Shown here: positions 1 to 64,000 of the stretch, one piece after another
Position numbering within the stretch: position 1 is the stretch's first letter
How the letters are laid out: each line of letters opens with the position of its first letter
Sequence record: NZ_CP067423.1
DNA: 64,000 nucleotides
Strand: one strand, 5' to 3'
Source: a plasmid
Notes under the pieces: generated by a model
What the model saw: the letters and a program-made list of their open reading frames with translations, nothing else
Told to the model about the DNA's origin: nothing
Database searches by the model: none
Program-made: the position numbers and the translations under genes

Positions 1-1230
1 TGGGATGGTCGAACCCCTCGCCAAGCATCTGCACCTGGATGATACAATCGAGTGAGCCGTTGCGCAGTGCCGCAAGAATGGCCGCCTGCTCATCCTCCGT
101 CTGCTTGCTATGGATAACGTCGGCGTTGAAGCCGCGCTCCTGATACAGCGAACGGATTTCCCGCGCATGATTGATGGAGCACGCGACTGCGATGAGCTGG
201 TGCTGCGTCCCGCTTTGTCTAAGCTCATCGAGCTTCTGCAAACTGCTATCGACGATGTGCTTGTTGCACAGCCTAGCAAGCGCCACGCCGCGGCTGAACC
301 ATTCTTCCTCCTTGAGCTTCAGCACCTCGTCCAAGGTGTACGTTCGCCCGCCGGCGTCGGAAAATCCGAGCTCAATGGTCGACGGAGCGACGTAACTTGC
401 CTTGAGGCGCTTGATATAGCCTTTCAGGGTGGCGTTGCGGAATGGATACCGGAACACCAATTCGCCATCGAGTTCCTGGCGATCGCCCCGGAATGGGGTC
501 GCCGTAAGCAGGATGACCTTGGCGTTTGGAAAACGCTCGATGACTTTCTGCCAGCTAGCGGCCGCGCTGTGGTGCGCCTCATCAACTATGATCATGTCGA
601 AAAAGTCATCGGGAAACTGGGTCAGCCACTTATCGACGTTGGTCGCGAGCTGATGGACGTTCGTGATGACGATATGGGACTTTGTTGCTATCGAGATGTT
701 GCCGCTATCCAGCGTACATGCCAACGGACCAGACAACATCTGGTCAGCGCTGAGCACACCCGCTTTCCGCCAGAAGCATTTCTGCCGGTTTGTGATGTCC
801 ATCGCTTCGTAAAGCCCGTCCTTGATGGTGAGGTTGGGCGCGATAACAATGACCCTGCCCTCGGAGAGTCCAAACGGCAGGAGAGAAGCCAGGCCGGTCT
901 TGCCGCATCCGACCGGAACCTGGAGGATCGCCTTATTCTTTCCCGCCCGGAAGAATTCATAAGTGCGCAGATAGCCTTCGCGCTGTGGGTCGCGGAGGTG
1001 GTCGTTCCCGTCGATGACGAATTCAGCGTCCAGGAAGAACGACTGCAGGGGGCGGGCGGTGCGTACCCACTGGTCGAGCCCGCTCTTTTCGAAGATCCAT
1101 TTCTTGCCGATCTTCCGCGCCGGGATGCGGTTCTCGCGCGCCATCGCATACAGCGCGGTCTTGCCCATTCCTAAGTAGATCGCGGTCTCTTCAAGAGAGA
1201 GCCAACCGTCAGTATCCGTCATACATCCTC
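1..1230 (-). CDS. HTH (excisionase/MerR-like) + DEAD/DEAH-box helicase (type III res-like), 3' end runs off window start
   Basis: Reverse-strand translation from the ATG at 1230 gives MTDTDGWLSLEETAIYLGMGKTALYAMARENRIPARKIGKKWIFEKSGLDQW, an excisionase-type HTH. Helicase motif I (LQVPVGCGKTGLA), motif II (IIVDEAHHSAAAS) and motif III (ILLTATPFR) follow. There is no stop before position 1, so the gene is missing from the ORF track. Confidence 0.6.
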
Positions 1231-1715
1231 ACAATCTGATATCTAGCGATAGCAAACGACAGATAGAATTGCAAAGGAAATCGGCGGTGGTAGTTGTCGC
1301 CCGCATTTGAAGGCGCCACAGTGGGTTTTAGCCTGGGCAGGAGCGCCACTTGTGCCCAACGCCTGGTTTCGAGCCCCCGGATGAGTGGCATTGGATCATG
1401 GGTCACGTTGCTGGCCGTTCGACAAAGGTCAGCAACTGTCCGAATGCCGAAATCCGAGTCCTTGCCGGGACCCAGCCACGTCGGTTTTTGTCGTGATGCT
1501 TGAATGATGATCCCCCTTCGTCAGCGAGAATAGTTGCGTGAACAGCCGCCCGTCATGCGGCCAAGGCACAGAGTCCCGTGCCGTCCCTGTTTTCCACCCC
1601 GCCCAAGGCGGGGCGAAGCGAAGCGGAGCAGGCGAGGGGGCTGAACGCGCTTCCCACATTGCGCCGAAGAGAAGCCCCCGAGCTTGTGGTAAACGGGGGC
1701 GGGACGGCTGCCGTT

Positions 1716-3647
1716 TCAGGATCCAGCTGCTCCCGTCTTCGGTTGGAAATTGCTCTTGCCGACGAGCGCCGCCATTTCCGGACGGCGGAAGTAGATGGCG
1801 CGACCGCAACGTAGCGGCGGATTACCGCCGGTGAGGATGATCTGCTCATCGGCGCGCATCTGGGTGACTTCATGCGGCAGGATCAGCGGGCGTTGCGAGA
1901 GCTGTTGGGAGCGGGTGCGGGACGAACCCATGTCGCGCGAGGTGCGGCTGACGTGGTTCACCTCTACCGTGGTCATCCCGCAGCGCTCGGAAATGTACTT
2001 CGCCGTTTCCGGATCATTGATCGCCGAGAACGACACCCAGGAAGCGGACTCGAACCATTTGCTGGTCGCGTCGCGCCCACCAAAGGCCTCCCGCATCTGC
2101 CCGAGCGACTGGAACAGCATCAGGAGTGTGATGCCATATTTGCGGCCGGCGTCGCGGGCGGTTTCGACGATGCGCATGTAGCCGAGGCGGGCGGCCTCAT
2201 CGAGCAGGAACAGGGCGCGCTCTTCGAGATCGCCATTGCGATTGTAGATCGCCTTGAGGAACGCTCCGATGACGACGCGAGCCATACCGGGGTGATTTTC
2301 CAAGGTAGACAGATCGACATTGATGAACACCGTCGTGCGCCCATTGGCGATGTCGTCCGTCCTGAAAGTGTTGCCCGACACGATGGCCGCGTAGCTGTCG
2401 TAGGAGAGCCAGTGCGTCTCCTTGGCGGCGGTCGCATAGACGCCGGAGAAGGTTTGCGGCGTCATGTTGATGAAGGGGGCGATGACCTCTTTGACGAACC
2501 GGGAGGTCGAGCTTTGATAAAGATCGGCGAGCTTTTCCTTGAGCGTTTCTTCCGGCTCGGCCAGTCGCGCGCGGACGATGCGCAGCGATCGTTCGCGCTT
2601 GGTATCGTCCGGATCGGACAGCATCACGTCGGCGATGACGCCGGTGATGAGCTGTTCGGCCGAGACGCGGAAGAAATCGTCGGCGCCGGAGGTGACGCGT
2701 GGTTTTTCCGACATCAGCCACGCCGCCACGGAGGCAATGTCTTCCTCCGGCGCATTGCCGAAGCGGCCGATCCAGTCGAGCACGTTGAACCCGATGTCGG
2801 GTCGTTTCGGATCGAGAATGAGCACGTCCTGACCATGCGCTTCGCGATGGGCGGCGACCATCGGCGCAATCTCGGTCGAGGGATCGAGGATGATCATCGA
2901 GCCCTTGAACTTGAGCGCCGTCGGCACGACCACGGAGGTGGTCTTGTAACCGCCGGAACCAGCAAAGACGATGCCGTGCGTCGAGCCAAATCCGCAGTCG
3001 AAGCAGACGAGCGGTGATTTTCCGCCCTTGCCCCACGTCTCCTTGCGGCGCGGATCGAAGTTGACGCCGGCGACGGAATCCTCGTCGACGCGATAGCGCT
3101 CACCGATGACGATGCCACCGCTTTCGGGAAAGAGTCCTGCGATTGTGGCGCTGTCCATCCAATGGCTATCGCCATGGATGGCGCGACGGCCGGAGAGCCG
3201 TTTCGGACCCGTCGCGCCAAAGACGGCATTGCCGCGCAGCGCAACCCGCAATCCGAACATGCCGGCGACGAAGGCCGTCGCCGCGCCGCCGATAGTGTAA
3301 AGGTCAAGTAAGGAAAACAGCGTTCCTTGCGGCACCTGGCTGGCGAAATCGGACAGGCGTAGCGTCTCCGAAATGGCGGCGAACGCGGCGGCGGCAACCC
3401 CGCCGATCAGGACGCCGAGGCCGGCCGACTGAATGGCAAGTGAGCCCTTGGCGGCAAAGAGGAAAATGACGCCGATCGCGGCCGCGGCGGCGTAGGGGAC
3501 GACAAGGCCGCCGCGCCCGAGGGTCTGGTAGCTTTCCGGCGAAGTGCCGAAAGCGGCGAGCCAGGACTCAATCCCCTGGAGCCCCAGAACGGCTCCCAAC
3601 ATCATCATCGCCGGTGCGGTCAGCAGCATCAGTTTCTTCGCTGTCAT
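1716..3647 (-). CDS. traG: Conjugative coupling protein TraG (VirD4/TraG family T4CP)
   Basis: 643 aa counted from MTAKKLMLL. The N-terminal TM helices, the Walker A motif (GSGGYKTTSVVVPT) and a TraG/VirD4-like C-terminus are present. It lies in the expected position downstream of traD. Confidence 0.9.
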   Translation of the reverse strand: MTAKKLMLLTAPAMMMLGAVLGLQGIESWLAAFGTSPESYQTLGRGGLVVPYAAAAAIGVIFLFAAKGSLAIQSAGLGVLIGGVAAAAFAAISETLRLSDFASQVPQGTLFSLLDLYTIGGAATAFVAGMFGLRVALRGNAVFGATGPKRLSGRRAIHGDSHWMDSATIAGLFPESGGIVIGERYRVDEDSVAGVNFDPRRKETWGKGGKSPLVCFDCGFGSTHGIVFAGSGGYKTTSVVVPTALKFKGSMIILDPSTEIAPMVAAHREAHGQDVLILDPKRPDIGFNVLDWIGRFGNAPEEDIASVAAWLMSEKPRVTSGADDFFRVSAEQLITGVIADVMLSDPDDTKRERSLRIVRARLAEPEETLKEKLADLYQSSTSRFVKEVIAPFINMTPQTFSGVYATAAKETHWLSYDSYAAIVSGNTFRTDDIANGRTTVFINVDLSTLENHPGMARVVIGAFLKAIYNRNGDLEERALFLLDEAARLGYMRIVETARDAGRKYGITLLMLFQSLGQMREAFGGRDATSKWFESASWVSFSAINDPETAKYISERCGMTTVEVNHVSRTSRDMGSSRTRSQQLSQRPLILPHEVTQMRADEQIILTGGNPPLRCGRAIYFRRPEMAALVGKSNFQPKTGAAGS

Positions 3648-3858
3648 TATCGAATATCGCCTTTCCGATTGCGGCCAATCGAGCGCGCTCGGTTGCGTCG
3701 CTGAGCCGCGCAGCCGCATCGATGAGGGCGCCGAGAATGACGGCGCGATCCGCACTGCGAAGTCCCGCCTTCACGACGAGACCGCCGAGCTGGATCTTCT
3801 CGCGCGCATCCTTCTTCCGGGCTTCCGTTTGTGACGCCCGGTAGCGGCGCTCATGCAT
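3568..3858 (-). CDS. traD: Conjugal transfer protein TraD (small)
   Basis: The KDAREKIQLGGLVVKAGL motif typical of rhizobial TraD is present, and the gene sits between traC and traG. The 3' end overlaps the traG start; the low-complexity C-terminal extension makes the exact stop uncertain. Confidence 0.55.
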   Translation of the reverse strand: MHERRYRASQTEARKKDAREKIQLGGLVVKAGLRSADRAVILGALIDAAARLSDATERARLAAIGKAIFDNDSEETDAADRTGDDDVGSRSGAPGD

Positions 3859-4098
3859 CAGGAGCGCCCGTTTGAGAGCGAGCAGCCGGCCCGGAGGTCT
3901 TCTGTTTCGTCCCCGCTTGAAATCGCTTTGCCATCTCTTCGAAGCCTGTGACCAGCTCTGTGTCGGATGCGTTCACTTCGCCTAATCCGGCCTTCAGCGC
4001 GAGCCGGCCGATGCGTTCGGCCTCCTTGGTTTCGGCAAGCTTCAGCTGCTCCTGTAGGCGTTCGATTTCCTCGCGGATACGGGAAGAGGGTCGTCTCA
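3851..4098 (-). CDS. traC: Conjugal transfer protein TraC (oriT accessory protein)
   Basis: Only the C-terminal 82 aa of ORF 3851..4615 (MRRPSSRIREEIERLQEQLKLAETKEAERIGRLALKAGLGE...) resemble Ti/Rhizobium TraC. The rest of that ORF overlaps oriT and is rejected. Confidence 0.7.
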
Positions 4099-4346
4099 TC
4101 GGCGGGGTTCTCCGGTTTCGTAGATGGTCATTGCGATGCGGAGAATCGCATTTGACGTGCGCGCAGCGCACCCTGCGAAAAACCACAGGTAGGCGAAGCC
4201 TATGCATTGCGGGAAGAATCCCGCCGTTCGGAAGAACGGTCCAAGGGCGCAGTAATACGTTGCTAGCAACGTTCCCGCGTCCGGCCCTGGATGGGCCGCG
4301 CTCGACCGAACAGCATTCGCGTTCGGATCGAGAGAGCACCTGCCCT
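4099..4346. promoter_or_regulatory. oriT: oriT / divergent traC-traA promoter region
   Basis: This is the intergenic region between divergent traC and traA. It contains a hairpin GTGCGCgcaGCGCAC (4157-4171) followed by CCTGCG, which resembles an RSF1010-type MOBQ nick region. It also contains the palindromes GCGGGAAGAATCCCGC (4209-4224) and CCGTTCGGAAGAACGG (4223-4238), and a perfect 16-bp palindrome ACGTTGCTAGCAACGT (4257-4272). Confidence 0.5.
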
Positions 4347-7300
4347 GTGGCGATCACGCACTTCACACCCCAATTGATCAGCCGCGGCGAAGGCCGCAGT
4401 GCTGTTGCGGCGGCTGCGTATCGCCATTGCGCCCGCATGGAGAACGAGCGCGAGGGCAGGGTGGCAGACTTCTCGCGCAAGCCCGGAATGGTCCATGAAG
4501 AGTTTGTGTTGCCGGGCGATGCGCCGGACTGGGCAAGGGCGCTTATTGCCGATCGCTCGGTTGCCGGCGCGTCCGAAGCCTTCTGGAATAAGGTGGAGGC
4601 GTTCGAGACCCGCAAGGACGCTCAGCTCGCCAAGGAGTTCATACTGGCGCTGCCGCGCGAGCTGACCGCCGAGCAGAATATCGCAATGATGTGCGAGTTC
4701 GTCGCGGAACATGTGAGCACGCGAGGGCTGGTTGCGGACTGGGTTTACCATGACGCGCCGGGCAATCCGCATGTGCATCTGATGACGACATTGCGCCCGC
4801 TGACGGAAGACGGTTTCGGCGGCAAGAAGGTGCTTGTCATCGCAGAGGACGGACGGCCGGTCAGGTCGAAATCCGGCCAGATCGTTTACAAGCTCTGGGC
4901 CGGTGACAAGGCGGACTTCCTCGCTATGCGCGAGGCCTGGTACGCCGCGCAGAACAAGCATCTGGAATTGAACGGCCATGACATTCGCGTCGATGGCCGC
5001 TCCTATGCCGAGCGTGGCATCGACCTTGAACCGACTTCGCATATCGGTGTTGCCAGCAAAAACATTCAGCGGCAAGCGGAGGCTGAAGGGCGCGCGGCCA
5101 GGCTTGAACGGCTCGCATTGCACGAGGAAACGCGGCGCGAGAATGCGCGCCGGATAGAGCGCCGGCCGGAGATCGTGCTGGAGGCGATCGCGCGCGAGAA
5201 GAGCGTCTTCGACGAGCGCGATGTCGCCAAATATCTGCACCGCTATGTCGATGATCCCGGCCAGTTCGCCAACTTGCTGGCGCGCGTCATGGGAAGTCCG
5301 GAGGCCGTGAGGATTGAAGTCGAGGGCGTCGATCCCGAGACCGGCGAGCGATTGCCGGAGCGTTTTGCGACGCGCGACATGATCCGCATTGAGGCCGAGA
5401 TGGGGAACCAGGCCGAGCATCTTGCGACGAACGGCCGGTTCGGCGTCTCAATCAGCGCGCGCGCCGAAGTCGTTGCCGGCCATGCGCAGATTTCCGACGA
5501 GCAGAGCTTCGGCCTGGAACGCATCACTGGTAACGAGCGCCTCGCCATCATCGTCGGCCGCGCCGGCGCCGGCAAGACGACGATGATGAAGGCCGCGCGC
5601 GAAGCATGGGAGGCTTCCGGCTATCGTGTTGTCGGCGGTGCGCTCGCGGGCAAGGCCGCCGAGGGGCTGGAGAAGGAGGCGGGCATTGCGTCGCGAACGC
5701 TCGCGTCCTGGCAGCTCCAATGGGAGGGGGGCCGCCTTCACCTGGACAACAGATGCGTGTTCGTCATGGACGAGGCGGGCATGGTGTCGTCGCGCCAGAT
5801 GGCCGACTTCGTTTCTGCTGTTGCCCATGCAGGCGCCAAGCTCGTTCTTGTCGGCGATGCCGACCAATTACAGCCGATCGAGGCGGGCGCTGCGTTCCGC
5901 TCGCTTGCCGATCGCGTCGGTTATGCCGAGCTCGGCACGATCTACCGCCAGCGTGAGCAGTGGATGCGCGATGCCTCGATGGATCTTGCCCGAGGCAAGA
6001 TCGGGGCGGCGATCTCCGCCTATAAGGGGAAGGGACGCCTGGTCGGAATGGAGTTGAAGGACCAGGCGGTCAGCGCGCTCATTCGCGACTGGATTGCCGA
6101 CTACGACCCGAACCGGTCGAGCCTGATCCTTGCGCATCTTCGCCACGATGTGCGGACACTGAACGAGCTGGCGCGTGGCGCGCTCCTCGAGCGCGGATTG
6201 ATCGAAGACGGCCATGCCTTCCGCACGGAAGACGGCATGCGGAACTTCGCGGTCGGCGACCAGATCGTGTTCCTGAAGAACGAGGGTTCGCTTGGCGTCA
6301 AGAACGGCATGATCGGCCGCATTGTCGAGGCCGAGACGGGCCGTATCGTGACCGAGATCGGAGACGACAGACGGCGCGTCGAGATCGACCAGCGGTTCTA
6401 TCGCAATGTGGATCATGGCTATGCGACCACCATCCATAAGTCCCAAGGCGCCACCATCGATCGGGTGAAGGTGCTGGCGACCCTCTCGCTCGACAGGCAT
6501 CTGACCTATGTGGCGATGACCCGGCACCGGCATGACGCAAAACTCTATTTCGGACGACGCTCGTTCGAGAAGGCGGGCGGGCTCATTCAGAACCTGTCGA
6601 AGCGCGGGGCCAAGGACACGACGCTCGATTTCACCGGATCGAAGCTCTACGAGCAGGCGCTTTCCTACGCCAACAGCCGCGGCCTCCACGGCGCGCGCGT
6701 GGCGAAAGCCCTTGTCGAAAACCAGCTCCGTTGGATCAGGGAGCAGCGCGATCGGCTCGAGACGGCCGCCGCCAGGCTCGCAAGCTTCATCGGGCGGTTC
6801 GGCCGTGCCGCCGATCGTCAGGCAGCGGCTGCCGCGACTGCCTCTCCCGTTTCCCAGCCCTGGGTTCGCGGCCTCGCGACCTGGGCGCAATCCATCCCGC
6901 AGCTCGTGGAGGCCAAATTGCAATCAGACGCCACACTCACCCATGCCTGGACCCAGCTTCGAGACCGCGTCACTCAAGTCTATGAGAAGCCCGATGGCGC
7001 GATCGATGCGATGAACCTTTCCACAATCATGAGCGCCAATGTAGCGGAAAGGCAGGCAGCGCAAAGCCGCATCGTCGACCAGCTCGGTCGCGATCCGGAA
7101 GCCTTCGGCGCGATGCGCGGCAAGACCGGCATGTTTGCCTCATCGGACGCGAAGGCCGAGCGGCAGCGGGCCTTGAACAACGTTCCGGCACTCAAGGACA
7201 ATATTGCCCGATATGTGCGGCTGCGCGCCGAGATCGGAGATCTTCGCACCGTCGAATTGTCACGCGAGCGCGATCGCAGCCGGGTCGACATTCCTGCATT

Positions 7301-7649
7301 GTCCGGATCGGCGCAGGGCGTGCTTGACCGCATCCGCGATGCGATCGATCGCAACGACCTTTCGGCCGCGCTCGGTTTTGCCCTTGCTGACAAAATGGCG
7401 AAAGCAGAGATCGACCAGCTCAACAAGGCGCTCGACCAGCGGTTTGGGGAACGGGCATTCCTTGGCTCGAAAGAGGCCAAAGGGCCGGCCTATGATGCAG
7501 CCGCGGCACAAGTCGCCGAGGGCGACCGCTCGAAACTGGTGGCAGCCTGGCCGAGCTTCAGTGCCGCCCAGCGCGTTGCGGCCTATGAGCGGGCGCAGAA
7601 GGAGACGCGGGCTCAGAGCCAGGTCCGCGATCAGGGCATGAGCCGATGA
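4347..7649 (+). CDS. traA: Relaxase/helicase TraA (MobA/MobL relaxase + RecD-like helicase)
   Basis: A GTG start at 4347 gives MAITHFTPQLISRGEGRSAVAAAAYRHCAR, a relaxase N-terminus. A Walker A motif (IVGRAGAGKTTMMKAA) and a UvrD/RecD C-terminal motif (GYATTIHKSQGATIDRV) follow. Length is about 1100 aa, typical for Ti-type TraA. Confidence 0.9.
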   Translation: MAITHFTPQLISRGEGRSAVAAAAYRHCARMENEREGRVADFSRKPGMVHEEFVLPGDAPDWARALIADRSVAGASEAFWNKVEAFETRKDAQLAKEFILALPRELTAEQNIAMMCEFVAEHVSTRGLVADWVYHDAPGNPHVHLMTTLRPLTEDGFGGKKVLVIAEDGRPVRSKSGQIVYKLWAGDKADFLAMREAWYAAQNKHLELNGHDIRVDGRSYAERGIDLEPTSHIGVASKNIQRQAEAEGRAARLERLALHEETRRENARRIERRPEIVLEAIAREKSVFDERDVAKYLHRYVDDPGQFANLLARVMGSPEAVRIEVEGVDPETGERLPERFATRDMIRIEAEMGNQAEHLATNGRFGVSISARAEVVAGHAQISDEQSFGLERITGNERLAIIVGRAGAGKTTMMKAAREAWEASGYRVVGGALAGKAAEGLEKEAGIASRTLASWQLQWEGGRLHLDNRCVFVMDEAGMVSSRQMADFVSAVAHAGAKLVLVGDADQLQPIEAGAAFRSLADRVGYAELGTIYRQREQWMRDASMDLARGKIGAAISAYKGKGRLVGMELKDQAVSALIRDWIADYDPNRSSLILAHLRHDVRTLNELARGALLERGLIEDGHAFRTEDGMRNFAVGDQIVFLKNEGSLGVKNGMIGRIVEAETGRIVTEIGDDRRRVEIDQRFYRNVDHGYATTIHKSQGATIDRVKVLATLSLDRHLTYVAMTRHRHDAKLYFGRRSFEKAGGLIQNLSKRGAKDTTLDFTGSKLYEQALSYANSRGLHGARVAKALVENQLRWIREQRDRLETAAARLASFIGRFGRAADRQAAAAATASPVSQPWVRGLATWAQSIPQLVEAKLQSDATLTHAWTQLRDRVTQVYEKPDGAIDAMNLSTIMSANVAERQAAQSRIVDQLGRDPEAFGAMRGKTGMFASSDAKAERQRALNNVPALKDNIARYVRLRAEIGDLRTVELSRERDRSRVDIPALSGSAQGVLDRIRDAIDRNDLSAALGFALADKMAKAEIDQLNKALDQRFGERAFLGSKEAKGPAYDAAAAQVAEGDRSKLVAAWPSFSAAQRVAAYERAQKETRAQSQVRDQGMSR

Positions 7650-8179
7650 CGAGACATTGCAGGGCGCTTGCGATCATCGGCGCCGGCGCCGTGCTTCTCG
7701 GTTCGATGGCGGCAGCCTTTGCATGGGGCGGCTATCGCGTGAACTTCACGCCCTCCTATCCGCTTGGCCTTTGGCAGATAGAAACGCTGGACCGCCCGGT
7801 TGCGGTCGGCGACAGAGTGTTCATCTGCCCGCCTTCCGGTCCTGCCGTCGATCTCGCCCGCGAGCGCTTTTATCTGCCCAGAGGTCGTTGCCCGGCCGGA
7901 ACAGCGCCGCTCATCAAGACCGTGGTCGCATTGGCCGGACAGTCCATCCGCGTCGAGGGCCAGGTCATCATAGATGATGTGCCCTTGGCAGCTTCGACCG
8001 TTCACGCACAGGACACCGAGGGGCGGCCGATGAAGCCCTGGATGGGCGGCATCGTGCCCAAGGGCGAAGTGTTTCTTCATTCCGATTTCGGTGGTTCCTA
8101 TGATTCAAGATATTTTGGGCCGCTTCCTGCCGACGGCATCCTCGGCCTCGCACGGGAAATCCTCACCTTCACGCCGTAG
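7646..8179 (+). CDS. traF: Conjugative transfer signal peptidase TraF (S26 family)
   Basis: 177 aa with an N-terminal TM segment and a TraF-like body. It follows traA with an ATGA stop/start overlap. Confidence 0.8.
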   Translation: MTRHCRALAIIGAGAVLLGSMAAAFAWGGYRVNFTPSYPLGLWQIETLDRPVAVGDRVFICPPSGPAVDLARERFYLPRGRCPAGTAPLIKTVVALAGQSIRVEGQVIIDDVPLAASTVHAQDTEGRPMKPWMGGIVPKGEVFLHSDFGGSYDSRYFGPLPADGILGLAREILTFTP

Positions 8180-9323
8180 CCTTCTGCAGGCCATTCTATT
8201 CGCCGCCGGCGGCGCTGCCACCGGAGCGATAGGGTGGAGTGGGCATCCGCTCACCTTCGCCCTCGGCATAGCCTTCCCTGCGCTTTGGGCCCTCGCTCCG
8301 TCGCGCACGGTCGCGGCCCTGGTCGCGCTGGCGCATTTTCTCGGCGCATCGCGCGGCCTGCCGGAGGGCGCTTCGATCTTTTTCGGGGCGCAGCTCACCA
8401 TCGGCCTTGGCCTCTGGCTTGCCGCCTCGCTCATGTTCGTTGCCGTCCACACTGCACTCTGGACGTCGCGTGGCGGCTGGCGCCAGCCACTTCGCTACGC
8501 GATAGCGGCCGTCCTTATGAGCGTGCCGCCGTTCGGGACCGTCGGTTGGGCACATCCGATCACCGCAGCTGGAATTCTCTTCCCGGGCTGGGCCTGGTTC
8601 GGCCTTGCCGCAACCGCCGCCCTGTTGATCACGATGACGACCCGCCTATGGCCGATTGCGGCCGGCGTTGCAGCCCTCGCCTTCGCCTGGTCCGCCTTTA
8701 ATTGGACGCTTCCGGCCGAGCCGGAAGGCTGGCGGGGCATCGACACCAGGTTCAGGTTCGAAGCTTCGGGCCAGTATGCCGACTACCGTCAGCAGGTCTC
8801 GACGATACAGCTGGTCGAGGCCGCCGCCAGCGACGGCGCGCGTGTCGTGATCCTGCCGGAAAGCGCCATGGGCTTGTGGAGCGCCACCACAGAGCGGCTT
8901 TGGACCCGCGAGCTTTCCAGCCTCGACATCCTGGTCAATGGCGGTGCGGCGATCGTCGATCCCGTCGGCTACGACAATGTGATGATCGGGGTTTCGGGGA
9001 AGGGCGCGGATATCCTTTACCGCGAGCGCATGCCGGTCCCGGTCTCCATGTGGCAACCCTGGACGACCGGCGGGGCGCACGCGCGGTTGTTCGCCAATCC
9101 GGTCTTCGAGTTCGCCGGGCTGAGGGTTGCGCCGCTGATCTGCTACGAACAGCTCATCATCTGGCCCGTCATCCAGTCGATGCTTTTCGCGCCGGACGCG
9201 CTTGTCGCAACCGGCAACGCCTGGTGGACCGGCGACACCAATATCGTCGCCATCCAGCGGTCGAGCGCGCAGGCGTGGGCTTCGCTGTTCGGCCTGCCGC
9301 TGGTGATGGCGTTCAACGAATAG
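8091..9323 (+). CDS. traB: Conjugal transfer protein TraB
   Basis: 410-aa membrane protein following traF, as in traAFBH operons. The start overlaps the traF 3' end; 8100 (MIQDIL) is an alternative start. Confidence 0.75.
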   Translation: MVPMIQDILGRFLPTASSASHGKSSPSRRSLLQAILFAAGGAATGAIGWSGHPLTFALGIAFPALWALAPSRTVAALVALAHFLGASRGLPEGASIFFGAQLTIGLGLWLAASLMFVAVHTALWTSRGGWRQPLRYAIAAVLMSVPPFGTVGWAHPITAAGILFPGWAWFGLAATAALLITMTTRLWPIAAGVAALAFAWSAFNWTLPAEPEGWRGIDTRFRFEASGQYADYRQQVSTIQLVEAAASDGARVVILPESAMGLWSATTERLWTRELSSLDILVNGGAAIVDPVGYDNVMIGVSGKGADILYRERMPVPVSMWQPWTTGGAHARLFANPVFEFAGLRVAPLICYEQLIIWPVIQSMLFAPDALVATGNAWWTGDTNIVAIQRSSAQAWASLFGLPLVMAFNE

Positions 9324-9334
9324 GATAGGGAACC

Positions 9335-9937
9335 ATGATCGATGCCGAACTGATCCAGCAATGTGCCGATCCCAGCCTCAAGGTCGAGATCGTGCAAAAA
9401 TTCATCGAGGAGGCCGGCGGTGCCGACCATCTGACCGTCACCGTTAGGGCAGGGGAGCGCATCATCCTTGTACCGAAACCATCGACCGAGTACGAGGCGA
9501 TGCAACTCATCCAGCAGAATTTGGGTCAGTCGATTGTCAGGGTAGGAGTGACTCAGTACCCGGCCGGCCTCGGCATTCAGGACATCTCCGAGCTCAGCCC
9601 GGACCTACTCGATTCCTGCAAGAACATTGGCATGGGCACCGCGCTCTTTGCCAAGGTCTATCGCATCGTCGCCAAATGGTATGGAGCACCCGCCCAGGAG
9701 GTCCTTGAGGAGGCGATATTCGCCTACAAGACCGGGTGGTTCGACGGAAAGCAGGTGTTCTATGAGTCCGACCCCGGCGAAACCGAGCTTGCCGAGCCGC
9801 AGCCAGCGGAGCAGGGCGCTCGGGTTGCGGCAGAGAGCACCGGCCCATCGGAGCCGCCTTTTTCGGAGGAAGATCCGAACAAGGCCGGTATCCGCATCGA
9901 TCTCTCCGGAATTAGCAGCAACAATAAAGAGCAATGA
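9335..9937 (+). CDS. traH: Conjugal transfer protein TraH
   Basis: 200 aa in the fourth position of the traAFBH operon. The acidic C-terminal tail is typical of TraH. Confidence 0.65.
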   Translation: MIDAELIQQCADPSLKVEIVQKFIEEAGGADHLTVTVRAGERIILVPKPSTEYEAMQLIQQNLGQSIVRVGVTQYPAGLGIQDISELSPDLLDSCKNIGMGTALFAKVYRIVAKWYGAPAQEVLEEAIFAYKTGWFDGKQVFYESDPGETELAEPQPAEQGARVAAESTGPSEPPFSEEDPNKAGIRIDLSGISSNNKEQ

Positions 9938-10320
9938 GTATCCACGTCGTCGTCACCATCATGCTTTGCGTACTGTCGTGCGAACCGGCCGAAATCCGTG
10001 TCTGGGACGGGGACTCCCTGCGGCTCGGGATGACGCAGGAGTCCGAGGCGATCCGCATCTTCAACATCGATGCGCCGGAGATTGAGGGGCAGTGTGCCTA
10101 TGAAAGCGATCTGGCGCAGCGTTCAAAACATCGACTGGCGGAGTTGTTGCAGGGTCAGCGCGTCGAGGTCCTGCGCCAAGGCACGGACCGCTATGGCCGC
10201 ACGCTTGCGAGCGTGAGCGTCAACGGCAGGGACGTCGGCGACATTCTCGTCAGTGAAGGCCTCGCCAGAATCTGGAGCGGCCGGCGCGAGCCGTGGTGTT
10301 TAGGCGATGCTGGCGGGTAG
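9934..10320 (+). CDS. Thermonuclease (staphylococcal nuclease/SNase-like) family protein
   Basis: Motifs of micrococcal-nuclease homologues are present: IRVWDGDSLRL, RIFNIDAPEI and DRYGRTLASVSVNGRDVGDILVSEGLAR. The start overlaps the traH stop (ATGA), so translation is probably coupled. Confidence 0.6.
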   Translation: MSIHVVVTIMLCVLSCEPAEIRVWDGDSLRLGMTQESEAIRIFNIDAPEIEGQCAYESDLAQRSKHRLAELLQGQRVEVLRQGTDRYGRTLASVSVNGRDVGDILVSEGLARIWSGRREPWCLGDAGG

Positions 10321-10404
10321 CCAGCCGAGCTCTCGCGGATTTCGCAGTCAGTCAAGATGCGCCGCTAATGTAGGACCATCCGTAGATGACCGCATTTAGG
10401 TGAG

Positions 10405-13400
10405 TCAGCGCCGATAGATATCCAAATCCGGAAATGTTGGACTGCCAGGGGTCCAGAACTCCACGCTATCGGCGTGCATCTCGTAGAATTCGCGGTCTAC
10501 GGTGATACGCACCGCATGCGGTAAAAATCCATCGACGAGGCGGTAATCCTTCTCGTCGAGATGAACAGCTTCTGTCCCGAGCGGCAGCAATATCGGCCTG
10601 TCCAAAACGGCACGGAGATTGGAAAGCGTTATGGCCGGATCAAGACGGACCGGCACCTCGAGGTCTTCATCCGCGAACTCATCGAGGTTGAGGGCAGAAT
10701 CGTCCCCTGCAGATATCGCATTTTCGAGCGCCTGAAGAGCATCATTGCGCTTGGCGTCAGGGGCGTTCGAGGTGGACAAGACCGATTCTTCGATGAGCCG
10801 TGGCAAGCGCGTGAGGATTGGTTGAAGCCCGCCTACAACCTTTTCGAAGATCGAAATGCGACTGCGCAGCGCGCGATAGACGTCGGCCTCGACCGTATCT
10901 TCGTAGTGCAGGTTGATGATCCGAATATCAGAAAACCGCTGACCGAGGCGATCAATGCGCCCGATCCGCTGTTCAACGCGCATCGGATTCCAAGGCATAT
11001 CGTAATTCACCAAAGCACCACAGAACTGGAAATTCAGACCTTCGGCAGCTGCGTCGGTGCACACCAGGACTTCGGAACGGCCTTCCTTGAAGCGCCGTTT
11101 GACATCGTCGCGCGTGATCAACCTCCAAGTGCCATCGGTGTTGCGCACTTCACCGCCGCGACCGGAAAAGCACATCACCGAGTTTCCGGCGCCGACAAGC
11201 AGGTCCCGAAGATAATCCATCGTGTCCGTGAACTGGGTGAACACCATCACCTGCGGATAGCCGCTGCCCTTGAGCTCGGCCAGAACCTTCGAAAGCTCGA
11301 TGGCCTTAGTGTCGGTCGGCAGCAGTGTGATATCAGCCACGATAGTTTCGATGGTCGCGATCTCTTCGAACGCGAGGGCGCGTCGCTCGTCCTCTGACAC
11401 AGTTTCGATATCTATTTCTTCGCCGGCCTCGACTTGGTCGGCGACGTCCTCATCGATCCTGGCTTCATCGGCTGCGGTGAGAAACCCTCCTACACCACCT
11501 TTTCGCTTCTCCATCGTCTGCCGAAGGGCATGGAAACTTGACGCAAGGCGCCGGCGATAGATCGTCATCACGAATCCCACGGCGTTGCGGGCATCAGGCG
11601 CCGCGGCATTGTATGTCTCGGAAATGTAGGTTTCGACCTGCTGGTAGAGGTCGCCTTCCTCTACCGACAGCGGAATGAAGCGGTCTTCGACTTGCCGCGT
11701 TGCGATGGCAGCCGACATCTTGCCGGCCTTGAAGTATTTGCGCAGCAATTCGCGTGTGTGGCGCGAAACGAGCGCGCCGACCGGTGTCGATCGCTTGATG
11801 ATCGCAATCGCCGTGCGGCGTTCTTCCGGCGAAAGCTGCCGGCGCGGTATCGAAACCAGATCGCGCAGCGCTTGGAGGACTTTCCGGGTCTTCAGTCCGC
11901 TCAGCCGGGTCTGCCGTTCCGCATCCGCCCGCGAGACTTCTCCAAAATGGGCCTCGTTCGCCCGGAAGAGCGCCGAAAGCCAATCGAGGCTTTCGTTGGT
12001 TACAGGTTCCTTCGCGACTTCTGAGAAGAAGCGGACGAAGGCATCCGGTGTCCATTCAGGCGGCAGGCCTAACAGGTCGAGCAAATCCCAGAGTTCCGTG
12101 GCGTGGACCTGCAAGGGTGTTGCGGTAAGGAGGATTAGCCCGTCCGTTCGACGCCGCAACGACCGCATCAATTGGAGAAGCCGGTTCGGGCCTTTGGCTT
12201 GCGGCGTTCCAGCGCCCTTCGTTCGGGCGTGATGCGCTTCATCAAGGACAACGAGATCCCACGGATCGGCCGCTTCCAGAATTTCGCGTTGTCGATCCTG
12301 GCGCCTCGCGAGATGGCTCGACATGATCACGAATGGCTCACGATGCCACGCCTCGCGAGACACCGGCTTTTCGAAATCATGATCCCGCGCCGGCGACCGA
12401 TACCACGTCAATTTCTGGCCATCGTAGATCGGCCAATTCAGGTTGAACTTTTCGCGTAGTTCGATCTGCCATTGCTTGCAGACGTTCTTGGGCGCGAGGA
12501 CCAGCGCGCGCTTGATCCTGCCCGCCAACCAAGCTTGGCGAAGCAGCAGCCCGGCCTGAACCGTCTTCCCGAGACCAACTTCATCGGCAATCAGAAGCTT
12601 CGGCGGCCAGTTGTCATAGAGGCGATGATAGGCGCGGATTTGATGCGGCCAAGGCACGACCGCGGAAGTCGCTTCGCCCACGCGATCGCCGCCGATGGCT
12701 TGAACGGCAGCGTTGGCGATCTTTTCCCAAACGGCCTGGCGTTCTTCATCGATCGAAACACTTGGCCCCGGCCCAATAGTGATTGGCTCATCATCATGGG
12801 CCGGTCCTTGAGTCGGTCTGGGTGCCGATGGTCCCGTCGATTGGTCGTCGTGTTCAGCGAGGCGCTTAGGCAATTTTTCGGGGTCGGGCAGGAAGGTCAG
12901 CAGTTGCTCGCGCAGCGCCGTTGGCACATCAAGCGTGATCGCCCGGCGGGCGCGGTCAGCCCAGAGCTTCGCGAAGCTTGCTTCTTCTTCGTCAACGCGC
13001 GGGCCGTCATTCCACGACGTGAAGGCGTTGAAGCTTTCCCAGTTCCGCGTCCAACCGAATTCGGTTTCGTTGATGCTACCGTTGAAGGCCATCCGATCGC
13101 CGGTCTTGTCCTCGATGATGCCGGTCTTTTCGTGAAAGATGCTGTCGTCGCGGATCGGCCGGCGGTCGAGGTCGCAGGGCACGGCAAGCTTCACATCGAG
13201 AAAGCTGTTGGCCACCATCCAGGCGACAAGTTCGAGGGCATCGATCGTCCGCGGATCGGCCGTCAAGATCGGCATCTTGATTAGCGTCCGTTCAACGGCG
13301 TCGCGGAGAGATTCGCCGCGCTCGATGGCCGCAACCTCTTCTTCGCCGAGAGTGCAGCCGACGATCAGGCGCATCCGCCCATTATTGACGATTAGCCCTT

Positions 13401-13563
13401 CGACGCCCCGGGCAGCAAGCGCCAAGGCGCGTGCCGAGAAATAGCCTGTAAGGCGATCGTATCGAGTGGCCGAGCGCAACGCAGGCACATAGAATAGCCG
13501 GACGAGGTCACCATCGTCCGGTGTATATTTGAGGCGCCATGCGGTGTCGCGCAGAAGCGTCAA
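10405..13563 (-). CDS. PLD-family nuclease domain fused to SNF2-family helicase (defence-island helicase)
   Basis: The N-terminus has an HxK(x)4D motif (HEKTGIIEDKTGDRMAFNGS), i.e. a PLD nuclease. SNF2 helicase motifs follow: motif I (LLIADEVGLGKTVQAG), motif II (VVLDEAHHARTK) and helicase C motifs (TDAAAEGLNFQ, RIGRIDRLGQR). It is the last gene of the cassette and overlaps the preceding gene by 4 nt. Confidence 0.8.
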   Translation of the reverse strand: MTLLRDTAWRLKYTPDDGDLVRLFYVPALRSATRYDRLTGYFSARALALAARGVEGLIVNNGRMRLIVGCTLGEEEVAAIERGESLRDAVERTLIKMPILTADPRTIDALELVAWMVANSFLDVKLAVPCDLDRRPIRDDSIFHEKTGIIEDKTGDRMAFNGSINETEFGWTRNWESFNAFTSWNDGPRVDEEEASFAKLWADRARRAITLDVPTALREQLLTFLPDPEKLPKRLAEHDDQSTGPSAPRPTQGPAHDDEPITIGPGPSVSIDEERQAVWEKIANAAVQAIGGDRVGEATSAVVPWPHQIRAYHRLYDNWPPKLLIADEVGLGKTVQAGLLLRQAWLAGRIKRALVLAPKNVCKQWQIELREKFNLNWPIYDGQKLTWYRSPARDHDFEKPVSREAWHREPFVIMSSHLARRQDRQREILEAADPWDLVVLDEAHHARTKGAGTPQAKGPNRLLQLMRSLRRRTDGLILLTATPLQVHATELWDLLDLLGLPPEWTPDAFVRFFSEVAKEPVTNESLDWLSALFRANEAHFGEVSRADAERQTRLSGLKTRKVLQALRDLVSIPRRQLSPEERRTAIAIIKRSTPVGALVSRHTRELLRKYFKAGKMSAAIATRQVEDRFIPLSVEEGDLYQQVETYISETYNAAAPDARNAVGFVMTIYRRRLASSFHALRQTMEKRKGGVGGFLTAADEARIDEDVADQVEAGEEIDIETVSEDERRALAFEEIATIETIVADITLLPTDTKAIELSKVLAELKGSGYPQVMVFTQFTDTMDYLRDLLVGAGNSVMCFSGRGGEVRNTDGTWRLITRDDVKRRFKEGRSEVLVCTDAAAEGLNFQFCGALVNYDMPWNPMRVEQRIGRIDRLGQRFSDIRIINLHYEDTVEADVYRALRSRISIFEKVVGGLQPILTRLPRLIEESVLSTSNAPDAKRNDALQALENAISAGDDSALNLDEFADEDLEVPVRLDPAITLSNLRAVLDRPILLPLGTEAVHLDEKDYRLVDGFLPHAVRITVDREFYEMHADSVEFWTPGSPTFPDLDIYRR

Positions 13564-16505
13564 GCAGCCTCCTCTGTGAAGAGCGATAGCTGTTGGGGCT
13601 CATCAACCTTGTCGGAGAAGGCGAGACGACGCAGCTTCTCAAGGGCGTCGAAATCATCGGCCGCCGATTTTGCATCGCCGGTGGCAACATCGAAGCCGAC
13701 AAAGTTACGCGAGGGTGGCAGAACTTCCAGCACGGCTTCGAGAGCGGCCAGAAATTGGGAATCGCCATCGATCCCCGCATCCTTGAGAAGATCGAAAGCC
13801 GCTTCTAGGGTTCGCGTCCTGCCACGATGGGCGGCATGGTGGATCGCGTCGATCATGGCGCGCGATCCGTCGGCGGGGCCGAGTGCATTTTTGGCAGCGC
13901 GCGTGGCGCTATCCCAGAGCTTGATATCCGAGCCCTTCTTTTCGCAGACCTTGCCAATCAGTTGGCCATCGAGATCGGCGCCCACTGCACGGGCGAGCCG
14001 CAGGCCTTCATCGTAGCTAAACACCGGCGCCTTAAACGCGTCCCAGGCCAGCACAAACCACGAGGTGGTCGCATCGAGATCGCCACGTCCCTTGGTATGG
14101 GTGAGCTGGTTCAACCGCCACGTCTTGACCTCGCGACGTGCGGCATCGAGCGCGTCTTCCGGCGTCACCGCGTAGGGATCGAACTCTTCCTCGAATAGTT
14201 CGGCCTGCTTGCGGCGTCTCTTCGCCAGCGGTTCGGGTCGCGGTGTCCCGCGCTTCAGCGGCCAATGGCGCGAGAATTCTTCCAGCGCGGGCCCGAAGGA
14301 CGCGAGATAGAGATCGACGCCGGTAATCCCGGCCTTCTGGAATTCTTCAACCCGGGTGCGGACGGCCTTGGCCACCAGCGGCTCGACATCTTCCCAATAG
14401 GTCGTCTCGTCGCCCTGATCTGCCGGGCGCGGGCGGCAGACGAGGAAGATTGTGGAGTTGGCGGCGGCCTTGTCCTTGATATGGAGAGAGCCTTCGGCCT
14501 CGGTATTCACCGGCCAGGAGGCGGTGATAATGAAGCCCGCTTCGATCAATCCCTTCGTCAACGCATCCCACGCACTTGTGTCCTTGTGCGTGAACATCAC
14601 GGTCATGATGCCGTTCGGTTTCAGCACTCGCCGGCTTTCCGCGAAGATCGCGGCCATCTTTTCCTGATAGTCGCGGTTCGCGAGCGCGTCGGCGCCCTTC
14701 TGGCCTTTGAAATGGGCCTTGTTGGCGACTGCTTCGGATTGCTTGTCGGTAAGGCGTCTTGTGAAAAGCTCGGGCGCAACTAGCCCCGCGGTGCGCTTCA
14801 GCCACACATAGAAGAAGTCGGACAGCTCCGCATACATAACGTTCGCGCCATAGGGTGGGTCCATCACGACAGCATCGACTGAGCCGTCGGCAATGTGATC
14901 AAGAGAAGAGCCGGACTTTGACGAGATTACAACTTCGGCCGGCGCTACCTTTTCTCCTCCAAAGAGTGGTCCATCTTTGGACCCTGTAGGTGTCGATAGC
15001 TCTACAAGCTCCTTGATACATTTCGCGGTCTGTTCGATAGCCCAATCATAACCAACACTATCCGTGGTAATGACCATTTCGGCATACGACCATTTGAACG
15101 CAAAATCATGGCGATCAAAGGTGTTGACCATGATTTCGCGATTGCCGTGCCACCGTGTCATTCGAGAGTTGTAGTCGCGGAGTTTATCGAGGCTGAAGCT
15201 GAGATAGATGTAGGCGGCCCGGCGAACATCAGTCAGACGACCGGCGAGTCTGTCTTCCTCAACCATGTCACGAAAAATCTCGGATGCCAGTCCATGACCA
15301 AGAAGCTGGCGTGGCGAGAACATATCCCGCCAAAGCGGCATACCATACTGACGTGGTCGATCGTCATTTGTGTCCGAAGGGAATGCTTCGCTTGGGATGA
15401 CATCAAGCGCCTCCCATTCTGGAAGCTTCCTATCTATTTGGGCGGCAATATCCGCCTCGATGCTGTCTTCCGTGCGAGGAGCTCGATAACCCCTTTCCCA
15501 TCTCGGCTTGCCAAGCTTCCCAGACTTGAGCCTAGTTTCGATGCGCCGCTTGAATACGACGGTGAACAGTTGATCGCCCATTCCTTCGGCTTGTGCCTGG
15601 CGCTTGACCTCGTCGCCATCGATAACGCGGGCGCAATCTGGAAAGGGACAAGTGGCGTCGCCATCGGAAACGGTTCCAGCCGAATGCTCTGAAATGTTAG
15701 TCACGATCTCGAATGAGCAGAAGCGACCAGTGGTCCCTGGTCCAATGCCCAAATGGGGCTTCAATCGAACCCCAAGGCCGGCCCCATTCAAGCGCCAGTT
15801 CGGAGAGAGCGGTATCGTTCCCGCGCAGTACGGGCAGGAGATCGTGCGTGCCCAAATATAATTGGTCGCAACGCAGTTCTTCTCCGGCTCAGGCGGGTAT
15901 GCCGAACGAAGGAGGACCTCGCGTCGCGCGACGAATTTCTTTGAGATTTCATCAAACTCGTCCAGAAGTTTCACGCCGAAACGCTGCGGAGTTTCTACTG
16001 TCGCCTTCAGAATCGTAGCTGCTACTGGGTTGAGATCGTTGGCATACGACTTAAAGCCCATCCGACTGCTCTCGAACGGAATACTTCCGCCGCCCGCCGT
16101 CGGATCGAGGACAGATATGTTGCTTCCAATCTGCCTTCGGATTGCAGCCATTTCCGATGGAGAAGGTGAATATGAGAAAGCGCGCTTGTAAGTGTAGGCC
16201 TCGCCTTCAAATCGTTCGCCAATCCGCTTTGCCCGGTCGATCCGTCGGCGCGACGCCATTGGATCACCGTGAATGCCCAGAACATGGAGAAAGGCATCGT
16301 GGTCGGCATTGGCTGGCAACAACGAAGCCAACACGGCAGCCCGGGACGCAACCAAAGGGCGCCTCGCCCACCAGACGTGCAAGCGGTTGGGAGCAGGGAA
16401 CGGCGTCATTGGCGTGCGTTCCCGAAGACTCTCAATGCCTATTTCAGCGATCGGCAACCAACGTTCAATCAGCCGCACATCCGACATACGCTCATCTTCC
16501 ATCAT
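13560..16505 (-). CDS. DUF1156-type N6-adenine DNA methyltransferase
   Basis: The DUF1156 N-terminal signature (LIERWLPIAEIGIESLRER...PPNRLHVWWARRPL) is present. An AdoMet-binding motif (VLDPTAGGGSIPFES) and the catalytic motif IV (DPPY: VVMDPPYGANVMYAELSDFF) follow. 981 aa. Confidence 0.8.
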   Translation of the reverse strand: MMEDERMSDVRLIERWLPIAEIGIESLRERTPMTPFPAPNRLHVWWARRPLVASRAAVLASLLPANADHDAFLHVLGIHGDPMASRRRIDRAKRIGERFEGEAYTYKRAFSYSPSPSEMAAIRRQIGSNISVLDPTAGGGSIPFESSRMGFKSYANDLNPVAATILKATVETPQRFGVKLLDEFDEISKKFVARREVLLRSAYPPEPEKNCVATNYIWARTISCPYCAGTIPLSPNWRLNGAGLGVRLKPHLGIGPGTTGRFCSFEIVTNISEHSAGTVSDGDATCPFPDCARVIDGDEVKRQAQAEGMGDQLFTVVFKRRIETRLKSGKLGKPRWERGYRAPRTEDSIEADIAAQIDRKLPEWEALDVIPSEAFPSDTNDDRPRQYGMPLWRDMFSPRQLLGHGLASEIFRDMVEEDRLAGRLTDVRRAAYIYLSFSLDKLRDYNSRMTRWHGNREIMVNTFDRHDFAFKWSYAEMVITTDSVGYDWAIEQTAKCIKELVELSTPTGSKDGPLFGGEKVAPAEVVISSKSGSSLDHIADGSVDAVVMDPPYGANVMYAELSDFFYVWLKRTAGLVAPELFTRRLTDKQSEAVANKAHFKGQKGADALANRDYQEKMAAIFAESRRVLKPNGIMTVMFTHKDTSAWDALTKGLIEAGFIITASWPVNTEAEGSLHIKDKAAANSTIFLVCRPRPADQGDETTYWEDVEPLVAKAVRTRVEEFQKAGITGVDLYLASFGPALEEFSRHWPLKRGTPRPEPLAKRRRKQAELFEEEFDPYAVTPEDALDAARREVKTWRLNQLTHTKGRGDLDATTSWFVLAWDAFKAPVFSYDEGLRLARAVGADLDGQLIGKVCEKKGSDIKLWDSATRAAKNALGPADGSRAMIDAIHHAAHRGRTRTLEAAFDLLKDAGIDGDSQFLAALEAVLEVLPPSRNFVGFDVATGDAKSAADDFDALEKLRRLAFSDKVDEPQQLSLFTEEAA

Positions 16506-16981
16506 TTCGCTGGGTCAGTGAGCAGGATGCGGAGCGCAGTCAGCACGCGGCGCGGATTCTTGCGGTGAACCGACATGCCGAGCCAATAGCCAGCTTCTTC
16601 CTTGCCCATTACCTCGATGCCCTCGGCGACGAGGCGCATGTTGTCGCGGTTACGCATTGGGGCGAGCGTCCGGAACAGCAGCGCGAGGCGCAGCGCGGTT
16701 TCTTCCGACAAAGCCGATCCCATGCCCTCGATCGGCAGGAGATCAAGGCGGATGCCGCTTTCCTTCAGGCGCTTGAGTACCCGGTGTTCAGCCAGTTCGA
16801 GATTACGTCCGCGAAGGCCCGCAAGGCGGATCGGAGCGGTGATCTGTGGAGTCACAATCGATGGCAGTTGCCAGACTTCAACCTCGGTATCGCCAGGGCC
16901 ATGGCGACGGGCGCGCAGTTCGTAAACGGGCTGGGTTTTCGACACCATTATGAATTCGTCCTTGCGGCGCGGCACATTCAT
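16502..16981 (-). CDS. Small DUF3780-like protein of the DUF499/DUF1156 cassette
   Basis: 159 aa, translationally coupled on both sides (4-nt overlaps) between the DUF499 and DUF1156 genes. This is the position occupied by DUF3780 proteins in such cassettes. The family assignment is by position and size only. Confidence 0.45.
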   Translation of the reverse strand: MNVPRRKDEFIMVSKTQPVYELRARRHGPGDTEVEVWQLPSIVTPQITAPIRLAGLRGRNLELAEHRVLKRLKESGIRLDLLPIEGMGSALSEETALRLALLFRTLAPMRNRDNMRLVAEGIEVMGKEEAGYWLGMSVHRKNPRRVLTALRILLTDPAK

Positions 16982-19900
16982 GACTTCACCTCCGCCGTTG
17001 CTTCGACATACGCAGCCGCGCTCGCAAAGCGCGTCAGCTTTTCGATGAATTTGTCCGCGGCATCCCCATCCAGCGCGAGCCCGTTTTCGAAATCAAACGA
17101 AATACTGGTTTGCAGATCGGTCTCCTTCGCCGCCCTGAACTGAGGTTCGAGGTAGTCCTTCATCGTCGACGCATCTTGCGCCACGCCGCTGAATTCGAAC
17201 TGCATCTCGCTGTCTTGCGTTGTGATGAAGCTGCCCGTGAGCTTCACCGACCGTTTTGTTCCAGCGACGGTGTTTGCGATCGGGATCAGCTTGAAGGCGT
17301 CACCATATTCGAACAGGCGGATCACCACGCGATCTACCTTTTCGAGCTTCGCGGTCTTGGCTTGTTCGATCACCTTCCGTAGTGCTTCCTTCAAGACGCC
17401 CTCGGCGGTGAACACTTTGGCATTTGCGACGGCAGCTCCATCCGGGCCACCTTGTGGTCGTTCGCCGAAGCCGACCGCCGAGCCTTCGCCCGGTGCTCCG
17501 CCGATCGGCGGGAGCGGCTCGCCCGAAATCGAAGCGCCAGTTCCGGCCGATGCGGGTTGGGCCGCCGACGCGGGCGCCGGCCGAGGCCACACGCCCTTGG
17601 TCTTGGCGAAGTCCATCGTGAAGATCGTCGTTTCTTCATCGATGTTGATCGACGGCATCGGATCGCCTTGCCCGGCCAGGAGATCGCCGCGCTTGTAGAC
17701 ATAGACGCCTTCCTCGATGCCCTTTCGGACCGCCTTGCGGAACACGTCATCCGACAGGAGGATCGAGAGTGAGGGGTCGCGGCGGAATTCGTCGCGAAGA
17801 TCGCGCGTCGTCATCTGCCCTTTCTTCAAGGGTGTGCGGTCGCGGATGTAGGAGGGGGAATCGGGCGAGTCGGAAGCGTCTCGAACCTTGTTCTGACTTT
17901 GCAACTGGCGAACGACCTGAAGCTGGCCTGATCCTGGGCGCTCGGAGGCATTCTGAATATCGATGACCGAATGCGCTAGCTGCACCGAGCCCGTGCCGCT
18001 CAGCGCATTGCGCGAGGGGTAGAGGATGTGGCGATAGCACTGCTGGATCGCTATAGCCGCCTCTGTCTCGGACTTCTTCTCGAGTTCGAAGACCTTAGCT
18101 TGCTGGTGCTCGGCAAGTTCCTTGACGCGCTCGGGCCGCTTAAGCTCCTGAAGGGCCAGGCGGCGCACGATCGCGCGCTTCATCTCGTTCACTTTGGTTT
18201 CGTCCGCGACGACAAAAACCAGATTGTTCCGCAGGGACCGCAGGCCGTTGCCGTCGGCGCCCTTGCGCTCAAACATGCGTCCCACGATCTCGGGCATCTC
18301 GCGAAGATCGGCGCCGATTTCCAGCGCGTCGTGAGAAAGCAGCACAAGCCGCGGCTTGCCGTCCGATACGTCGTCCGGGACATCCCATGGCCCGCCGGGG
18401 AAAGGCACGAGGTCGAAGGATTGGCCGCCGAAGATCGCCTTTGCCCTGTCCACAAGCTGGGTGCGCGCCTCACCGGGATCGATGTTCTTCTCCTCCCGAC
18501 CGATGACCTGCGTTAGGTTGGCTTCGGCGTTGAAGCGCAGCGGTGCGTTCGGCCGATCATCGAGATAGGCGGATTCCGCGCGAAATTTCGTCCTCGCATC
18601 GTCGATGAAGGAAAGGTCCGCTGCAGGGCTGAGGATCGAATAGCGCAAGTGGTCGGCTGCGACGCCCTTAAGGTCGTTGTTGAACGCGAGGGTGTGGATG
18701 AAGATTGTGCGGGCGACGTAGGTGCCATAAGGCAGCAGGCCCTTGAAGTTTTTCGCGTCCAGCTCTTGGGCCAAAGCCAGTTTCTCGGGCGGCCCAGCAA
18801 TGTCATTGAGAATCGCCGGCACAAAGGCGCCTTGCTGCAGCCGCGTCGTGAATTCCCGGCGAATGACATCCGATCCCAGATCGACGTGATGCAGGTGGAT
18901 CGCGGACGCATCGGAAGGACGGCTTGCCCAGACGGTCGCAACGGTCTTTGCCAGAATGCGCAGCATTCCACGCACGCGTTGAAAGCCGCCGAGCGTGGCC
19001 GTTTTCCCGGTGAGCGTATCCAGAACGTCCGGGTGAAAGGGATAGGTCTGCGCGAATTCTGCGCTGGTGGTCGAGCGCCTGGCTTCTTCCGATAAAATGT
19101 CGCGATGGATGCTCCAAAGTTCGCGATAACCGTTGATCACTTCCGTCGCGCGGGAATCGTCAATCGACGCAAACAAGCGGCGTCGGATGACCTTTGCGGT
19201 TTCATCATCCCGTGTCGGATTGAGGTTGGTCGCCTTCCGGCCGGAGACGCTTTCGAGTTCCGACATGGCGCTGGCGAGGAATTCGTTCTCGTCGGCGAAG
19301 GCGTCCACGCCCTTGCCGTCGGATCGAACCGCAAGGGTATACACGATTGCCGCGTGCGGGGTGCTCTCGATCGCGGTCAGCAGCGCCTTGAGGAAGGCGG
19401 TCAGTTGATCGCGCCCACCCATGCCTTGAACTCGCCGAAGGTACTCGCCCAGCTCATCGAGAACGACGAGCACTGGATCGGAACCGAATAGTTCCTTTAT
19501 GGTGTCGGCACCCGGAGCAATTCGCTGCTCGTCTGATCGGCGCACGATCTCGTATCCAGCCTTCCCAGCCAGCTGGTAGGCGATCTCGCCCCAAGGCGTG
19601 TGGGCGCGGATTCCCTCGCCCATCGGCCGACCGTTCGCCGGATCGGCATTCTCGCCATCGAAGGCTGCAACGCGGACGGCCTGGGTTGGCACGAGGGTTG
19701 GATCGAGGAATTCCGCGGTATTCGAGACACCCTGCATCCCTGCTGCTGCGTGTACAAGGGCAATCAGGCCGTGCGTCTTACCGCCGCCGAACGAGGTATC
19801 GAGGCGGAAAACAGCTGACACGCTTTCCCCGCGGCCAGACAGTCGGCCACAGACGTTGACAAGAAGCTCTTTCAGCCCCTCGGTGGGATAAGTGTTCGTG

Positions 19901-20046
19901 AAGAACGTTGGAGCGTCGGTGTAGTCGCGCGAGGCGCGACCGGTCAGGACATTCGCGAGATTGGCCGCATAGTCGCTGTCAGCAATTGTTCCCTTTTCCA
20001 CGTCCTCGCGAGGCCTGCAAAGCTCAAATACATTTGGAATTGTCAT
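16978..20046 (-). CDS. DUF499-family ATPase (large P-loop NTPase)
   Basis: The N-terminus VFELCRPREDVEKGTIADSDYAANLANVL is typical of DUF499. A Walker A motif (DTSFGGGKTHGLIAL) and a Walker B-like motif (VLVVLDELGEY) are present. 1022 aa; first gene of the four-gene cassette. Confidence 0.75.
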   Translation of the reverse strand: MTIPNVFELCRPREDVEKGTIADSDYAANLANVLTGRASRDYTDAPTFFTNTYPTEGLKELLVNVCGRLSGRGESVSAVFRLDTSFGGGKTHGLIALVHAAAGMQGVSNTAEFLDPTLVPTQAVRVAAFDGENADPANGRPMGEGIRAHTPWGEIAYQLAGKAGYEIVRRSDEQRIAPGADTIKELFGSDPVLVVLDELGEYLRRVQGMGGRDQLTAFLKALLTAIESTPHAAIVYTLAVRSDGKGVDAFADENEFLASAMSELESVSGRKATNLNPTRDDETAKVIRRRLFASIDDSRATEVINGYRELWSIHRDILSEEARRSTTSAEFAQTYPFHPDVLDTLTGKTATLGGFQRVRGMLRILAKTVATVWASRPSDASAIHLHHVDLGSDVIRREFTTRLQQGAFVPAILNDIAGPPEKLALAQELDAKNFKGLLPYGTYVARTIFIHTLAFNNDLKGVAADHLRYSILSPAADLSFIDDARTKFRAESAYLDDRPNAPLRFNAEANLTQVIGREEKNIDPGEARTQLVDRAKAIFGGQSFDLVPFPGGPWDVPDDVSDGKPRLVLLSHDALEIGADLREMPEIVGRMFERKGADGNGLRSLRNNLVFVVADETKVNEMKRAIVRRLALQELKRPERVKELAEHQQAKVFELEKKSETEAAIAIQQCYRHILYPSRNALSGTGSVQLAHSVIDIQNASERPGSGQLQVVRQLQSQNKVRDASDSPDSPSYIRDRTPLKKGQMTTRDLRDEFRRDPSLSILLSDDVFRKAVRKGIEEGVYVYKRGDLLAGQGDPMPSINIDEETTIFTMDFAKTKGVWPRPAPASAAQPASAGTGASISGEPLPPIGGAPGEGSAVGFGERPQGGPDGAAVANAKVFTAEGVLKEALRKVIEQAKTAKLEKVDRVVIRLFEYGDAFKLIPIANTVAGTKRSVKLTGSFITTQDSEMQFEFSGVAQDASTMKDYLEPQFRAAKETDLQTSISFDFENGLALDGDAADKFIEKLTRFASAAAYVEATAEVKS

Positions 20047-20089
20047 GCCTACCCCAACCCCGATTTGACCGCCGGCTTAGACCGATCGG

Positions 20090-20314
20090 TCACCCTCCGC
20101 GAAGCTCGTTCTTCTTGAGCCAAGTCTCGATCGCTTCATTTGCGATCGCCGATGCCGTCGATTCGCGATCAACAGCAGCTTTTTTCAGATCCTTGATCAC
20201 GTCGCTGTCCAGATGAAGCAGCATTTGTCGCTTCTCTTTGATGATGGGCTTGCTAGTACGTGCCTTTATGCGACCCGTCATCCCGTTCACCGCGCTATGA
20301 TAGGAACCTATCAC
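20090..20314 (-). CDS. Ribbon-helix-helix (CopG/BrnA-antitoxin-like) protein, orphan
   Basis: KRQMLLHLDSDVIKDLKKAAVDRESTASAIANEAIETWL is an RHH beta-strand plus two helices. No cognate toxin gene is adjacent. It ends 44 bp upstream of the DUF499 gene. Confidence 0.5.
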   Translation of the reverse strand: MIGSYHSAVNGMTGRIKARTSKPIIKEKRQMLLHLDSDVIKDLKKAAVDRESTASAIANEAIETWLKKNELRGG

Positions 20315-20429
20315 CTCAGTCTAGAGTGACGGCCTATCTAAAACAATTGTCGAATTGCTCGGGACAGCCTTGCCAATCCGTTTTCACGCTGTGTTCCACC
20401 GAAATTCCCAGCAGCATGCCTGGTGATGA

Positions 20430-21254
20430 TCAGGCGCCGTGTCGAGGATGGCCGTTCACCGCGCAACTTACCGACACAAAGAATCCTCTCAATTGGGGCT
20501 TCTGTGCCGGGCGAGCCGTCATAAGTGTGGGCTGTTTGCCGTCGATCAGTAGGGCATGGTCGCCGGAGCGGAAGCGCAGCGCGCCGTTCAGGTTGGCAAG
20601 GCCGATGAATAGCGGCCGAAAACCGTGGCCGCGTTCCGCCTGGTGTTCGTACCGCGAGATGCCGTCGGTGAGCGTCAAGCGCAGCGCTTCGCCGTGATCA
20701 TTGAGCCTAGCATAGGCCGCGTTGCTGCGCAGGCTATTCAGAACTCCGATGCCGCGATCGGATGATATGAACTCAAATTTTCCCTTTGAGGCGCGGAACG
20801 CGACGATGCCGCTCTGCGGCTCTTGCGCATGCTCGTAGATGTTGCTGTGAAGCTCGCCCATGGCGGCAGTGAGCTGGGCGGCAATGGCCTTGGGAAATCC
20901 TTCCGCCGTTGCAGCTTGCTGGGCGGCTAGACCGAAGGTCGTCCATGCGTTGATGTCGTGCGGCGTGGCGGTGCTTAGGAAGCCCGCGCGCCGCGTTTGC
21001 GGGCAGACCCACTCTCGCGTGCCGTGCCTGATGGCGTCCAGCATCGGACCAAAAAGATTTGTGGTCAGCCAGAGGGCAACGTGCGGTGCGGGAAGTAAGC
21101 CGTCGTCGGCAAGGTTCGAGAGTTCGAAGAGCGGGCCGATCTCGGACGCGGTGAGCGCGGGAATGGCGGCCTCGTTCAAGCGGCCCCGCGCGGCCGCGAA
21201 GGCCAGCCCGTCGAGCATCCTGAAATCCAATATCGCGGGCTCGGTTTCCGTCAT
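20430..21254 (-). CDS. GHKL-family ATPase (HATPase_c; RsbW/SpoIIAB-like serine kinase/anti-sigma-type)
   Basis: The N-box ELHSNIYEHA (ExxxNxxxHA) and the G1 box SSDRGIGV (DxGxG) are present. 274 aa; last gene of a four-gene operon with 4-nt overlaps. Confidence 0.6.
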   Translation of the reverse strand: MTETEPAILDFRMLDGLAFAAARGRLNEAAIPALTASEIGPLFELSNLADDGLLPAPHVALWLTTNLFGPMLDAIRHGTREWVCPQTRRAGFLSTATPHDINAWTTFGLAAQQAATAEGFPKAIAAQLTAAMGELHSNIYEHAQEPQSGIVAFRASKGKFEFISSDRGIGVLNSLRSNAAYARLNDHGEALRLTLTDGISRYEHQAERGHGFRPLFIGLANLNGALRFRSGDHALLIDGKQPTLMTARPAQKPQLRGFFVSVSCAVNGHPRHGA

Positions 21255-22423
21255 CCGGCCATCGGCGCCGATTCAGCCGAACGTGAGGAGGCGATCAGAT
21301 CGCCAATCCACGCGTCGGTCGCCTGCCAGTTCGCTTCAAGCAGATGGTCGACATGGGCCCCCTGTGCTGTCGGCGCGCCTCGCCAGCCAAGGGCAGCGTT
21401 GCCCTTGGGATAGGCCTGCTGGCGCATCATCGTCTTCATGAACACTGACGTGTCGAGAACGGTGATCCCCGAAAATGCGCGGGCAATCACCGGCAGGACG
21501 TCGGTGCCTCCGCGTACGATGATGTGCAGCGGGCGGCCGACGGCCCGGGCCAATCCTGCCAGCCAAGCCGCGTGCTGCTCGCGCCGCCCGGACCAGCCGG
21601 TGCCCGTGGTGAACTCATAGGCGATATGGGTGACCTCAGGCCGGGCGGCGAGGAAGGCGATCCAGTGGGCAAAGTCTGCTTCAGTGCGCCCGTTGACATG
21701 GAGCGCGGCCGGCAGGCCCTCGCGCAAGAACTCTTCATGGACGATCGCGATGCGCTTCATCGCGTGCAAGTCGTCCCACCGCGGCCGGTCGATGAACAGG
21801 CTGTAGTTCGGCGTCGTCACCATGCCGACGCCGGCGGCGATGAGGGCTTGGATGATCGGCCGGCGGCCGGCTTCGCCGAGCCCCCACCAGCGCTCGAGCG
21901 GGCGGTCGATGTCAGTACCGGTCAGCATCACCGACGCCTGATGGCCAATGCCGAATGCCTCGCCGAGCGCGTCGCGGCTCACAAAGCGCGGTAGGCCGGT
22001 ACGCCGGTCGAACATACGGTAAAGCGGAAGCGCTACGGTCGCGGCAGTGGGCGGCATGCTGCGCGCGGTGGGGTGATAGATGACTGGGACAAGGCGGGGC
22101 AGGCCAACCGCATTGAGCAAAGGGGCGCGTGGCACGCTATAGAGGTTGAAGCCGCCGATTTCACGGTAGCGATCGGCGAAGTCAGGATGGTTGCGGCAGA
22201 CGCGGTCGCAACCTTCCGGATTGCCGCAGCAGAACTGCAGGCAGTCCATGAAGGGCGTGTTCAGCCGCAGCCCGCCGCAAATCTCCTTCTCCGGGCAGGT
22301 GGCGCAGCCGAGGGCTGCGCTCGCCACTTCGGGATCGTGCCAGAGGCGGCGCTCGCGACGCGGATTGCGCCGATGGCGGGGTGCCTGCGGCTTGACTTTA
22401 GCGGGATCGGAACGGGTCAGCAT
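21251..22423 (-). CDS. Cys-rich protein of unknown function (N-terminal Cys cluster, possible metal-binding)
   Basis: 390 aa. The N-terminus reads CATCPEKEICGG...DCLQFCCGNPEGCDRVC, with 9 Cys in about 45 residues. The remainder has no motif I can assign. The gene is overlap-coupled to both neighbours. Confidence 0.5.
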   Translation of the reverse strand: MLTRSDPAKVKPQAPRHRRNPRRERRLWHDPEVASAALGCATCPEKEICGGLRLNTPFMDCLQFCCGNPEGCDRVCRNHPDFADRYREIGGFNLYSVPRAPLLNAVGLPRLVPVIYHPTARSMPPTAATVALPLYRMFDRRTGLPRFVSRDALGEAFGIGHQASVMLTGTDIDRPLERWWGLGEAGRRPIIQALIAAGVGMVTTPNYSLFIDRPRWDDLHAMKRIAIVHEEFLREGLPAALHVNGRTEADFAHWIAFLAARPEVTHIAYEFTTGTGWSGRREQHAAWLAGLARAVGRPLHIIVRGGTDVLPVIARAFSGITVLDTSVFMKTMMRQQAYPKGNAALGWRGAPTAQGAHVDHLLEANWQATDAWIGDLIASSRSAESAPMAG

Positions 22424-22764
22424 AGTGAGATCTCCGCGACCCCTGCGATGGGATGAACATCCAGCACCGTGCCCTTGGCTATGCCGCAGGAGGCGGCCAC
22501 GGCCAGTACGAGTTCCGGCGCGGGATTGGTGAAGCGCGCGACATCGCTCATGCCTCGTCGGGCGATCAGCGTCCCGTTCTTGTTTTCGACGGTAAGCTGG
22601 TCCCCGGTGCTGAGCCTGGCGTTGCCGATGATGTCGGCTTCCGCCGTCCTTGCGGCGCTATCGGGGACGCGTGTGAACAGGTCGGCCGTCGCGAGCTTTA
22701 CCCGTGCGCGGTCCCACGCCTTCTTGAAGCTCGGCGCCGCCTTTTCGATGAATTCAGCCCCCAT
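22417..22764 (-). CDS. Hypothetical 115-aa protein (operon member)
   Basis: Intact ORF, translationally coupled between the STAS/wHTH gene and the Cys-rich gene. No recognisable motif. Confidence 0.4.
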   Translation of the reverse strand: MGAEFIEKAAPSFKKAWDRARVKLATADLFTRVPDSAARTAEADIIGNARLSTGDQLTVENKNGTLIARRGMSDVARFTNPAPELVLAVAASCGIAKGTVLDVHPIAGVAEISLC

Positions 22765-22769
22765 GGTCT

Positions 22770-23339
22770 CTACACTCCTTCAAACAGCGGCCGATAGCGC
22801 TTGGCGCGGCCCTGGCTCGTTTCGATGACGAGGCCAAGAGATGCGAGGGAAGCCAGCCGGTTATTCCAAGCCGTCGTGTGTTTTACCCCCTCGCTCTTGC
22901 CGTACTCGCGCATCAATGCGCCGGCGTCAGTCTCGCCGTGCTCGTGAACAAGGTCGAAAGTGAGCCTTTGCTTCGGATCAAGTTCACCGAGCGGGGCGGC
23001 CATTGTTACTGCGTCCGCCTCATCCAGCGCGCACAACATCAATACATCTCCGCGGGGCATCAGCAACTCCAGCAGCTCTTCACGCACTGTATCATTGGCA
23101 TTGGCGACCACCGGATAGAATTTCGAGCGTCGCCCCCTGACAATATCGCGGAAGGCAAGAACGCTCTCGCGCAGAAAGCTAGCCGTCGCGACCTCGATGC
23201 CGGTGAAATCGAGAAAGACCGGCTCCGGGTTTGCTGGTTCGGCGGCCGACGTATTCAAAAGCTCGTTCAGCGCCGACCTGCCGTTCAGCGCCCCGGCGAG
23301 GACGTCGCTGCCACCAATGGCCAGCATGTCGATCTTCAT
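22770..23339 (-). CDS. STAS-like (DUF4325-type) domain + C-terminal winged-HTH protein
   Basis: The N-terminal region (MKIDMLAIGGSDV...PVFLDFTGIEVATASFLRE) is consistent with a STAS-like/anti-sigma-antagonist fold of the kind found beside HATPase_c proteins. The C-terminus (HTTAWNNRLASLASLGLVIETSQGRAKRYRP) is a winged helix. The start is ambiguous: ATG at 23339, or upstream at 23390. Confidence 0.5.
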   Translation of the reverse strand: MKIDMLAIGGSDVLAGALNGRSALNELLNTSAAEPANPEPVFLDFTGIEVATASFLRESVLAFRDIVRGRRSKFYPVVANANDTVREELLELLMPRGDVLMLCALDEADAVTMAAPLGELDPKQRLTFDLVHEHGETDAGALMREYGKSEGVKHTTAWNNRLASLASLGLVIETSQGRAKRYRPLFEGV

Positions 23340-23649
23340 AGAATCACGTTCCTCACGTTGTTCACGTGAGATAGATAGTGAGTGCTGCATTCGGAGTCAA
23401 TGGTCCGGTGGAATGCTGCCTACCCGCGTGTTTTTGGGGGCAAGGTGTGAGCAGAAATTGCTATGGTCGCATCACTCGAGGATCGTCCGCCGCGACGACG
23501 AAGGCAATTTCAGGCGGCGACAGAGAAACCAAGTCAGGAACGGTTATTCGGCGAAGCAATCGCGGTGGACGTCGAGATTTATGACCGGAACGGGCGGCGA
23601 AAGGTTCATAGGTCGACGCCTAAAGGCACTTTGACAACTTGCTGCGTCG

Positions 23650-23862
23650 CTATTTTAGGCCCTTTATATCGACCGTTGCGACCGCCCGTCCATTTCGGCC
23701 AACCACTTTTACCTCGATCTCGCGATGCTCCGGTTCTTCGGCGATTTCTGACACGATCTGGCGTGCCATGGCGATCGCTCGAGCGTCGTCATCGTGGGGC
23801 TCACCTTTTCGGTCGGGATATTCCACGTCGTCGCTAAAGATGTGGAAATAGTAGCGGGGCAT
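23650..23862 (-). CDS. Small DUF6894-like protein
   Basis: The MPRYYFHIFSDDVEYPDRKGEPHDDDARAIAMARQ pattern is typical of a small rhizobial protein family. 70 aa. Confidence 0.45.
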   Translation of the reverse strand: MPRYYFHIFSDDVEYPDRKGEPHDDDARAIAMARQIVSEIAEEPEHREIEVKVVGRNGRAVATVDIKGLK

Positions 23863-24043
23863 TCATCCTCCTTCGCGGCACGCGGGGTCATCGAGCCATG
23901 CGCTCGCGTCGTTGAAATATTCGCTCGCGATGACGGTGCGCAGAAATTTTAACCGGTCACGGTAGCGGCCCGCCTTCGCGGGCCCAAGCACGCTCTCCAT
24001 GGATGTTAGAGCATCGGGATGTTGAAAGGACTTTCCTCCCGTG

Positions 24044-24670
24044 TCAGTCAACAGCGGGGTTGAACTTGAGAAACACGCGGTCATCCCATGACGAGATGTT
24101 CCAGCGATACGCTCCACCGAAGAGCCCGGGCGTTTCGTCGGCATTGGTCTCAATGACCGTGCCGGACACGGTCACATTCAGCGTTCCGTTGGGCACAATG
24201 GCGATCTGATCGAGCTCGGCGCGGGCCCGGTCCGGGATCTCCGGGGTACTGACTTCAATGGTTGCGTCGTCCATGCGCCGAATGCTCAAGAAATTGTCGG
24301 CTTGCGACTTCGCCCGCGTGTTGGGGACGCCGATTGCGGACCCGTTTGCATCCAACTCACCGGTGAGATTGACGATGAGATCGAAGCGCCCTTCCCCGGC
24401 GTAGGTGAAGCTCTCAAAGCCGGGCATTCGAGCCGCCTTGCGCTCTTCCGCCCGCATCCGGTCCTCTTCCTGTTCTGTGAGCACGTGGCCGTCGGCAAGC
24501 GCCTTAACGACACGGGGATCAGCGAGGCGGGTTTCGACACGCATGTCGTACTCGTACCCCTCGAGCACGATGGTGGCGTCGATGGTTTCCAGCACGAGGC
24601 AACCGGTCAGAAACACTCCAACCGCGATAGCCGCGGCGGCATTGCGGGCGAGCGAAAACAGCTTCGCCAT
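24044..24670 (-). CDS. Lipoprotein of unknown function downstream of trbI
   Basis: A signal peptide with lipobox (AVGVFLTGC) is present. The stop of trbI overlaps this gene's start. 208 aa. Confidence 0.5.
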   Translation of the reverse strand: MAKLFSLARNAAAAIAVGVFLTGCLVLETIDATIVLEGYEYDMRVETRLADPRVVKALADGHVLTEQEEDRMRAEERKAARMPGFESFTYAGEGRFDLIVNLTGELDANGSAIGVPNTRAKSQADNFLSIRRMDDATIEVSTPEIPDRARAELDQIAIVPNGTLNVTVSGTVIETNADETPGLFGGAYRWNISSWDDRVFLKFNPAVD

Positions 24671-25977
24671 CAGCGATAGGCTCCCGGGAAAATGATGTCC
24701 TGCTCCACAATTATGTTGAACCCATAGCCCGGGCGGATGGTGAGGGTCGGCTGGACATTGAGATTCCGGGAAATGGTTTGATCCGCTACCCGCCCGAAGC
24801 TTTCCGCGAAATTCCTTCGTGCCGCATCCGAGGCGGTGTCCTGCGTCGCAAGGGTCGAGCTTTCCGGCACGGCCATGTCGATGCCCGTCCCGATCAATGC
24901 GATGAGGATCGCCGAGCCAAAGGTCTGCAGGTATTTGTTGTCGACCTGGTCGCGGAAGCCGCCATAGCCTTGCGCGTCGACGCCGGCCATGCCACCGATC
25001 TGCAGTGTCGATCCATTCGGGAAAATGAGATCGGTCCAGATCACCAGCACGCGACTTTGCCCGAACGAGACATTGGAGTCGTACCGGCCGAAGAGCTTGG
25101 CCCCTTGTGGCACCAACAGCCGGTGGCCGGTCGCACTGTCATAGACGTTCTGGCTGACCTGGGCGGTGATACGGCCGGGAAGGTCGGAGTTGATGCCGGT
25201 CACGAGCGTTGCCGGGATCACCGAGCCGCGTTTGAGCTCAAAGGGCGACTGCTGCGGTACGACGCGGTTCGGCAGGTAGCCGAGATCGGCAATGTTCTGA
25301 TTGAAGAAGTCTGCCTTTCCGGCCTGATTGTTCGGATCGGCCTGTTGCCCGGCGCCGCCAGCGCGCAGCGCAGCCGCATAGAGATCGGCCATGCCGGCGC
25401 GATCGCCAAGCGCCCCCTGCCCCGTTGTCGATTGTGGCGTTCCCGTTTGTGCGGCTTGCCCTACGTTACCGATATCGATCGCGATTGGGCTGTCATAGGC
25501 GGCATCGTCGGCCTGGAGCCGGGCCATACGCTGCTGATGCAGCAAGCGAAACATCTGCTCGTCCTGTTCCCTTTGCAGCCGCTCTCGCCAGTCGGCTTCA
25601 CTTTCGACCGGCGTCGCCTGTTGCTGTTGCGGTGTTGTCGGCTGGCGCTGGAAAGGATTGGTGGATTGCGGCTCGTCTTCCGCCAGTTCGACCGGCTGCA
25701 CCACCTGGATCTGCTGCGCGGGGCGCGGCTCCTCGATCACGCCATCCGAAACGCCGCGCTTGAGCTGGTCGGCGAAATCGGTCGCCGGCGCGCCGGTCGA
25801 GGTATCGAGCGGGCCCCCACTCCGGTTGAGGCCGCGGATCGAGAGGCCCCAAATGATAACGCCGAAGAAAAGGACGACCAGGCCGATGAAGAGAAAGACC
25901 GGCAGCTTGTTCAAGCGCCGGATTTTGGGCTTCTCGTCGCCGCCTTCGGCGCCGGGAGAGAGATCGAGCGAACTCAT
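24670..25977 (-). CDS. trbI: Conjugal transfer protein TrbI (VirB10-like)
   Basis: Start at MSSLDLSPGAE. An N-terminal TM helix, a Pro/Gln-rich linker and a conserved VirB10 C-terminal domain (RVLVIWTDLIFPNGSTLQIGGMAGVD) are present. Confidence 0.85.
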   Translation of the reverse strand: MSSLDLSPGAEGGDEKPKIRRLNKLPVFLFIGLVVLFFGVIIWGLSIRGLNRSGGPLDTSTGAPATDFADQLKRGVSDGVIEEPRPAQQIQVVQPVELAEDEPQSTNPFQRQPTTPQQQQATPVESEADWRERLQREQDEQMFRLLHQQRMARLQADDAAYDSPIAIDIGNVGQAAQTGTPQSTTGQGALGDRAGMADLYAAALRAGGAGQQADPNNQAGKADFFNQNIADLGYLPNRVVPQQSPFELKRGSVIPATLVTGINSDLPGRITAQVSQNVYDSATGHRLLVPQGAKLFGRYDSNVSFGQSRVLVIWTDLIFPNGSTLQIGGMAGVDAQGYGGFRDQVDNKYLQTFGSAILIALIGTGIDMAVPESSTLATQDTASDAARRNFAESFGRVADQTISRNLNVQPTLTIRPGYGFNIIVEQDIIFPGAYR

Positions 25978-25987
25978 GGCTCCCCCC

Positions 25988-26449
25988 TCAGGTCGTACGC
26001 TGCATGACAGACAGCGGGCTTGTCGGTGTCGCGCCGGTCGCCGACATCGCATAGGAGCGGGTCAGCTCCACCGAAGGCGTCGAAATCCGGGTCATGACGG
26101 CGCCCTCGAACGTGTCGATGACATAGGCGAGCGGGATCATCGTGTCGCCGGAGGCCTCCTGGTTCGAAGCAACGGCATAGCCCCAGCCGCGCAGCGACTC
26201 TTCGAGCGCGAGGCCGAATGCGGAATCGTCGGGCTTGATGACGATCGTCCCGGTGCCCGGGCCAACATGCTCGGCGAGCTTGGAGACCATGTCGCCGGCG
26301 ACGGCCGCAGCCGCGGCCGGCGATAGATCGGCGGCATCGGCACTGACGGTCGGCGTGAAGTATCCTCCCCCCGTGGTGGTGCATCCGGTTGTTGCGCCGG
26401 TGAGAAGAACGAGTGCCAGAACACGGGAAAGTCGGTGGATGGCGCGCAT
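25988..26449 (-). CDS. trbH: Conjugal transfer lipoprotein TrbH
   Basis: 153 aa with a lipobox (LLTGATTGC), positioned between trbG and trbI. Confidence 0.7.
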   Translation of the reverse strand: MRAIHRLSRVLALVLLTGATTGCTTTGGGYFTPTVSADAADLSPAAAAAVAGDMVSKLAEHVGPGTGTIVIKPDDSAFGLALEESLRGWGYAVASNQEASGDTMIPLAYVIDTFEGAVMTRISTPSVELTRSYAMSATGATPTSPLSVMQRTT

Positions 26450-26451
26450 GA

Positions 26452-27291
26452 TCAGCCCCTCCTCGAAATGGTGATCTTCTGCTGGCGGGAGCCGACGCCG
26501 GAAAGCAGCACGGCGCGATCGAACACATAGTCCACGATCATCATCGTGCCGTTGAGCCGGTAATTGACGATACGGTTTTCGCCGCCCGAGACGACGAACA
26601 GCACCGGCGCATCGCCGCTCATCATCTGGCCGGGGAACTGAATGTAGGTCTTGGCGCCATCGGTGTAGACGCGGGTCGGGCGCCAGCGGGCCTGTCCGCT
26701 GATAGTGAAATTGAAGCTCAGGTTTTCGGCCGGGACGCCGGCGCCGGGAATGATGCTCGCCTCGACGCGCGCGTTGAGGGCATCGAACTTGGCCTGCACG
26801 TCCTCGGGATATTCGAAGGCAACGCGGGCCATGTAGTCGCGATGATGCGACCTGAGCCGGATGTGGTAGGTGCGCCGCGATGTCGTCACCACCATGGACG
26901 TCTCGAGCCCGGGTTCCGAAGGCTTGACGATCAGGTGGATTTTCTGGCCTTCGGCCGAGCCGGAGGTTGCCGGCTCGACCTTCCAGCGAACCGTGTCGCC
27001 CACCAGCACGTCACGCACGGCTTCTCCGGCCTGCAGCTCGATTTCGCAGAGCTGGAGGGGCGAGCAAACGACGGACGGCTGCGTTTGGCCGTAGAGGTAA
27101 ATGACCTTGCCGTCCGGCCCCCGCGTCATCACCGCGGCCGTGCCCTGCCACTGAGTGGAAAGTCCGGTTCCCCGCGCTTCGTTGCCGCTGAGGCCCTGCT
27201 GATCGGCCGCAACGGCGACATTGAGGGCGAACGTGCCCAGCAACAGGGTTGCCGCACACACGCCCGCGTGCATTTTCTTGAGGTTCAACAT
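26452..27291 (-). CDS. trbG: Conjugal transfer protein TrbG (VirB9-like)
   Basis: Start at [11 protein letters not shown], which has a signal peptide. The VirB9/CagX-like body includes [23 protein letters not shown]. The upstream part of ORF 26452..27927 is rejected. Confidence 0.85.
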
Positions 27292-27314
27292 TACTCTTAC
27301 TCCGCGAGCGTTTC

Positions 27315-27977
27315 TCAAAGCTGGGCTGTCCAATCGAAATCCTCGAGGTAGAGGCCGATCGGGTTCAGACGAATGACCGCCTCGTCCTGGGGCGGCGAAA
27401 GAGTCACGGTGGCGATGCCGCGAAAGCGGCGGGTGCGTAGTTCCTTGCCCGCGCGGTCGCGCTCGATCTCGCTCCAGTCGACCTGGTAGCTCTGGTTCGA
27501 GAGGGCGACGACGTTGTTGACCTCGATCGAGACCGTCATGGTGCGGGCGCGATCGAAAGGCGAATTGTTGCGGAACCAGTTGTTGACCTTCTCGGTCGCC
27601 GGGTCCTGCTGCTTCAGCATCGCGTAGGTGCGGTCGATATATCCCTTCTGCACGGTCGCATCCGGGGTGATCGACCGGAAGTTCGACACCCAGGCGCCGA
27701 GCATCGAGCGCACAACGCGCTCGTCGGCATATTCGATCTGCGCGGGGAAGCCGGCCAGGACAGCCGCGCCGAGCTTGTCGACCTCGACCACATAGGGAAC
27801 GAGCTTGACTTGTGTCGACTGATAGAGGGCATAGCCGAACCCGATCACCGCCATGCTCATCGAAAGCAGGCCGACGGTGCGCCAGGCCGAGGCCGCGCGC
27901 ATGTAGCTGCCGTAGCGCTCGTTCCACTCATAGCGGGCGGCCAGATACGGATTGTCGGGGTATTTTCGCTTCGCCAT
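27315..27977 (-). CDS. trbF: Conjugal transfer protein TrbF (VirB8-like)
   Basis: 220 aa with an N-terminal TM segment and a VirB8-like domain. Confidence 0.85.
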
Positions 27978-28006
27978 CTAGCCTCGCCTGATACGGCCGG
28001 CCGACC

Positions 28007-29182
28007 TCACGAGTCGGCGTCCATCTTTTTGTTTGAACTTCTGGAACTGGTGCCCGGATTGGTGCCTTGGCGCAGCTTGTCGTTGGCAAGGCCGAGGGTC
28101 GAACCCATCTTGGCGCCGGGGATGCCCATCAACTTGTCGGTCGCCGCGGAGCCGACCGCGCCACCCGCGGCTTTCAACCCGGCCATTGCAGCCGCGCCAC
28201 GCGATGCGCCGGCTTGCGATGCCGCCGAGGCGGCAGCCATCCCACCTTTGACGACGCCGGCGCCGCCGGCCGCCATGCCAGCACCGACCGCCGCGAACCC
28301 GGCAACCTGGACACCGCTGCGGATGGCTTCCATGCCGTTGCCGACGGAAACGCCCTGGACGACGCCCTGAATGATGTTCGGCACGTACATGGAGATCATG
28401 AAGACGACGACCGAAATGCCCGCGATCGTCAGGGTAGTGAGGAATTGATCGTCGGAAGCCGTATCGTTCGAAAGGCCGATTAGCACCTCGGAGCCGATGC
28501 GCGCGATCATCACGAGGCCCATCAGCTTCATGCCGACTGAGAAGGCGTAAACGAGGTAGCGGACTGCGAAATCCTTGGTAAAGGACGAGCCACCAAGGCC
28601 AAGCATGATCATGCCGGCGAGCAGACCGACATACATTTCGACCAGCACGGCCACGAAGATCGCCGCTACGAGGGCAAAGCTGATGACAACGACGATCATC
28701 GCGAAGACCGAGGCCATGGCGAGGGCATTGTCCTCCCAAAGGCCGAACCGGGCGTTTTCCGAGAGTTCGGATGCCACTTTGACGCCGGCATTGAAGACGT
28801 CGGCCGGCGAAGCCGAACCGCCATCCGCGCCGATCTGGAACAGGCTATCGACAACCGACTTGGCCAAGGCCGGACCCTGCTGCAGAACAAAGAGGAAGAA
28901 GCCGATGAAGAGAATTCTCCGCACAAGCTCTGCAAACCATGTGTCGAGCGATGGCGCCTGGATCGCGAGCCAGATCGCCGCGATACCCACTTCTATGCCG
29001 GCCAGTATCCAGAACAGCGAGGTTGCCGCATCGATGACGGTGTCCTGCCAGCCCTGCGATGCGCTGGCGACCTGGTTTTCGAGATCGGTCAGGATCGAAC
29101 CGTCCTGCGCAAAGGCCGGATCGACCATGGCAAGCCCGGCGATCATCAGCCCAGCCAATCTCAAAAGCATCGAAGCGCGCAT
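28007..29182 (-). CDS. trbL: Conjugal transfer protein TrbL (VirB6-like)
   Basis: Polytopic membrane protein with a Gly/Ala-rich C-terminus. 391 aa. Confidence 0.85.
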   Translation of the reverse strand: MRASMLLRLAGLMIAGLAMVDPAFAQDGSILTDLENQVASASQGWQDTVIDAATSLFWILAGIEVGIAAIWLAIQAPSLDTWFAELVRRILFIGFFLFVLQQGPALAKSVVDSLFQIGADGGSASPADVFNAGVKVASELSENARFGLWEDNALAMASVFAMIVVVISFALVAAIFVAVLVEMYVGLLAGMIMLGLGGSSFTKDFAVRYLVYAFSVGMKLMGLVMIARIGSEVLIGLSNDTASDDQFLTTLTIAGISVVVFMISMYVPNIIQGVVQGVSVGNGMEAIRSGVQVAGFAAVGAGMAAGGAGVVKGGMAAASAASQAGASRGAAAMAGLKAAGGAVGSAATDKLMGIPGAKMGSTLGLANDKLRQGTNPGTSSRSSNKKMDADS

Positions 29183-29185
29183 GAC

Positions 29186-29446
29186 TCAGTTGTCGCCCCA
29201 GCGGGGCGCCATCTGCTGGCCTCCCGACGTGGGGTAGTCGTCGGGATTTGCGTTGAAAAAGTCCTTTGCCCGCTCGGCGGCTTCCTCGCGTGCCGCCGCT
29301 TCCTGCTCGGCAAGTTCGACCTGGCGCTCGAGGAGCGCCTTCATTTCCGGATCGGCGTTCGGGATGAACACATAGGATGCCGCGCCGCCCGCAAGGGCGG
29401 CAACGATCGCGATCGCGACGACGACGGGGAGTTTGAGCGTTGCCAT
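29186..29446 (-). CDS. trbK: Entry-exclusion protein TrbK
   Basis: 86 aa with a signal/TM segment, lying between trbJ and trbL. Confidence 0.55.
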   Translation of the reverse strand: MATLKLPVVVAIAIVAALAGGAASYVFIPNADPEMKALLERQVELAEQEAAAREEAAERAKDFFNANPDDYPTSGGQQMAPRWGDN

Positions 29447-29450
29447 GGGG

Positions 29451-30239
29451 TCACCACCGAGGCTGCATTTGTTGGCCGCCGGAGGTGGACGGAGCGGTAG
29501 AGCCGAAAAATGCGTCGCGGCGAGCCTGAGCGAGATCCTTTTCAGCCTGCTCCGACTGATACCAGGTGCCCATCATGGTCATCTGCTGGGAGACGAGGCC
29601 GCGAAGCTTCTGCATCTGCTCGACCTGCTGCGTCGCGATCTGATGCCCGACCTGCAACGCCTTCATCTGGCCATCGGCGGACTCCGATTGGGAGCGCAGT
29701 TGCGCCATGGTGGATTCTTCGGTCGCAAACTGATCGGCCGTGAGGCCAGCCGCCGCCAGTGTTCCACCGATGGTGTCACGGTTGGTGTCCGACCAGGACT
29801 GATAGCTCGACGAGAAATCCTGCCCGTTCGGAAGACCGTTCTGGAAATCGGTATAGCTCTGGAAGCGCTGCTTGAGCACATCGTCAAGGTTGCCCATCGA
29901 GAACGCCATGCCCTGCCCCTGCTGCACGATGCCTTGCAGGTTGGCGAGGTCCTGTTGAGCCTGCCCCCACACATGATCGGGAAGCTGCATGGTGTTCTGC
30001 AGCATGTTCTCGTAGATGCGAATCTGGTTTGCGATCTGCTCCACCTGGTTGGAGATCTGCGTCACCTGATTTGCGATCTGCTCGGCGTTCTGTCCGCCGA
30101 GCGCGATCAGTTCCCCATTGTTGAGGATCTGCGTAAACTCGGTCGCGCCGGTGAGCGCCCCGCTGGCTTGGGCTGGCGCGGCAAGGCTGACAGCGATCAG
30201 GACGCTTGCGAGAGAACTAGGCAAGAAGAGCTTCGGCAT
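29451..30239 (-). CDS. trbJ: Conjugal transfer protein TrbJ (VirB5-like)
   Basis: Start at MPKLFLPSS, which has a signal peptide. The body is coiled-coil and Gln-rich. The upstream part of the ORF is rejected. Confidence 0.8.
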   Translation of the reverse strand: MPKLFLPSSLASVLIAVSLAAPAQASGALTGATEFTQILNNGELIALGGQNAEQIANQVTQISNQVEQIANQIRIYENMLQNTMQLPDHVWGQAQQDLANLQGIVQQGQGMAFSMGNLDDVLKQRFQSYTDFQNGLPNGQDFSSSYQSWSDTNRDTIGGTLAAAGLTADQFATEESTMAQLRSQSESADGQMKALQVGHQIATQQVEQMQKLRGLVSQQMTMMGTWYQSEQAEKDLAQARRDAFFGSTAPSTSGGQQMQPRW

Positions 30240-32652
30240 TTTCGATACCTCTTTGCTTGAGCCAGTGGACGGGCCATTCGTCGCCGTGGTGGACGCGCAG
30301 CTCATCGATGCGCTTGATGTCGTCCTTTCCGGACGCGCCGACGAAAGACAGGGTGATTGGCCCGAGGGCCATGTCGAACAGACGCCGCCCGTCAGGCGAA
30401 GCGACGTAGTATTCGCGCTTCGGAAGAGCGGTTGCGACGATCTCGATTTGCCGCTCATTGAAGCCAATACGCTCATAGAACTCGCGTGTGCCGCTTTCGC
30501 GTGCCGCGCCATTGGGCAGGCAAATCTTGGTCGGGCAGCTTTCCTTGAGCACGTCGATGATGCCGGACTTTTCCGCGTCAGAAATCGACTGCGTTGCCAG
30601 AACGACGGCGCAATTGGCCTTGCGCAGCACCTTCAGCCATTCGCGGATCTTCTCGCGGAACGCTGGATGGCCGAGCATCAGCCAGGCCTCATCGAGGATG
30701 ATGAGGCTGGGGGCGCCGGTCAGGCGCTTTTCGATGCGACGGAACAGGTAGAGCAGGACCGGCACGAGATTGCGGTCGCCGAGGTTCATCAATTCCTCGA
30801 TCTCGAACGTCTGGAAATCCGAGAGGGTCAGGCCATCCTCCTCGGCATCGAGCAGATGCCCCATGGGACCGTCGACTGTGTAATGACGCAGCGCGTCCTT
30901 GATCTCCCGCATCTGCACACCCGACACGAAATCGGAGAGCGACCGGCGCGTCGAGGCGGCCATGAGCGCGATCTGTCTGGCGATCGCGTTGCGATGATCG
31001 GGGGTGACTTTCACACCCTGCAGCTCGACAAGGGTTTCCAGCCATCCGGCCGCCCAGGCCTTGTCGCCATCGTCGTCCAGTTGGGAAAGCGGGCAGAAGG
31101 TCAGCGCCTCCCCTGCTCCAACATCGTAGTGATCGCCGCCAACAGCCACCGTCAGCGGGTACATCGACTTGCCCTTGTCGAAAGCGAAGAGCTGTGCTTG
31201 CCGGTAACGGCGAAACTGTGCCGCGATCAGCGCCAGAAGGGTCGACTTGCCCGATCCGGTCGGACCGAAGATCAGGGTATGACCCACGTCGCCGGAATGG
31301 AGGTTCAGGCGGAACGGCGATGATCCGCTTGCGACCTGCATCAGCGGCGGCGAGCCGTCGGGATAGAACGGGCACGGCGCAACCGGTGAGCCCGACCAGA
31401 CCGAGTTGAGCGGCACCAGATCGGCAAGGTTGCGGGTATTGATCAGCGGTTCGCGGATGTTGGCGTACCAGTTGCCGGGCAGACTCCCAAGGAACGCCTC
31501 GGTGACGTTCAGCGTTTCGATGCGAGCGGCAAAGCCTTCGGCCTGGATCAGCCGGCGCACGCCTTCGGTCTTTTCGCGAAGGCGCGCCTCGTCGTCGTCG
31601 AACATGATAATGACCGGCGTATAGTAGCCATAGGCGACAAGCTGCGAATTTGCCTCGGCAATGGCGTCTTCCGTCTCCGCCACCATCAGCGCAGCGTCCT
31701 GATCGATCGCCCCCGAATTGGTCTGGAAAAGCTGGTCCATGAATGGCCGGACCTTCTGCAGCCACTTCTTGCGCGTGCGCTCGAGCCTTTGGCGGGCCTC
31801 GATCGGATCGAGAAAGACGAAGCGGCTCGACCAGCGATAGGTGAGCGGCATCAGGTCCAGAGAATTGAGAATCCCTGGCCAGCTCTCGGCCGGAAAGCCG
31901 TCTATCGCCACGACCGCCAGATAGCGGTTGTCGACCAGCGGCGAGAGACCGTGATGGAATTCGGCCGTGACGACGAAATCGAGATACATCGGAATGTCGG
32001 GCAGGCGGACCGGATGGTTTTCGCCGACAATGCAGAAGCGGGCGAACTGCAGCAGATCGTCATATTTGGCGGTACGGGTTCCGCCGCGTTCCTCGGTCTC
32101 CTGTGTAACCATGCGGCGGATCGAGACGACGTTTCCCATATATTGCTCGAACTCGCGGATCGAACGCCGGAAGTGATCGAGCGCGCGATCGGCAAAGGTG
32201 GTCGCGCGGGACTCATCGTCGGAATAGACATATTTGACGAGGCCGGACTTGCGCTTCTCCGGTTCGCGATAGGTCAGGATGATGGCGTGCTGGCTCTCAT
32301 AGTGCCCGTCCGCCGCCTCAAAACGCTTGCGCCGTTCCTCATCGATCAGCGCACTTACCTTGTCGGGGAAATGGCAGTTGTCCCGGGCCGGATAGGCCGT
32401 CGCCGGCACGCGCACGGCCTCGACCTGGATCATCCAGCCCGATCCGAGCCGGGCGAGAATGGCATTGATCTGGCGGCTGACCTCGTTGCGCTCGAAATCG
32501 GTCGAGCTTTCGTTATCCGGACCGGCGAAATACCAGCCGGCCATCAGGCTCCCGTCCTTGAGCAAGAGCGTGCCGTTATCGATCAGGGCCGCATAGGGCA
32601 GCAGGTCGGAGAAGGACGGGCCGGAATGACGAAATCGCTTGAGTGCAACCAT
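30217..32652 (-). CDS. trbE: Conjugal transfer ATPase TrbE (VirB4-like)
   Basis: 811 aa. A Walker A motif (FGPTGSGKSTLL) and a VirB4/CagE body are present. Confidence 0.9.
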   Translation of the reverse strand: MVALKRFRHSGPSFSDLLPYAALIDNGTLLLKDGSLMAGWYFAGPDNESSTDFERNEVSRQINAILARLGSGWMIQVEAVRVPATAYPARDNCHFPDKVSALIDEERRKRFEAADGHYESQHAIILTYREPEKRKSGLVKYVYSDDESRATTFADRALDHFRRSIREFEQYMGNVVSIRRMVTQETEERGGTRTAKYDDLLQFARFCIVGENHPVRLPDIPMYLDFVVTAEFHHGLSPLVDNRYLAVVAIDGFPAESWPGILNSLDLMPLTYRWSSRFVFLDPIEARQRLERTRKKWLQKVRPFMDQLFQTNSGAIDQDAALMVAETEDAIAEANSQLVAYGYYTPVIIMFDDDEARLREKTEGVRRLIQAEGFAARIETLNVTEAFLGSLPGNWYANIREPLINTRNLADLVPLNSVWSGSPVAPCPFYPDGSPPLMQVASGSSPFRLNLHSGDVGHTLIFGPTGSGKSTLLALIAAQFRRYRQAQLFAFDKGKSMYPLTVAVGGDHYDVGAGEALTFCPLSQLDDDGDKAWAAGWLETLVELQGVKVTPDHRNAIARQIALMAASTRRSLSDFVSGVQMREIKDALRHYTVDGPMGHLLDAEEDGLTLSDFQTFEIEELMNLGDRNLVPVLLYLFRRIEKRLTGAPSLIILDEAWLMLGHPAFREKIREWLKVLRKANCAVVLATQSISDAEKSGIIDVLKESCPTKICLPNGAARESGTREFYERIGFNERQIEIVATALPKREYYVASPDGRRLFDMALGPITLSFVGASGKDDIKRIDELRVHHGDEWPVHWLKQRGIENAEALLA

Positions 32653-32655
32653 AAG

Positions 32656-32955
32656 TCAGAACGTCCGCCAGGGCGTGGAGGTCGGCCGGTAGTAGGGGCG
32701 GTATCTGATGTGGCGCAGGTAGACGCGGCGCATCAGGGGATCGGCTTTCGCCATCATGCGCAGTAGCCCGACAACCACGATCCAGATGACCGTGCCGAGC
32801 AGCGCCGATACGGTCGTCAGGATGACGAAGACGAGAATGACCGCGGCGAGCCCGGTCAGAAGCACGAGCTCACGGTCAGCCCCAAAGAGCAGCGTCGGAC
32901 GCGAAAGGGCACGGTGTATCCGCGCCGTCGCCAGCCGGCTTTCCCTTTCAGCCAT
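32656..32955 (-). CDS. trbD: Conjugal transfer protein TrbD (VirB3-like)
   Basis: Start at [30 protein letters not shown]. 99 aa with one or two TM segments. Confidence 0.75.
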
Positions 32956-33319
32956 GCGGGGCAACCACCGGCTCTTGTTCGTGCGCCTCCAGCGGGACGC
33001 CGATGGACGAACCGCTGGAGCCGAACAGGCCGACGATTTGCGTTGCACCGAGCAGGATGCCGGCGACGAGTACGATGTAGCAGAGCCTCCGCGCAAAATC
33101 GTTCAACTCGCCGCCGAAGATCAACATGCCGCCGGCAATGGCGACCGCGGCGAGCGCGATAGCGCCAGCGACCGGGCCGGTGATGGATTCCTGAATCTGT
33201 TCCAGAGGCCCTTCCCAGGGCAGGCCCCCTCCCCCGCCGCTGGCGAGCGCCGGTTCGATCATGACGAGCGATGCGGCCGCGAGGCCGAGCAGGAGCGTGA
33301 AAGCCTTCTTAGACGACAT
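32948..33319 (-). CDS. trbC: Conjugal pilin TrbC (VirB2-like)
   Basis: 123 aa with a signal peptide and two hydrophobic helices. Confidence 0.8.
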
Positions 33320-34292
33320 GAAGATTTCTTCCCTGGATGGATTCGGATTTCGACGCGCCGACCGGCGAGGTGAGGTATCGCCCGTCGCGAAAGCCTTCGA
33401 CCTTCAGGATCTCGCGAACGGTTCGCCCGCCGGGCGCGCGCTCGATCGAGACGATCAGGTCGACCGCCTCTCCGATGACTTCCGGCATAGGCTGGGAGCT
33501 GACTTCGGCAACGAGCTGTTCAAGACGGGTAAGAGCGGCGCCGGCCGAGTTCGAGTGAACCGTCGCGATGCCGCCCGGATGGCCGGTGTTCCATGCCTTC
33601 AAGAGAGTGAGGGCAGCGCCGTCGCGAACCTCGCCCACGATGATGCGATCCGGACGCAGCCGCATCGTCGACTTCAATAGACGGCCCATATCGACCGTGT
33701 CTGTGGTGTGCAGGATCACATGATTTTCCGCCGCGCACTGGATCTCGGCAGTGTCTTCCAGGATCACCAGCCGGTGCTCCGGCGTCGTCTCGACCAGCTC
33801 CGCCAGGATTGCATTGGTGAGCGTGGTCTTGCCCGTTCCAGTGCCTCCCGACACTACGATATTGAGCCGGTTCACGATCGAATCGCGGATCACATCAACC
33901 TGCTCGGGCGTCATGATGCCGTCGGCGACATACTGATCGAGGCGGATCAGCATCGACGCGCGCTTGCGGATCGTGAACATCGGCGCAGGCGCGGCCGGTG
34001 GCAAAATCCCCTCAAAGCGATGTCCGCCAAGGGGCAATTCCCCGGAAATAATCGGTCGGTCCTGGTCGACTTCGGTCTTGAGGGCGTGGGCGACTTTGCC
34101 GATGACGGTCTCGGCGTCATGGGAGGCCATCCGCCCCGCCGCCGCTATCCCCTGCCCTACCCGCTCGATAAATAGATTGCCGTCGGGGTTGAGCATGACC
34201 TCCACAACGTCGGGGTCATGGAGCGCTGTCGTGACCGTGGCGCCAAGTGCGTCCTGCAGACCGAGGATCAGCCGTCGTTTCGACTCGCTCAT
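33309..34292 (-). CDS. trbB: Conjugal transfer ATPase TrbB (VirB11-like)
   Basis: Start at [13 protein letters not shown] Walker A motif ([16 protein letters not shown]) is present. Confidence 0.9.
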
Positions 34293-34320
34293 GAACCGCC
34301 CTCCTGCCCGGCTGCTTTGG

Positions 34321-34950
34321 TCAGGCCGCGGCTTCCACAGCGGCCGGGAAGAGGGAGACGTAGCTCGACGGCCGCACCAGCTCGAGACTGGGTTCGTCGG
34401 CAGATAAGAGGCCCGCGACAGCAATGGTATTGCCAATAGGATGTGGAGACCCGAGCCGCTCCAGTGGCCACTTCGCTCGGCTGAGAATGCGCTCAAACCG
34501 AACGTCCGTCACCGTGACGATCCGGTCGTACCCATTGGCCATCGACCATTCAATGATGCCGGCGAACAAGGTATGCGTGGCGTCGCGCAGTCCGCTCGCG
34601 GAGACGATTTCGCTGCGTTCGGTGTCGATGCAAAAGCGCGAGCTCTCGACGACGCGGCTCGATTGGGGCATGCGAGCAGCGCCCGCCAGAAACGGAAATA
34701 TCTGACCGAGCATCGTCGGTCCGGTGGACGAAAGGAGGCGGGCGCAACCGATCACGTGACCATCGTTGCCGACGAGCACGAGATAGGTCGGATCGAGCCG
34801 GTCGTACTCGTCCTTTTCCTGGTTGTGCTCTACGTGGACGTCCCAGTCTAACCTGTGTTTGAAGACCCTTGCGCGCAGTTCGTGCATGCGCTCGAGCAGA
34901 CGTTGCTCACTACTTGTAGCCCTCGTACGGCAAATGGCGACGACGCGCAT
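34321..34950 (-). CDS. traI: Acyl-homoserine-lactone synthase (LuxI family) TraI
   Basis: 209 aa, with RVFKHRLDWDV and other LuxI-family motifs. It is the first gene of the trb operon, as in Ti/Rhizobium quorum-regulated plasmids. Confidence 0.9.
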   Translation of the reverse strand: MRVVAICRTRATSSEQRLLERMHELRARVFKHRLDWDVHVEHNQEKDEYDRLDPTYLVLVGNDGHVIGCARLLSSTGPTMLGQIFPFLAGAARMPQSSRVVESSRFCIDTERSEIVSASGLRDATHTLFAGIIEWSMANGYDRIVTVTDVRFERILSRAKWPLERLGSPHPIGNTIAVAGLLSADEPSLELVRPSSYVSLFPAAVEAAA

Positions 34951-35011
34951 GACCCAATCCTTAACCCATTGAATTGCGGTCTCTTGAATCCCGTACGGCC
35001 GCGCACCACCA

Positions 35012-35027
35012 GCTGTGAAAAGTCACA
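35012..35027. promoter_or_regulatory. lux/tra-box-like palindrome CTGTGAAAAGTCACAG in the traI-luxR divergent intergenic region
   Basis: Inverted 6-bp arms CTGTGA/TCACAG around a 4-bp spacer. The element lies 62-77 bp upstream of the traI start codon, between traI and the divergent LuxR-type gene. Confidence 0.4.
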
Positions 35028-35103
35028 GGGGATCGACAGTCGTCGCCGTGATAGACAGGGGGGAGTGCCGAGGGGCCGTTGCCGCATTTATGGCTGAATT
35101 GCG

Positions 35104-35865
35104 ATGCAACGCGAAATTGCGACTACCCGAATTGAGGACAAAAACACCCGGAGAGGATCGTTGCCGAGCAAAGCCTTCGACCAGTTGCGAGACGCACTAG
35201 AAACGGCCCATGGGATGGCGCCTGTCAAAGCCGCGGTGAAGGAGTTCGCCGGCCAATTGGGGTTTGACTGGTTCGCCTATCTCTCGGTTTGTGGGCCGGA
35301 GATCGACACGTTTTCGACGTACCCGCGCGCATGGCAAGGCCACTATATCAACAAGAAATACGCGAGCATCGATCCCGTCGTGCAGGAAGCCCGCCGTTCT
35401 GAACGCTGCTTTGCGTGGTCCGAACGCGACATTGCACGGGCATTATCGCCGGATCAGGTGCGCTTCCTCGGAGAAGCCGGGGATCATGGTATCGCATCGG
35501 GGATATCTGTGCCCGTGTCGGCCGGGTTCGGCCGGACTGTGTTATTCACGCTTGCGTCGTCGAACCGGTGTGACAATTGCCTGGTAGAATGCCCCTTCCT
35601 TGCCGCTTCGATTGCATCGCACGTGGATGTCTATGCGCGGCGCTGGATGCTCGAGCCAATGCCTGCTGTCACCGTCAAGTTAAGCCCTAGAGAGAGGCTC
35701 TGCCTGAGCTGGATGGCAAAAGGCAAGCGCATGTCCGAAATCGCGCAAATCGTCGGGACGAAAGTCCGGACGGTCGAGTATCACCTGCAAAATGCTCGGC
35801 GGAAGCTCGATGCCACCAACGTCACCCACGCCGTCGCGCTTGCAGTGCGTCAACAGTTGATCTGA
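35104..35865 (+). CDS. LuxR-family autoinducer-binding transcriptional regulator (TraR-like)
   Basis: An N-terminal autoinducer-binding domain (GFDWFAYLSV...YINKKYASIDPVVQEARRS) and a C-terminal LuxR HTH (LSPRERLCLSWMAKGKRMSEIAQIVGTKVRTVEYHLQNARRKL) are present. The start codon is uncertain. Confidence 0.8.
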   Translation: MQREIATTRIEDKNTRRGSLPSKAFDQLRDALETAHGMAPVKAAVKEFAGQLGFDWFAYLSVCGPEIDTFSTYPRAWQGHYINKKYASIDPVVQEARRSERCFAWSERDIARALSPDQVRFLGEAGDHGIASGISVPVSAGFGRTVLFTLASSNRCDNCLVECPFLAASIASHVDVYARRWMLEPMPAVTVKLSPRERLCLSWMAKGKRMSEIAQIVGTKVRTVEYHLQNARRKLDATNVTHAVALAVRQQLI

Positions 35866-36117
35866 TCCAGGCCGGTCGCGGGAGGGCCTTTCCGCCTCTA
35901 CTTCGTGTTGTGCTTGCCGGCGGCAAAAGAGTCATCCGCGATGGCGCCGTCGCCCCCTACCCTGCCCGGCTGTTTTGAGGCTTATTCGGCTTCGCGTCCT
36001 GATCGGCGGCCGATATCGGCAGGGAGATCGGCAACTAATATCGGCAATTGTGCTGACTTATTGCGTCCAATGCCTTACATTGCAATCCGTTGAGGCACCA
36101 TTGAGATCGGCAAAAGA

Positions 36118-37347
36118 ATGCTTGAAACCCCTGCCCGCATCGAGCCGCTGTTTTTTGACGACGCGGTGCCGACCGTTCTGGCCGATCTTGCGATCGAGCT
36201 GCAGAAGGCCGCCGATGAACTCGGCCGAGGCCTGCATCCGGAGTCGGCTGACGAATTGGCCGATCTCGTACGAGTCATGAATTCTTACTATTCGAATTTG
36301 ATCGAAGGCCACAACACACGACCTCGAGATATCGAGAGCGCCCTGGCCGGCGCCGAGATAGATCCCGAACGTCGTCCCCTCGCCCTCGAGGCGAAGGCCC
36401 ATGTCGAAGTTCAGAGGATGATTGACGGCTTCGGGTTGCGCGGCGAGCTGCCGAGCCCGACTTCGATCGATTTCATTCGGTGGGTTCATCGCGCCTTCTA
36501 CGACGAGATGCCCGAGGAATTCCGGTTCATCGACAAACCTGATGGCGCCAAGGCCGAGATCCTACCCGGCGAGTTCCGGACGTCCGCGGAACATGATGTC
36601 GCTGTCGGGCGCCATCAGCCGCCATCTTCTGACAGGGTGATAGCTTTCATGGAGTATTTCCAGAAGCGGTTCGCCATGGCCGAAAAGCAGGCCAGCCTGC
36701 GGATCATCGCGATTGCGTCAGCTCATCACCGCCTCAACTACATTCACCCGTTTCCAGACGGCAACGGCCGCGTCAGTCGCTTGATGTCTCACGCCATGGC
36801 GCTCAAGGCCGGTATTGGAGGCAACGGCCTGTGGTCGATATCTCGTGGCCTCGCTCGTGGCCTGAAAGATCGTGGCGAATACAAGCGCATGATGGATCAC
36901 GCCGACAGTCCCAGACAAGGCGATCGTGATGGACGAGGAAATCTTTCGGAATCGGCACTCAAGGATTTCGTCGAATGGTTCCTTACAGTCGCGCTCGACC
37001 AGGTGCGGTTCTCGACCGCAATGTTCGACCTCGGGCGGCTCGATGCTCGCTACCGCGCCCTAATAAAAGATGTCGTCGACGATAAACGAGCACCTGATCT
37101 GGTGGCGGCCGTGTTGCGGCACGGCAGGTTGCCCCGTGGTGAAGCCAATTTCGTGCTGAAAACATCCGAGCGCACGGCACGGAGCACGCTGTCGGATCTT
37201 GTCGAGCGCGGTTTTCTGAAATCTGAAACTCCGAAGGCACCGGTACGTATTGCCTTCCCCCTCGATTTCAGGGAACGGCTGTTTCCGAATCTCTTCACCG
37301 ATGTCGAACCCAATGTCCCGGAACCGCCTTCACTGTCTTTCAGATGA
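36118..37347 (+). CDS. Fic-family protein (class II, intramolecular inhibitory motif)
   Basis: The Fic motif HPFPDGNGRVSRL is present. An N-terminal SNLIEG matches the [ST]xxxE[GN] inhibitory helix. 409 aa. Confidence 0.8.
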   Translation: MLETPARIEPLFFDDAVPTVLADLAIELQKAADELGRGLHPESADELADLVRVMNSYYSNLIEGHNTRPRDIESALAGAEIDPERRPLALEAKAHVEVQRMIDGFGLRGELPSPTSIDFIRWVHRAFYDEMPEEFRFIDKPDGAKAEILPGEFRTSAEHDVAVGRHQPPSSDRVIAFMEYFQKRFAMAEKQASLRIIAIASAHHRLNYIHPFPDGNGRVSRLMSHAMALKAGIGGNGLWSISRGLARGLKDRGEYKRMMDHADSPRQGDRDGRGNLSESALKDFVEWFLTVALDQVRFSTAMFDLGRLDARYRALIKDVVDDKRAPDLVAAVLRHGRLPRGEANFVLKTSERTARSTLSDLVERGFLKSETPKAPVRIAFPLDFRERLFPNLFTDVEPNVPEPPSLSFR

Positions 37348-37507
37348 GTGGAATTTCAGGAGTGACAACCGGAATGACTCCGGCCGTCCCCGCTCAGAGA
37401 GTAGAACACTGCCTTCGGTCAGCCGAATATCGACAATGCCGGTCCTATGCTGCTGTGCAAGCCCGTTGTAGCCGCGGCAACAATTGCCGTGATTATGGGC
37501 CCCTGGA

Positions 37508-37768
37508 CTAGAATGTGACCTTGGCAGTGACGGGCGTGTAGCCCCGTCCGACCCTACGGGCGAGCCAGGCCTCGAGCGCTTCGCCGGCTTCAGCGGCCGA
37601 CGCATAGAGGTCAAGGCGTTGTCGGCCGAGCGAGCCGATCCGCCCCCACGCGCGCATAAGCGCCGCATCACCGTACAGTGACGGTTCTATCGCGAGTACA
37701 TAAAACCGCGCAACGTTGCGAGCGCAATCGCGGCGTTGAAGGACAACTTGAAGCTTCGGCTCGACCAT
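37508..37768 (-). CDS. WGR domain protein
   Basis: 86 aa containing a WGRIGS motif. It is convergent with the Fic gene. Confidence 0.55.
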   Translation of the reverse strand: MVEPKLQVVLQRRDCARNVARFYVLAIEPSLYGDAALMRAWGRIGSLGRQRLDLYASAAEAGEALEAWLARRVGRGYTPVTAKVTF

Positions 37769-38077
37769 GTCTGATTGTCATCGACTTCCGGTACCCACGT
37801 CCAATTCATTGGCTGAATCGTTTGGGCGTGAGGGATTCACGTCGGTGATAATTGCCTCTCTGACGGGAAAGACGATCGACCGGAGGGTTGTCTAGTTGCT
37901 TCCGTTTCCCGTCGGCCCATGGACTTGTGGCAGCCTGACAAACACGCGTTGGGCAATTTTGAGCCACCACGCTGGGCGCTGCATAGCCGGCTAAGAGTCA
38001 TCTGTTCATGGGTGAAGGTGAGTCGCCCCAAAGGAGCGGCGGTCACGCCCACTCACTCGGTTTGACGCCATCCACCA

Positions 38078-38093
38078 CTGTGAAACTTCTCAG
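38078..38093. promoter_or_regulatory. Imperfect lux/tra-box-like element CTGTGAAACTTCTCAG upstream of repA
   Basis: It shares the CTGTGAAA half with the box upstream of traI; the second arm is TCTCAG versus TCACAG. It lies about 240 bp upstream of repA. Confidence 0.3.
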
Positions 38094-38329
38094 GGTGCTG
38101 CATGGACCGAGCCAGCGGCATGTGGCATTGAAGGTTCTCGCGGATTGACCAACCGCGGAGAAACTAAGCGATTGAAAAATCGATGGAAAATGTACGCGCC
38201 GACGCCGCGATTCCGGACTGTGAGGCTCCGCTGAGTGATCTTGTTGGCGTGGACCTGGGCATGTCGTTAAGGTTTCGTTAACCTAAAATCCCTTGCCAGA
38301 GAACGGGAATCGCTCATACTGGCGCCAGA

Positions 38330-39571
38330 TTGGCCGAAAGGTCGAATATGGCGCTATTTTCTCGTTTGGGGGACAAAGCGGAGATGGCATTTCTCCCAAG
38401 TTTTGAGTTTGACGACAAGATCCTTGCCCAGGGGGCCGAGATCTCGCGCAAGCTCGACCAATTGCGCGTCGAGAAGTTTCCGACCGAGGGGCAGAAGACC
38501 CTTCGGCGGTTCTCGATGGCCGAGGTCGCCCACTATCTTGGTATCAGTCCGAACAATCTGAAGCGCCTCCATCTTGAAAAGAAAGGTCCTGAGCCTTTCG
38601 TCGGTGCCGGCGGACGGCGCTTTTACGCGGCCGAGCAGATGACCGAGCTTCGGGACTATCTCGACAAGCACGGGCGATCGGATTCCAAGAAGTATGTGCC
38701 CTACCGCAAACCTGGCGAGAAGCTGCAGGTCATTGCGGTCGTCAACTTCAAGGGTGGATCGGGAAAGACCACCACCACGGCGCACCTCGCGCAGCATTTG
38801 GCGCTCACCGGTCACCGGGTCCTGACGGTGGATCTCGATCCGCAGGCTTCGCTTTCAGCCCTCCATGGCTTCCAGCCGGAGCTCGACAAGAACCCCTCGC
38901 TCTACGACGCGATCCGGTACGACAACCCCGCCCCGGCCGAAGATGTCATCCGCAAGACGAACTTCCCCTTGCTCGATATCATCCCGGCGAACCTGGAGCT
39001 GCAGGAATATGAGTACGAGACTCCGCTTGCCATGCAGTCTCCGTCTCAGGAAGGAAAGCGGTTCTTCACGAGGGTCGCCCGGGCGTTGGATTCGGTCAGT
39101 GAGCGCTACGACGTCGTGGTCGTCGATTGCCCTCCACAGCTCGGCTATCTGACGCTGTCGGCACTGTCGGCCGCCACCTCGGTTCTGATTACCGTCCACC
39201 CGCAGATGCTGGATCTGATGTCTATGAGTCAGTTTCTGCTGATGCTGGGCAATATCATGAAGTCCATCAAGAATGCTGGCGCGAAGGTCCAGCTGGACTG
39301 GCTGCGCTATCTCATCACCCGATACGAGCCCACGGACATTCCCCAGGCACAGATGGTCGGCTTCATGCAGTCGATGCTTGCCGAGGAAATTCTGAAAAGC
39401 CCAATGCTCAAATCCACGGCGATTTCTGACGCCGGCCTCACCAAGCAGACGCTCTATGAGGTCGAGCGATCGAACTTCAATCGCGATACCTATGATCGGG
39501 CGATCGACAGCATGGATGCCGTGAACTTCGAGATTCAGGGACTGATCCACCAGGCATGGGGGCGGTTGTGA
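38330..39571 (+). CDS. repA: Plasmid partitioning ATPase RepA (ParA family) of repABC
   Basis: A Walker A motif (VVNFKGGSGKTTTTAHLAQ) is present. 413 aa; first gene of the rep operon. Confidence 0.9.
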   Translation: MAERSNMALFSRLGDKAEMAFLPSFEFDDKILAQGAEISRKLDQLRVEKFPTEGQKTLRRFSMAEVAHYLGISPNNLKRLHLEKKGPEPFVGAGGRRFYAAEQMTELRDYLDKHGRSDSKKYVPYRKPGEKLQVIAVVNFKGGSGKTTTTAHLAQHLALTGHRVLTVDLDPQASLSALHGFQPELDKNPSLYDAIRYDNPAPAEDVIRKTNFPLLDIIPANLELQEYEYETPLAMQSPSQEGKRFFTRVARALDSVSERYDVVVVDCPPQLGYLTLSALSAATSVLITVHPQMLDLMSMSQFLLMLGNIMKSIKNAGAKVQLDWLRYLITRYEPTDIPQAQMVGFMQSMLAEEILKSPMLKSTAISDAGLTKQTLYEVERSNFNRDTYDRAIDSMDAVNFEIQGLIHQAWGRL

Positions 39572-39646
39572 TGTTGACTGCCGTCAAAACCACCAAAAAA
39601 ACCCACGGTTTCAAGCGCATAAGCCGCTTAAGGGGGTGCTAGTCAA

Positions 39647-40657
39647 ATGGCGCGGAAAAATCCCTTTGCCAGCATCATGGACAACGGCGACGCTCCCGCC
39701 GAGCGCCCGGTCGCGCAAGACTACACCTTCAAGGGGGCATCACGCTCGCTCATAAGCTCGATCGACGAAATGGCGGCTCAGGCAGGCAAGCTGCTCGAGG
39801 GCGAGACGATAATCGAGGTTAACCCCGACCTGGTGGACCAATCTTTCGCCAACGACCGGCTCAACGTCGATCAGGAAGATTACGAGGCCGACTACGCTCA
39901 GGTGTTGGAGTCGATCCGTGGTTCCGGCCAGAACTCCCCGGCGCTCCTTCGCCCTCACCCGCAGCGGCCCGGCCGCTACATGCTGGTCTTCGGTCGCCTC
40001 CGCTGGCGCGCCGCAAAAGAGCTTGGTCTCAAGCTTCGCGCTGTCATCAAGGATATCTCCGAGCGCGATCATGTGATCGCCCAGGGACAGGAAAACAACG
40101 CGCGAGCGAACACGTCCTTCATCGAGAAAGCACTGTTTGCCGCCGACATCGTTGAGCGGAAATTCGACGAGGACAACGCCACAGCCCTCGCCGCAATCGG
40201 TGTCGATCGGCCGACGCTTTCAAAGATGCTCTCTGTCGCCTCGATGCCCAAGGAACTTCTCGAGGCGATCGGCCGCGCGAAGGCTGTCGGTCGTGATCGC
40301 TGGTATGAGCTCAAGCTCCTCCTCGACAAGCCGGGCAATCTCGACACTGCCCTGGCTCTGGCATTGAGTTCCGATTGGCATGGGATGCCAAGCGAAGCGC
40401 GGTTCGATGCGGTCGTCACGAAGCTGAAGGCATCCAAGCCGCGCCGCCGTGCCGCGCAGGCGCCATCCAAACGCAACTGGGCGCCGTCTGATGGGCGTAT
40501 CGCCGCGGAGATGGTGGCCAGTGGCAAGAAATTCACCATCGCCCTCAAGGCGAAGGGAACCGACGCAGCAGCGTTCGGTGACTACCTCTCGGAAAATCTC
40601 AGCGAGTTGTATGAGGCTTTCCGTCGGGAAAAACGAGCAACCACGAACGGAGATTGA
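39647..40657 (+). CDS. repB: Partitioning protein RepB (ParB family)
   Basis: 336 aa with ParB-like N-terminal and HTH regions. It follows repA. Confidence 0.85.
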   Translation: MARKNPFASIMDNGDAPAERPVAQDYTFKGASRSLISSIDEMAAQAGKLLEGETIIEVNPDLVDQSFANDRLNVDQEDYEADYAQVLESIRGSGQNSPALLRPHPQRPGRYMLVFGRLRWRAAKELGLKLRAVIKDISERDHVIAQGQENNARANTSFIEKALFAADIVERKFDEDNATALAAIGVDRPTLSKMLSVASMPKELLEAIGRAKAVGRDRWYELKLLLDKPGNLDTALALALSSDWHGMPSEARFDAVVTKLKASKPRRRAAQAPSKRNWAPSDGRIAAEMVASGKKFTIALKAKGTDAAAFGDYLSENLSELYEAFRREKRATTNGD

Positions 40658-40669
40658 GCGCAAAAGAAA

Positions 40670-40815
40670 AAGGCCCCCGAAACGGCAATTCCGGAAGACC
40701 TTCTCTTTAAGTTTGGCGACTGAGAGAATCCCACTTCCGCGAATCATAGTCAAGACCATTCAGGTCGGTTTGAGCGCCGATTCGGCGAGCAGGTTTCTTT
40801 TGCCTAGCAATAGGT
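40670..40815 (-). ncRNA. Expected repABC antisense ctRNA locus (repB-repC intergenic); exact ends not resolved
   Basis: By established repABC architecture, a small counter-transcribed RNA is encoded on the opposite strand in the repB-repC intergenic region. The complement of 40648-40680 has GC-rich hairpin potential followed by a T-run. I could not define the stem unambiguously. Confidence 0.3.
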
Positions 40816-40823
40816 GAAGGACA

Positions 40824-42140
40824 ATGCAGACGCATACCCCAACGACGCCCTTTGGGCGGCGAACGATGTCACTTGGCATGATGGCAAGCCAGGCTGTGGC
40901 AAAATCGGCACCGGCTGGCGCCCAGGTCCAGAAATGGAAAGTGTTCCAGACGATCCGGGAAGCGCGCGAGCTGATCGGCGCTACGGACCGCGCACTCGCC
41001 ATTCTCAACGCGCTGCTCTCGTTTCATCCGGAAACGGAGCTCACAGGCGACGGCGAACTGATCGTCTGGCCGTCCAACGAGCAACTCATGGCCCGTGCGA
41101 ACGGAATGCCGGCGACGACGCTACGGCGCCACCTGGCCGTCCTGGTCGACTGCGGGCTGATCATCCGCAGAGATAGTCCGAACGGCAAGCGCTTCGCCCG
41201 CAAGGGCAGGGGAGGTCAAGTCGAACAGGCCTACGGGTTCGACCTGGCGCCGATCGTTGCCCGGGCCGGGGAATTCAAGGAGCTGGCGGACACCGTCCGG
41301 GCCGAGAAGAACGCCCTTCGGATCGCCAAGGAGCGTCTCACGCTCCTGCGCCGCGATATCGTCAAGCTCATCGAGACTGGCATCGAGGAGAACGTTCCGG
41401 GCAATTGGGGCAGGGTCTACCAGACCTATCAGGCCATCGTCTGCCGCTTGCCGCGCTCAGCGCCGAGGCAACTCATCGAGGATATCTGCTGCGATCTTCA
41501 CGGCCTCTACACGGAGATCCTCGAGGTATTGGAATCATTTGCAAAAACACAGAATCCGGACGCCAATGAGTCCCATTCTGGTCGCCACATACAGAATTCA
41601 AACCCAGACTCCATATTTGAATCTGAAGACCGCTCTCGAAATAAGAATGAAGCGGGCGGCAGCGCCGCGGAAACCGACAACGTACGGAGCTTGCCGAAGC
41701 GAGAATTGCCTTTGGGCATTGTGCTGGACGCCTGCCCCAACCTGCGAGAATTGACGCAAGGCGGGGAAATCCGTCACTGGCGCGACTTTCTGGCCGCGGC
41801 GGAACTGGCCCGGCCGATGCTGGCAATCAGTCCCAGCGCGTGGCGGGACGCCTGCGAGGTCATGGGCGAACAGCACGCGGCGATCACCCTTGCCGCGATC
41901 TACCAGCGATCAGACCAGATCAACAGCGCCGGCGGCTATCTGCGCAGCCTGACCGACAAGGCAAGGGACGGCAAATTCTCGACCTGGCCAATGATCATGG
42001 CACTGCTGCGCGCCAAGCTGGACGCCGACAAATCGGCGGAGAAAACCGGCCACGAACCGCGAAGCGGCGGTGAAAGCGGGGAAGGGCGGCTCGAAGTCTC
42101 GGAAGCCCTTCTGCGGTCGCTGAACAAGCCCAGATCGTGA
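40824..42140 (+). CDS. repC: Replication initiator RepC
   Basis: 438 aa. The N-terminus (TPFGRRTMSLG...KWKVFQTIREARELIGATDRALAILNALLSFHPETEL) is typical of RepC. Last gene of repABC. Confidence 0.9.
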   Translation: MQTHTPTTPFGRRTMSLGMMASQAVAKSAPAGAQVQKWKVFQTIREARELIGATDRALAILNALLSFHPETELTGDGELIVWPSNEQLMARANGMPATTLRRHLAVLVDCGLIIRRDSPNGKRFARKGRGGQVEQAYGFDLAPIVARAGEFKELADTVRAEKNALRIAKERLTLLRRDIVKLIETGIEENVPGNWGRVYQTYQAIVCRLPRSAPRQLIEDICCDLHGLYTEILEVLESFAKTQNPDANESHSGRHIQNSNPDSIFESEDRSRNKNEAGGSAAETDNVRSLPKRELPLGIVLDACPNLRELTQGGEIRHWRDFLAAAELARPMLAISPSAWRDACEVMGEQHAAITLAAIYQRSDQINSAGGYLRSLTDKARDGKFSTWPMIMALLRAKLDADKSAEKTGHEPRSGGESGEGRLEVSEALLRSLNKPRS

Positions 42141-42377
42141 TGATTGATAGATTTGAATTCCGCGGGCGGCAACTCGGTCAGTCTCTGTCGTCGTCGATCA
42201 GACCGTCAAAAGTTTCGAGCAGTGCATCGATGATCGATTGGCCAAGGGCATTTGCAGCTTCGCCCATCCGGGCATCGTCTCCGCACCGCGCCGCAGAAGC
42301 GAGCTCCGAACCCTGCTCGGTCAGGATCGACTTGGTTCGCTCGATGGCCCATTGGGCGAAATCGTCGCGGCTGTTGA

Positions 42378-43490
42378 CGGACGTTGGTGCAGAAATCAGG
42401 ATGGGGCCGGATTACCCCCTTTCCCGCGGCGGTCAGGCGATCCGGCGGGACACCGGCATGCCGAGGCCGGTCATGATGTTGATGACCTTACATCCGGCGG
42501 TTGCCTCGACCTTCTGGGCAGGCAGACTCCGACCCCGCAGGCTGCGGCCAATCAGGGCCTTGTACCGAAACACCGCCACTTCGACCAAGGATCTTTTCCC
42601 GTAGCCGACGGCCCGCTGCCATCCCAGCCGACCACGCTCCTCGATCAGCTGGATGTGGCGGTCGCGCTGGGTCGGCTCGGTGTCCGCCGCGGCGCTCGGC
42701 ACCGCGGTCGAGCGGGGCGGGATGACCACGGCGGCGTCGGGAGTGTGCCCGGCGACGGAGCGGTAGACCGGCTCCCCATCGTATGCGCCGTCGGCGAACA
42801 CCGCGGAGATCGGGCGGTCGATCTGATCGAGCAGCGGGCCGACCCGCGACGCGTCGCCCTCGTCCATGGTGGTCAGCTCCGAGGCGAGGATCTCGCCGCT
42901 GTCGGGATCGATCGCCAAGTGGAGCTTGCGCCAGGTCCGTCGCGGCTTGCCGCCGTGTTTCTCGTGCAGCCACTCGCCGGCCCCGAACACCTTCAGGCCG
43001 GTGCTGTCGATCACCACGGTCACCGATCCGTTCGCCCGTTTCAGCGCCGCCGCGATCCCCAGGTCGACGCCGCGGCGCGAGAAGGTCGTATGGTCCGGGA
43101 CCGGCAGCTCCAGGCCGAGCAGCCCCATGACCGACTTCAGCATGCCTTCGGTCTGACGCCATGGACGACCAAAGGCCAGGCGCAACATCAGCCCGGCCTC
43201 GATGGCGATGTCCGAATAGCTTCGCGGCCGGCCGCGTTTGCCTGACCGGGCCGGTGTCCAGGCCGCGAGCGCCTCGGGCGTCACCCAGACCGTCAGGCTG
43301 CCCCGTCGCTGAAGTGCGGCATCATACTCGGCCCAGTTGTCAATCTTGTAGCGCGCCTTCGGGATCTTGTGGCGGCGGGGTTCGTTCGCCTTGTAGGGCA
43401 TGCAAATCTCGAGGGGCGACAGGCGGGCGGCCCCTATACGCGACCTGACTCCCGGACGCCAGCTCGATCACCATTTTCGCACCAATGTCC
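42378..43490 (-). mobile_element. IS5-family insertion sequence (about 1.1 kb) with imperfect terminal inverted repeats
   Basis: The left end GGACGTTGGTGCAGAAATCAGG (42378-) matches the right end reverse complement GGACATTGGTGCGAAAATGGTG (-43490) at about 16 of 22 positions. The element encloses the transposase ORF 42433..43401. Confidence 0.7.
42433..43401 (-). CDS. IS5-family (DDE) transposase
   Basis: 322 aa. The N-terminus MPYKANEPRRHKIPKARYKIDNWAEYDAALQRRGSLTVW is typical of the IS5/IS427 group. The DDE region (...VIDSTGLKVFGAGEW...FADGAYDG...) is present. Confidence 0.8.
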   Translation of the reverse strand: MPYKANEPRRHKIPKARYKIDNWAEYDAALQRRGSLTVWVTPEALAAWTPARSGKRGRPRSYSDIAIEAGLMLRLAFGRPWRQTEGMLKSVMGLLGLELPVPDHTTFSRRGVDLGIAAALKRANGSVTVVIDSTGLKVFGAGEWLHEKHGGKPRRTWRKLHLAIDPDSGEILASELTTMDEGDASRVGPLLDQIDRPISAVFADGAYDGEPVYRSVAGHTPDAAVVIPPRSTAVPSAAADTEPTQRDRHIQLIEERGRLGWQRAVGYGKRSLVEVAVFRYKALIGRSLRGRSLPAQKVEATAGCKVINIMTGLGMPVSRRIA

Positions 43491-44283
43491 CGCCCAGGCG
43501 CTCCTTGCCGCCGCTCGAGGTCTGGCGCGGCACCAGGCCGAGCCAGGCCGCCAGATGGCGACCGGACTCGAAGACCGTGGCGTCGCCGACCGTCGCCGTC
43601 AGCGCCGTCGCGGTGATCGGGCCGATGCCGGGAACCGTCATCAGCCGCTGACACGCCTCGTCCGCCTTCGCCTGCTCAGCCAGCCGGGCGTCGAGGTCCT
43701 CGACCCGGCGTTCGGTGTCGCGCAGCTGGTCGACAAGACTCTGAAGAATGCTTCGCGCCAGAGCGGGAACCCGGGTGTCCTCCAGGTCGGCCACCACGGC
43801 GGTCAGCTGCGCGACCTTGCCGGCGCCCTCGGGGGCGATGATGCCGAACTCGGCGAGATGGGCGCGCAGCGCGTTGATCAGCTGGGTCTTCTGGGCGACC
43901 AGCGTCTCGCGCACCCGGTGGATCGCCAGCGTGCTCTGCTGCTCCTCGGTCTTGACCGCAACAAAGCGCATGCTCGGTCGCTGCATCGCCTCGCAGATCG
44001 CTTCCGCGTCGGCCCGGTCGTTCTTCTGGCGCTTCACGTAGGGCTTGACGTACTGCGGCGCCATCAGCCGCACCGTGTGGCCGAGCCGGGTAAGTTCCCG
44101 TGCCCAAAAATGCGACCCGGCACACGCCTCCATTCCAACCACGCACGGCGTCAGGTTGGCGAAAAACGCCAGCACCGCGTCTCGCCGCAGACGCTTCGTC
44201 ACCACCACCTTGCCCTGAACGTCGATGCCATGAACCTGAAACACCGACTTCGCCAGATCGAGACCGATGAATGCCGCGGACAT
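43468..44283 (-). pseudogene. IS110-family transposase, 3'-truncated by the IS5 insertion
   Basis: The N-terminal DEDD domain (MSAAFIGLDLAKSVFQVHG) and the TVPGIGPITA motif are present. The ORF ends at ...GKERLGGTLVRKW, exactly where the IS5 right inverted repeat begins. The usual IS110 C-terminal region is absent on the other side of the IS5. Confidence 0.65.
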
Positions 44284-44394
44284 CGCACACTCTCCGGGAT
44301 GAAAGGGACCTATCCGTTACGTGGCACTGACGTGCCAGATGCGGGAGGCCGTCCACCTCATCACTCCAAGGTGAACCGGTAACATTATTTCAGC

Positions 44395-45027
44395 TCAGTT
44401 GGAAGCGTGCTCACGCTCTTCTACCACGCGTTTCTCGTCTTCTGTTCCGTTAAGAGCTTCAAGCGCTCGATCGATATCCTCCAAGCGTTTTAGCAGTTTG
44501 ATGCGCTCCAGCTTAAGCTGATGACGTTGTGCTTCTAAATCAATAGGCTGCGGAGCACGGACGCGTCGTTTGAATTGCAGAATATCCTCTCGCCGCATCT
44601 CTGGCTGTATTATGCCTTCTTTCAGCGCTTGAACACGTTCCTCTGAAGTTAGAGTCGTAATTTGGTAACACGTCTCCGAAGCATTGGGCAGTAAGTTTAA
44701 CGGCAGTTCTTCAGCTTCGATAAACCGAGCTACACTCATCAGCTTATTAGCGGACTGGTGGCTAAATGGCAGGTCGGATGCTACCATCGCCATAAACTCG
44801 CCGTGCTGCAGCCTGTCCTTCGCGGCAAGTAGGTAGCGCCCGATGAGTAGAAAGCTTTCTTGACTTTCCGTCCAAGCACGTCGAATTTCCGCAGCAAATT
44901 CCTCGCGTGCGAGGAGTTTAGCTGGATCGCGTGGAGGTGTGAGACGTGGTGCCAGTATGCCAATTGGGGCGAGGATCTCTCCGGCGTCCTCAGTCGTCAT
45001 GATACGCGGCGTTTGTTTCCTAGCCAT
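44395..45027 (-). CDS. Hypothetical protein, probable ParA partner (centromere-binding/ParB-analog candidate)
   Basis: 210 aa, immediately downstream of the small ParA gene with an 8-nt overlap. The C-terminus is coiled-coil. No family assigned. Confidence 0.4.
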   Translation of the reverse strand: MARKQTPRIMTTEDAGEILAPIGILAPRLTPPRDPAKLLAREEFAAEIRRAWTESQESFLLIGRYLLAAKDRLQHGEFMAMVASDLPFSHQSANKLMSVARFIEAEELPLNLLPNASETCYQITTLTSEERVQALKEGIIQPEMRREDILQFKRRVRAPQPIDLEAQRHQLKLERIKLLKRLEDIDRALEALNGTEDEKRVVEEREHASN

Positions 45028-45652
45028 GGATCATAGCCTCTACCGCCTGGGCCAACTCGGCGAAATCGTTGCGAACTGCAGCATCGTCCAATGGCATCCC
45101 GAAGAACGAGTAGTTCTGATAAGCTGCGCGAAGCGGCACCTCAGCGCTGAGCAACGGCACTTTGAACGCAGCAAGTTGCTCGCGAGCGAACCCTGCGGCT
45201 TGAGTTCGCTTATTAACCTGCATCAGCACAGCAGCCGCTGGGATCATGATATTAGGCTTATATCGTTGTGCCTGCCGTTCTGCGGTGGTGACATGCTGAT
45301 ACGTCCGTGCTGCTTCGATAGCATCTTTCTGGTCAGGTCGGGCTGGAATTAGAACGGCGCTTGCTACCCCGATAGCGTAGACTAGTCCGCGCGCTAGTGC
45401 TCCGGCGACGTCAATAACAACCACCTCAGAACGCTGTTCAGCCTCAGACGCAGCATCGACGAGGTCATCTTCGTCTACGACAGTCCATGGAATGGGTGAT
45501 TTCGCTCCCTTGAGCCACTGACTCAAGTTGCGATTGGGATCGACATCCAGAACCTCTACGGATTTTCCCGTTCGGTGCCAATGATCTGCCAGACACAGTG
45601 TCAGAGTGGTTTTTCCTGGGCCACCCTTGGTGGAAGCAACCGTAATGATCAT
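45020..45652 (-). CDS. parA: ParA-family partition ATPase (small, type Ib-like)
   Basis: MIITVASTKGGPGKTTLT is a deviant Walker A motif. 210 aa; divergent from the iteron/repA region. Confidence 0.85.
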   Translation of the reverse strand: MIITVASTKGGPGKTTLTLCLADHWHRTGKSVEVLDVDPNRNLSQWLKGAKSPIPWTVVDEDDLVDAASEAEQRSEVVVIDVAGALARGLVYAIGVASAVLIPARPDQKDAIEAARTYQHVTTAERQAQRYKPNIMIPAAAVLMQVNKRTQAAGFAREQLAAFKVPLLSAEVPLRAAYQNYSFFGMPLDDAAVRNDFAELAQAVEAMIHG

Positions 45653-45821
45653 GTCCTAAACTTCCGCGCCTGATTCCTATGCCACCCTGCGTCTCTCACC
45701 ATTGAGTGTCAAGCGTTGGGAGCTGATAAGAACGATGATAGTTATCTAGTTCAGCGGTTAAACGGCTACGCCGTTACGGAGCCGAATCAATTTTCAAAAT
45801 CAATATCTTATACCTAATTGC

Positions 45822-46197
45822 GTGGATCAAATGACGAAGGCTTGTGGAGCAAACGACGAGTCTCTGTGGATGTCATGCCTAATTGATGTGGATCAAATGA
45901 CGAGTTGAGGTGAGCGTCGCGACATCCTCCTTTCTAACGTGGATCAAATGACGACATCGCGACTGTGGATAAGTGGCTAGTCTGGATTGGAATGTGGATC
46001 AAATGACGAGGAGCGTGGGTCTGCTGACGAGAAACGTGGATGTAATGACGAGCCACCTTGGTGTGGGCAGCCTCCGAAGACCCGACAAACCCAAAAAGTT
46101 CGTCATTTGATCCACATCGTTACGTTTATCCGTGCCGCTTGGGAGGGCTAGAGGCATGATGGTAGATGTTGGAGACAGTTATCGTCATTACGTCCAC
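45822..46197. repeat. Iteron array: repeats of GTGGATCAAATGACGA (5 direct copies and variants, plus 2 inverted copies)
   Basis: Direct copies lie at 45822, 45888, 45939, 45994 and 46036 (the last a variant, GTGGATGTAATGACGA), with degenerate copies at 45845 and 45964. Inverted copies TCGTCATTTGATCCAC (46100) and TCGTCATTACGTCCAC (46182) lie just upstream of repA. Confidence 0.75.
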
Positions 46198-46211
46198 ATC
46201 ATTGGTGCCCC

Positions 46212-47144
46212 ATGCAGCCTGACCAGCTTGCCCTTCAGCTAGACAGCCCACTTATGGGCAAGGCAAAGAATGATCGCAATTTGATGGTTTACGCGTGGTT
46301 CGGCTTGAACCGTGAAAAGCAAACTGAGCTTCCGATCTACGACGATGGAAAAGTTCGCATCGAAGTTACCGGTACGAAGCATGGGATCGCTAATATCTGG
46401 GATGCTGAGCTGCTTATTTATCTAGCTTCGATCATTCAGGAACGTATCAACCTTGGTGTAGTACCTGAGCCATTGGTGAGTTTCGCTGCACATGATTTCT
46501 TCCGTATCACTGAGACGAAGCCGGGCGGCAGTTCCTATGACCGGCTTGAGGAAGCCTTGGCACGATTGCGAGGCACGCTGATCCGCACCAACATCGAGAC
46601 GGGAGGCGAAGGAGAGTCGGAAGGTTTCGGTTGGATCGACAGCTATAAGATCCAGTACCGTCGCGGCCGCGATGGCGAGAAGATCATGAAGGCCGTACAA
46701 GTCAGGATTTGCGATTGGCTATTCCGTGCCATCGTTAAGGATCGGCGCATGCTGACCTATGATCCACGATACTTCAAGTTAGCGCCGCTTGAGAAGCGGC
46801 TCTATGAAATCGCCCGAGCGCACTGCGGCAACCAAAATGGTTTTAAGATCAACCTGCTGAAGCTTCACCGCCGGATCGGTACGGCGATGGAGCCACGGTT
46901 CTTTAAGGCGCAACTGGTAAAGATGGCAAAGCGGAAAAACCCGCTACCCGAGTATGGCTTTATGCTGGTCGACCCACGCGTCAAGTTGTCGGTGGATAAA
47001 AAAGCGTTGCCGCCACCCGGCCGCACTCCGCTCAAATCATGGATGGTGTTTTTTTTCAGAACTGATCGCCTCTCGAGTATGCCTCCGTTTGCTACAGCGC
47101 CAGAGGTTGAGGACGACTTCCCTGTATCGGAACTGCCAAGCTAA
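46212..47144 (+). CDS. repA: Replication initiator protein A (RPA family RepA)
   Basis: The N-terminus LMGKAKNDRNLMVYAWFGLNREKQTELPIYDDGKVRIEVTGT...IWDAELLIYLASI matches the RPA-type initiators of alphaproteobacterial plasmids. It lies immediately downstream of the iterons. Confidence 0.8.
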   Translation: MQPDQLALQLDSPLMGKAKNDRNLMVYAWFGLNREKQTELPIYDDGKVRIEVTGTKHGIANIWDAELLIYLASIIQERINLGVVPEPLVSFAAHDFFRITETKPGGSSYDRLEEALARLRGTLIRTNIETGGEGESEGFGWIDSYKIQYRRGRDGEKIMKAVQVRICDWLFRAIVKDRRMLTYDPRYFKLAPLEKRLYEIARAHCGNQNGFKINLLKLHRRIGTAMEPRFFKAQLVKMAKRKNPLPEYGFMLVDPRVKLSVDKKALPPPGRTPLKSWMVFFFRTDRLSSMPPFATAPEVEDDFPVSELPS

Positions 47145-47482
47145 TCGTGAGGGTGTACGGGAACGGTAATCAGCCGTATTCTGTATTACCAAATGTTTAC
47201 GCTGCTGAATCTTGAACAAACTAGCAACACGATCTGCCCCGCACTCGTGGTGTTTATACCGTAACAGGCATCACTGAGTATTCTCGTCGTCAGAAACACA
47301 ACTGATGCCAAAAGTCGGTCGGCTGAGGCCGCCAACGAGCGGCCGACCAGTTTCGTGACGTCGGACGTCAAGTAGCTTCGCAGGGACCCATCTGCAGCTC
47401 GGCTTCCGCTAGCTGGGGAATTGGCGATTTGCTCCGGGCGAAGATGGGTGGAAGCTGCTTGACGCCCACAGGCAGAAGACCC

Positions 47483-48230
47483 TCAAGCCCGTGTTCGCGT
47501 TCTCTGGGCAGACGCCTTGAATTTTTCTGGTTTTCGCGCCTTGTACCGGGCAGATTCCGGGCGTGTGTCTAGGAATTTTCCGGGCGTGCTGCGGCCTCGA
47601 TAACACTCAGAACGAGTTTGGGCGTTGATACGCCGAGCTTTTTCAGCAGCTTGGCCAGCTCCGAGCCGATCCGGGTGCGCTGAACAATAGCCCGGCTTTC
47701 CGTCCGATAGCGCACCGCCTTCAGGCAGTCGAGCGCATGGGCGATGCGCGCCCACGGCAGCGCGCAGCGGATCTCGGCGGCCTGCTGCATCTGCAAGGCC
47801 AACACACAGCTTCACGTGCGCCTCGATCCGCCGCGCCGTCCAGTGGAACATCGGCCGCACTTCATGCTCGCTCTGCTTCATGCGGCGGAAGCAGGACTCA
47901 ATGATCCAAGCGCCTTTGTATCCCAGGGCTACGTTCTCGGACGACAGCGTATCGTCGTTGGTGATCACCACGAACTTGTCGCCGAACTTCTCAGCCGTCT
48001 TCACCTTGCCCGTATTCAGCTTTGGCCGTCTGCGTCAGTTGGTGCCGAGATAGCGGCCGTACCGGCGCGAGGCTATCAGCCGGCAGGCTGCCTTGGGGTG
48101 ATCGACATCCCACTCGTCGAGCAGCGTGATGACCACCTCGAGTTCGGCCAGGACCTGCTCGTGGTGCTGACGCTGGCTTTCGGCCTCTCGCGGGTTCATG
48201 CACAGCACGTAGCGCCGGCGCCGCTCGCCC
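47483..48230 (-). pseudogene. IS4-family (DDE) transposase remnant, frameshifted and 5'-truncated
   Basis: The C-terminal transposase region contains ...VVITNDDTLSSENVALGYKGAWIIESCFRRMKQ..., the YxxRWxIE-type motif. The reading frame is interrupted near 48000 (...LGTN-stop, then the frame continues as KVKTAEKF). No intact N-terminal half is present. Confidence 0.5.
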
Positions 48231-48288
48231 TCCCGACGCGTTCGTGAGCTGAGCCGCCATCATGCGGCGATCGGCTCGTCAGCGGTCG

Positions 48289-48761
48289 AGGTCAACAGGG
48301 TTCGTGGGGACCCGCGCGCACAAGCGCAGCGCGGAGCGTGGGCGGAACCCCGTTGACCCCCACGGCTCTGATATCCTAATAGCTCCCTGGTTTGATCCTT
48401 AAACCAGGGATGCCCTCCCGGCGAGGGATCCTAAAATCTCACTTCCTCATAACCGAATAACGGAAGCAGGTTGATCAGGGTAGACCGCCAGCCTCGTGGT
48501 TGGGGAAAGCGGGCCGTGTTAGGTGGGTTCGTCGACCTGACCGCAAGCCAGGATACCCCGCTCCACGTCACCTTGTCAGCCCGACGGCGTTCCTTTCTCA
48601 GGACTTTGACTGGAGCAAAGACAGTGCCCTCGTCAGGCCGGCATCTCCTCCGGTTGCTGGTGGCAGCCGGAGGGAAGCCAGGAGAATATTTGGTGGGACG
48701 GGGTCAACAGGATTCCGCCCACGCTCCGCTCTGCGCTTGTGCGCGCGGATTCCCGTGAACC
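48289..48761. repeat. Two inverted copies of a ~60-70-bp hairpin-forming palindromic element flanking about 340 bp of highly structured sequence
   Basis: The reverse complement of 48298-48357 (GGTTCGTGGGGACCCGCGCGCACAAGCGCAGCGCGGAGCGTGGGCGGAACCCCGTTGACC) is about 90% identical to 48702-48761. Each copy is itself self-complementary at its ends (GGTCAACAGGG...CCCCGTTGACC). The inner region carries perfect hairpins, for example CCCTGGTTTgatccttAAACCAGGG. Confidence 0.5.
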
Positions 48762-49061
48762 TTAGCGCAAACAGTAGACGTCAGGCATGTTAGTACTGAT
48801 TAGCGATCGATGGTGATGTTGCTCAAGAGTCACACTAGCTGGGGCGAGGTCCATGCTGCATCTGATGATCATCGGAATTGCCGTGCTCGGCATGATCTGG
48901 AATGTGGACCTGGGCGCCCGGCCCTATGTCGACGTGGCAATGTGGCTTCTGTTCGCCGGGCTGATGTTTCACCTGGGTGACCGGTTCAACACCTGGCTGG
49001 ACCACTGGGCGGTCCGGCCCAGGTGGCGCCGGAACCGCCGCCGCGCAGCTGGACGGCCGGA

Positions 49062-49421
49062 TCACTCCGGCGCGTCGATCCCTCTCCTGGACAAGTAGTC
49101 CCGCAAGGAGCGCAGGAAGAACACGGACTGATGTACCCGGGCACGGCCGCACGCCTCCGCCATGGCAGCGGCCACCTCGGGGGTCAGTCGGATGTGGCGG
49201 GTCCGGATCTTGCGGCCGGGGATGGTGGCAACGAAGATGATCTCCTCGTCACTATCCAGCCGCTCGACCATTGCGCTGACAGCTTCGTCGTAGATGGCCC
49301 GCAGCGGCTGGCACCGCTGCTTCGCATAGGCACGCACGACATTCATCAATTCGTCCGACAACCCCGTCACGCTGGTCTCGGTCGTCGGGTAGGCAGGTCG
49401 TGGCACCGTCGCAATTTCCAT
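49062..49421 (-). CDS. Hypothetical small protein, possible RHH/Arc-like regulator
   Basis: Start at MEIATVPRPAY. The C-terminus reads KIRTRHIRLTPEVAAAMAEAC. It lies downstream of the second trbI-like gene. Confidence 0.3.
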   Translation of the reverse strand: MEIATVPRPAYPTTETSVTGLSDELMNVVRAYAKQRCQPLRAIYDEAVSAMVERLDSDEEIIFVATIPGRKIRTRHIRLTPEVAAAMAEACGRARVHQSVFFLRSLRDYLSRRGIDAPE

Positions 49422-49428
49422 TGATTTG

Positions 49429-50562
49429 TTACGTCTCCGGAAAAGGAATATCACTATTTATCTGAATTCGATAGATAGCGCCGGATCTCATCGTCAGTAC
49501 CGGCGGTCTCATTAATTCCCGGTTAACGTATTCACCGCCGACGCCTCGGATGCCCTGAGTGCCGACATTTACCGCGACACCGGCCGGCCCCTCGATCAAT
49601 CCACCCAAGGCGCCGACGAACGACAGCGCTCCCTCGATCAGGATGCCGGTGGCGATGCCGCTCCAGGGGTAGTCGCTCTCCGCCTCGACGCCGCTGGCGC
49701 CGTCCTGGCCGAGCGCCGGCGAACATGCCATCGGCATGATTCCACCCCCCAGCAGGTCGACCCGGGTGGCACACATCTGGACCCTCAGGTCGCCTCGGCT
49801 GACGCCGGTGGCGTTCAGCTCGGTCATGACGGTGCTGCCGGCGGGGATGGCCAGGCACTCCTCGACCTGACCGTTGCCCAGGAAAATCCGTCCAAAGGCG
49901 TCCTCGATGATGATGCCGCGCACCTGGCCGGGCAACTCGGTGCGAACCGGGTTCGGGTTCTGGATCACCAACTCCTCGCCCGCCTTCAGGATGCAGCCGG
50001 TCAGTTCGGGCTGCAGGCTGTGCGGGTGATAAAGGCCCTGGCCACTGCGACCACCGCCCCGAGTGTAGAAGTCAGACTTGGCGTTGCCGCCCTCGCCACC
50101 TGTCCCGGCTGCCACAGGTGTCGCTGCGACATCTCCGCTCCCCTGGGCCATGCTGCTACCGCCCAACAGCGGGTTCATCACGGCGCCCATGTGCTTGTTG
50201 TCGAACGCCAGAACCGACACCTTGAAGTTCCTGACCGGCTGCTTGCGTGGCACTTCGCTTCTCCGCTCCTGCCGGTGTCCGGGAGGCGGCGCTTGCTCGC
50301 CTGTTTCCGGTGGCGGTGTCTCGGCAACTTGCGGCCTGGGTTCGGGCGCCCGCGCGCTGATGGCCGCCGGCTCTAGACCCTTGGGCTCCTCGCGTTCCGA
50401 CTCGGTCGTGATCCCGGCCACGCCGTAGAGCATGGCGAGGACCGCAACGACGGAGGTTCCACCCAACAGCAGGGTCCGCTTGTTGAAGCGCCCGCTGTAT
50501 TCGCGGACAGGCTCCTCGATGCCATCCTCTCCGGGATGACGCTCCTTGTCGTAGCTTCTCAT
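49429..50562 (-). CDS. TrbI/VirB10-like protein (second T4SS)
   Basis: 377 aa with an N-terminal TM helix, a Pro-rich linker and a VirB10-like C-terminal beta domain. Confidence 0.8.
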   Translation of the reverse strand: MRSYDKERHPGEDGIEEPVREYSGRFNKRTLLLGGTSVVAVLAMLYGVAGITTESEREEPKGLEPAAISARAPEPRPQVAETPPPETGEQAPPPGHRQERRSEVPRKQPVRNFKVSVLAFDNKHMGAVMNPLLGGSSMAQGSGDVAATPVAAGTGGEGGNAKSDFYTRGGGRSGQGLYHPHSLQPELTGCILKAGEELVIQNPNPVRTELPGQVRGIIIEDAFGRIFLGNGQVEECLAIPAGSTVMTELNATGVSRGDLRVQMCATRVDLLGGGIMPMACSPALGQDGASGVEAESDYPWSGIATGILIEGALSFVGALGGLIEGPAGVAVNVGTQGIRGVGGEYVNRELMRPPVLTMRSGAIYRIQINSDIPFPET

Positions 50563-51563
50563 CGTTCTCTCCGAACGGTCATGACGAGGTCACCGCGCAC
50601 GAACCGGACCTCTCCGGGCAGGCCGCGGATGACGTAGTGGCGAGAGGTGGGGTCGATCCAGAATGAGGGAGCCGATCCCCTGGGCAGGAACGGGACCGGC
50701 CGGCTGGATAGCCGGGCGGGCGGCAGGATGTAGGTATTGACGCCATCGTTGTAGGCCGACCACTCGCCGGGCAGGAATTCTGCAGGGCCGTGATAGACGT
50801 ACCGGGTATCCGAGACGGCGGTCGCGTCAGGCCTATGCACCGTAGCGGCTGTCACCCTCGGTTGATCGGACCCGTAGGTATGCTGGACGACCGGATGATA
50901 TGCTGCGTGGCACTTGCGGGGAGCGGCGTCCTCGGCCGGCTTACAGGACGGAACTACGAGATCGTAGAGGTACACCCTGCTGCCGGTAGCGATGGACAGC
51001 GATGTCCGCTCACCCTGTTTGTAGGCCTTGACGGTGACGATCAACCGGGCGCTGGCGGACTTCCTGTTGTTGGCCCGTTCCCGTTTGGCTCGCATGGACG
51101 TACCGTCGACGCCCCCGGCGGTCACCTCAACCATGAACCACTGCGGGTTTCCCAAGATAGCCTCCGGCGTGGCCTCGCCCGGCTCCAAGTAGAAGAGGGT
51201 CACATCGCTGTCGGTTTCCCCGTCGGCAGATGGGCCGTCCATGATAACCTGCTGTCGGACACCGTTCTGGAACGGGCAGGTCATGATTGATCCCTCGAAG
51301 CTGCAGTCCAGGGCGGTGCGCCGGGACCTCTTGACCATGGCCGCAGTCTTGGCGGCTGGCGACGTGAACTTCTTTTCCGGTTTGGCGGGCCCGGTCGCCA
51401 CACCACCAAAAGGCACGGGCACCTGCAGCGTGCCCGGCCCGGGAGGCTGAACCTCCTGGGCCTGGAGGTAGTCGTAAGTCAGTGACGGAGCATCACCCGA
51501 TGGACCGCCTGCGCAGCCCGCCAACACCACCCCCGCAACCGACATCAGCAGAAACTTACACAT
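50559..51563 (-). CDS. TrbG/VirB9-like lipoprotein (second T4SS)
   Basis: 334 aa with a lipobox (VLAGCAG) and a VirB9/CagX-like body. Confidence 0.75.
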   Translation of the reverse strand: MCKFLLMSVAGVVLAGCAGGPSGDAPSLTYDYLQAQEVQPPGPGTLQVPVPFGGVATGPAKPEKKFTSPAAKTAAMVKRSRRTALDCSFEGSIMTCPFQNGVRQQVIMDGPSADGETDSDVTLFYLEPGEATPEAILGNPQWFMVEVTAGGVDGTSMRAKRERANNRKSASARLIVTVKAYKQGERTSLSIATGSRVYLYDLVVPSCKPAEDAAPRKCHAAYHPVVQHTYGSDQPRVTAATVHRPDATAVSDTRYVYHGPAEFLPGEWSAYNDGVNTYILPPARLSSRPVPFLPRGSAPSFWIDPTSRHYVIRGLPGEVRFVRGDLVMTVRRER

Positions 51564-51628
51564 TTCCAGCCGTCCTCAATCGCGATTTATGGGCTGTATT
51601 ATATCCCATAAACAACCTCAGTTGAGCC

Positions 51629-52324
51629 TCACTCGGTGCCCAGGATTTCATAGTCGGTGATCAGGATGCCCATCGGGTTACAGTCCCGGATCTCGGCCGA
51701 GACGTTGGGGAACCGCTGCACCCGGAACTCCGCCGACTTCGGCACCACGGTCCTGCGCATGCCGTCGTCGAACGTCTCCGACCAAGCCGCGCTGATCCAC
51801 ATGCCCTCGGTGTTGCTGCGCTCGCCAGGGCGGCGCCCCACCCGCACATCTTTCTCCGACAGGATGCGCTTCTGGCCGCGGCGCACCATCTCGACGCCGG
51901 CAGATCGTTCGAACGACCGGTTGGCCTTGGTCGCGGCCGGGCCGGTGACGGAGCAGTACAGGGTGTCAATCATCTCCTGCACCTGGGCCGAGGAGTCGAT
52001 CCGACGCAGCCTGTAGACCAGGCGCTTGACCTCGGCGCGGGCCGCTGCCTCGAACTCATCAGCCTTCAGGTCGCCGGCCCTGATCACCTTGAGGGACGTG
52101 AAGTCGCTGTCGAGCAGAGCGGCGAACACTTCCGGCGGCGCCGCCGCGATCTGTTCGCGCTTGTAGACCTGAAAGCCGTTCAGCCCCAGGCTTGCCGCCA
52201 GGGCGAGGACCAGGGCGCGCAAGGCGCCCCGCTGCTGCTGGGCGAGCCATCCCGGGCGGAACGGCTTGGTTTGCTCGACGGTCGGCTCTGGCTGGGTGCG
52301 GCGCATGCGGATCTTGTCAAACAT
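51629..52324 (-). CDS. TrbF/VirB8-like protein (second T4SS)
   Basis: Start at MFDKIRMRR. 231 aa with a TM helix and a VirB8-like domain. The upstream extension of ORF 51629..52777 is rejected. Confidence 0.7.
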   Translation of the reverse strand: MFDKIRMRRTQPEPTVEQTKPFRPGWLAQQQRGALRALVLALAASLGLNGFQVYKREQIAAAPPEVFAALLDSDFTSLKVIRAGDLKADEFEAAARAEVKRLVYRLRRIDSSAQVQEMIDTLYCSVTGPAATKANRSFERSAGVEMVRRGQKRILSEKDVRVGRRPGERSNTEGMWISAAWSETFDDGMRRTVVPKSAEFRVQRFPNVSAEIRDCNPMGILITDYEILGTE

Positions 52325-52326
52325 TC

Positions 52327-53367
52327 TTATACTCTCCTGGATTGGCCGGCTGCGGCCTTGGCGACGCGGGACCAGTACTGGCTCTGAGCTGCGGCCGATG
52401 CCGTCGTCCTGGCGCCGCTGGCCACCCGTTGGGCGCCCTGGCCGATGCCGCGCCAGGTGCTCGTCATGTGCGTGACCTCGCGCTGCGCCAGGGAGCGCCC
52501 GCGCTCGACCATCGCCCCGGTGCCAGTGACGGACCTTGCGACGTTGCCGATGCCCCGGGTGATGGCCTGGGATGACAGCTGCGGCACGGCACTGATGATG
52601 CCGGCGGAAAGCGTTCGGGACTGCCAGGCCAGCCACGCGATGAACACGGCGAGCAGCACCGCCGGGATGATGTCGTCGAAGACCGGCGTTGGCGGCAGGT
52701 CCATCAGCTCGAATGCCCGCGAACCGATGCCGGCGACCATGGCGATGATGACCAGCTTGACCAGGTTGTTCAGCCAACCCTGGATCGCGCCCTCGGCCAT
52801 GTTCTTCGTGAACGGCGTCACGGCCATCGGCGTGAACAGCAGCATGAACAGGCCGTTGGTCTTATAGCCGATCGCCGTGGTCGCCATCTCGAACACCAGG
52901 AAGGCGAATGCCACGTAGATGAACAACGCCGCCAATTCCAGCATAAGCCTGTCGTCCAGGGTTTTGCCGCATTCGATCCACCCGGAGCACAGGGCCTGCT
53001 TCGTGGCCAGGATCTTGTCGGCCTGACCATCGCCGATGCCCCAGAGGGCGGATGGTGTGAACAGGTCCGCGGTCGCGCCATCGGCACCGACGATCCCGCC
53101 ACCGAGTGCCAGCGCGAAGTTGCCGGCAGCGTCGACGATTTCCTTGGCCGACCAGGCGATGGCCAGGAACAGCCAGAAGATCACGAACATCCCGATCAGG
53201 TCGCCGATGATGTTGTCCATGGCACCGGCCAGCCAGGCGAAGGCCAGCCGGGTGACGGCCCATCCGAACGCCAGGGCGAAGGTCGCCAGCACCACCGGCA
53301 TGATCAGCTCGAAGCCGGCGTCCAGGATGCCTAGGACCATGAAGAAAACTTCATCGACGACGCTCAT
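52327..53367 (-). CDS. TrbL/VirB6-like membrane protein (second T4SS)
   Basis: Start at MSVVDEVFFMVLG. Polytopic membrane protein of 346 aa. Confidence 0.75.
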   Translation of the reverse strand: MSVVDEVFFMVLGILDAGFELIMPVVLATFALAFGWAVTRLAFAWLAGAMDNIIGDLIGMFVIFWLFLAIAWSAKEIVDAAGNFALALGGGIVGADGATADLFTPSALWGIGDGQADKILATKQALCSGWIECGKTLDDRLMLELAALFIYVAFAFLVFEMATTAIGYKTNGLFMLLFTPMAVTPFTKNMAEGAIQGWLNNLVKLVIIAMVAGIGSRAFELMDLPPTPVFDDIIPAVLLAVFIAWLAWQSRTLSAGIISAVPQLSSQAITRGIGNVARSVTGTGAMVERGRSLAQREVTHMTSTWRGIGQGAQRVASGARTTASAAAQSQYWSRVAKAAAGQSRRV

Positions 53368-53591
53368 GGCGGATGCTTCTGGGTCAGGGTTTTCGGGTCC
53401 ACCTTGCGCTGGCCGCATTCGGGACAGTCGCCGAGGCCGCGGTACAGCCGATCGATCTTCTCCTGCGCCTGCTGTTCCTGGCGCCTGATTTCTTCCTGCA
53501 TGATCCGTAGCTCCTCGGCCGCAGGGTCGGGGTGCGGGGCGGGGCACAGCACGGTCAGGCCGATGCCGAGCAGGATTGCGCAGATGTCCAT
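53364..53591 (-). CDS. Small secreted protein with CxxC (CPECGQR), possible TrbK-like/entry-exclusion analogue
   Basis: 75 aa, with a hydrophobic N-terminus. It lies between the trbJ-like and trbL-like genes. Assignment is positional only. Confidence 0.3.
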   Translation of the reverse strand: MDICAILLGIGLTVLCPAPHPDPAAEELRIMQEEIRRQEQQAQEKIDRLYRGLGDCPECGQRKVDPKTLTQKHPP

Positions 53592-53600
53592 GTCGTCACC

Positions 53601-55544
53601 TCACTGGAAAAGAGCGCGACCGGTAGGAGTGCGGGGCTCAAGGGATCCCGGCCCATAGAGGCGCCGGACCTTCTGGTCCGCGATGATCTCCTGGACGCGC
53701 TGCTCCTCGGTCGTCCGGAGCATCGCCGTCGCCATCGCCGCATCACCGGCCTGCCTGGCGGCATCAACAGCGATCTGGGTGCGCAGCATCTGGGTCTGCG
53801 CCTGGATAGCCTGAGTCTGGCCGACTGCTCCCTGACTCAGCCCCAGGACCTCGTCAGACATGTCGAGAGCAGCATCGATGCTGGCCTGGGCCGCTGCCTG
53901 GGTGCGGGCAGCCTCGCGCGTGGCGTCGCTGGTCCTGGTGCGGACCTCGTCCATGTGCAGTCCGGCATCCTCGAAGGTCCAGCTTTCGGGCATGCCCTCC
54001 TGGTAGCGTTCCTGCATCACACCATCAGCATCGACTCCATAGAGATCGGGATCAATGCTGCCCAGCTGACGCCGGGCTGCCTCTTCGACGGTCGAGGCAC
54101 CGGCTGCGGCACTGGCACCAAGCCTCTGCGTCATCTTTCGCTGTTCGGCGAGCTGGCGCTGCTGGGCGGCGAGTTGCTTGCCCAGGCACAGGTTGCCGGC
54201 AATCGCGGTCATCTGCTGGGCGATCTGCGCCGTCAGCGTCGCCCGACCGCCCGAGAAAATCCCGCTGACCACCGATGCGGCGCCGCCGATCATCGCGCCG
54301 CCGATGTTGCACTTCACGGTCTCGACAGCGCTGTCGACGTAGTCCTCGATCGGCTGCAGCACGGTATCGACGGCGTCGCCGATGGTGTTGTTGACCGCGC
54401 TGGTCACCTGGCCAGTGGCCCGGTTGATGATCCGGTTGCCCTCACGCACGATGATGCCGCCGGAGACCAGGTCGTTCAGCCGGCGCACAGCACCGGCCTC
54501 GCCCCGTTCCACCGCCCGCCAGAACTGGTCGTCCGTGTTGTAGAAGTTGTCCGCCAAGCCGTCGACGTTGCGTTCAAACTGGCTATCCGTGCTGCCGTCC
54601 CAGGCCGAGGCTCCGGTGCCGCCGGCCACCCGGTTGTTTTCGATGGTGTTGTTCCGGCTGGTGATCGAGCCCGGCATATGGCTGTTCTGGCCGTTGCTGA
54701 TACCACCGCTGATGTTGTTGCCCTCGATGCGGTTGTTCTCGGCCGAGACCACCCGCACGTCGCCCCGGATGTCGTTGCCGGTGACGACGCTGTTCTCCGC
54801 CTCGTTATCCTGGAACTCGTCGGGGAACTGGTCCATCCGATTCAGCCGGCTGTTACCGTAGCCACCGACCGACACCGCCGTGTCGGCATCAATGTCGATG
54901 GTGTTGTTCACCAGCTGCACGCCGTCGCTGCCGGCCTTCCAGGTGATGCCTGCGAATCCGGCCTTGCCTTTGATCGTATTCCCTTCGTATCGGACGTTCC
55001 TGACCGAGACGTTGTCGATGGCCTCCTGGCGCCAGTGGCCGTCGATCGTATTGCCGGCCACCAGGACGGACTGCTGGTCGGTCGGGCTCATGTTGAACAG
55101 TTTGAAGCCGTCCTGCCCTTCGCCGGTAATCAGGTTGTTGGTGACCTTGAGGTTACCGATGTTCCCGTAAGACCCCCACAGCTTGAAGCCGCCGACGTCA
55201 CCGCCGCTTGGTGCGTCGGCGATCACGTGGAAACCGTCGATCTCCACGTTGGTGATGCGGTTGGCCTGCACGGCGGCCTGGTTGCGGCTGCCCCGGATCA
55301 CCGCGGCACCTTTGCCGTCGACAGAGAAGATTCGAATGGGTGCGCCCGGATCGCCGTGCAGGTTGCTCAGGTCCAGGCTGCCGTTATAGGTGCCGCTGTA
55401 GACGGCGACGGTGTCGCCCGCCCTGGCCGAACGGATCTTGGCCTCCAGGTTGTCTCCCGGCCTGACCTCGATCGTGGCAGCCAGCGCCGGTGTGCCGAGC
55501 ACCGTTCCCGCAAGCAACATCCCCGCGAAAACTCCTCGCCACAT
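53601..55544 (-). CDS. Fusion protein: right-handed parallel beta-helix (PbH1) repeat domain + C-terminal TrbJ/VirB5-like domain
   Basis: Start at MWRGVFAGML, which has a signal peptide and an AAGGAGAG Shine-Dalgarno sequence upstream. The first ~420 aa contain repeated NNTI/GNTI/NNRIEGNNI turns (NNTIDIDADTAV, NNRIEGNNISGG, NNTIENNRVAGG). The C-terminal ~220 aa form a Gln/Ala-rich coiled coil alignable to TrbJ (QQRQLAEQRK...AQTQMLRTQIAVDAARQAG). 647 aa, in the trbJ position. Confidence 0.7.
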   Translation of the reverse strand: MWRGVFAGMLLAGTVLGTPALAATIEVRPGDNLEAKIRSARAGDTVAVYSGTYNGSLDLSNLHGDPGAPIRIFSVDGKGAAVIRGSRNQAAVQANRITNVEIDGFHVIADAPSGGDVGGFKLWGSYGNIGNLKVTNNLITGEGQDGFKLFNMSPTDQQSVLVAGNTIDGHWRQEAIDNVSVRNVRYEGNTIKGKAGFAGITWKAGSDGVQLVNNTIDIDADTAVSVGGYGNSRLNRMDQFPDEFQDNEAENSVVTGNDIRGDVRVVSAENNRIEGNNISGGISNGQNSHMPGSITSRNNTIENNRVAGGTGASAWDGSTDSQFERNVDGLADNFYNTDDQFWRAVERGEAGAVRRLNDLVSGGIIVREGNRIINRATGQVTSAVNNTIGDAVDTVLQPIEDYVDSAVETVKCNIGGAMIGGAASVVSGIFSGGRATLTAQIAQQMTAIAGNLCLGKQLAAQQRQLAEQRKMTQRLGASAAAGASTVEEAARRQLGSIDPDLYGVDADGVMQERYQEGMPESWTFEDAGLHMDEVRTRTSDATREAARTQAAAQASIDAALDMSDEVLGLSQGAVGQTQAIQAQTQMLRTQIAVDAARQAGDAAMATAMLRTTEEQRVQEIIADQKVRRLYGPGSLEPRTPTGRALFQ

Positions 55545-55825
55545 CACACCTCTCCTTTGTGCCGTATACAGGATATGAGAGATCCCATAATTGCCCGCCC
55601 CGCATAGCCCACCGCGATCAGCGCTCCACCGAGGCTCACCAGCAGCGTCAATGACCGCCACGGCTGGGGCAGGTCGGCGGTTAACCACCTGACCAGCGGC
55701 ACCCCTTCGGTCAGGATCAGGACCCCGATGCCGAGAAGGGCCAGGGAGCCGGCGACGCCGATGGCCAACCCGGGAAGCAGGTAAACCATGGACCGTTTCA
55801 GGATCTCGGCGGGATACCCGTTCAT
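55544..55825 (-). CDS. Small two-TM membrane protein (unknown) between the trbE-like and trbJ-like genes
   Basis: 93 aa, overlap-coupled to its neighbours. Two hydrophobic helices. Confidence 0.35.
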   Translation of the reverse strand: MNGYPAEILKRSMVYLLPGLAIGVAGSLALLGIGVLILTEGVPLVRWLTADLPQPWRSLTLLVSLGGALIAVGYAGRAIMGSLISCIRHKGEV

Positions 55826-58275
55826 TCTGCGGCCCTCAGTATGGTTTCGGGTTCATCGCCCAGGAGCGGACCGACGTCGACGCCGTGCTCTGCCATCCAA
55901 CTGGTCAGGAAGTCGCCGCCCCGGCGCTCGACCTGGCGGGCGTGCTGGTAATGGTGATCGTCGGTCTGGAGCACCATGGCCGAGGCGATCGGGGAGCCGA
56001 GGTCGAAGGTCACCACCGCTTTCCCGACGCCGGGCCGGTGGACGAAGTATTCACCGGCCTGCGCCATGCCAGCGATCACCTCGGCATCGTGCTGGCTCAG
56101 TTTCAGCTCTCCCAGGACCTGCAGACCCTCGGTGGTGGTCACCGCGGTGTCCTGCACGTAGATTTGGGTCGGGCACGAATTGAGGATGATGTGCGAGATG
56201 TCCGACCTGGACAGGTCGAGGACCGACTGGGTGGCGAAGACAACCTGGGTCTTGAGCTTGCGGTATGTCCGGAGACCCCAGCCAAGCCCCTTCACGAACC
56301 CGCCCGCGACATAGGCACTGGCCTCGTCGAGCTGGAGCATCAGCGGCCGGCGCGAGCTGGACAGCCGCATGATGTGCCGCCACAGGTAGGAGATCAGGGC
56401 CGGCGCCGCCACGGCCTCGTCGTCGTCCGTGATGGCTGAAAGTTCAAAGTTGATCCAGTCGGCCTCGTAACTGCGATTGTCAACGGCATCGAAGATGTAG
56501 CCGAGCGGACCGTCGTGAGTGTAGATCCGCATCGCCTTGGCCGCGTCCTCCGACGGCACGTTCAGGCAGAACGTTGTCATGGTCCGGTCGTCCGGTGGCA
56601 TCCGCGCCATGATCCGGAGCGCAGCGTCGACTGCCTGGGAGATGTCGGAGTTGTCGGCCGCGGCGCCGATCTGCTGGCGGATGCGCGCCAGCGTCCAGGA
56701 ATGCGCCCAGGCTCTGTCGGTAGGCTTGTCGATCTGGCGGTAAGGCTGCACGCCGCAACCCTGCTCGCCGATGTTGAAGGTCACCCCACCAACCAGCTTG
56801 GCCGCGACATAGCCGGAGCGGCCGGACTCGACCCGCATGACACGACCACCGGGGACGGCGGTGATGTGCCCGAGGCCCAGGGCATTGAGACCTGATGTTT
56901 TGCCGCCGCCCGTGCCGCCGCACAGGAAGCAGTGCCGGGTGGCCCCGTCGATGTGCAGCGACAACGCGAACCGGCTGGTCGAGCTGGTCCGGCCATGGAG
57001 GAGGATCGGACTCTTGGTTGACCCTAGATCTCCGGCCCAGGCCTTGGTCAGCGGCGCGGTGACCGCGGCGGCCAGCAGGTTGACGCCGGGTCGCACGAAG
57101 TCGACGTCGGTCTTGCCGGGGATCGCCCCCAGGACGCAGTCGTGAGTCGTCAGGTCGTTGATCTCGACCCCGAACCCGTGGTCGAGCAGGAATTCCTCAA
57201 TCTTGCCGGCCTGCGTCTTCGCCTCGCCCCGGTCCTCGTGGTAGACCAGGACGTTGTCCGTGGTCTGGCACCGGAGCACGCCGCCCCGCTGCAACTCCAG
57301 CAGCATGGCGTCGGTTTCCTCCAGGGTGACGGTCGCAGCCTTGTTGTTCAGCGGGCTCAACGCATCCTTCTGGAACTGGCGCATCACCTGGAGCAGCATG
57401 CTTTCCTGGGTCAGCGCCGCCTTGCGGACCAGCCACTCCAGCTCACGCACGGACTCGGCCTTGGACTGGGTCCGGATACGCTTAACCCGACGGATGCGGT
57501 AGCCCAGCTCGGACAGGCCGTTGAACGTGTCGTTACCGAAGTCCAGGGCGCCGGCTTCTATGCTCCGCGGATAGGTGTTGATCTGGACGGACCGCACGTT
57601 GAGGCGGTTGTGCTCATGACCCAGCCACAGCGGGCGACCGCCGGTCAGGGGGCTGTCGATCAGCTGCGGCGCCAGGAACTCGTAAGGATCGATCGAGATC
57701 GGCCTGTCGTTGACGGAGATGGTCGACCGCAGGTACGTGGCTAGGTCATCGCCTTCCAGAACCTCCGCCCCCACGAAGCGCAGGAGTGCGGCCATCCGGT
57801 CCACCGACCGGACGTAGTCGTCGAACATCGGGCCGTAATCGCCCCGGGTCTCGCCCGGCTCCGGCAACAGCAGGGCATTACGCAGCCTCACCGCCAGCCC
57901 GGCCGGTGGATTGTGCCGTACGGAAACATAATGCCGGCTGCCGAAGTGAGTGCCGTCGCCATGCACCGCGGTCCGGTCGATACCGTAGAGGCGGGCCGCT
58001 CGGTTCTCCGTCGTCTGAACCTGGATACCAGGGAGCGGACCACGCCGCTCCTCGACCCAGATCCACTTTCCACCGCCCAGGGTCTGCAAGGCCACCGCGA
58101 ACCGGGCAGCATGGCGCAAACGCTGCTCATCGCTGGCCGTGGACAGGTCCGGTGGTGCCAGTGCCATGGCCATCAGCCAGCCGAACTGGCTGCACGCCAC
58201 GACGCGCGGCCGACCCGCATGCGGCAGCATGGTCAGCCAGGGCACCTCGTCGCGCAGGTAACGCTTCCTTGTCAT
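55822..58275 (-). CDS. TrbE/VirB4-like ATPase (second T4SS)
   Basis: Start at MTRKRYLRDEV. 817 aa with a Walker A motif (LCGGTGGGKTSGLNAL). Confidence 0.9.
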   Translation of the reverse strand: MTRKRYLRDEVPWLTMLPHAGRPRVVACSQFGWLMAMALAPPDLSTASDEQRLRHAARFAVALQTLGGGKWIWVEERRGPLPGIQVQTTENRAARLYGIDRTAVHGDGTHFGSRHYVSVRHNPPAGLAVRLRNALLLPEPGETRGDYGPMFDDYVRSVDRMAALLRFVGAEVLEGDDLATYLRSTISVNDRPISIDPYEFLAPQLIDSPLTGGRPLWLGHEHNRLNVRSVQINTYPRSIEAGALDFGNDTFNGLSELGYRIRRVKRIRTQSKAESVRELEWLVRKAALTQESMLLQVMRQFQKDALSPLNNKAATVTLEETDAMLLELQRGGVLRCQTTDNVLVYHEDRGEAKTQAGKIEEFLLDHGFGVEINDLTTHDCVLGAIPGKTDVDFVRPGVNLLAAAVTAPLTKAWAGDLGSTKSPILLHGRTSSTSRFALSLHIDGATRHCFLCGGTGGGKTSGLNALGLGHITAVPGGRVMRVESGRSGYVAAKLVGGVTFNIGEQGCGVQPYRQIDKPTDRAWAHSWTLARIRQQIGAAADNSDISQAVDAALRIMARMPPDDRTMTTFCLNVPSEDAAKAMRIYTHDGPLGYIFDAVDNRSYEADWINFELSAITDDDEAVAAPALISYLWRHIMRLSSSRRPLMLQLDEASAYVAGGFVKGLGWGLRTYRKLKTQVVFATQSVLDLSRSDISHIILNSCPTQIYVQDTAVTTTEGLQVLGELKLSQHDAEVIAGMAQAGEYFVHRPGVGKAVVTFDLGSPIASAMVLQTDDHHYQHARQVERRGGDFLTSWMAEHGVDVGPLLGDEPETILRAAE

Positions 58276-58276
58276 G

Positions 58277-58582
58277 TCAGGTCTCCAAGTCAGTGCGACG
58301 GCGCAGAGCGCGCACGGCAAAGCGCAAGAGGTTTTCCTGATAGAAGGGATTGTCCTTGGCCAGCATGACGCCGCCGTACCACATCGCGCCCGTGCCCAGG
58401 CACAGCACGACGATCACGGAGATGATGTTCCGGCCGCTGGGGGTGACGGCATACATCGTGAAAACCGTCCCGCAGATCCACCACAGGGCGATTACCAGGA
58501 CCGTCGAGAGTCGGCAGCTCCCCGGCATGTAAGGATGCTGTCCACTCCGTCGGATCTCGATGCCGTAATCCAGCGACGCCAT
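58277..58582 (-). CDS. TrbD/VirB3-like protein
   Basis: 101-aa membrane protein upstream of the VirB4-like gene. Confidence 0.6.
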   Translation of the reverse strand: MASLDYGIEIRRSGQHPYMPGSCRLSTVLVIALWWICGTVFTMYAVTPSGRNIISVIVVLCLGTGAMWYGGVMLAKDNPFYQENLLRFAVRALRRRTDLET

Positions 58583-58884
58583 CAGGCCCCGCCGAGGCCC
58601 AGGACGTATTCGGCCAGCAGCGGCACGCCACCGATGAAGGCGCCGATCGCGGCACCGACGATGGCCTTGCCGATGCCGCGGCCGGGATCTCCGACCATGG
58701 CACCGAGCAGGGCGCCGATGATGGCCAGGCCGACAATCATCAACCCGACGTTCTGGATCATGAAGTCCCAGATGTCCTGGGTGAACGTCTCGATGCCGTT
58801 GGCAGGGATCTGCGCCAGGGCAGGGCCGGCGAAAGCAGTCAGGCCCAGGACGATGGCGGCGGAAAGGGACTGGTTCGTCTTCAT
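58582..58884 (-). CDS. TrbC/VirB2-like pilin
   Basis: 100 aa with a signal peptide (MKTNQSLSAAIVLGLTAFAGPALA) and two hydrophobic helices. Confidence 0.65.
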   Translation of the reverse strand: MKTNQSLSAAIVLGLTAFAGPALAQIPANGIETFTQDIWDFMIQNVGLMIVGLAIIGALLGAMVGDPGRGIGKAIVGAAIGAFIGGVPLLAEYVLGLGGA

Positions 58885-59960
58885 TGGATCAACTCCGAAG
58901 AAGAATTGCCGGATATATTATAGCCTGTATTGAGTTGATGGGGGACATCAACACGGGTCAGTCTGTAACCTGTGGTTTCATCGCAGCCACCGGGCCGGAA
59001 CACCCCGACGATGTCGCGGCCACCACCCGCCCGGCGCCTAATCCAAATGATGCGCTGCAGGGTCTTCATCAGCACGCGACGCTGCGGCACCGGGTCGATG
59101 CCGGCCTGCGCCACCATCTGCTCGATGCGGTCAAAGAAATCGGCCGGGTTGCTTGCGTGCAATGTCACCAACCCGCCGGTATGGCCGGTGTACTGGGCCA
59201 TGATGAAAACCCAGAGCACGCCATCGCGGGCTTCGCCGAGGATGATGCGGTCAGGCCGGCAGCGCAGCGCATCCTTCAGAAGATCCGCCATGTCCAGGCC
59301 GATGCTGGACAGGCGCAGCACGTCGGCCACGCACGGAAACTGCATCTCCGGCGTATCCTCCAGCGTGACCAGACGATCCGGCTGCACCGCCGGATGATTG
59401 GCCATGCTGGTCAGGAGACTGGTCTTGCCGCTGCCGGTCTCGCCGAACACCGCGACTGTCAGCTTGTTCGCCAAGGCCGCGGCGATGCAGTCCATGGTCG
59501 GCAGGCCCTGGCCGATCGTGTCGGTCTCCTCTTGGGCGAAGTGGACCTCGCGACCCGCGATCGGCGCCACGCCGTCGGCGACGTAGTCCCCAAAAGACCG
59601 GATGGTCCTGGGCAGGAAGCGGAGAACCACATAAGGGCCACCCACGGCTCGGGGCGGGATGCCGCCCTGGAACCGGATCTGCCCGGGAAGATCGGCGGCG
59701 AAGCTCAACCGTCCCCTGCCCTCGGCCACGATGCCGGCGAAGCGCGCGGCCAGGGTCACGATCTGCTGGCGCCGGTCAGCATCAAACTGGGTCTCAAGCC
59801 GGCGCTTGCCGACGGAGCCATAGACGAAGGCTCGACCATCCGGGTTGATGGCGATGTCCTCGGTACCGGCCTGCGCTGCCAGGGTCTGGATTTCGGCGCC
59901 CAGAGCATTGTTCAGCAGGCGTTCGGCCTCGCCCCGCTCACGATCGGAAAGCGGGATCAT
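58881..59960 (-). CDS. TrbB/VirB11-like ATPase (second T4SS)
   Basis: 359 aa with a Walker A motif (VFGETGSGKTSLLTSM). Confidence 0.9.
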   Translation of the reverse strand: MIPLSDRERGEAERLLNNALGAEIQTLAAQAGTEDIAINPDGRAFVYGSVGKRRLETQFDADRRQQIVTLAARFAGIVAEGRGRLSFAADLPGQIRFQGGIPPRAVGGPYVVLRFLPRTIRSFGDYVADGVAPIAGREVHFAQEETDTIGQGLPTMDCIAAALANKLTVAVFGETGSGKTSLLTSMANHPAVQPDRLVTLEDTPEMQFPCVADVLRLSSIGLDMADLLKDALRCRPDRIILGEARDGVLWVFIMAQYTGHTGGLVTLHASNPADFFDRIEQMVAQAGIDPVPQRRVLMKTLQRIIWIRRRAGGGRDIVGVFRPGGCDETTGYRLTRVDVPHQLNTGYNISGNSSSELIQ

Positions 59961-60373
59961 TTTGCCGCCTCCATTTTCTGGACGAGATCCTGCACCTGGC
60001 GCACGTGATCGGCCTGGGTGACGGGATGCTGCTCCGGCGGCAGGTAGCGCAGCCGTGTCTCGAAGTTGGCGATTGCCAGCAGGGTGCGGATCTGGTGAGC
60101 CATGCGGTCGATCTGTCCGCGCATCTCGACCAGGGTGGCGGCGACCGCGTCCGACTGATCGGCAGCCGCGTCAACCTTGCCCATGGCGATGTTGATGCAC
60201 TGCTCGACGATGGCGTTGCGCGACCACTTGCCTTGCATCTGCGCCTCGATCCAGGCGTCCTGCTCCTCGGCGAACAGCACCTCCCGGGCCTTCCGGCCGA
60301 CGTAGCGGTTGCCCCTCGGGCGTCGTGCCCGGCGCTCTGCCGCCGTCGCGAGTACATTCGTGTCCATCATCAC
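59957..60373 (-). CDS. Hypothetical protein between the T4CP and trbB (possible transfer regulator)
   Basis: 138 aa, overlap-coupled to its neighbours, lying in the position of trbA/korA-type regulators in IncP-like modules. No motif recognised. Confidence 0.3.
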   Translation of the reverse strand: MMMDTNVLATAAERRARRPRGNRYVGRKAREVLFAEEQDAWIEAQMQGKWSRNAIVEQCINIAMGKVDAAADQSDAVAATLVEMRGQIDRMAHQIRTLLAIANFETRLRYLPPEQHPVTQADHVRQVQDLVQKMEAAK

Positions 60374-60374
60374 C

Positions 60375-61979
60375 TCACATCATCAGCGGAACATCGTCGG
60401 CCGGTATCGGGGTTGGTGTCTGGATGGGCTCGGGCACGGGGTCTGGTTTTGCCGCCGGCTTCACCGGCACCTTGGCCTTGAACCTCTTGTTCTTCTTCTC
60501 CTCGGCCTTCCCGGGCTCAGGTGCTGGACCCCGTACCGACGGTTCCTCGAAGCAAATGGCGTCCCACAGGTTTCGGGCACCCACCTCGAGCGGCAGATCC
60601 AGGAAGGCACCCTTGTCGTCGCGCACCGGCAGGAACTCGACGTCTAGCGGTAACCAGGACCTTGGCGCTGGGTTGACCAGCGAGCGCCAGCTGCTCAGCG
60701 GCGGCCGGCTGACTTTGATCGGCTTGGTGTAGCCGCAGACCAGGACGTCGTCCTCCGACAGCCGCAACACCGCCTCGGTCGGCAGGATCGGCTTGCGCAC
60801 CCGGGACCGTGTCAGCCCGGCGCCCCGGCGCTCGCCGCCGGCGCCGTAACTGGCGTTGTCGGACTCTGCGGTGACCTCGACGAAACCGATCGCCTTCGAC
60901 AGCTTCTCGGCCTCGCCGCTGTCGAACGGGCGCAGGGCGACCAGCCGGCTATTGTTGAAGATCAGCGACTTCTCGCCGTAGATCACCGCCAGAACGCCGT
61001 CGGACTGGGCGCCCAGCATGGCCCGGCAGTGGTAGGAGCGCATGTCGGCCATGGCGCCCTCGATGGCGTCGACCTTGCCGAACCGGTTGAACTCGTCAAG
61101 CGCGAAAAGCATGCAGTGACGCTTCCACCGGGCACCGATCCTGTCCTGGTGCCCCATGATCGCGTTCAGGATCTGTGACGTCATCATGCGGACCAGCGGC
61201 GCCAGCCTGGCCGAGTGCTCCGGCGGCAGATGCAGGTTCAGCAGCACCGGGTTCGGCCCGCACATCAGGTCTTCCGGCGAGAACTCGCACGACGATGTTG
61301 CAGAGTCGACGCACGGGTCGGCGTAGACGTTCAGATAGCTATCTATCGTTGCCAGGATGCTACCGACGTAGCGTTCGTTGTTGTTCTGCCAGATCTTCCG
61401 GGCCGCACTGGCGATCTCCTCGCGGAGGATCGGGTTCGGGTGCTGCTGGCGCATCATCCGGTCGCCGCCCTCCCGGCCGGTGGCGTGGAAGCGCCGCAAG
61501 CCGCCCAGGTTCCGTTCCTTCGGGTCGCCGAAGTTGGCCAGGAACATCATCTCGGCCGTGGCGAGCGCCTTGGCGTTCTCGTCCCAGATCGGCTCTTTTG
61601 CCTGGCTCGTGTCGGTATGCGGGAGCAGGGCAGCGAGGTTCTGGAACCCGGCGATCTGATCCACTCCAGTTCCGACGCGGGCCATGGGATTGTACCTGAC
61701 GCTGTCCGGCAGGGTCGGCGCGAACAGCAGGTTATGCCGCCACCGGCTGGAACCCTGGAGCAGCAGCCAAAAGTCACCCTTGCGGTCATGCACGATGGCG
61801 CTGCCCCGCCAGGTCCGCATCAGCGTCGGCAGGAAGAACGAGGCGGTCTTGCCCGACCCTGTCGGACCGGTAACCCGAACATGCATCTGGTGCCGGTCAA
61901 TCAGCAGGCGCCCGTCTGCCGTCGCTCCGACGGTGATCCCGCCAGGGTCGGCTATCACCGGCCGGTTCTCGAAATCCAT
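60375..61979 (-). CDS. Type IV coupling protein (VirD4/TraG family), nucleotide-binding part
   Basis: Start at MDFENRP with a GAGGGG Shine-Dalgarno sequence. The Walker A motif (VTGPTGSGKTASFFLPT) lies about 35 aa from the start, so the usual N-terminal TM domain is missing from this frame. 534 aa. Confidence 0.8.
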   Translation of the reverse strand: MDFENRPVIADPGGITVGATADGRLLIDRHQMHVRVTGPTGSGKTASFFLPTLMRTWRGSAIVHDRKGDFWLLLQGSSRWRHNLLFAPTLPDSVRYNPMARVGTGVDQIAGFQNLAALLPHTDTSQAKEPIWDENAKALATAEMMFLANFGDPKERNLGGLRRFHATGREGGDRMMRQQHPNPILREEIASAARKIWQNNNERYVGSILATIDSYLNVYADPCVDSATSSCEFSPEDLMCGPNPVLLNLHLPPEHSARLAPLVRMMTSQILNAIMGHQDRIGARWKRHCMLFALDEFNRFGKVDAIEGAMADMRSYHCRAMLGAQSDGVLAVIYGEKSLIFNNSRLVALRPFDSGEAEKLSKAIGFVEVTAESDNASYGAGGERRGAGLTRSRVRKPILPTEAVLRLSEDDVLVCGYTKPIKVSRPPLSSWRSLVNPAPRSWLPLDVEFLPVRDDKGAFLDLPLEVGARNLWDAICFEEPSVRGPAPEPGKAEEKKNKRFKAKVPVKPAAKPDPVPEPIQTPTPIPADDVPLMM

Positions 61980-62230
61980 CTCGAGATTCCCCTCTTCATC
62001 GGTTTGATCAGCCCGAACTGCACCAGGTCGGCCTCGGTTGCCCAGGCCGCCTCGACCTGGTCCTCCGTGCCCCGCATTCGCGGATTGAGCAGCCGGCTGG
62101 TGATCCGGGTGGCGGCGATCTTCACGACCACGACGAGACCGACCATGCCGACCAGCAGCCCCAGCCCGGCCGGAACGAACCACCATTCATGCTGGGCGAC
62201 CTGCGCCCAGACCCACCATTCGCGGATCAC
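61955..62230 (-). CDS. Single-TM segment ORF in alternate frame upstream of the T4CP (possible displaced T4CP N-terminus or separate small membrane protein)
   Basis: The frame encodes ...WWFVPAGLGLLVGMVGLVVVVKIAATRITSRLLNPRMRGTEDQ... and ends 24 nt inside the T4CP start. Only this C-terminal part of ORF 61955..62524 looks protein-like. Confidence 0.3.
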   Translation of the reverse strand: MIREWWVWAQVAQHEWWFVPAGLGLLVGMVGLVVVVKIAATRITSRLLNPRMRGTEDQVEAAWATEADLVQFGLIKPMKRGISRWISRTGR

Positions 62231-63084
62231 TCCAGCCCTCCCTCTCGGCCGTGCGACCGCCCGGCCTGGCGGACCGGCACGCCGGTGTTCGGGTCCAGCC
62301 CCATCTGCTGCCGGCGCTCCTGGACCGCCTTGCACTTCGCGTCCGGGTCGACTCCGCGCTCTGCCCGGTATCCCAGATGCTGGGTCGCAACCTCCCTCGC
62401 CCTGGCCCGGAGGCCATGCGAGACGTACCCACTCGACAGGCGTAAATTCCTGTCTTCCACCCTGGCCCGCATCACCACGTGAGTGTGCGGATGGTCGGTG
62501 TCCCAGTGCTGGACGGCCATCCATTCGAGCTTCACGCCGCGCCGCTGTTCGTCCTCGGTCAGCAGATCCTTTTCCACCTTGCCCATGACCTCGCGGGTGT
62601 AGGCCTCCAGGTCGAGCCGGTGTCCTTCCTCCGGGGAGAGGATGAATTTGTAGTACCTGTTGTCCTCGCCCCAGCCATGGACCTGGGCAAACATCTCATC
62701 CCGGGTCGCCGGATTGCCGTCTTGGTCGATCCCCTTCAGTTCGCCCTCGCGGGTGATGTACCTGATGTTGTCCCGAAGCGACCGTTTGAACGCGGGCTGC
62801 CCGTTGTGCGCCGCCCGGTACTTCACCTTGACCATGACCCGCTGCGCGAACCGCCCAGGCTTGACGGTCCACCGACCGCGCACCGTGACGCCCGTCGCCG
62901 GCATCGGCACCCGGCGCACCGCCTGGGCCTCTGGCGTCTTGTGATGGCGCACAGGTCGTAGTTGCAGCCCGGCCGGGCGGCCCAGCGTCACCGGAGCTCG
63001 CATCAGCGGCGCCTCGGCAACCGGCGCCGCCTCCTCGATCCGATCCCGTCCATTCACTCCCTCCCCGAGAATGATATACATCAT
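62227..63084 (-). CDS. Relaxase domain protein (MOBP/VirD2-TraI(IncP)-like), short
   Basis: A candidate motif I tyrosine region (VMVKVKYRAAH / IRYITREGE) and the three-His motif III HWDTDHPHTHVVM are present. The true start is probably internal (an MRAPV or MPATG start). Confidence 0.6.
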   Translation of the reverse strand: MMYIILGEGVNGRDRIEEAAPVAEAPLMRAPVTLGRPAGLQLRPVRHHKTPEAQAVRRVPMPATGVTVRGRWTVKPGRFAQRVMVKVKYRAAHNGQPAFKRSLRDNIRYITREGELKGIDQDGNPATRDEMFAQVHGWGEDNRYYKFILSPEEGHRLDLEAYTREVMGKVEKDLLTEDEQRRGVKLEWMAVQHWDTDHPHTHVVMRARVEDRNLRLSSGYVSHGLRARAREVATQHLGYRAERGVDPDAKCKAVQERRQQMGLDPNTGVPVRQAGRSHGREGGLE

Positions 63085-64000
63085 ATCCCAATTTCACGGC
63101 AGAACGAAGCCCGGTACAGACCGGAGCACGACCCGGAACATCTCCGGATGTCCGGAGCAGCAGATCCGGCGCAGGATTGCGTAGAAGATCAAAGGTTTAT
63201 CATGGCTCCCGTAGGGAGTTATCTTGCACCCCCGCTTCGCACCCCTGATCCGGCGTTGCCCGGTCCCCTTTCGACCAGAGGGCCTAAAGATGTCACAGGG
63301 CGCCTATGGCTGTGCGATCGGTAATCCAGGGCCGGAAGAGCTGTCTCGTCGCAGGAAGCGCCCTCCACTGCGAGAGGGGCCACTGAGCTCCCGACGCCGA
63401 ACTCATGGACAATTATGAGTAGCGGGAAACTTCCGTCAGAATGGCTGAGGTCCCGCGTGTCGGATTTGCCGGAGCGATGATGTACGCTGCGGCCGCTGTG
63501 GCTGTCCGGCGTTTTACGATTTGGAGAGAGTTGCTCGACGTCGCTTGCAGGAGAACTTGCCGGCGTTTCTCTGGAGCACCTTGCGGATTTAACATTACCA
63601 GCAGTCGATACTGAGTATAATTAACATTACCGCATTGTGCTGAACTCTCACATCTATAGGCAGGGTCATTCACATCAGCATGTCTATCGATATCACTGGG
63701 GCAGATTGCCAGCCGACGGACCCTGTTCAAGCTTCAGCCATACTATGTAGCGTGGTATGTAGAAAAGGCTCGAAGTTGGGATTGTTGGGCCGGTGAATCC
63801 GTAGAGCTTACAGCTCGGAGGCCTTGCATGTGTTGATTGATGTAATCGACCTTGCCCATCTGATGATGCCGGTCCTGCGTCAGATGAACAGCACCGACAG
63901 GCAGAAAGCTGCCGACGACAAGGATCATAATCCTGATTACGCTGAACAGGCATGGTTTTGGGTGGGGCCGATACTCGTCAGTTTCAGCAAGCCAACCACG

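Follow-up and report, generated by a model that had tools for sequence, protein, structure and literature searches.

The 64,000-nucleotide stretch of DNA analysed here (the window), from a conjugative Aminobacter plasmid (Ti-type, repABC), carries a cassette that, by analogy with a characterized system, is probably a functional five-gene MANTIS-like, restriction-modification-like operon for defence against phages and plasmids. The evidence comprises gene content and order, intact conserved motifs, lineage-wide linkage, a mosaic methyltransferase, a regulator with a candidate operator, and the cargo found in relatives. By gene order and domain content the nearest named system is BREX-related (BR) type 2, or Gao_RL, for which a preprint of September 2026 introduced the new name MANTIS (bioRxiv 10.64898/2026.09.23.753747). 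The sole unusual point of the cassette is its small co-factor gene, which comes from an undescribed family, DUF7680, and replaces the usual MtsB.

Table 1. Features of the cassette and its upstream region
Feature	Position in window	Strand	Basis or remark
MtsA-like DUF499 AAA+ (ORC/Cdc6-clade) ATPase, 1022 aa	16978..20046	-	Pfam, PADLOC, NCBIfam, motifs
DUF7680 small basic protein, 159 aa, pI 10.4	16502..16981	-	Occupies the MtsB/DUF3780 slot
MtsC-like DUF1156 N6-adenine DNA methyltransferase, 981 aa	13560..16505	-	Pfam, PADLOC, motifs
MtsD-like HKD/PLD-Snf2 effector, 1052 aa, TTG start	10405..13563	-	Pfam, PADLOC, NCBIfam, motifs
CopG/Arc-type ribbon-helix-helix (RHH) protein, MtsR-like controller, 63 aa	20090..20281	-	ORF reading, homologue profile
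Putative RHH operator, perfect palindrome TGATAGG-TT-CCTATCA	20298..20313	.	Conserved in relatives
Promoter-like site: -35 TTGTTT (20346-20341), 17-nt spacer, -10 TAGACT (20323-20318)	20318..20346	-	Phylogenetic footprinting

Genes, motifs and upstream region

Reading of the window confirmed the original prediction of four intact, overlap-coupled genes on the minus strand, with the same ends, and the RefSeq annotation of the Aminobacter plasmid pMDW3, a 100% match to the window, gives these ORFs identically. Neighbouring genes overlap by 4 nt (ATGA, ATGA and TTGA), indicating that the four genes are translationally coupled. The prediction had, however, treated these genes as the complete cassette, overlooking the fifth, upstream RHH gene and its putative operator. 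The DUF499 and DUF1156 assignments agree with HMM searches. The ATPase matches Pfam DUF499 (E 1e-38), PADLOC HmaC (E 3.8e-97) and NCBIfam DUF499_antiphage (E 5.5e-59; 200 bits, well short of the 1200 set as equivalog cut-off). The predicted Walker A motif was read directly as GGGKT (87-91) and Walker B as LVVLDE (193-198); all 78 relatives share G88, G89 and K90 of the former and D197 and E198 of the latter, with G at position 87 in 77 of them and, at position 91, T in 76 and S in 2. The methyltransferase matches Pfam DUF1156 (E 3.5e-16), N6_N4_Mtase weakly, and PADLOC HmaB (E 1.4e-69) and DUF1156_MTase (E 1.3e-44). Motif I (PTAGGG, 135-140) and the anticipated DPPY (549-552; conserved in 66/67 relatives) were read directly, and the motif order, namely I, a recognition insert that includes a Cys4 zinc ribbon (CPYC 224-227 and CPFPDC 286-291; the four cysteines conserved in 69-70 of 71 relatives) and IV, is that of group alpha.

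The effector consists of an N-terminal HKD/PLD nuclease (about residues 1-230) fused to a Snf2-family SF2 ATPase, and both motifs and Pfam bear out the proposed fusion of an HxK PLD nuclease to an SNF2 helicase with a DEAH box and helicase C domain. The motor was detected by Pfam SNF2-rel_dom (E 3.4e-18) and Helicase_C (E 1.4e-18), its top PADLOC match is BrxHI/BrxHII (E 6.3e-76), and it matches NCBIfam DrmD at E 1.4e-80, below that cut-off; RapA is the nearest solved relative of the effector by sequence. PADLOC PLD_Helicase (E 1.4e-69) and PbeA (E 3.2e-67) match over residues 4-448, NCBIfam phospholipD_antiphage matches with E 4.4e-99 and 333 bits (cut-off 1100), and Pfam PLDc_2 reaches only E 1.4e-4, below its cut-off. 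Direct reading located HEKTGIIED (144-152) and GSIN (162-165) in the nuclease and GLGKT (330), DEAH (441) and QRIGRIDR (865) in the helicase, with HKD and helicase motifs invariant in 59-60 relatives. Indeed, as H144, K146, D152, G162, S163 and N165 are identical in all 60, the PLD call stands despite the weak Pfam score. The single HKD motif per chain implies a dimer that forms one active site, coupled to the SF2 motor.

The upstream RHH protein resembles MtsR, the optional Arc/CopG-like repressor of MANTIS (bioRxiv 10.64898/2026.09.23.753747). RefSeq annotates only 44 aa (window 20090-20224) of the 63-aa ORF. The single sequence yielded weak Pfam matches only (Antitox_RHH, E 0.026); a profile of eight homologues matches PDB 9kkd_A, 'Ribbon-helix-helix protein, CopG family' (E 1.5e-7), and in related loci L008, L010, L011, L013, L015, L017, L019, L020 and L022 the DUF499 gene is immediately preceded by a homologue. 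The palindrome begins 4 nt past the -10-like hexamer and 32 nt ahead of the start codon of the RHH gene. L008, L010 and L011 have the identical sequence at this distance (-32), L013 and L015 have it with one mismatch, and in L020 and L022 a different palindrome, TAGCTATCTAGCTA, stands at -31. It is a candidate operator for the RHH protein, and conserved gene and palindrome together match the optional MtsR. In L008, L010, L011, L013 and L015, TTGnnn and TAGnnn, 17 nt apart, stand in constant register upstream of the RHH gene amid diverging sequence. From this footprint we infer a promoter, at a site that a sigma-70 consensus scan did not flag.

DUF7680 and its lineage

The small protein had been labelled DUF3780-like, which fails both HMM and profile-profile tests: it matches Pfam DUF7680 (E 3.9e-44), and the Pfam HMM search returned no DUF3780 match for it. 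It could be argued that the cassette is nevertheless a divergent but ordinary MANTIS, DUF7680 being a highly diverged but true homologue of MtsB (DUF3780) with the same fold and role, in which case its architecture would hold nothing new. The predicted order of secondary-structure elements is indeed the same in DUF7680 and DUF3780/MtsB, but the fold comparison is weak, as the DUF3780 model has a low-confidence pLDDT of 50. It should be emphasized, furthermore, that hhalign found no similarity between the two profiles (probability 0.1% in local, relaxed-local and global modes), that Pfam holds them as separate families with no cross-hit, and that DUF7680 proteins (about 145-160 aa) are ~40 residues shorter than DUF3780 (about 195 aa), lacking the C-terminal part in which MtsB has its dimer-interface residues, W159 to A190 (bioRxiv 10.64898/2026.09.23.753747). 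The partner ATPase and methyltransferase also stand no nearer to MANTIS in its canonical form than they do to type 1. We consider true MtsB homology a serious possibility that falls somewhat short of probable. As DUF7680 has no detectable sequence similarity to MtsB, the co-activator role that it may play in a MANTIS-like operon is taken only from its position and from analogy with MtsB.

The DUF7680 form is a separate deep lineage that shares only 22-25% identity with canonical MANTIS. It is spread across the bacteria, in no fewer than 506 species genomes, and one haloarchaeal plasmid also has it. In 77 of 80 related loci DUF7680 immediately follows a DUF499 gene, and among the 62 whose downstream flank spans 9.5 kb or more, a same-strand methyltransferase is present in 58 and a same-strand PLD domain in 50. 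Other defence systems often lie between the operon genes of relatives, a defence-island-like cargo; the gap between the DUF7680 and methyltransferase genes holds, among others, Septu PtuAB (E 1.4e-112, 7.5e-50) or, alternatively, NsnABC (E 5e-110, 1.5e-101, 2.4e-106). Cassettes that are otherwise near-identical differ by a swap of the methyltransferase's recognition half. In relatives L006, L007, L010 and L012 residues 1-550 of this enzyme show ~30-70% identity per 50-residue bin and residues 551-981 are mostly 80-100% identical; where residues 1-550 diverge, the ATPase and helicase remain mostly ~75-100% identical outside linker regions. This divergence parallels the TRD-swap result in section 5 of the MANTIS preprint (bioRxiv 10.64898/2026.09.23.753747).

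Proposed mode of action and plasmid setting

The view that such a cassette had no mechanistic characterization is outdated, as the preprint describes canonical MANTIS through genetics, biochemistry and structures: hemimethylation dependent on the ATPase and MtsB, then methyltransferase-targeted restriction by a dimeric PLD-helicase (bioRxiv 10.64898/2026.09.23.753747). The nuclease activity of MtsD stands without in vitro reconstitution, and the role of MtsB is left unclear (bioRxiv 10.64898/2026.09.23.753747, discussion). By analogy with this Pseudomonas system, the RHH protein would bind the promoter palindrome and limit expression, and the AAA+ ATPase would load the DUF1156 methyltransferase, as a monomer, onto a short recognition site. 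DUF7680, in the MtsB role, would boost methyl transfer, placing m6A marks on host and plasmid DNA. On unmodified incoming DNA, the recognition complex of ATPase, DUF7680 and methyltransferase would license the dimeric PLD-Snf2 protein, which would translocate with ATP and cut with one HKD active site shared by the dimer. The same analogy suggests hemimethylation at an asymmetric site, loading that depends on the ATPase and a preference for inverted site pairs.

The annotated flanks hold traA/F/B/H at one end of the cassette and trbI to trbB at the opposite end, which confirms the predicted location between tra and trb modules on a conjugative plasmid of the repABC type. Three Aminobacter plasmids carry the cassette with 100% identity. 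Two Sinorhizobium medicae plasmids match the cassette alone (window about 10430-20043), at 90% identity and amid unrelated flanks, indicating that it moves as a unit. Its main role could be plasmid-centred, as a selfish, restriction-modification-like addiction module that kills after plasmid loss or as a barrier to competing plasmids. Consistent with this are its position in the conjugative backbone, its presence on other rhizobial plasmids and two properties of canonical MANTIS, which restricts plasmid transformation besides phage and in which a dead but targeting-competent methyltransferase is toxic through MtsD, as addiction would require (bioRxiv 10.64898/2026.09.23.753747). Most of the 80 related loci, however, are on long contigs or labelled chromosomes, and plasmid carriage is thus not a feature of the lineage; the cargo embedded in relatives, moreover, consists of classical anti-phage systems. 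A primarily plasmid-centred role is unlikely, although it would be compatible with the MANTIS-like explanation, as the mechanism would be the same.

Relationship to known systems

The original prediction placed the cassette with 'Hma'/DMS-type systems, and the PADLOC profiles do match, but by architecture and order the closest named system is MANTIS. Hma is BR type 1, whose helicase has a Tudor domain at the N terminus and a PD-(D/E)xK nuclease at the C terminus (PMC11232893, PMC12839542); HmaA has been tested in Halomonas meridiana (PMC8565338, PMC11232893). Hma shares with the cassette a homologous DUF499 ATPase, a DUF1156 methyltransferase and a Snf2-family helicase-nuclease effector, and with the cassette's relatives the insertion of defence genes such as Septu ptuAB within the operon. 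HmaC and HmaB are the top PADLOC matches of the ATPase and methyltransferase, whose BLAST scores are ~200-235 and ~180-215 bits against type 1 compared with 103-127 and 129-152 bits against canonical type 2. The domain architecture nonetheless contradicts a type 1 identity, which is very improbable: the cassette has an N-terminal HKD rather than Tudor and PD-(D/E)xK/DUF3883 domains (PMC11232893; PMC12839542), and its A-B-C-D order with a small fourth gene differs from the helicase-MTase-ATPase order of the single type 1 locus examined, which has no small gene between the ATPase and methyltransferase genes. A-B-C-D order and an N-terminal HKD-Snf2 fusion are the features of BR type 2 (PMC12839542; bioRxiv 10.64898/2026.09.23.753747). 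That the cassette is a decayed remnant, with an orphan methyltransferase, inactive partners and no restriction activity, is the least credible reading, as nothing specific beyond the sub-threshold PLDc_2 score favours it and it conflicts with four full-length ORFs with coupled junctions, catalytic residues invariant or nearly so in all three enzymes across 56-78 relatives, and conservation of the cassette on the Aminobacter and Sinorhizobium plasmids.

The description 'BREX/DISARM-like' holds in that the cassette is methylation-based and BREX-related; it is neither BREX nor DISARM proper, as it lacks PglZ, BrxA/B/L, BrxF, DrmA and DrmB (DUF1998). Type 3 BREX has homologues of the ATPase, methyltransferase and Snf2 helicase in BrxC, PglXI and BrxHII (PMC12839542), and the cassette matches PglXI (E 1.3e-21) as well as BrxHI/BrxHII; unlike that system (BrxC, PglXI, BrxHII, PglZ, BrxA, BrxF), it carries its nuclease as a fused HKD domain on the helicase. 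Class 1 DISARM (DrmA, DrmB, DrmC, DrmD, DrmMI) shares a DrmD-like Snf2 helicase, a PLD nuclease and an adenine methyltransferase, but in the cassette the PLD domain is fused rather than a separate DrmC, and a DUF499 ATPase is present. The ATP-dependent PLD-helicase restriction enzymes of SauUSI type and the single-HKD nucleases BfiI/Nuc likewise have one HKD per chain, implying a dimer with a single active site, an arrangement shown structurally for MtsD (bioRxiv 10.64898/2026.09.23.753747). SauUSI, however, acts autonomously on modified DNA through its own recognition domain, whereas the cassette is predicted to target unmodified DNA through the methyltransferase complex.

From canonical MANTIS (formerly Gao_RL/Gao_29) the cassette differs in having DUF7680 in place of DUF3780, in core proteins that are only 22-26% identical and score far below NCBIfam equivalog cut-offs, and in the Cys4 zinc ribbon of its methyltransferase insert, a feature that examination of one canonical example (L003) did not reveal. 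The two share the order MtsR-MtsA-MtsB-MtsC-MtsD, with a small protein between the ATPase and methyltransferase genes, a DUF499 AAA+ ATPase, a DUF1156 group-alpha N6-methyltransferase with a central recognition insert and DPPY, and an N-terminal HKD/PLD domain fused to a Snf2-type SF2 ATPase. They are also alike in varying the recognition region of the methyltransferase against conserved partners, and in an optional Arc/CopG-type repressor upstream.

Cassette layout and plasmid setting

The four long ORFs of the cassette were found on the minus strand at exactly the coordinates originally predicted, and RefSeq annotates the same four genes, whose junctions are 4-base overlaps (ATGA, ATGA and TTGA). 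The predicted placement between conjugation modules also held, with traG/traA/traF/traB/traH on one flank and, on the other, the trb operon and a traI/traR-like quorum-sensing pair. Across its whole length the window matches plasmid pMDW3 of Aminobacter sp. MDW-2 at 100% identity, as it does plasmids from two further Aminobacter strains; the plasmid is a conjugative replicon of the Ti type with repABC genes. PLSDB/MOB-suite typing designates pMDW3 (NZ_CP060200.1) ‘non-mobilizable’ despite its annotated TraA relaxase and TraG coupling protein; the annotated trb set comprises at least trbB to trbI, and the designation is probably a typing miss rather than a reflection of the biology. Two Sinorhizobium medicae plasmids share the cassette alone (window ~10430-20043) at 90% identity, their copies being bordered by an IS3 element and otherwise unrelated genes, which indicates that the cassette moves as a unit. 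The thermonuclease gene of the window follows traH and is convergent on the end of the helicase gene, and a thermonuclease-family gene lies ~8 kb from the cassette on a Sinorhizobium plasmid (comparison locus L086, 1-158).

Directly upstream of the cassette, before the trb genes, is a second overlap-coupled four-gene operon (20430-23390, minus strand). Its first product, of 274 aa, weakly matches a histidine-kinase-like ATPase (HATPase_c_2, E = 1.3e-5); the others are a 390-aa protein assigned to DUF4417 by RefSeq, one of 115 aa, and a protein that RefSeq annotates as STAS-like DUF4325, for which the Pfam match is weak (E = 0.0033). None of the four genes has a PADLOC match and the operon lies outside the segment that the window has in common with the Sinorhizobium plasmids; it may represent a further module, accessory or defensive. 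Elsewhere in the window (~35100-50000; record 42800-57300) are genes for a Fic-family protein and a RES/Xre (MbcA/ParS-type) toxin-antitoxin pair, together with repABC, a recombinase, an integrase and a Mu-transposase/TniB pair. The G+C content falls to 0.54-0.55 at 44-48 kb, coinciding with the Fic-to-TniB gene set.

Coordinates of the cassette and adjoining features in the window, and of inserts in related loci
Feature	Sequence	Position	Strand	Details
Thermonuclease gene, staphylococcal-nuclease type	Window	9934-10320	plus	128 aa; SNase E = 2.6e-14
PLD-helicase gene	Window	10405-13563	minus	1052 aa; TTG start
DUF1156 MTase gene	Window	13560-16505	minus	981 aa
DUF7680 gene	Window	16502-16981	minus	159 aa
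DUF499 ATPase gene	Window	16978-20046	minus	1022 aa
RHH ORF	Window	20090-20281	minus	63 aa; 43 bases upstream of ATPase start
Perfect palindrome	Window	20298-20313		TGATAGGTTCCTATCA; 32 bases upstream of RHH start codon
Upstream operon, ORF	Window	20430-21254	minus	
Upstream operon, ORF	Window	21251-22423	minus	
Upstream operon, ORF	Window	22417-22764	minus	
Upstream operon, ORF	Window	22770-23390	minus	
DUF7680-MTase insert	L034	10515-12643		
DUF7680-MTase insert	L044	10435-13694		
DUF7680-MTase insert	L027	10444-14563		
DUF7680-MTase insert	L032	12097-13176		
DUF7680-MTase insert	L045	14629-17733		
MTase-helicase insert	L002	16283-16906		unknown 207-aa protein, cyanobacterial locus
MTase-helicase insert	L004	15796-16767		unknown 323-aa protein, haloarchaeal locus
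MTase-helicase insert	L024	11460-12461		
MTase-helicase insert	L054	16001-16633		

Enzymes, DNA recognition and control region

The original prediction was not aware of a mechanistic characterization of such a cassette, a statement now outdated by a preprint of 24 September 2026 in which the BREX-related (BR) type 2 system (Gao_RL) is renamed MANTIS and its mechanism is described from Pseudomonas aeruginosa (bioRxiv 10.64898/2026.09.23.753747). In MANTIS the methyltransferase (MTase) MtsC hemimethylates an asymmetric 6-bp site, which requires both MtsA, with ATP bound and hydrolysed, and the small dimeric protein MtsB. Restriction requires all four proteins and both ATPases, and is most effective at inverted site pairs; its specificity is also set by MtsC and is altered by a TRD swap. 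MtsD is a SauUSI-like dimer with a single PLD active site, and the optional Arc/CopG-like MtsR is a repressor. The authors of the preprint speculate that in related systems the role of MtsB may be filled by other proteins.

HMM searches confirmed the DUF499 and DUF1156 assignments (Pfam, E = 1e-38 and 3.5e-16, respectively) and the SNF2-rel_dom and Helicase_C domains of the effector. The ATPase contains the predicted Walker A motif (GGGKT, residues 87-91) and a Walker B motif (LVVLDE, 193-198), with G88, G89, K90, D197 and E198 retained in 78/78 relatives. It scores 200 bits with the NCBIfam model DUF499_antiphage, the cut-off of which is 1200 bits, and is thus no equivalog of the canonical clade. 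The Pfam PLDc_2 match of the effector is weak (E = 1.4e-4, under its cut-off); the PLD motif itself is present (HEKTGIIED...GSIN, 144-165), its HKD residues being kept in 60/60 relatives, and the helicase motifs downstream of it (GLGKT, DEAH and QRIGRIDR) are kept in 56-60 of 56-60. Among PADLOC models the effector matches PLD_Helicase (E = 1.4e-69) and PbeA (E = 3.2e-67, residues 4-448). The PLD domain fills the N-terminus, from which we infer that a Tudor domain is absent there. In the MTase, motif I (PTAGGG, 135-140) precedes a long insert with a Cys4 zinc ribbon (224-291) and then the predicted DPPY motif (549-552), conserved in 66 of 67 relatives; this order places the enzyme in group alpha. 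As the motif residues are invariant or nearly so in relatives, the PLD assignment and the predicted functionality of the ATPase, MTase and effector are well supported.

The MTase is a mosaic. When the window gene was compared with those of L006, L007, L010, L012 and others, residues 1-550, comprising DUF1156, motif I and the zinc-ribbon insert, displayed ~30-70% identity per 50-residue bin to close relatives, and residues 551-981 were mostly 80-100% identical in the same proteins, with a sharp, recombination-like breakpoint at DPPY. Apart from short low-complexity linkers and the extreme C-termini, the ATPase and helicase of these loci are mostly ~75-100% identical. MTase divergence in L009 and L011, the closest relatives, is focused around residues 100-200 and 351-400. 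Such a pattern would be expected were the MTase the sole reader of the DNA sequence for both modification and restriction, which has been demonstrated by experiment for MANTIS; swapping of the recognition half is itself an indirect signal.

The ribbon-helix-helix (RHH) ORF upstream of the ATPase gene, of which RefSeq annotates the last 44 codons alone, has homologues at the same position in nine related loci. A single RHH sequence gave sub-threshold Pfam matches and a profile search was therefore needed; the profile of eight homologues matched a solved CopG-family RHH protein (E = 1.5e-7). Three relatives have the palindrome upstream of this gene in identical form and at an unchanged distance, and two more have it with one mismatch, although the flanks have diverged; in two relatives that are more distant, another palindrome occupies the equivalent position. 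Just upstream of the palindrome is the arrangement TTGnnn, 17-nt spacer, TAGnnn, whose register is kept across loci when the sequences are read by eye. A sigma-70 consensus scan of the upstream region returned no promoter, and the promoter-like site is proposed from conservation only. The RHH region looks like an autoregulated promoter and putative operator for the whole operon, and its product appears equivalent to MtsR and to the controller proteins of restriction-modification systems.

DUF7680 in the position of MtsB

The small protein had been described as DUF3780-like, the family of MtsB. It has no match to DUF3780 at E-values up to 0.01, and is instead a member of Pfam DUF7680 (E = 3.9e-44) with no match to PADLOC or NCBIfam models. 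As a control, the small protein of L003, a canonical locus on an Acinetobacter plasmid (order DUF499, DUF3780, DUF1156, PLD-helicase), matched DUF3780 with E = 2.8e-74. Profile-profile alignment of DUF7680 (31 sequences) with DUF3780 (18 sequences) by hhalign in default mode returned a probability of 0.1%, as did relaxed local (mact 0.01) and global modes with 29- and 17-sequence alignments. The AlphaFold2 model of DUF7680 (pLDDT 86.7, pTM 0.80) comprises strand-strand-strand-helix-strand followed by four helices, and a low-confidence model of DUF3780 (pLDDT 50) has its elements in the same order at nearly equal positions, the comparison being of secondary-structure order alone. Both models agree with DUF3780 as published, a four-stranded sheet with five backing helices. 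The DUF7680 protein is strongly basic (pI 10.4), and the surface of MtsB has been described as strongly positive. We interpret DUF7680 as the functional counterpart of MtsB. Homology to MtsB, with divergence beyond recognition, seems to us somewhat less probable than replacement by an unrelated protein; the common slot and the similar predicted order of secondary structure leave room for a shared fold. Fusions to reader domains, reported for DUF3780, were absent from 10 longer DUF7680 homologues, and a 3325-aa match proved to be a low-complexity artefact. DUF7680 goes unmentioned in the literature searched, including the BR paper (PMC12839542) and the MANTIS preprint; no DUF7680, Aminobacter or protein accessions were found in the supplements of the former, the locus lists of which are not text-searchable.

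The DUF7680 family is large, with 401 clusters at 50% identity in a representative-level search and 2443 clusters in the 90% database, and a pattern scan of one genome per species identified a relative in at least 506 species. These include Alpha-, Beta- and Gammaproteobacteria, Acidobacteriota, Binatia, Verrucomicrobiota and others, and DUF7680 also follows DUF499 on one cyanobacterial and one haloarchaeal plasmid. The 80 loci fetched for comparison came from the closer DUF7680 alignment, not the diverse one, which biases them to relatives sharing at least 58% identity. In 77 of these loci DUF499 immediately precedes DUF7680; of the 62 with enough downstream flank, 58 have a same-strand MTase and 50 a same-strand PLD domain further downstream. 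The lineage is probably under-called by current tools, since neither PADLOC nor NCBIfam has a model for the small protein and the scores of the three large ones are far short of NCBIfam equivalog cut-offs.

The window cassette is a compact form without cargo. More than 1 kb of extra DNA separates the DUF7680 and MTase genes in 34/73 related loci. Some of the inserts sampled are complete, known defence systems in the same orientation (Septu PtuA/PtuB and NsnA/B/C); others encode an uncharacterized triplet with an Hsp70-like protein as its last member, a metallo-beta-lactamase-fold protein and a STAND-TPR NTPase. A Halomonas Hma locus also has an embedded Septu (PMC11232893), and the DUF7680-MTase slot thus looks like a recurrent docking site. 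A smaller second slot, between the MTase and helicase genes and empty in the window, holds DUF932 (Microvirga and a related locus), Uma2-family nuclease (one MAG) or unknown genes in some loci of the DUF7680 type. The Pseudanabaena locus additionally has a MazF/RHH toxin-antitoxin pair behind its DUF7680 gene. Two separate DUF499-DUF7680 loci occur on each of two metagenome-assembled chromosomes, from Vicinamibacterales and Marinacidobacterales (L047/L048 in OZ253576.1; L050/L056 in OZ240210.1); within each pair the ATPase and DUF7680 matches are near-identical and the downstream content differs.

It is possible, though we put it a little short of an even chance, that the DUF7680 cassettes constitute a distinct, unnamed DUF499-centred BREX-related subtype in which DUF7680, unrelated or unrecognizably related to MtsB, took over the essential co-activation of the ATPase-loaded MTase, and in which the DUF7680-MTase slot is a conserved docking site for other defence systems within the operon. 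If so, the DUF7680 lineage would be a large natural case of the MtsB role being filled by another protein, and comparison of two unrelated co-activators could reveal what the co-activation step requires. The confidently foldable 159-aa protein offers a second, independent handle on this step. The cassette is carried on self-transmissible rhizobial plasmids, and could thereby influence how sensitive soil and symbiotic bacteria are to phage and how plasmids move among them.

Relationship to known defence systems

The BR type 2 systems consist of DUF499, a standalone DUF3780 (98% of taxa), a DUF1156 MTase and a helicase with an N-terminal HKD domain fused to Snf2 (PMC12839542). The window cassette shares with MANTIS the DUF499 AAA+ ATPase with Walker A and B motifs, the group-alpha DUF1156 MTase with motif I, central recognition domain and DPPY, the N-terminal HKD/PLD domain fused to an Snf2/SF2 ATPase, and the gene order ATPase, small protein, MTase, nuclease-helicase with an MtsR-like RHH gene upstream. 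It differs in having DUF7680 in place of the standalone DUF3780/MtsB. The proposed MANTIS-like mechanism rests on analogy between proteins only about a quarter identical; conservation of the catalytic residues, linkage of the genes, mosaicism of the MTase and the defence-island behaviour of the locus support it.

The original prediction had matched the cassette to a candidate catalogued as an Hma/DMS-type system; of the named families, MANTIS is nearer to it than Hma. PADLOC's Hma is BR type 1, in which the Snf2 helicase has an active C-terminal PD-(D/E)xK (DUF3883-type) nuclease and an N-terminal Tudor domain (PMC12839542). Pfam and PADLOC gave no sign of a C-terminal restriction-endonuclease domain in the window effector, whose N-terminus is HKD; the cassette contains a fourth, small gene compared with the three-gene Hma core, and its order is unlike that of the type 1 locus L088. 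The window ATPase and MTase score higher with type 1 representatives (~200-235 and ~180-215 bits) than with canonical type 2 (103-127 and 129-152 bits); the helicase is pairwise nearer the canonical PLD-helicase. Pairwise identity to canonical MANTIS proteins is 22-26%, and crude neighbour-joining trees (few sequences, midpoint rooting) place the DUF7680 clade apart from both types.

The broader label of BREX/DISARM-like defence cassette was right in kind but has to be revised in its details, and membership of Hma, BREX or DISARM is rejected for want of defining components. BREX (types 1-6) combines a PglZ phosphatase with a BrxC ATPase and a PglX-type MTase, plus BrxA/BrxB. The cassette consists of four genes plus RHH, its neighbours being tra/trb and the four uncharacterized genes without PADLOC matches; BrxC is matched only at E = 5.6e-4. 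BR type 3 has PglZ and an inactive STAND protein (PMC12839542). DISARM is built on a core of DrmA (helicase) and DrmB (DUF1998), with DrmC, DrmD and an MTase. It is rejected because a DrmB/DUF1998 gene is absent from the cassette and its immediate surroundings, and the effector scores 272 bits with the NCBIfam DrmD-like model, below its 610-bit cut-off.

As an otherwise recognizable member of a described superfamily, the cassette is an incremental rather than a surprising finding, of value mainly because it offers a second, naturally occurring answer to how ATPase-dependent methylation is co-activated, a step still poorly understood. The description that suits it best is a MANTIS-like BR system that belongs to a distinct DUF7680 lineage and has an MtsR-like regulator.
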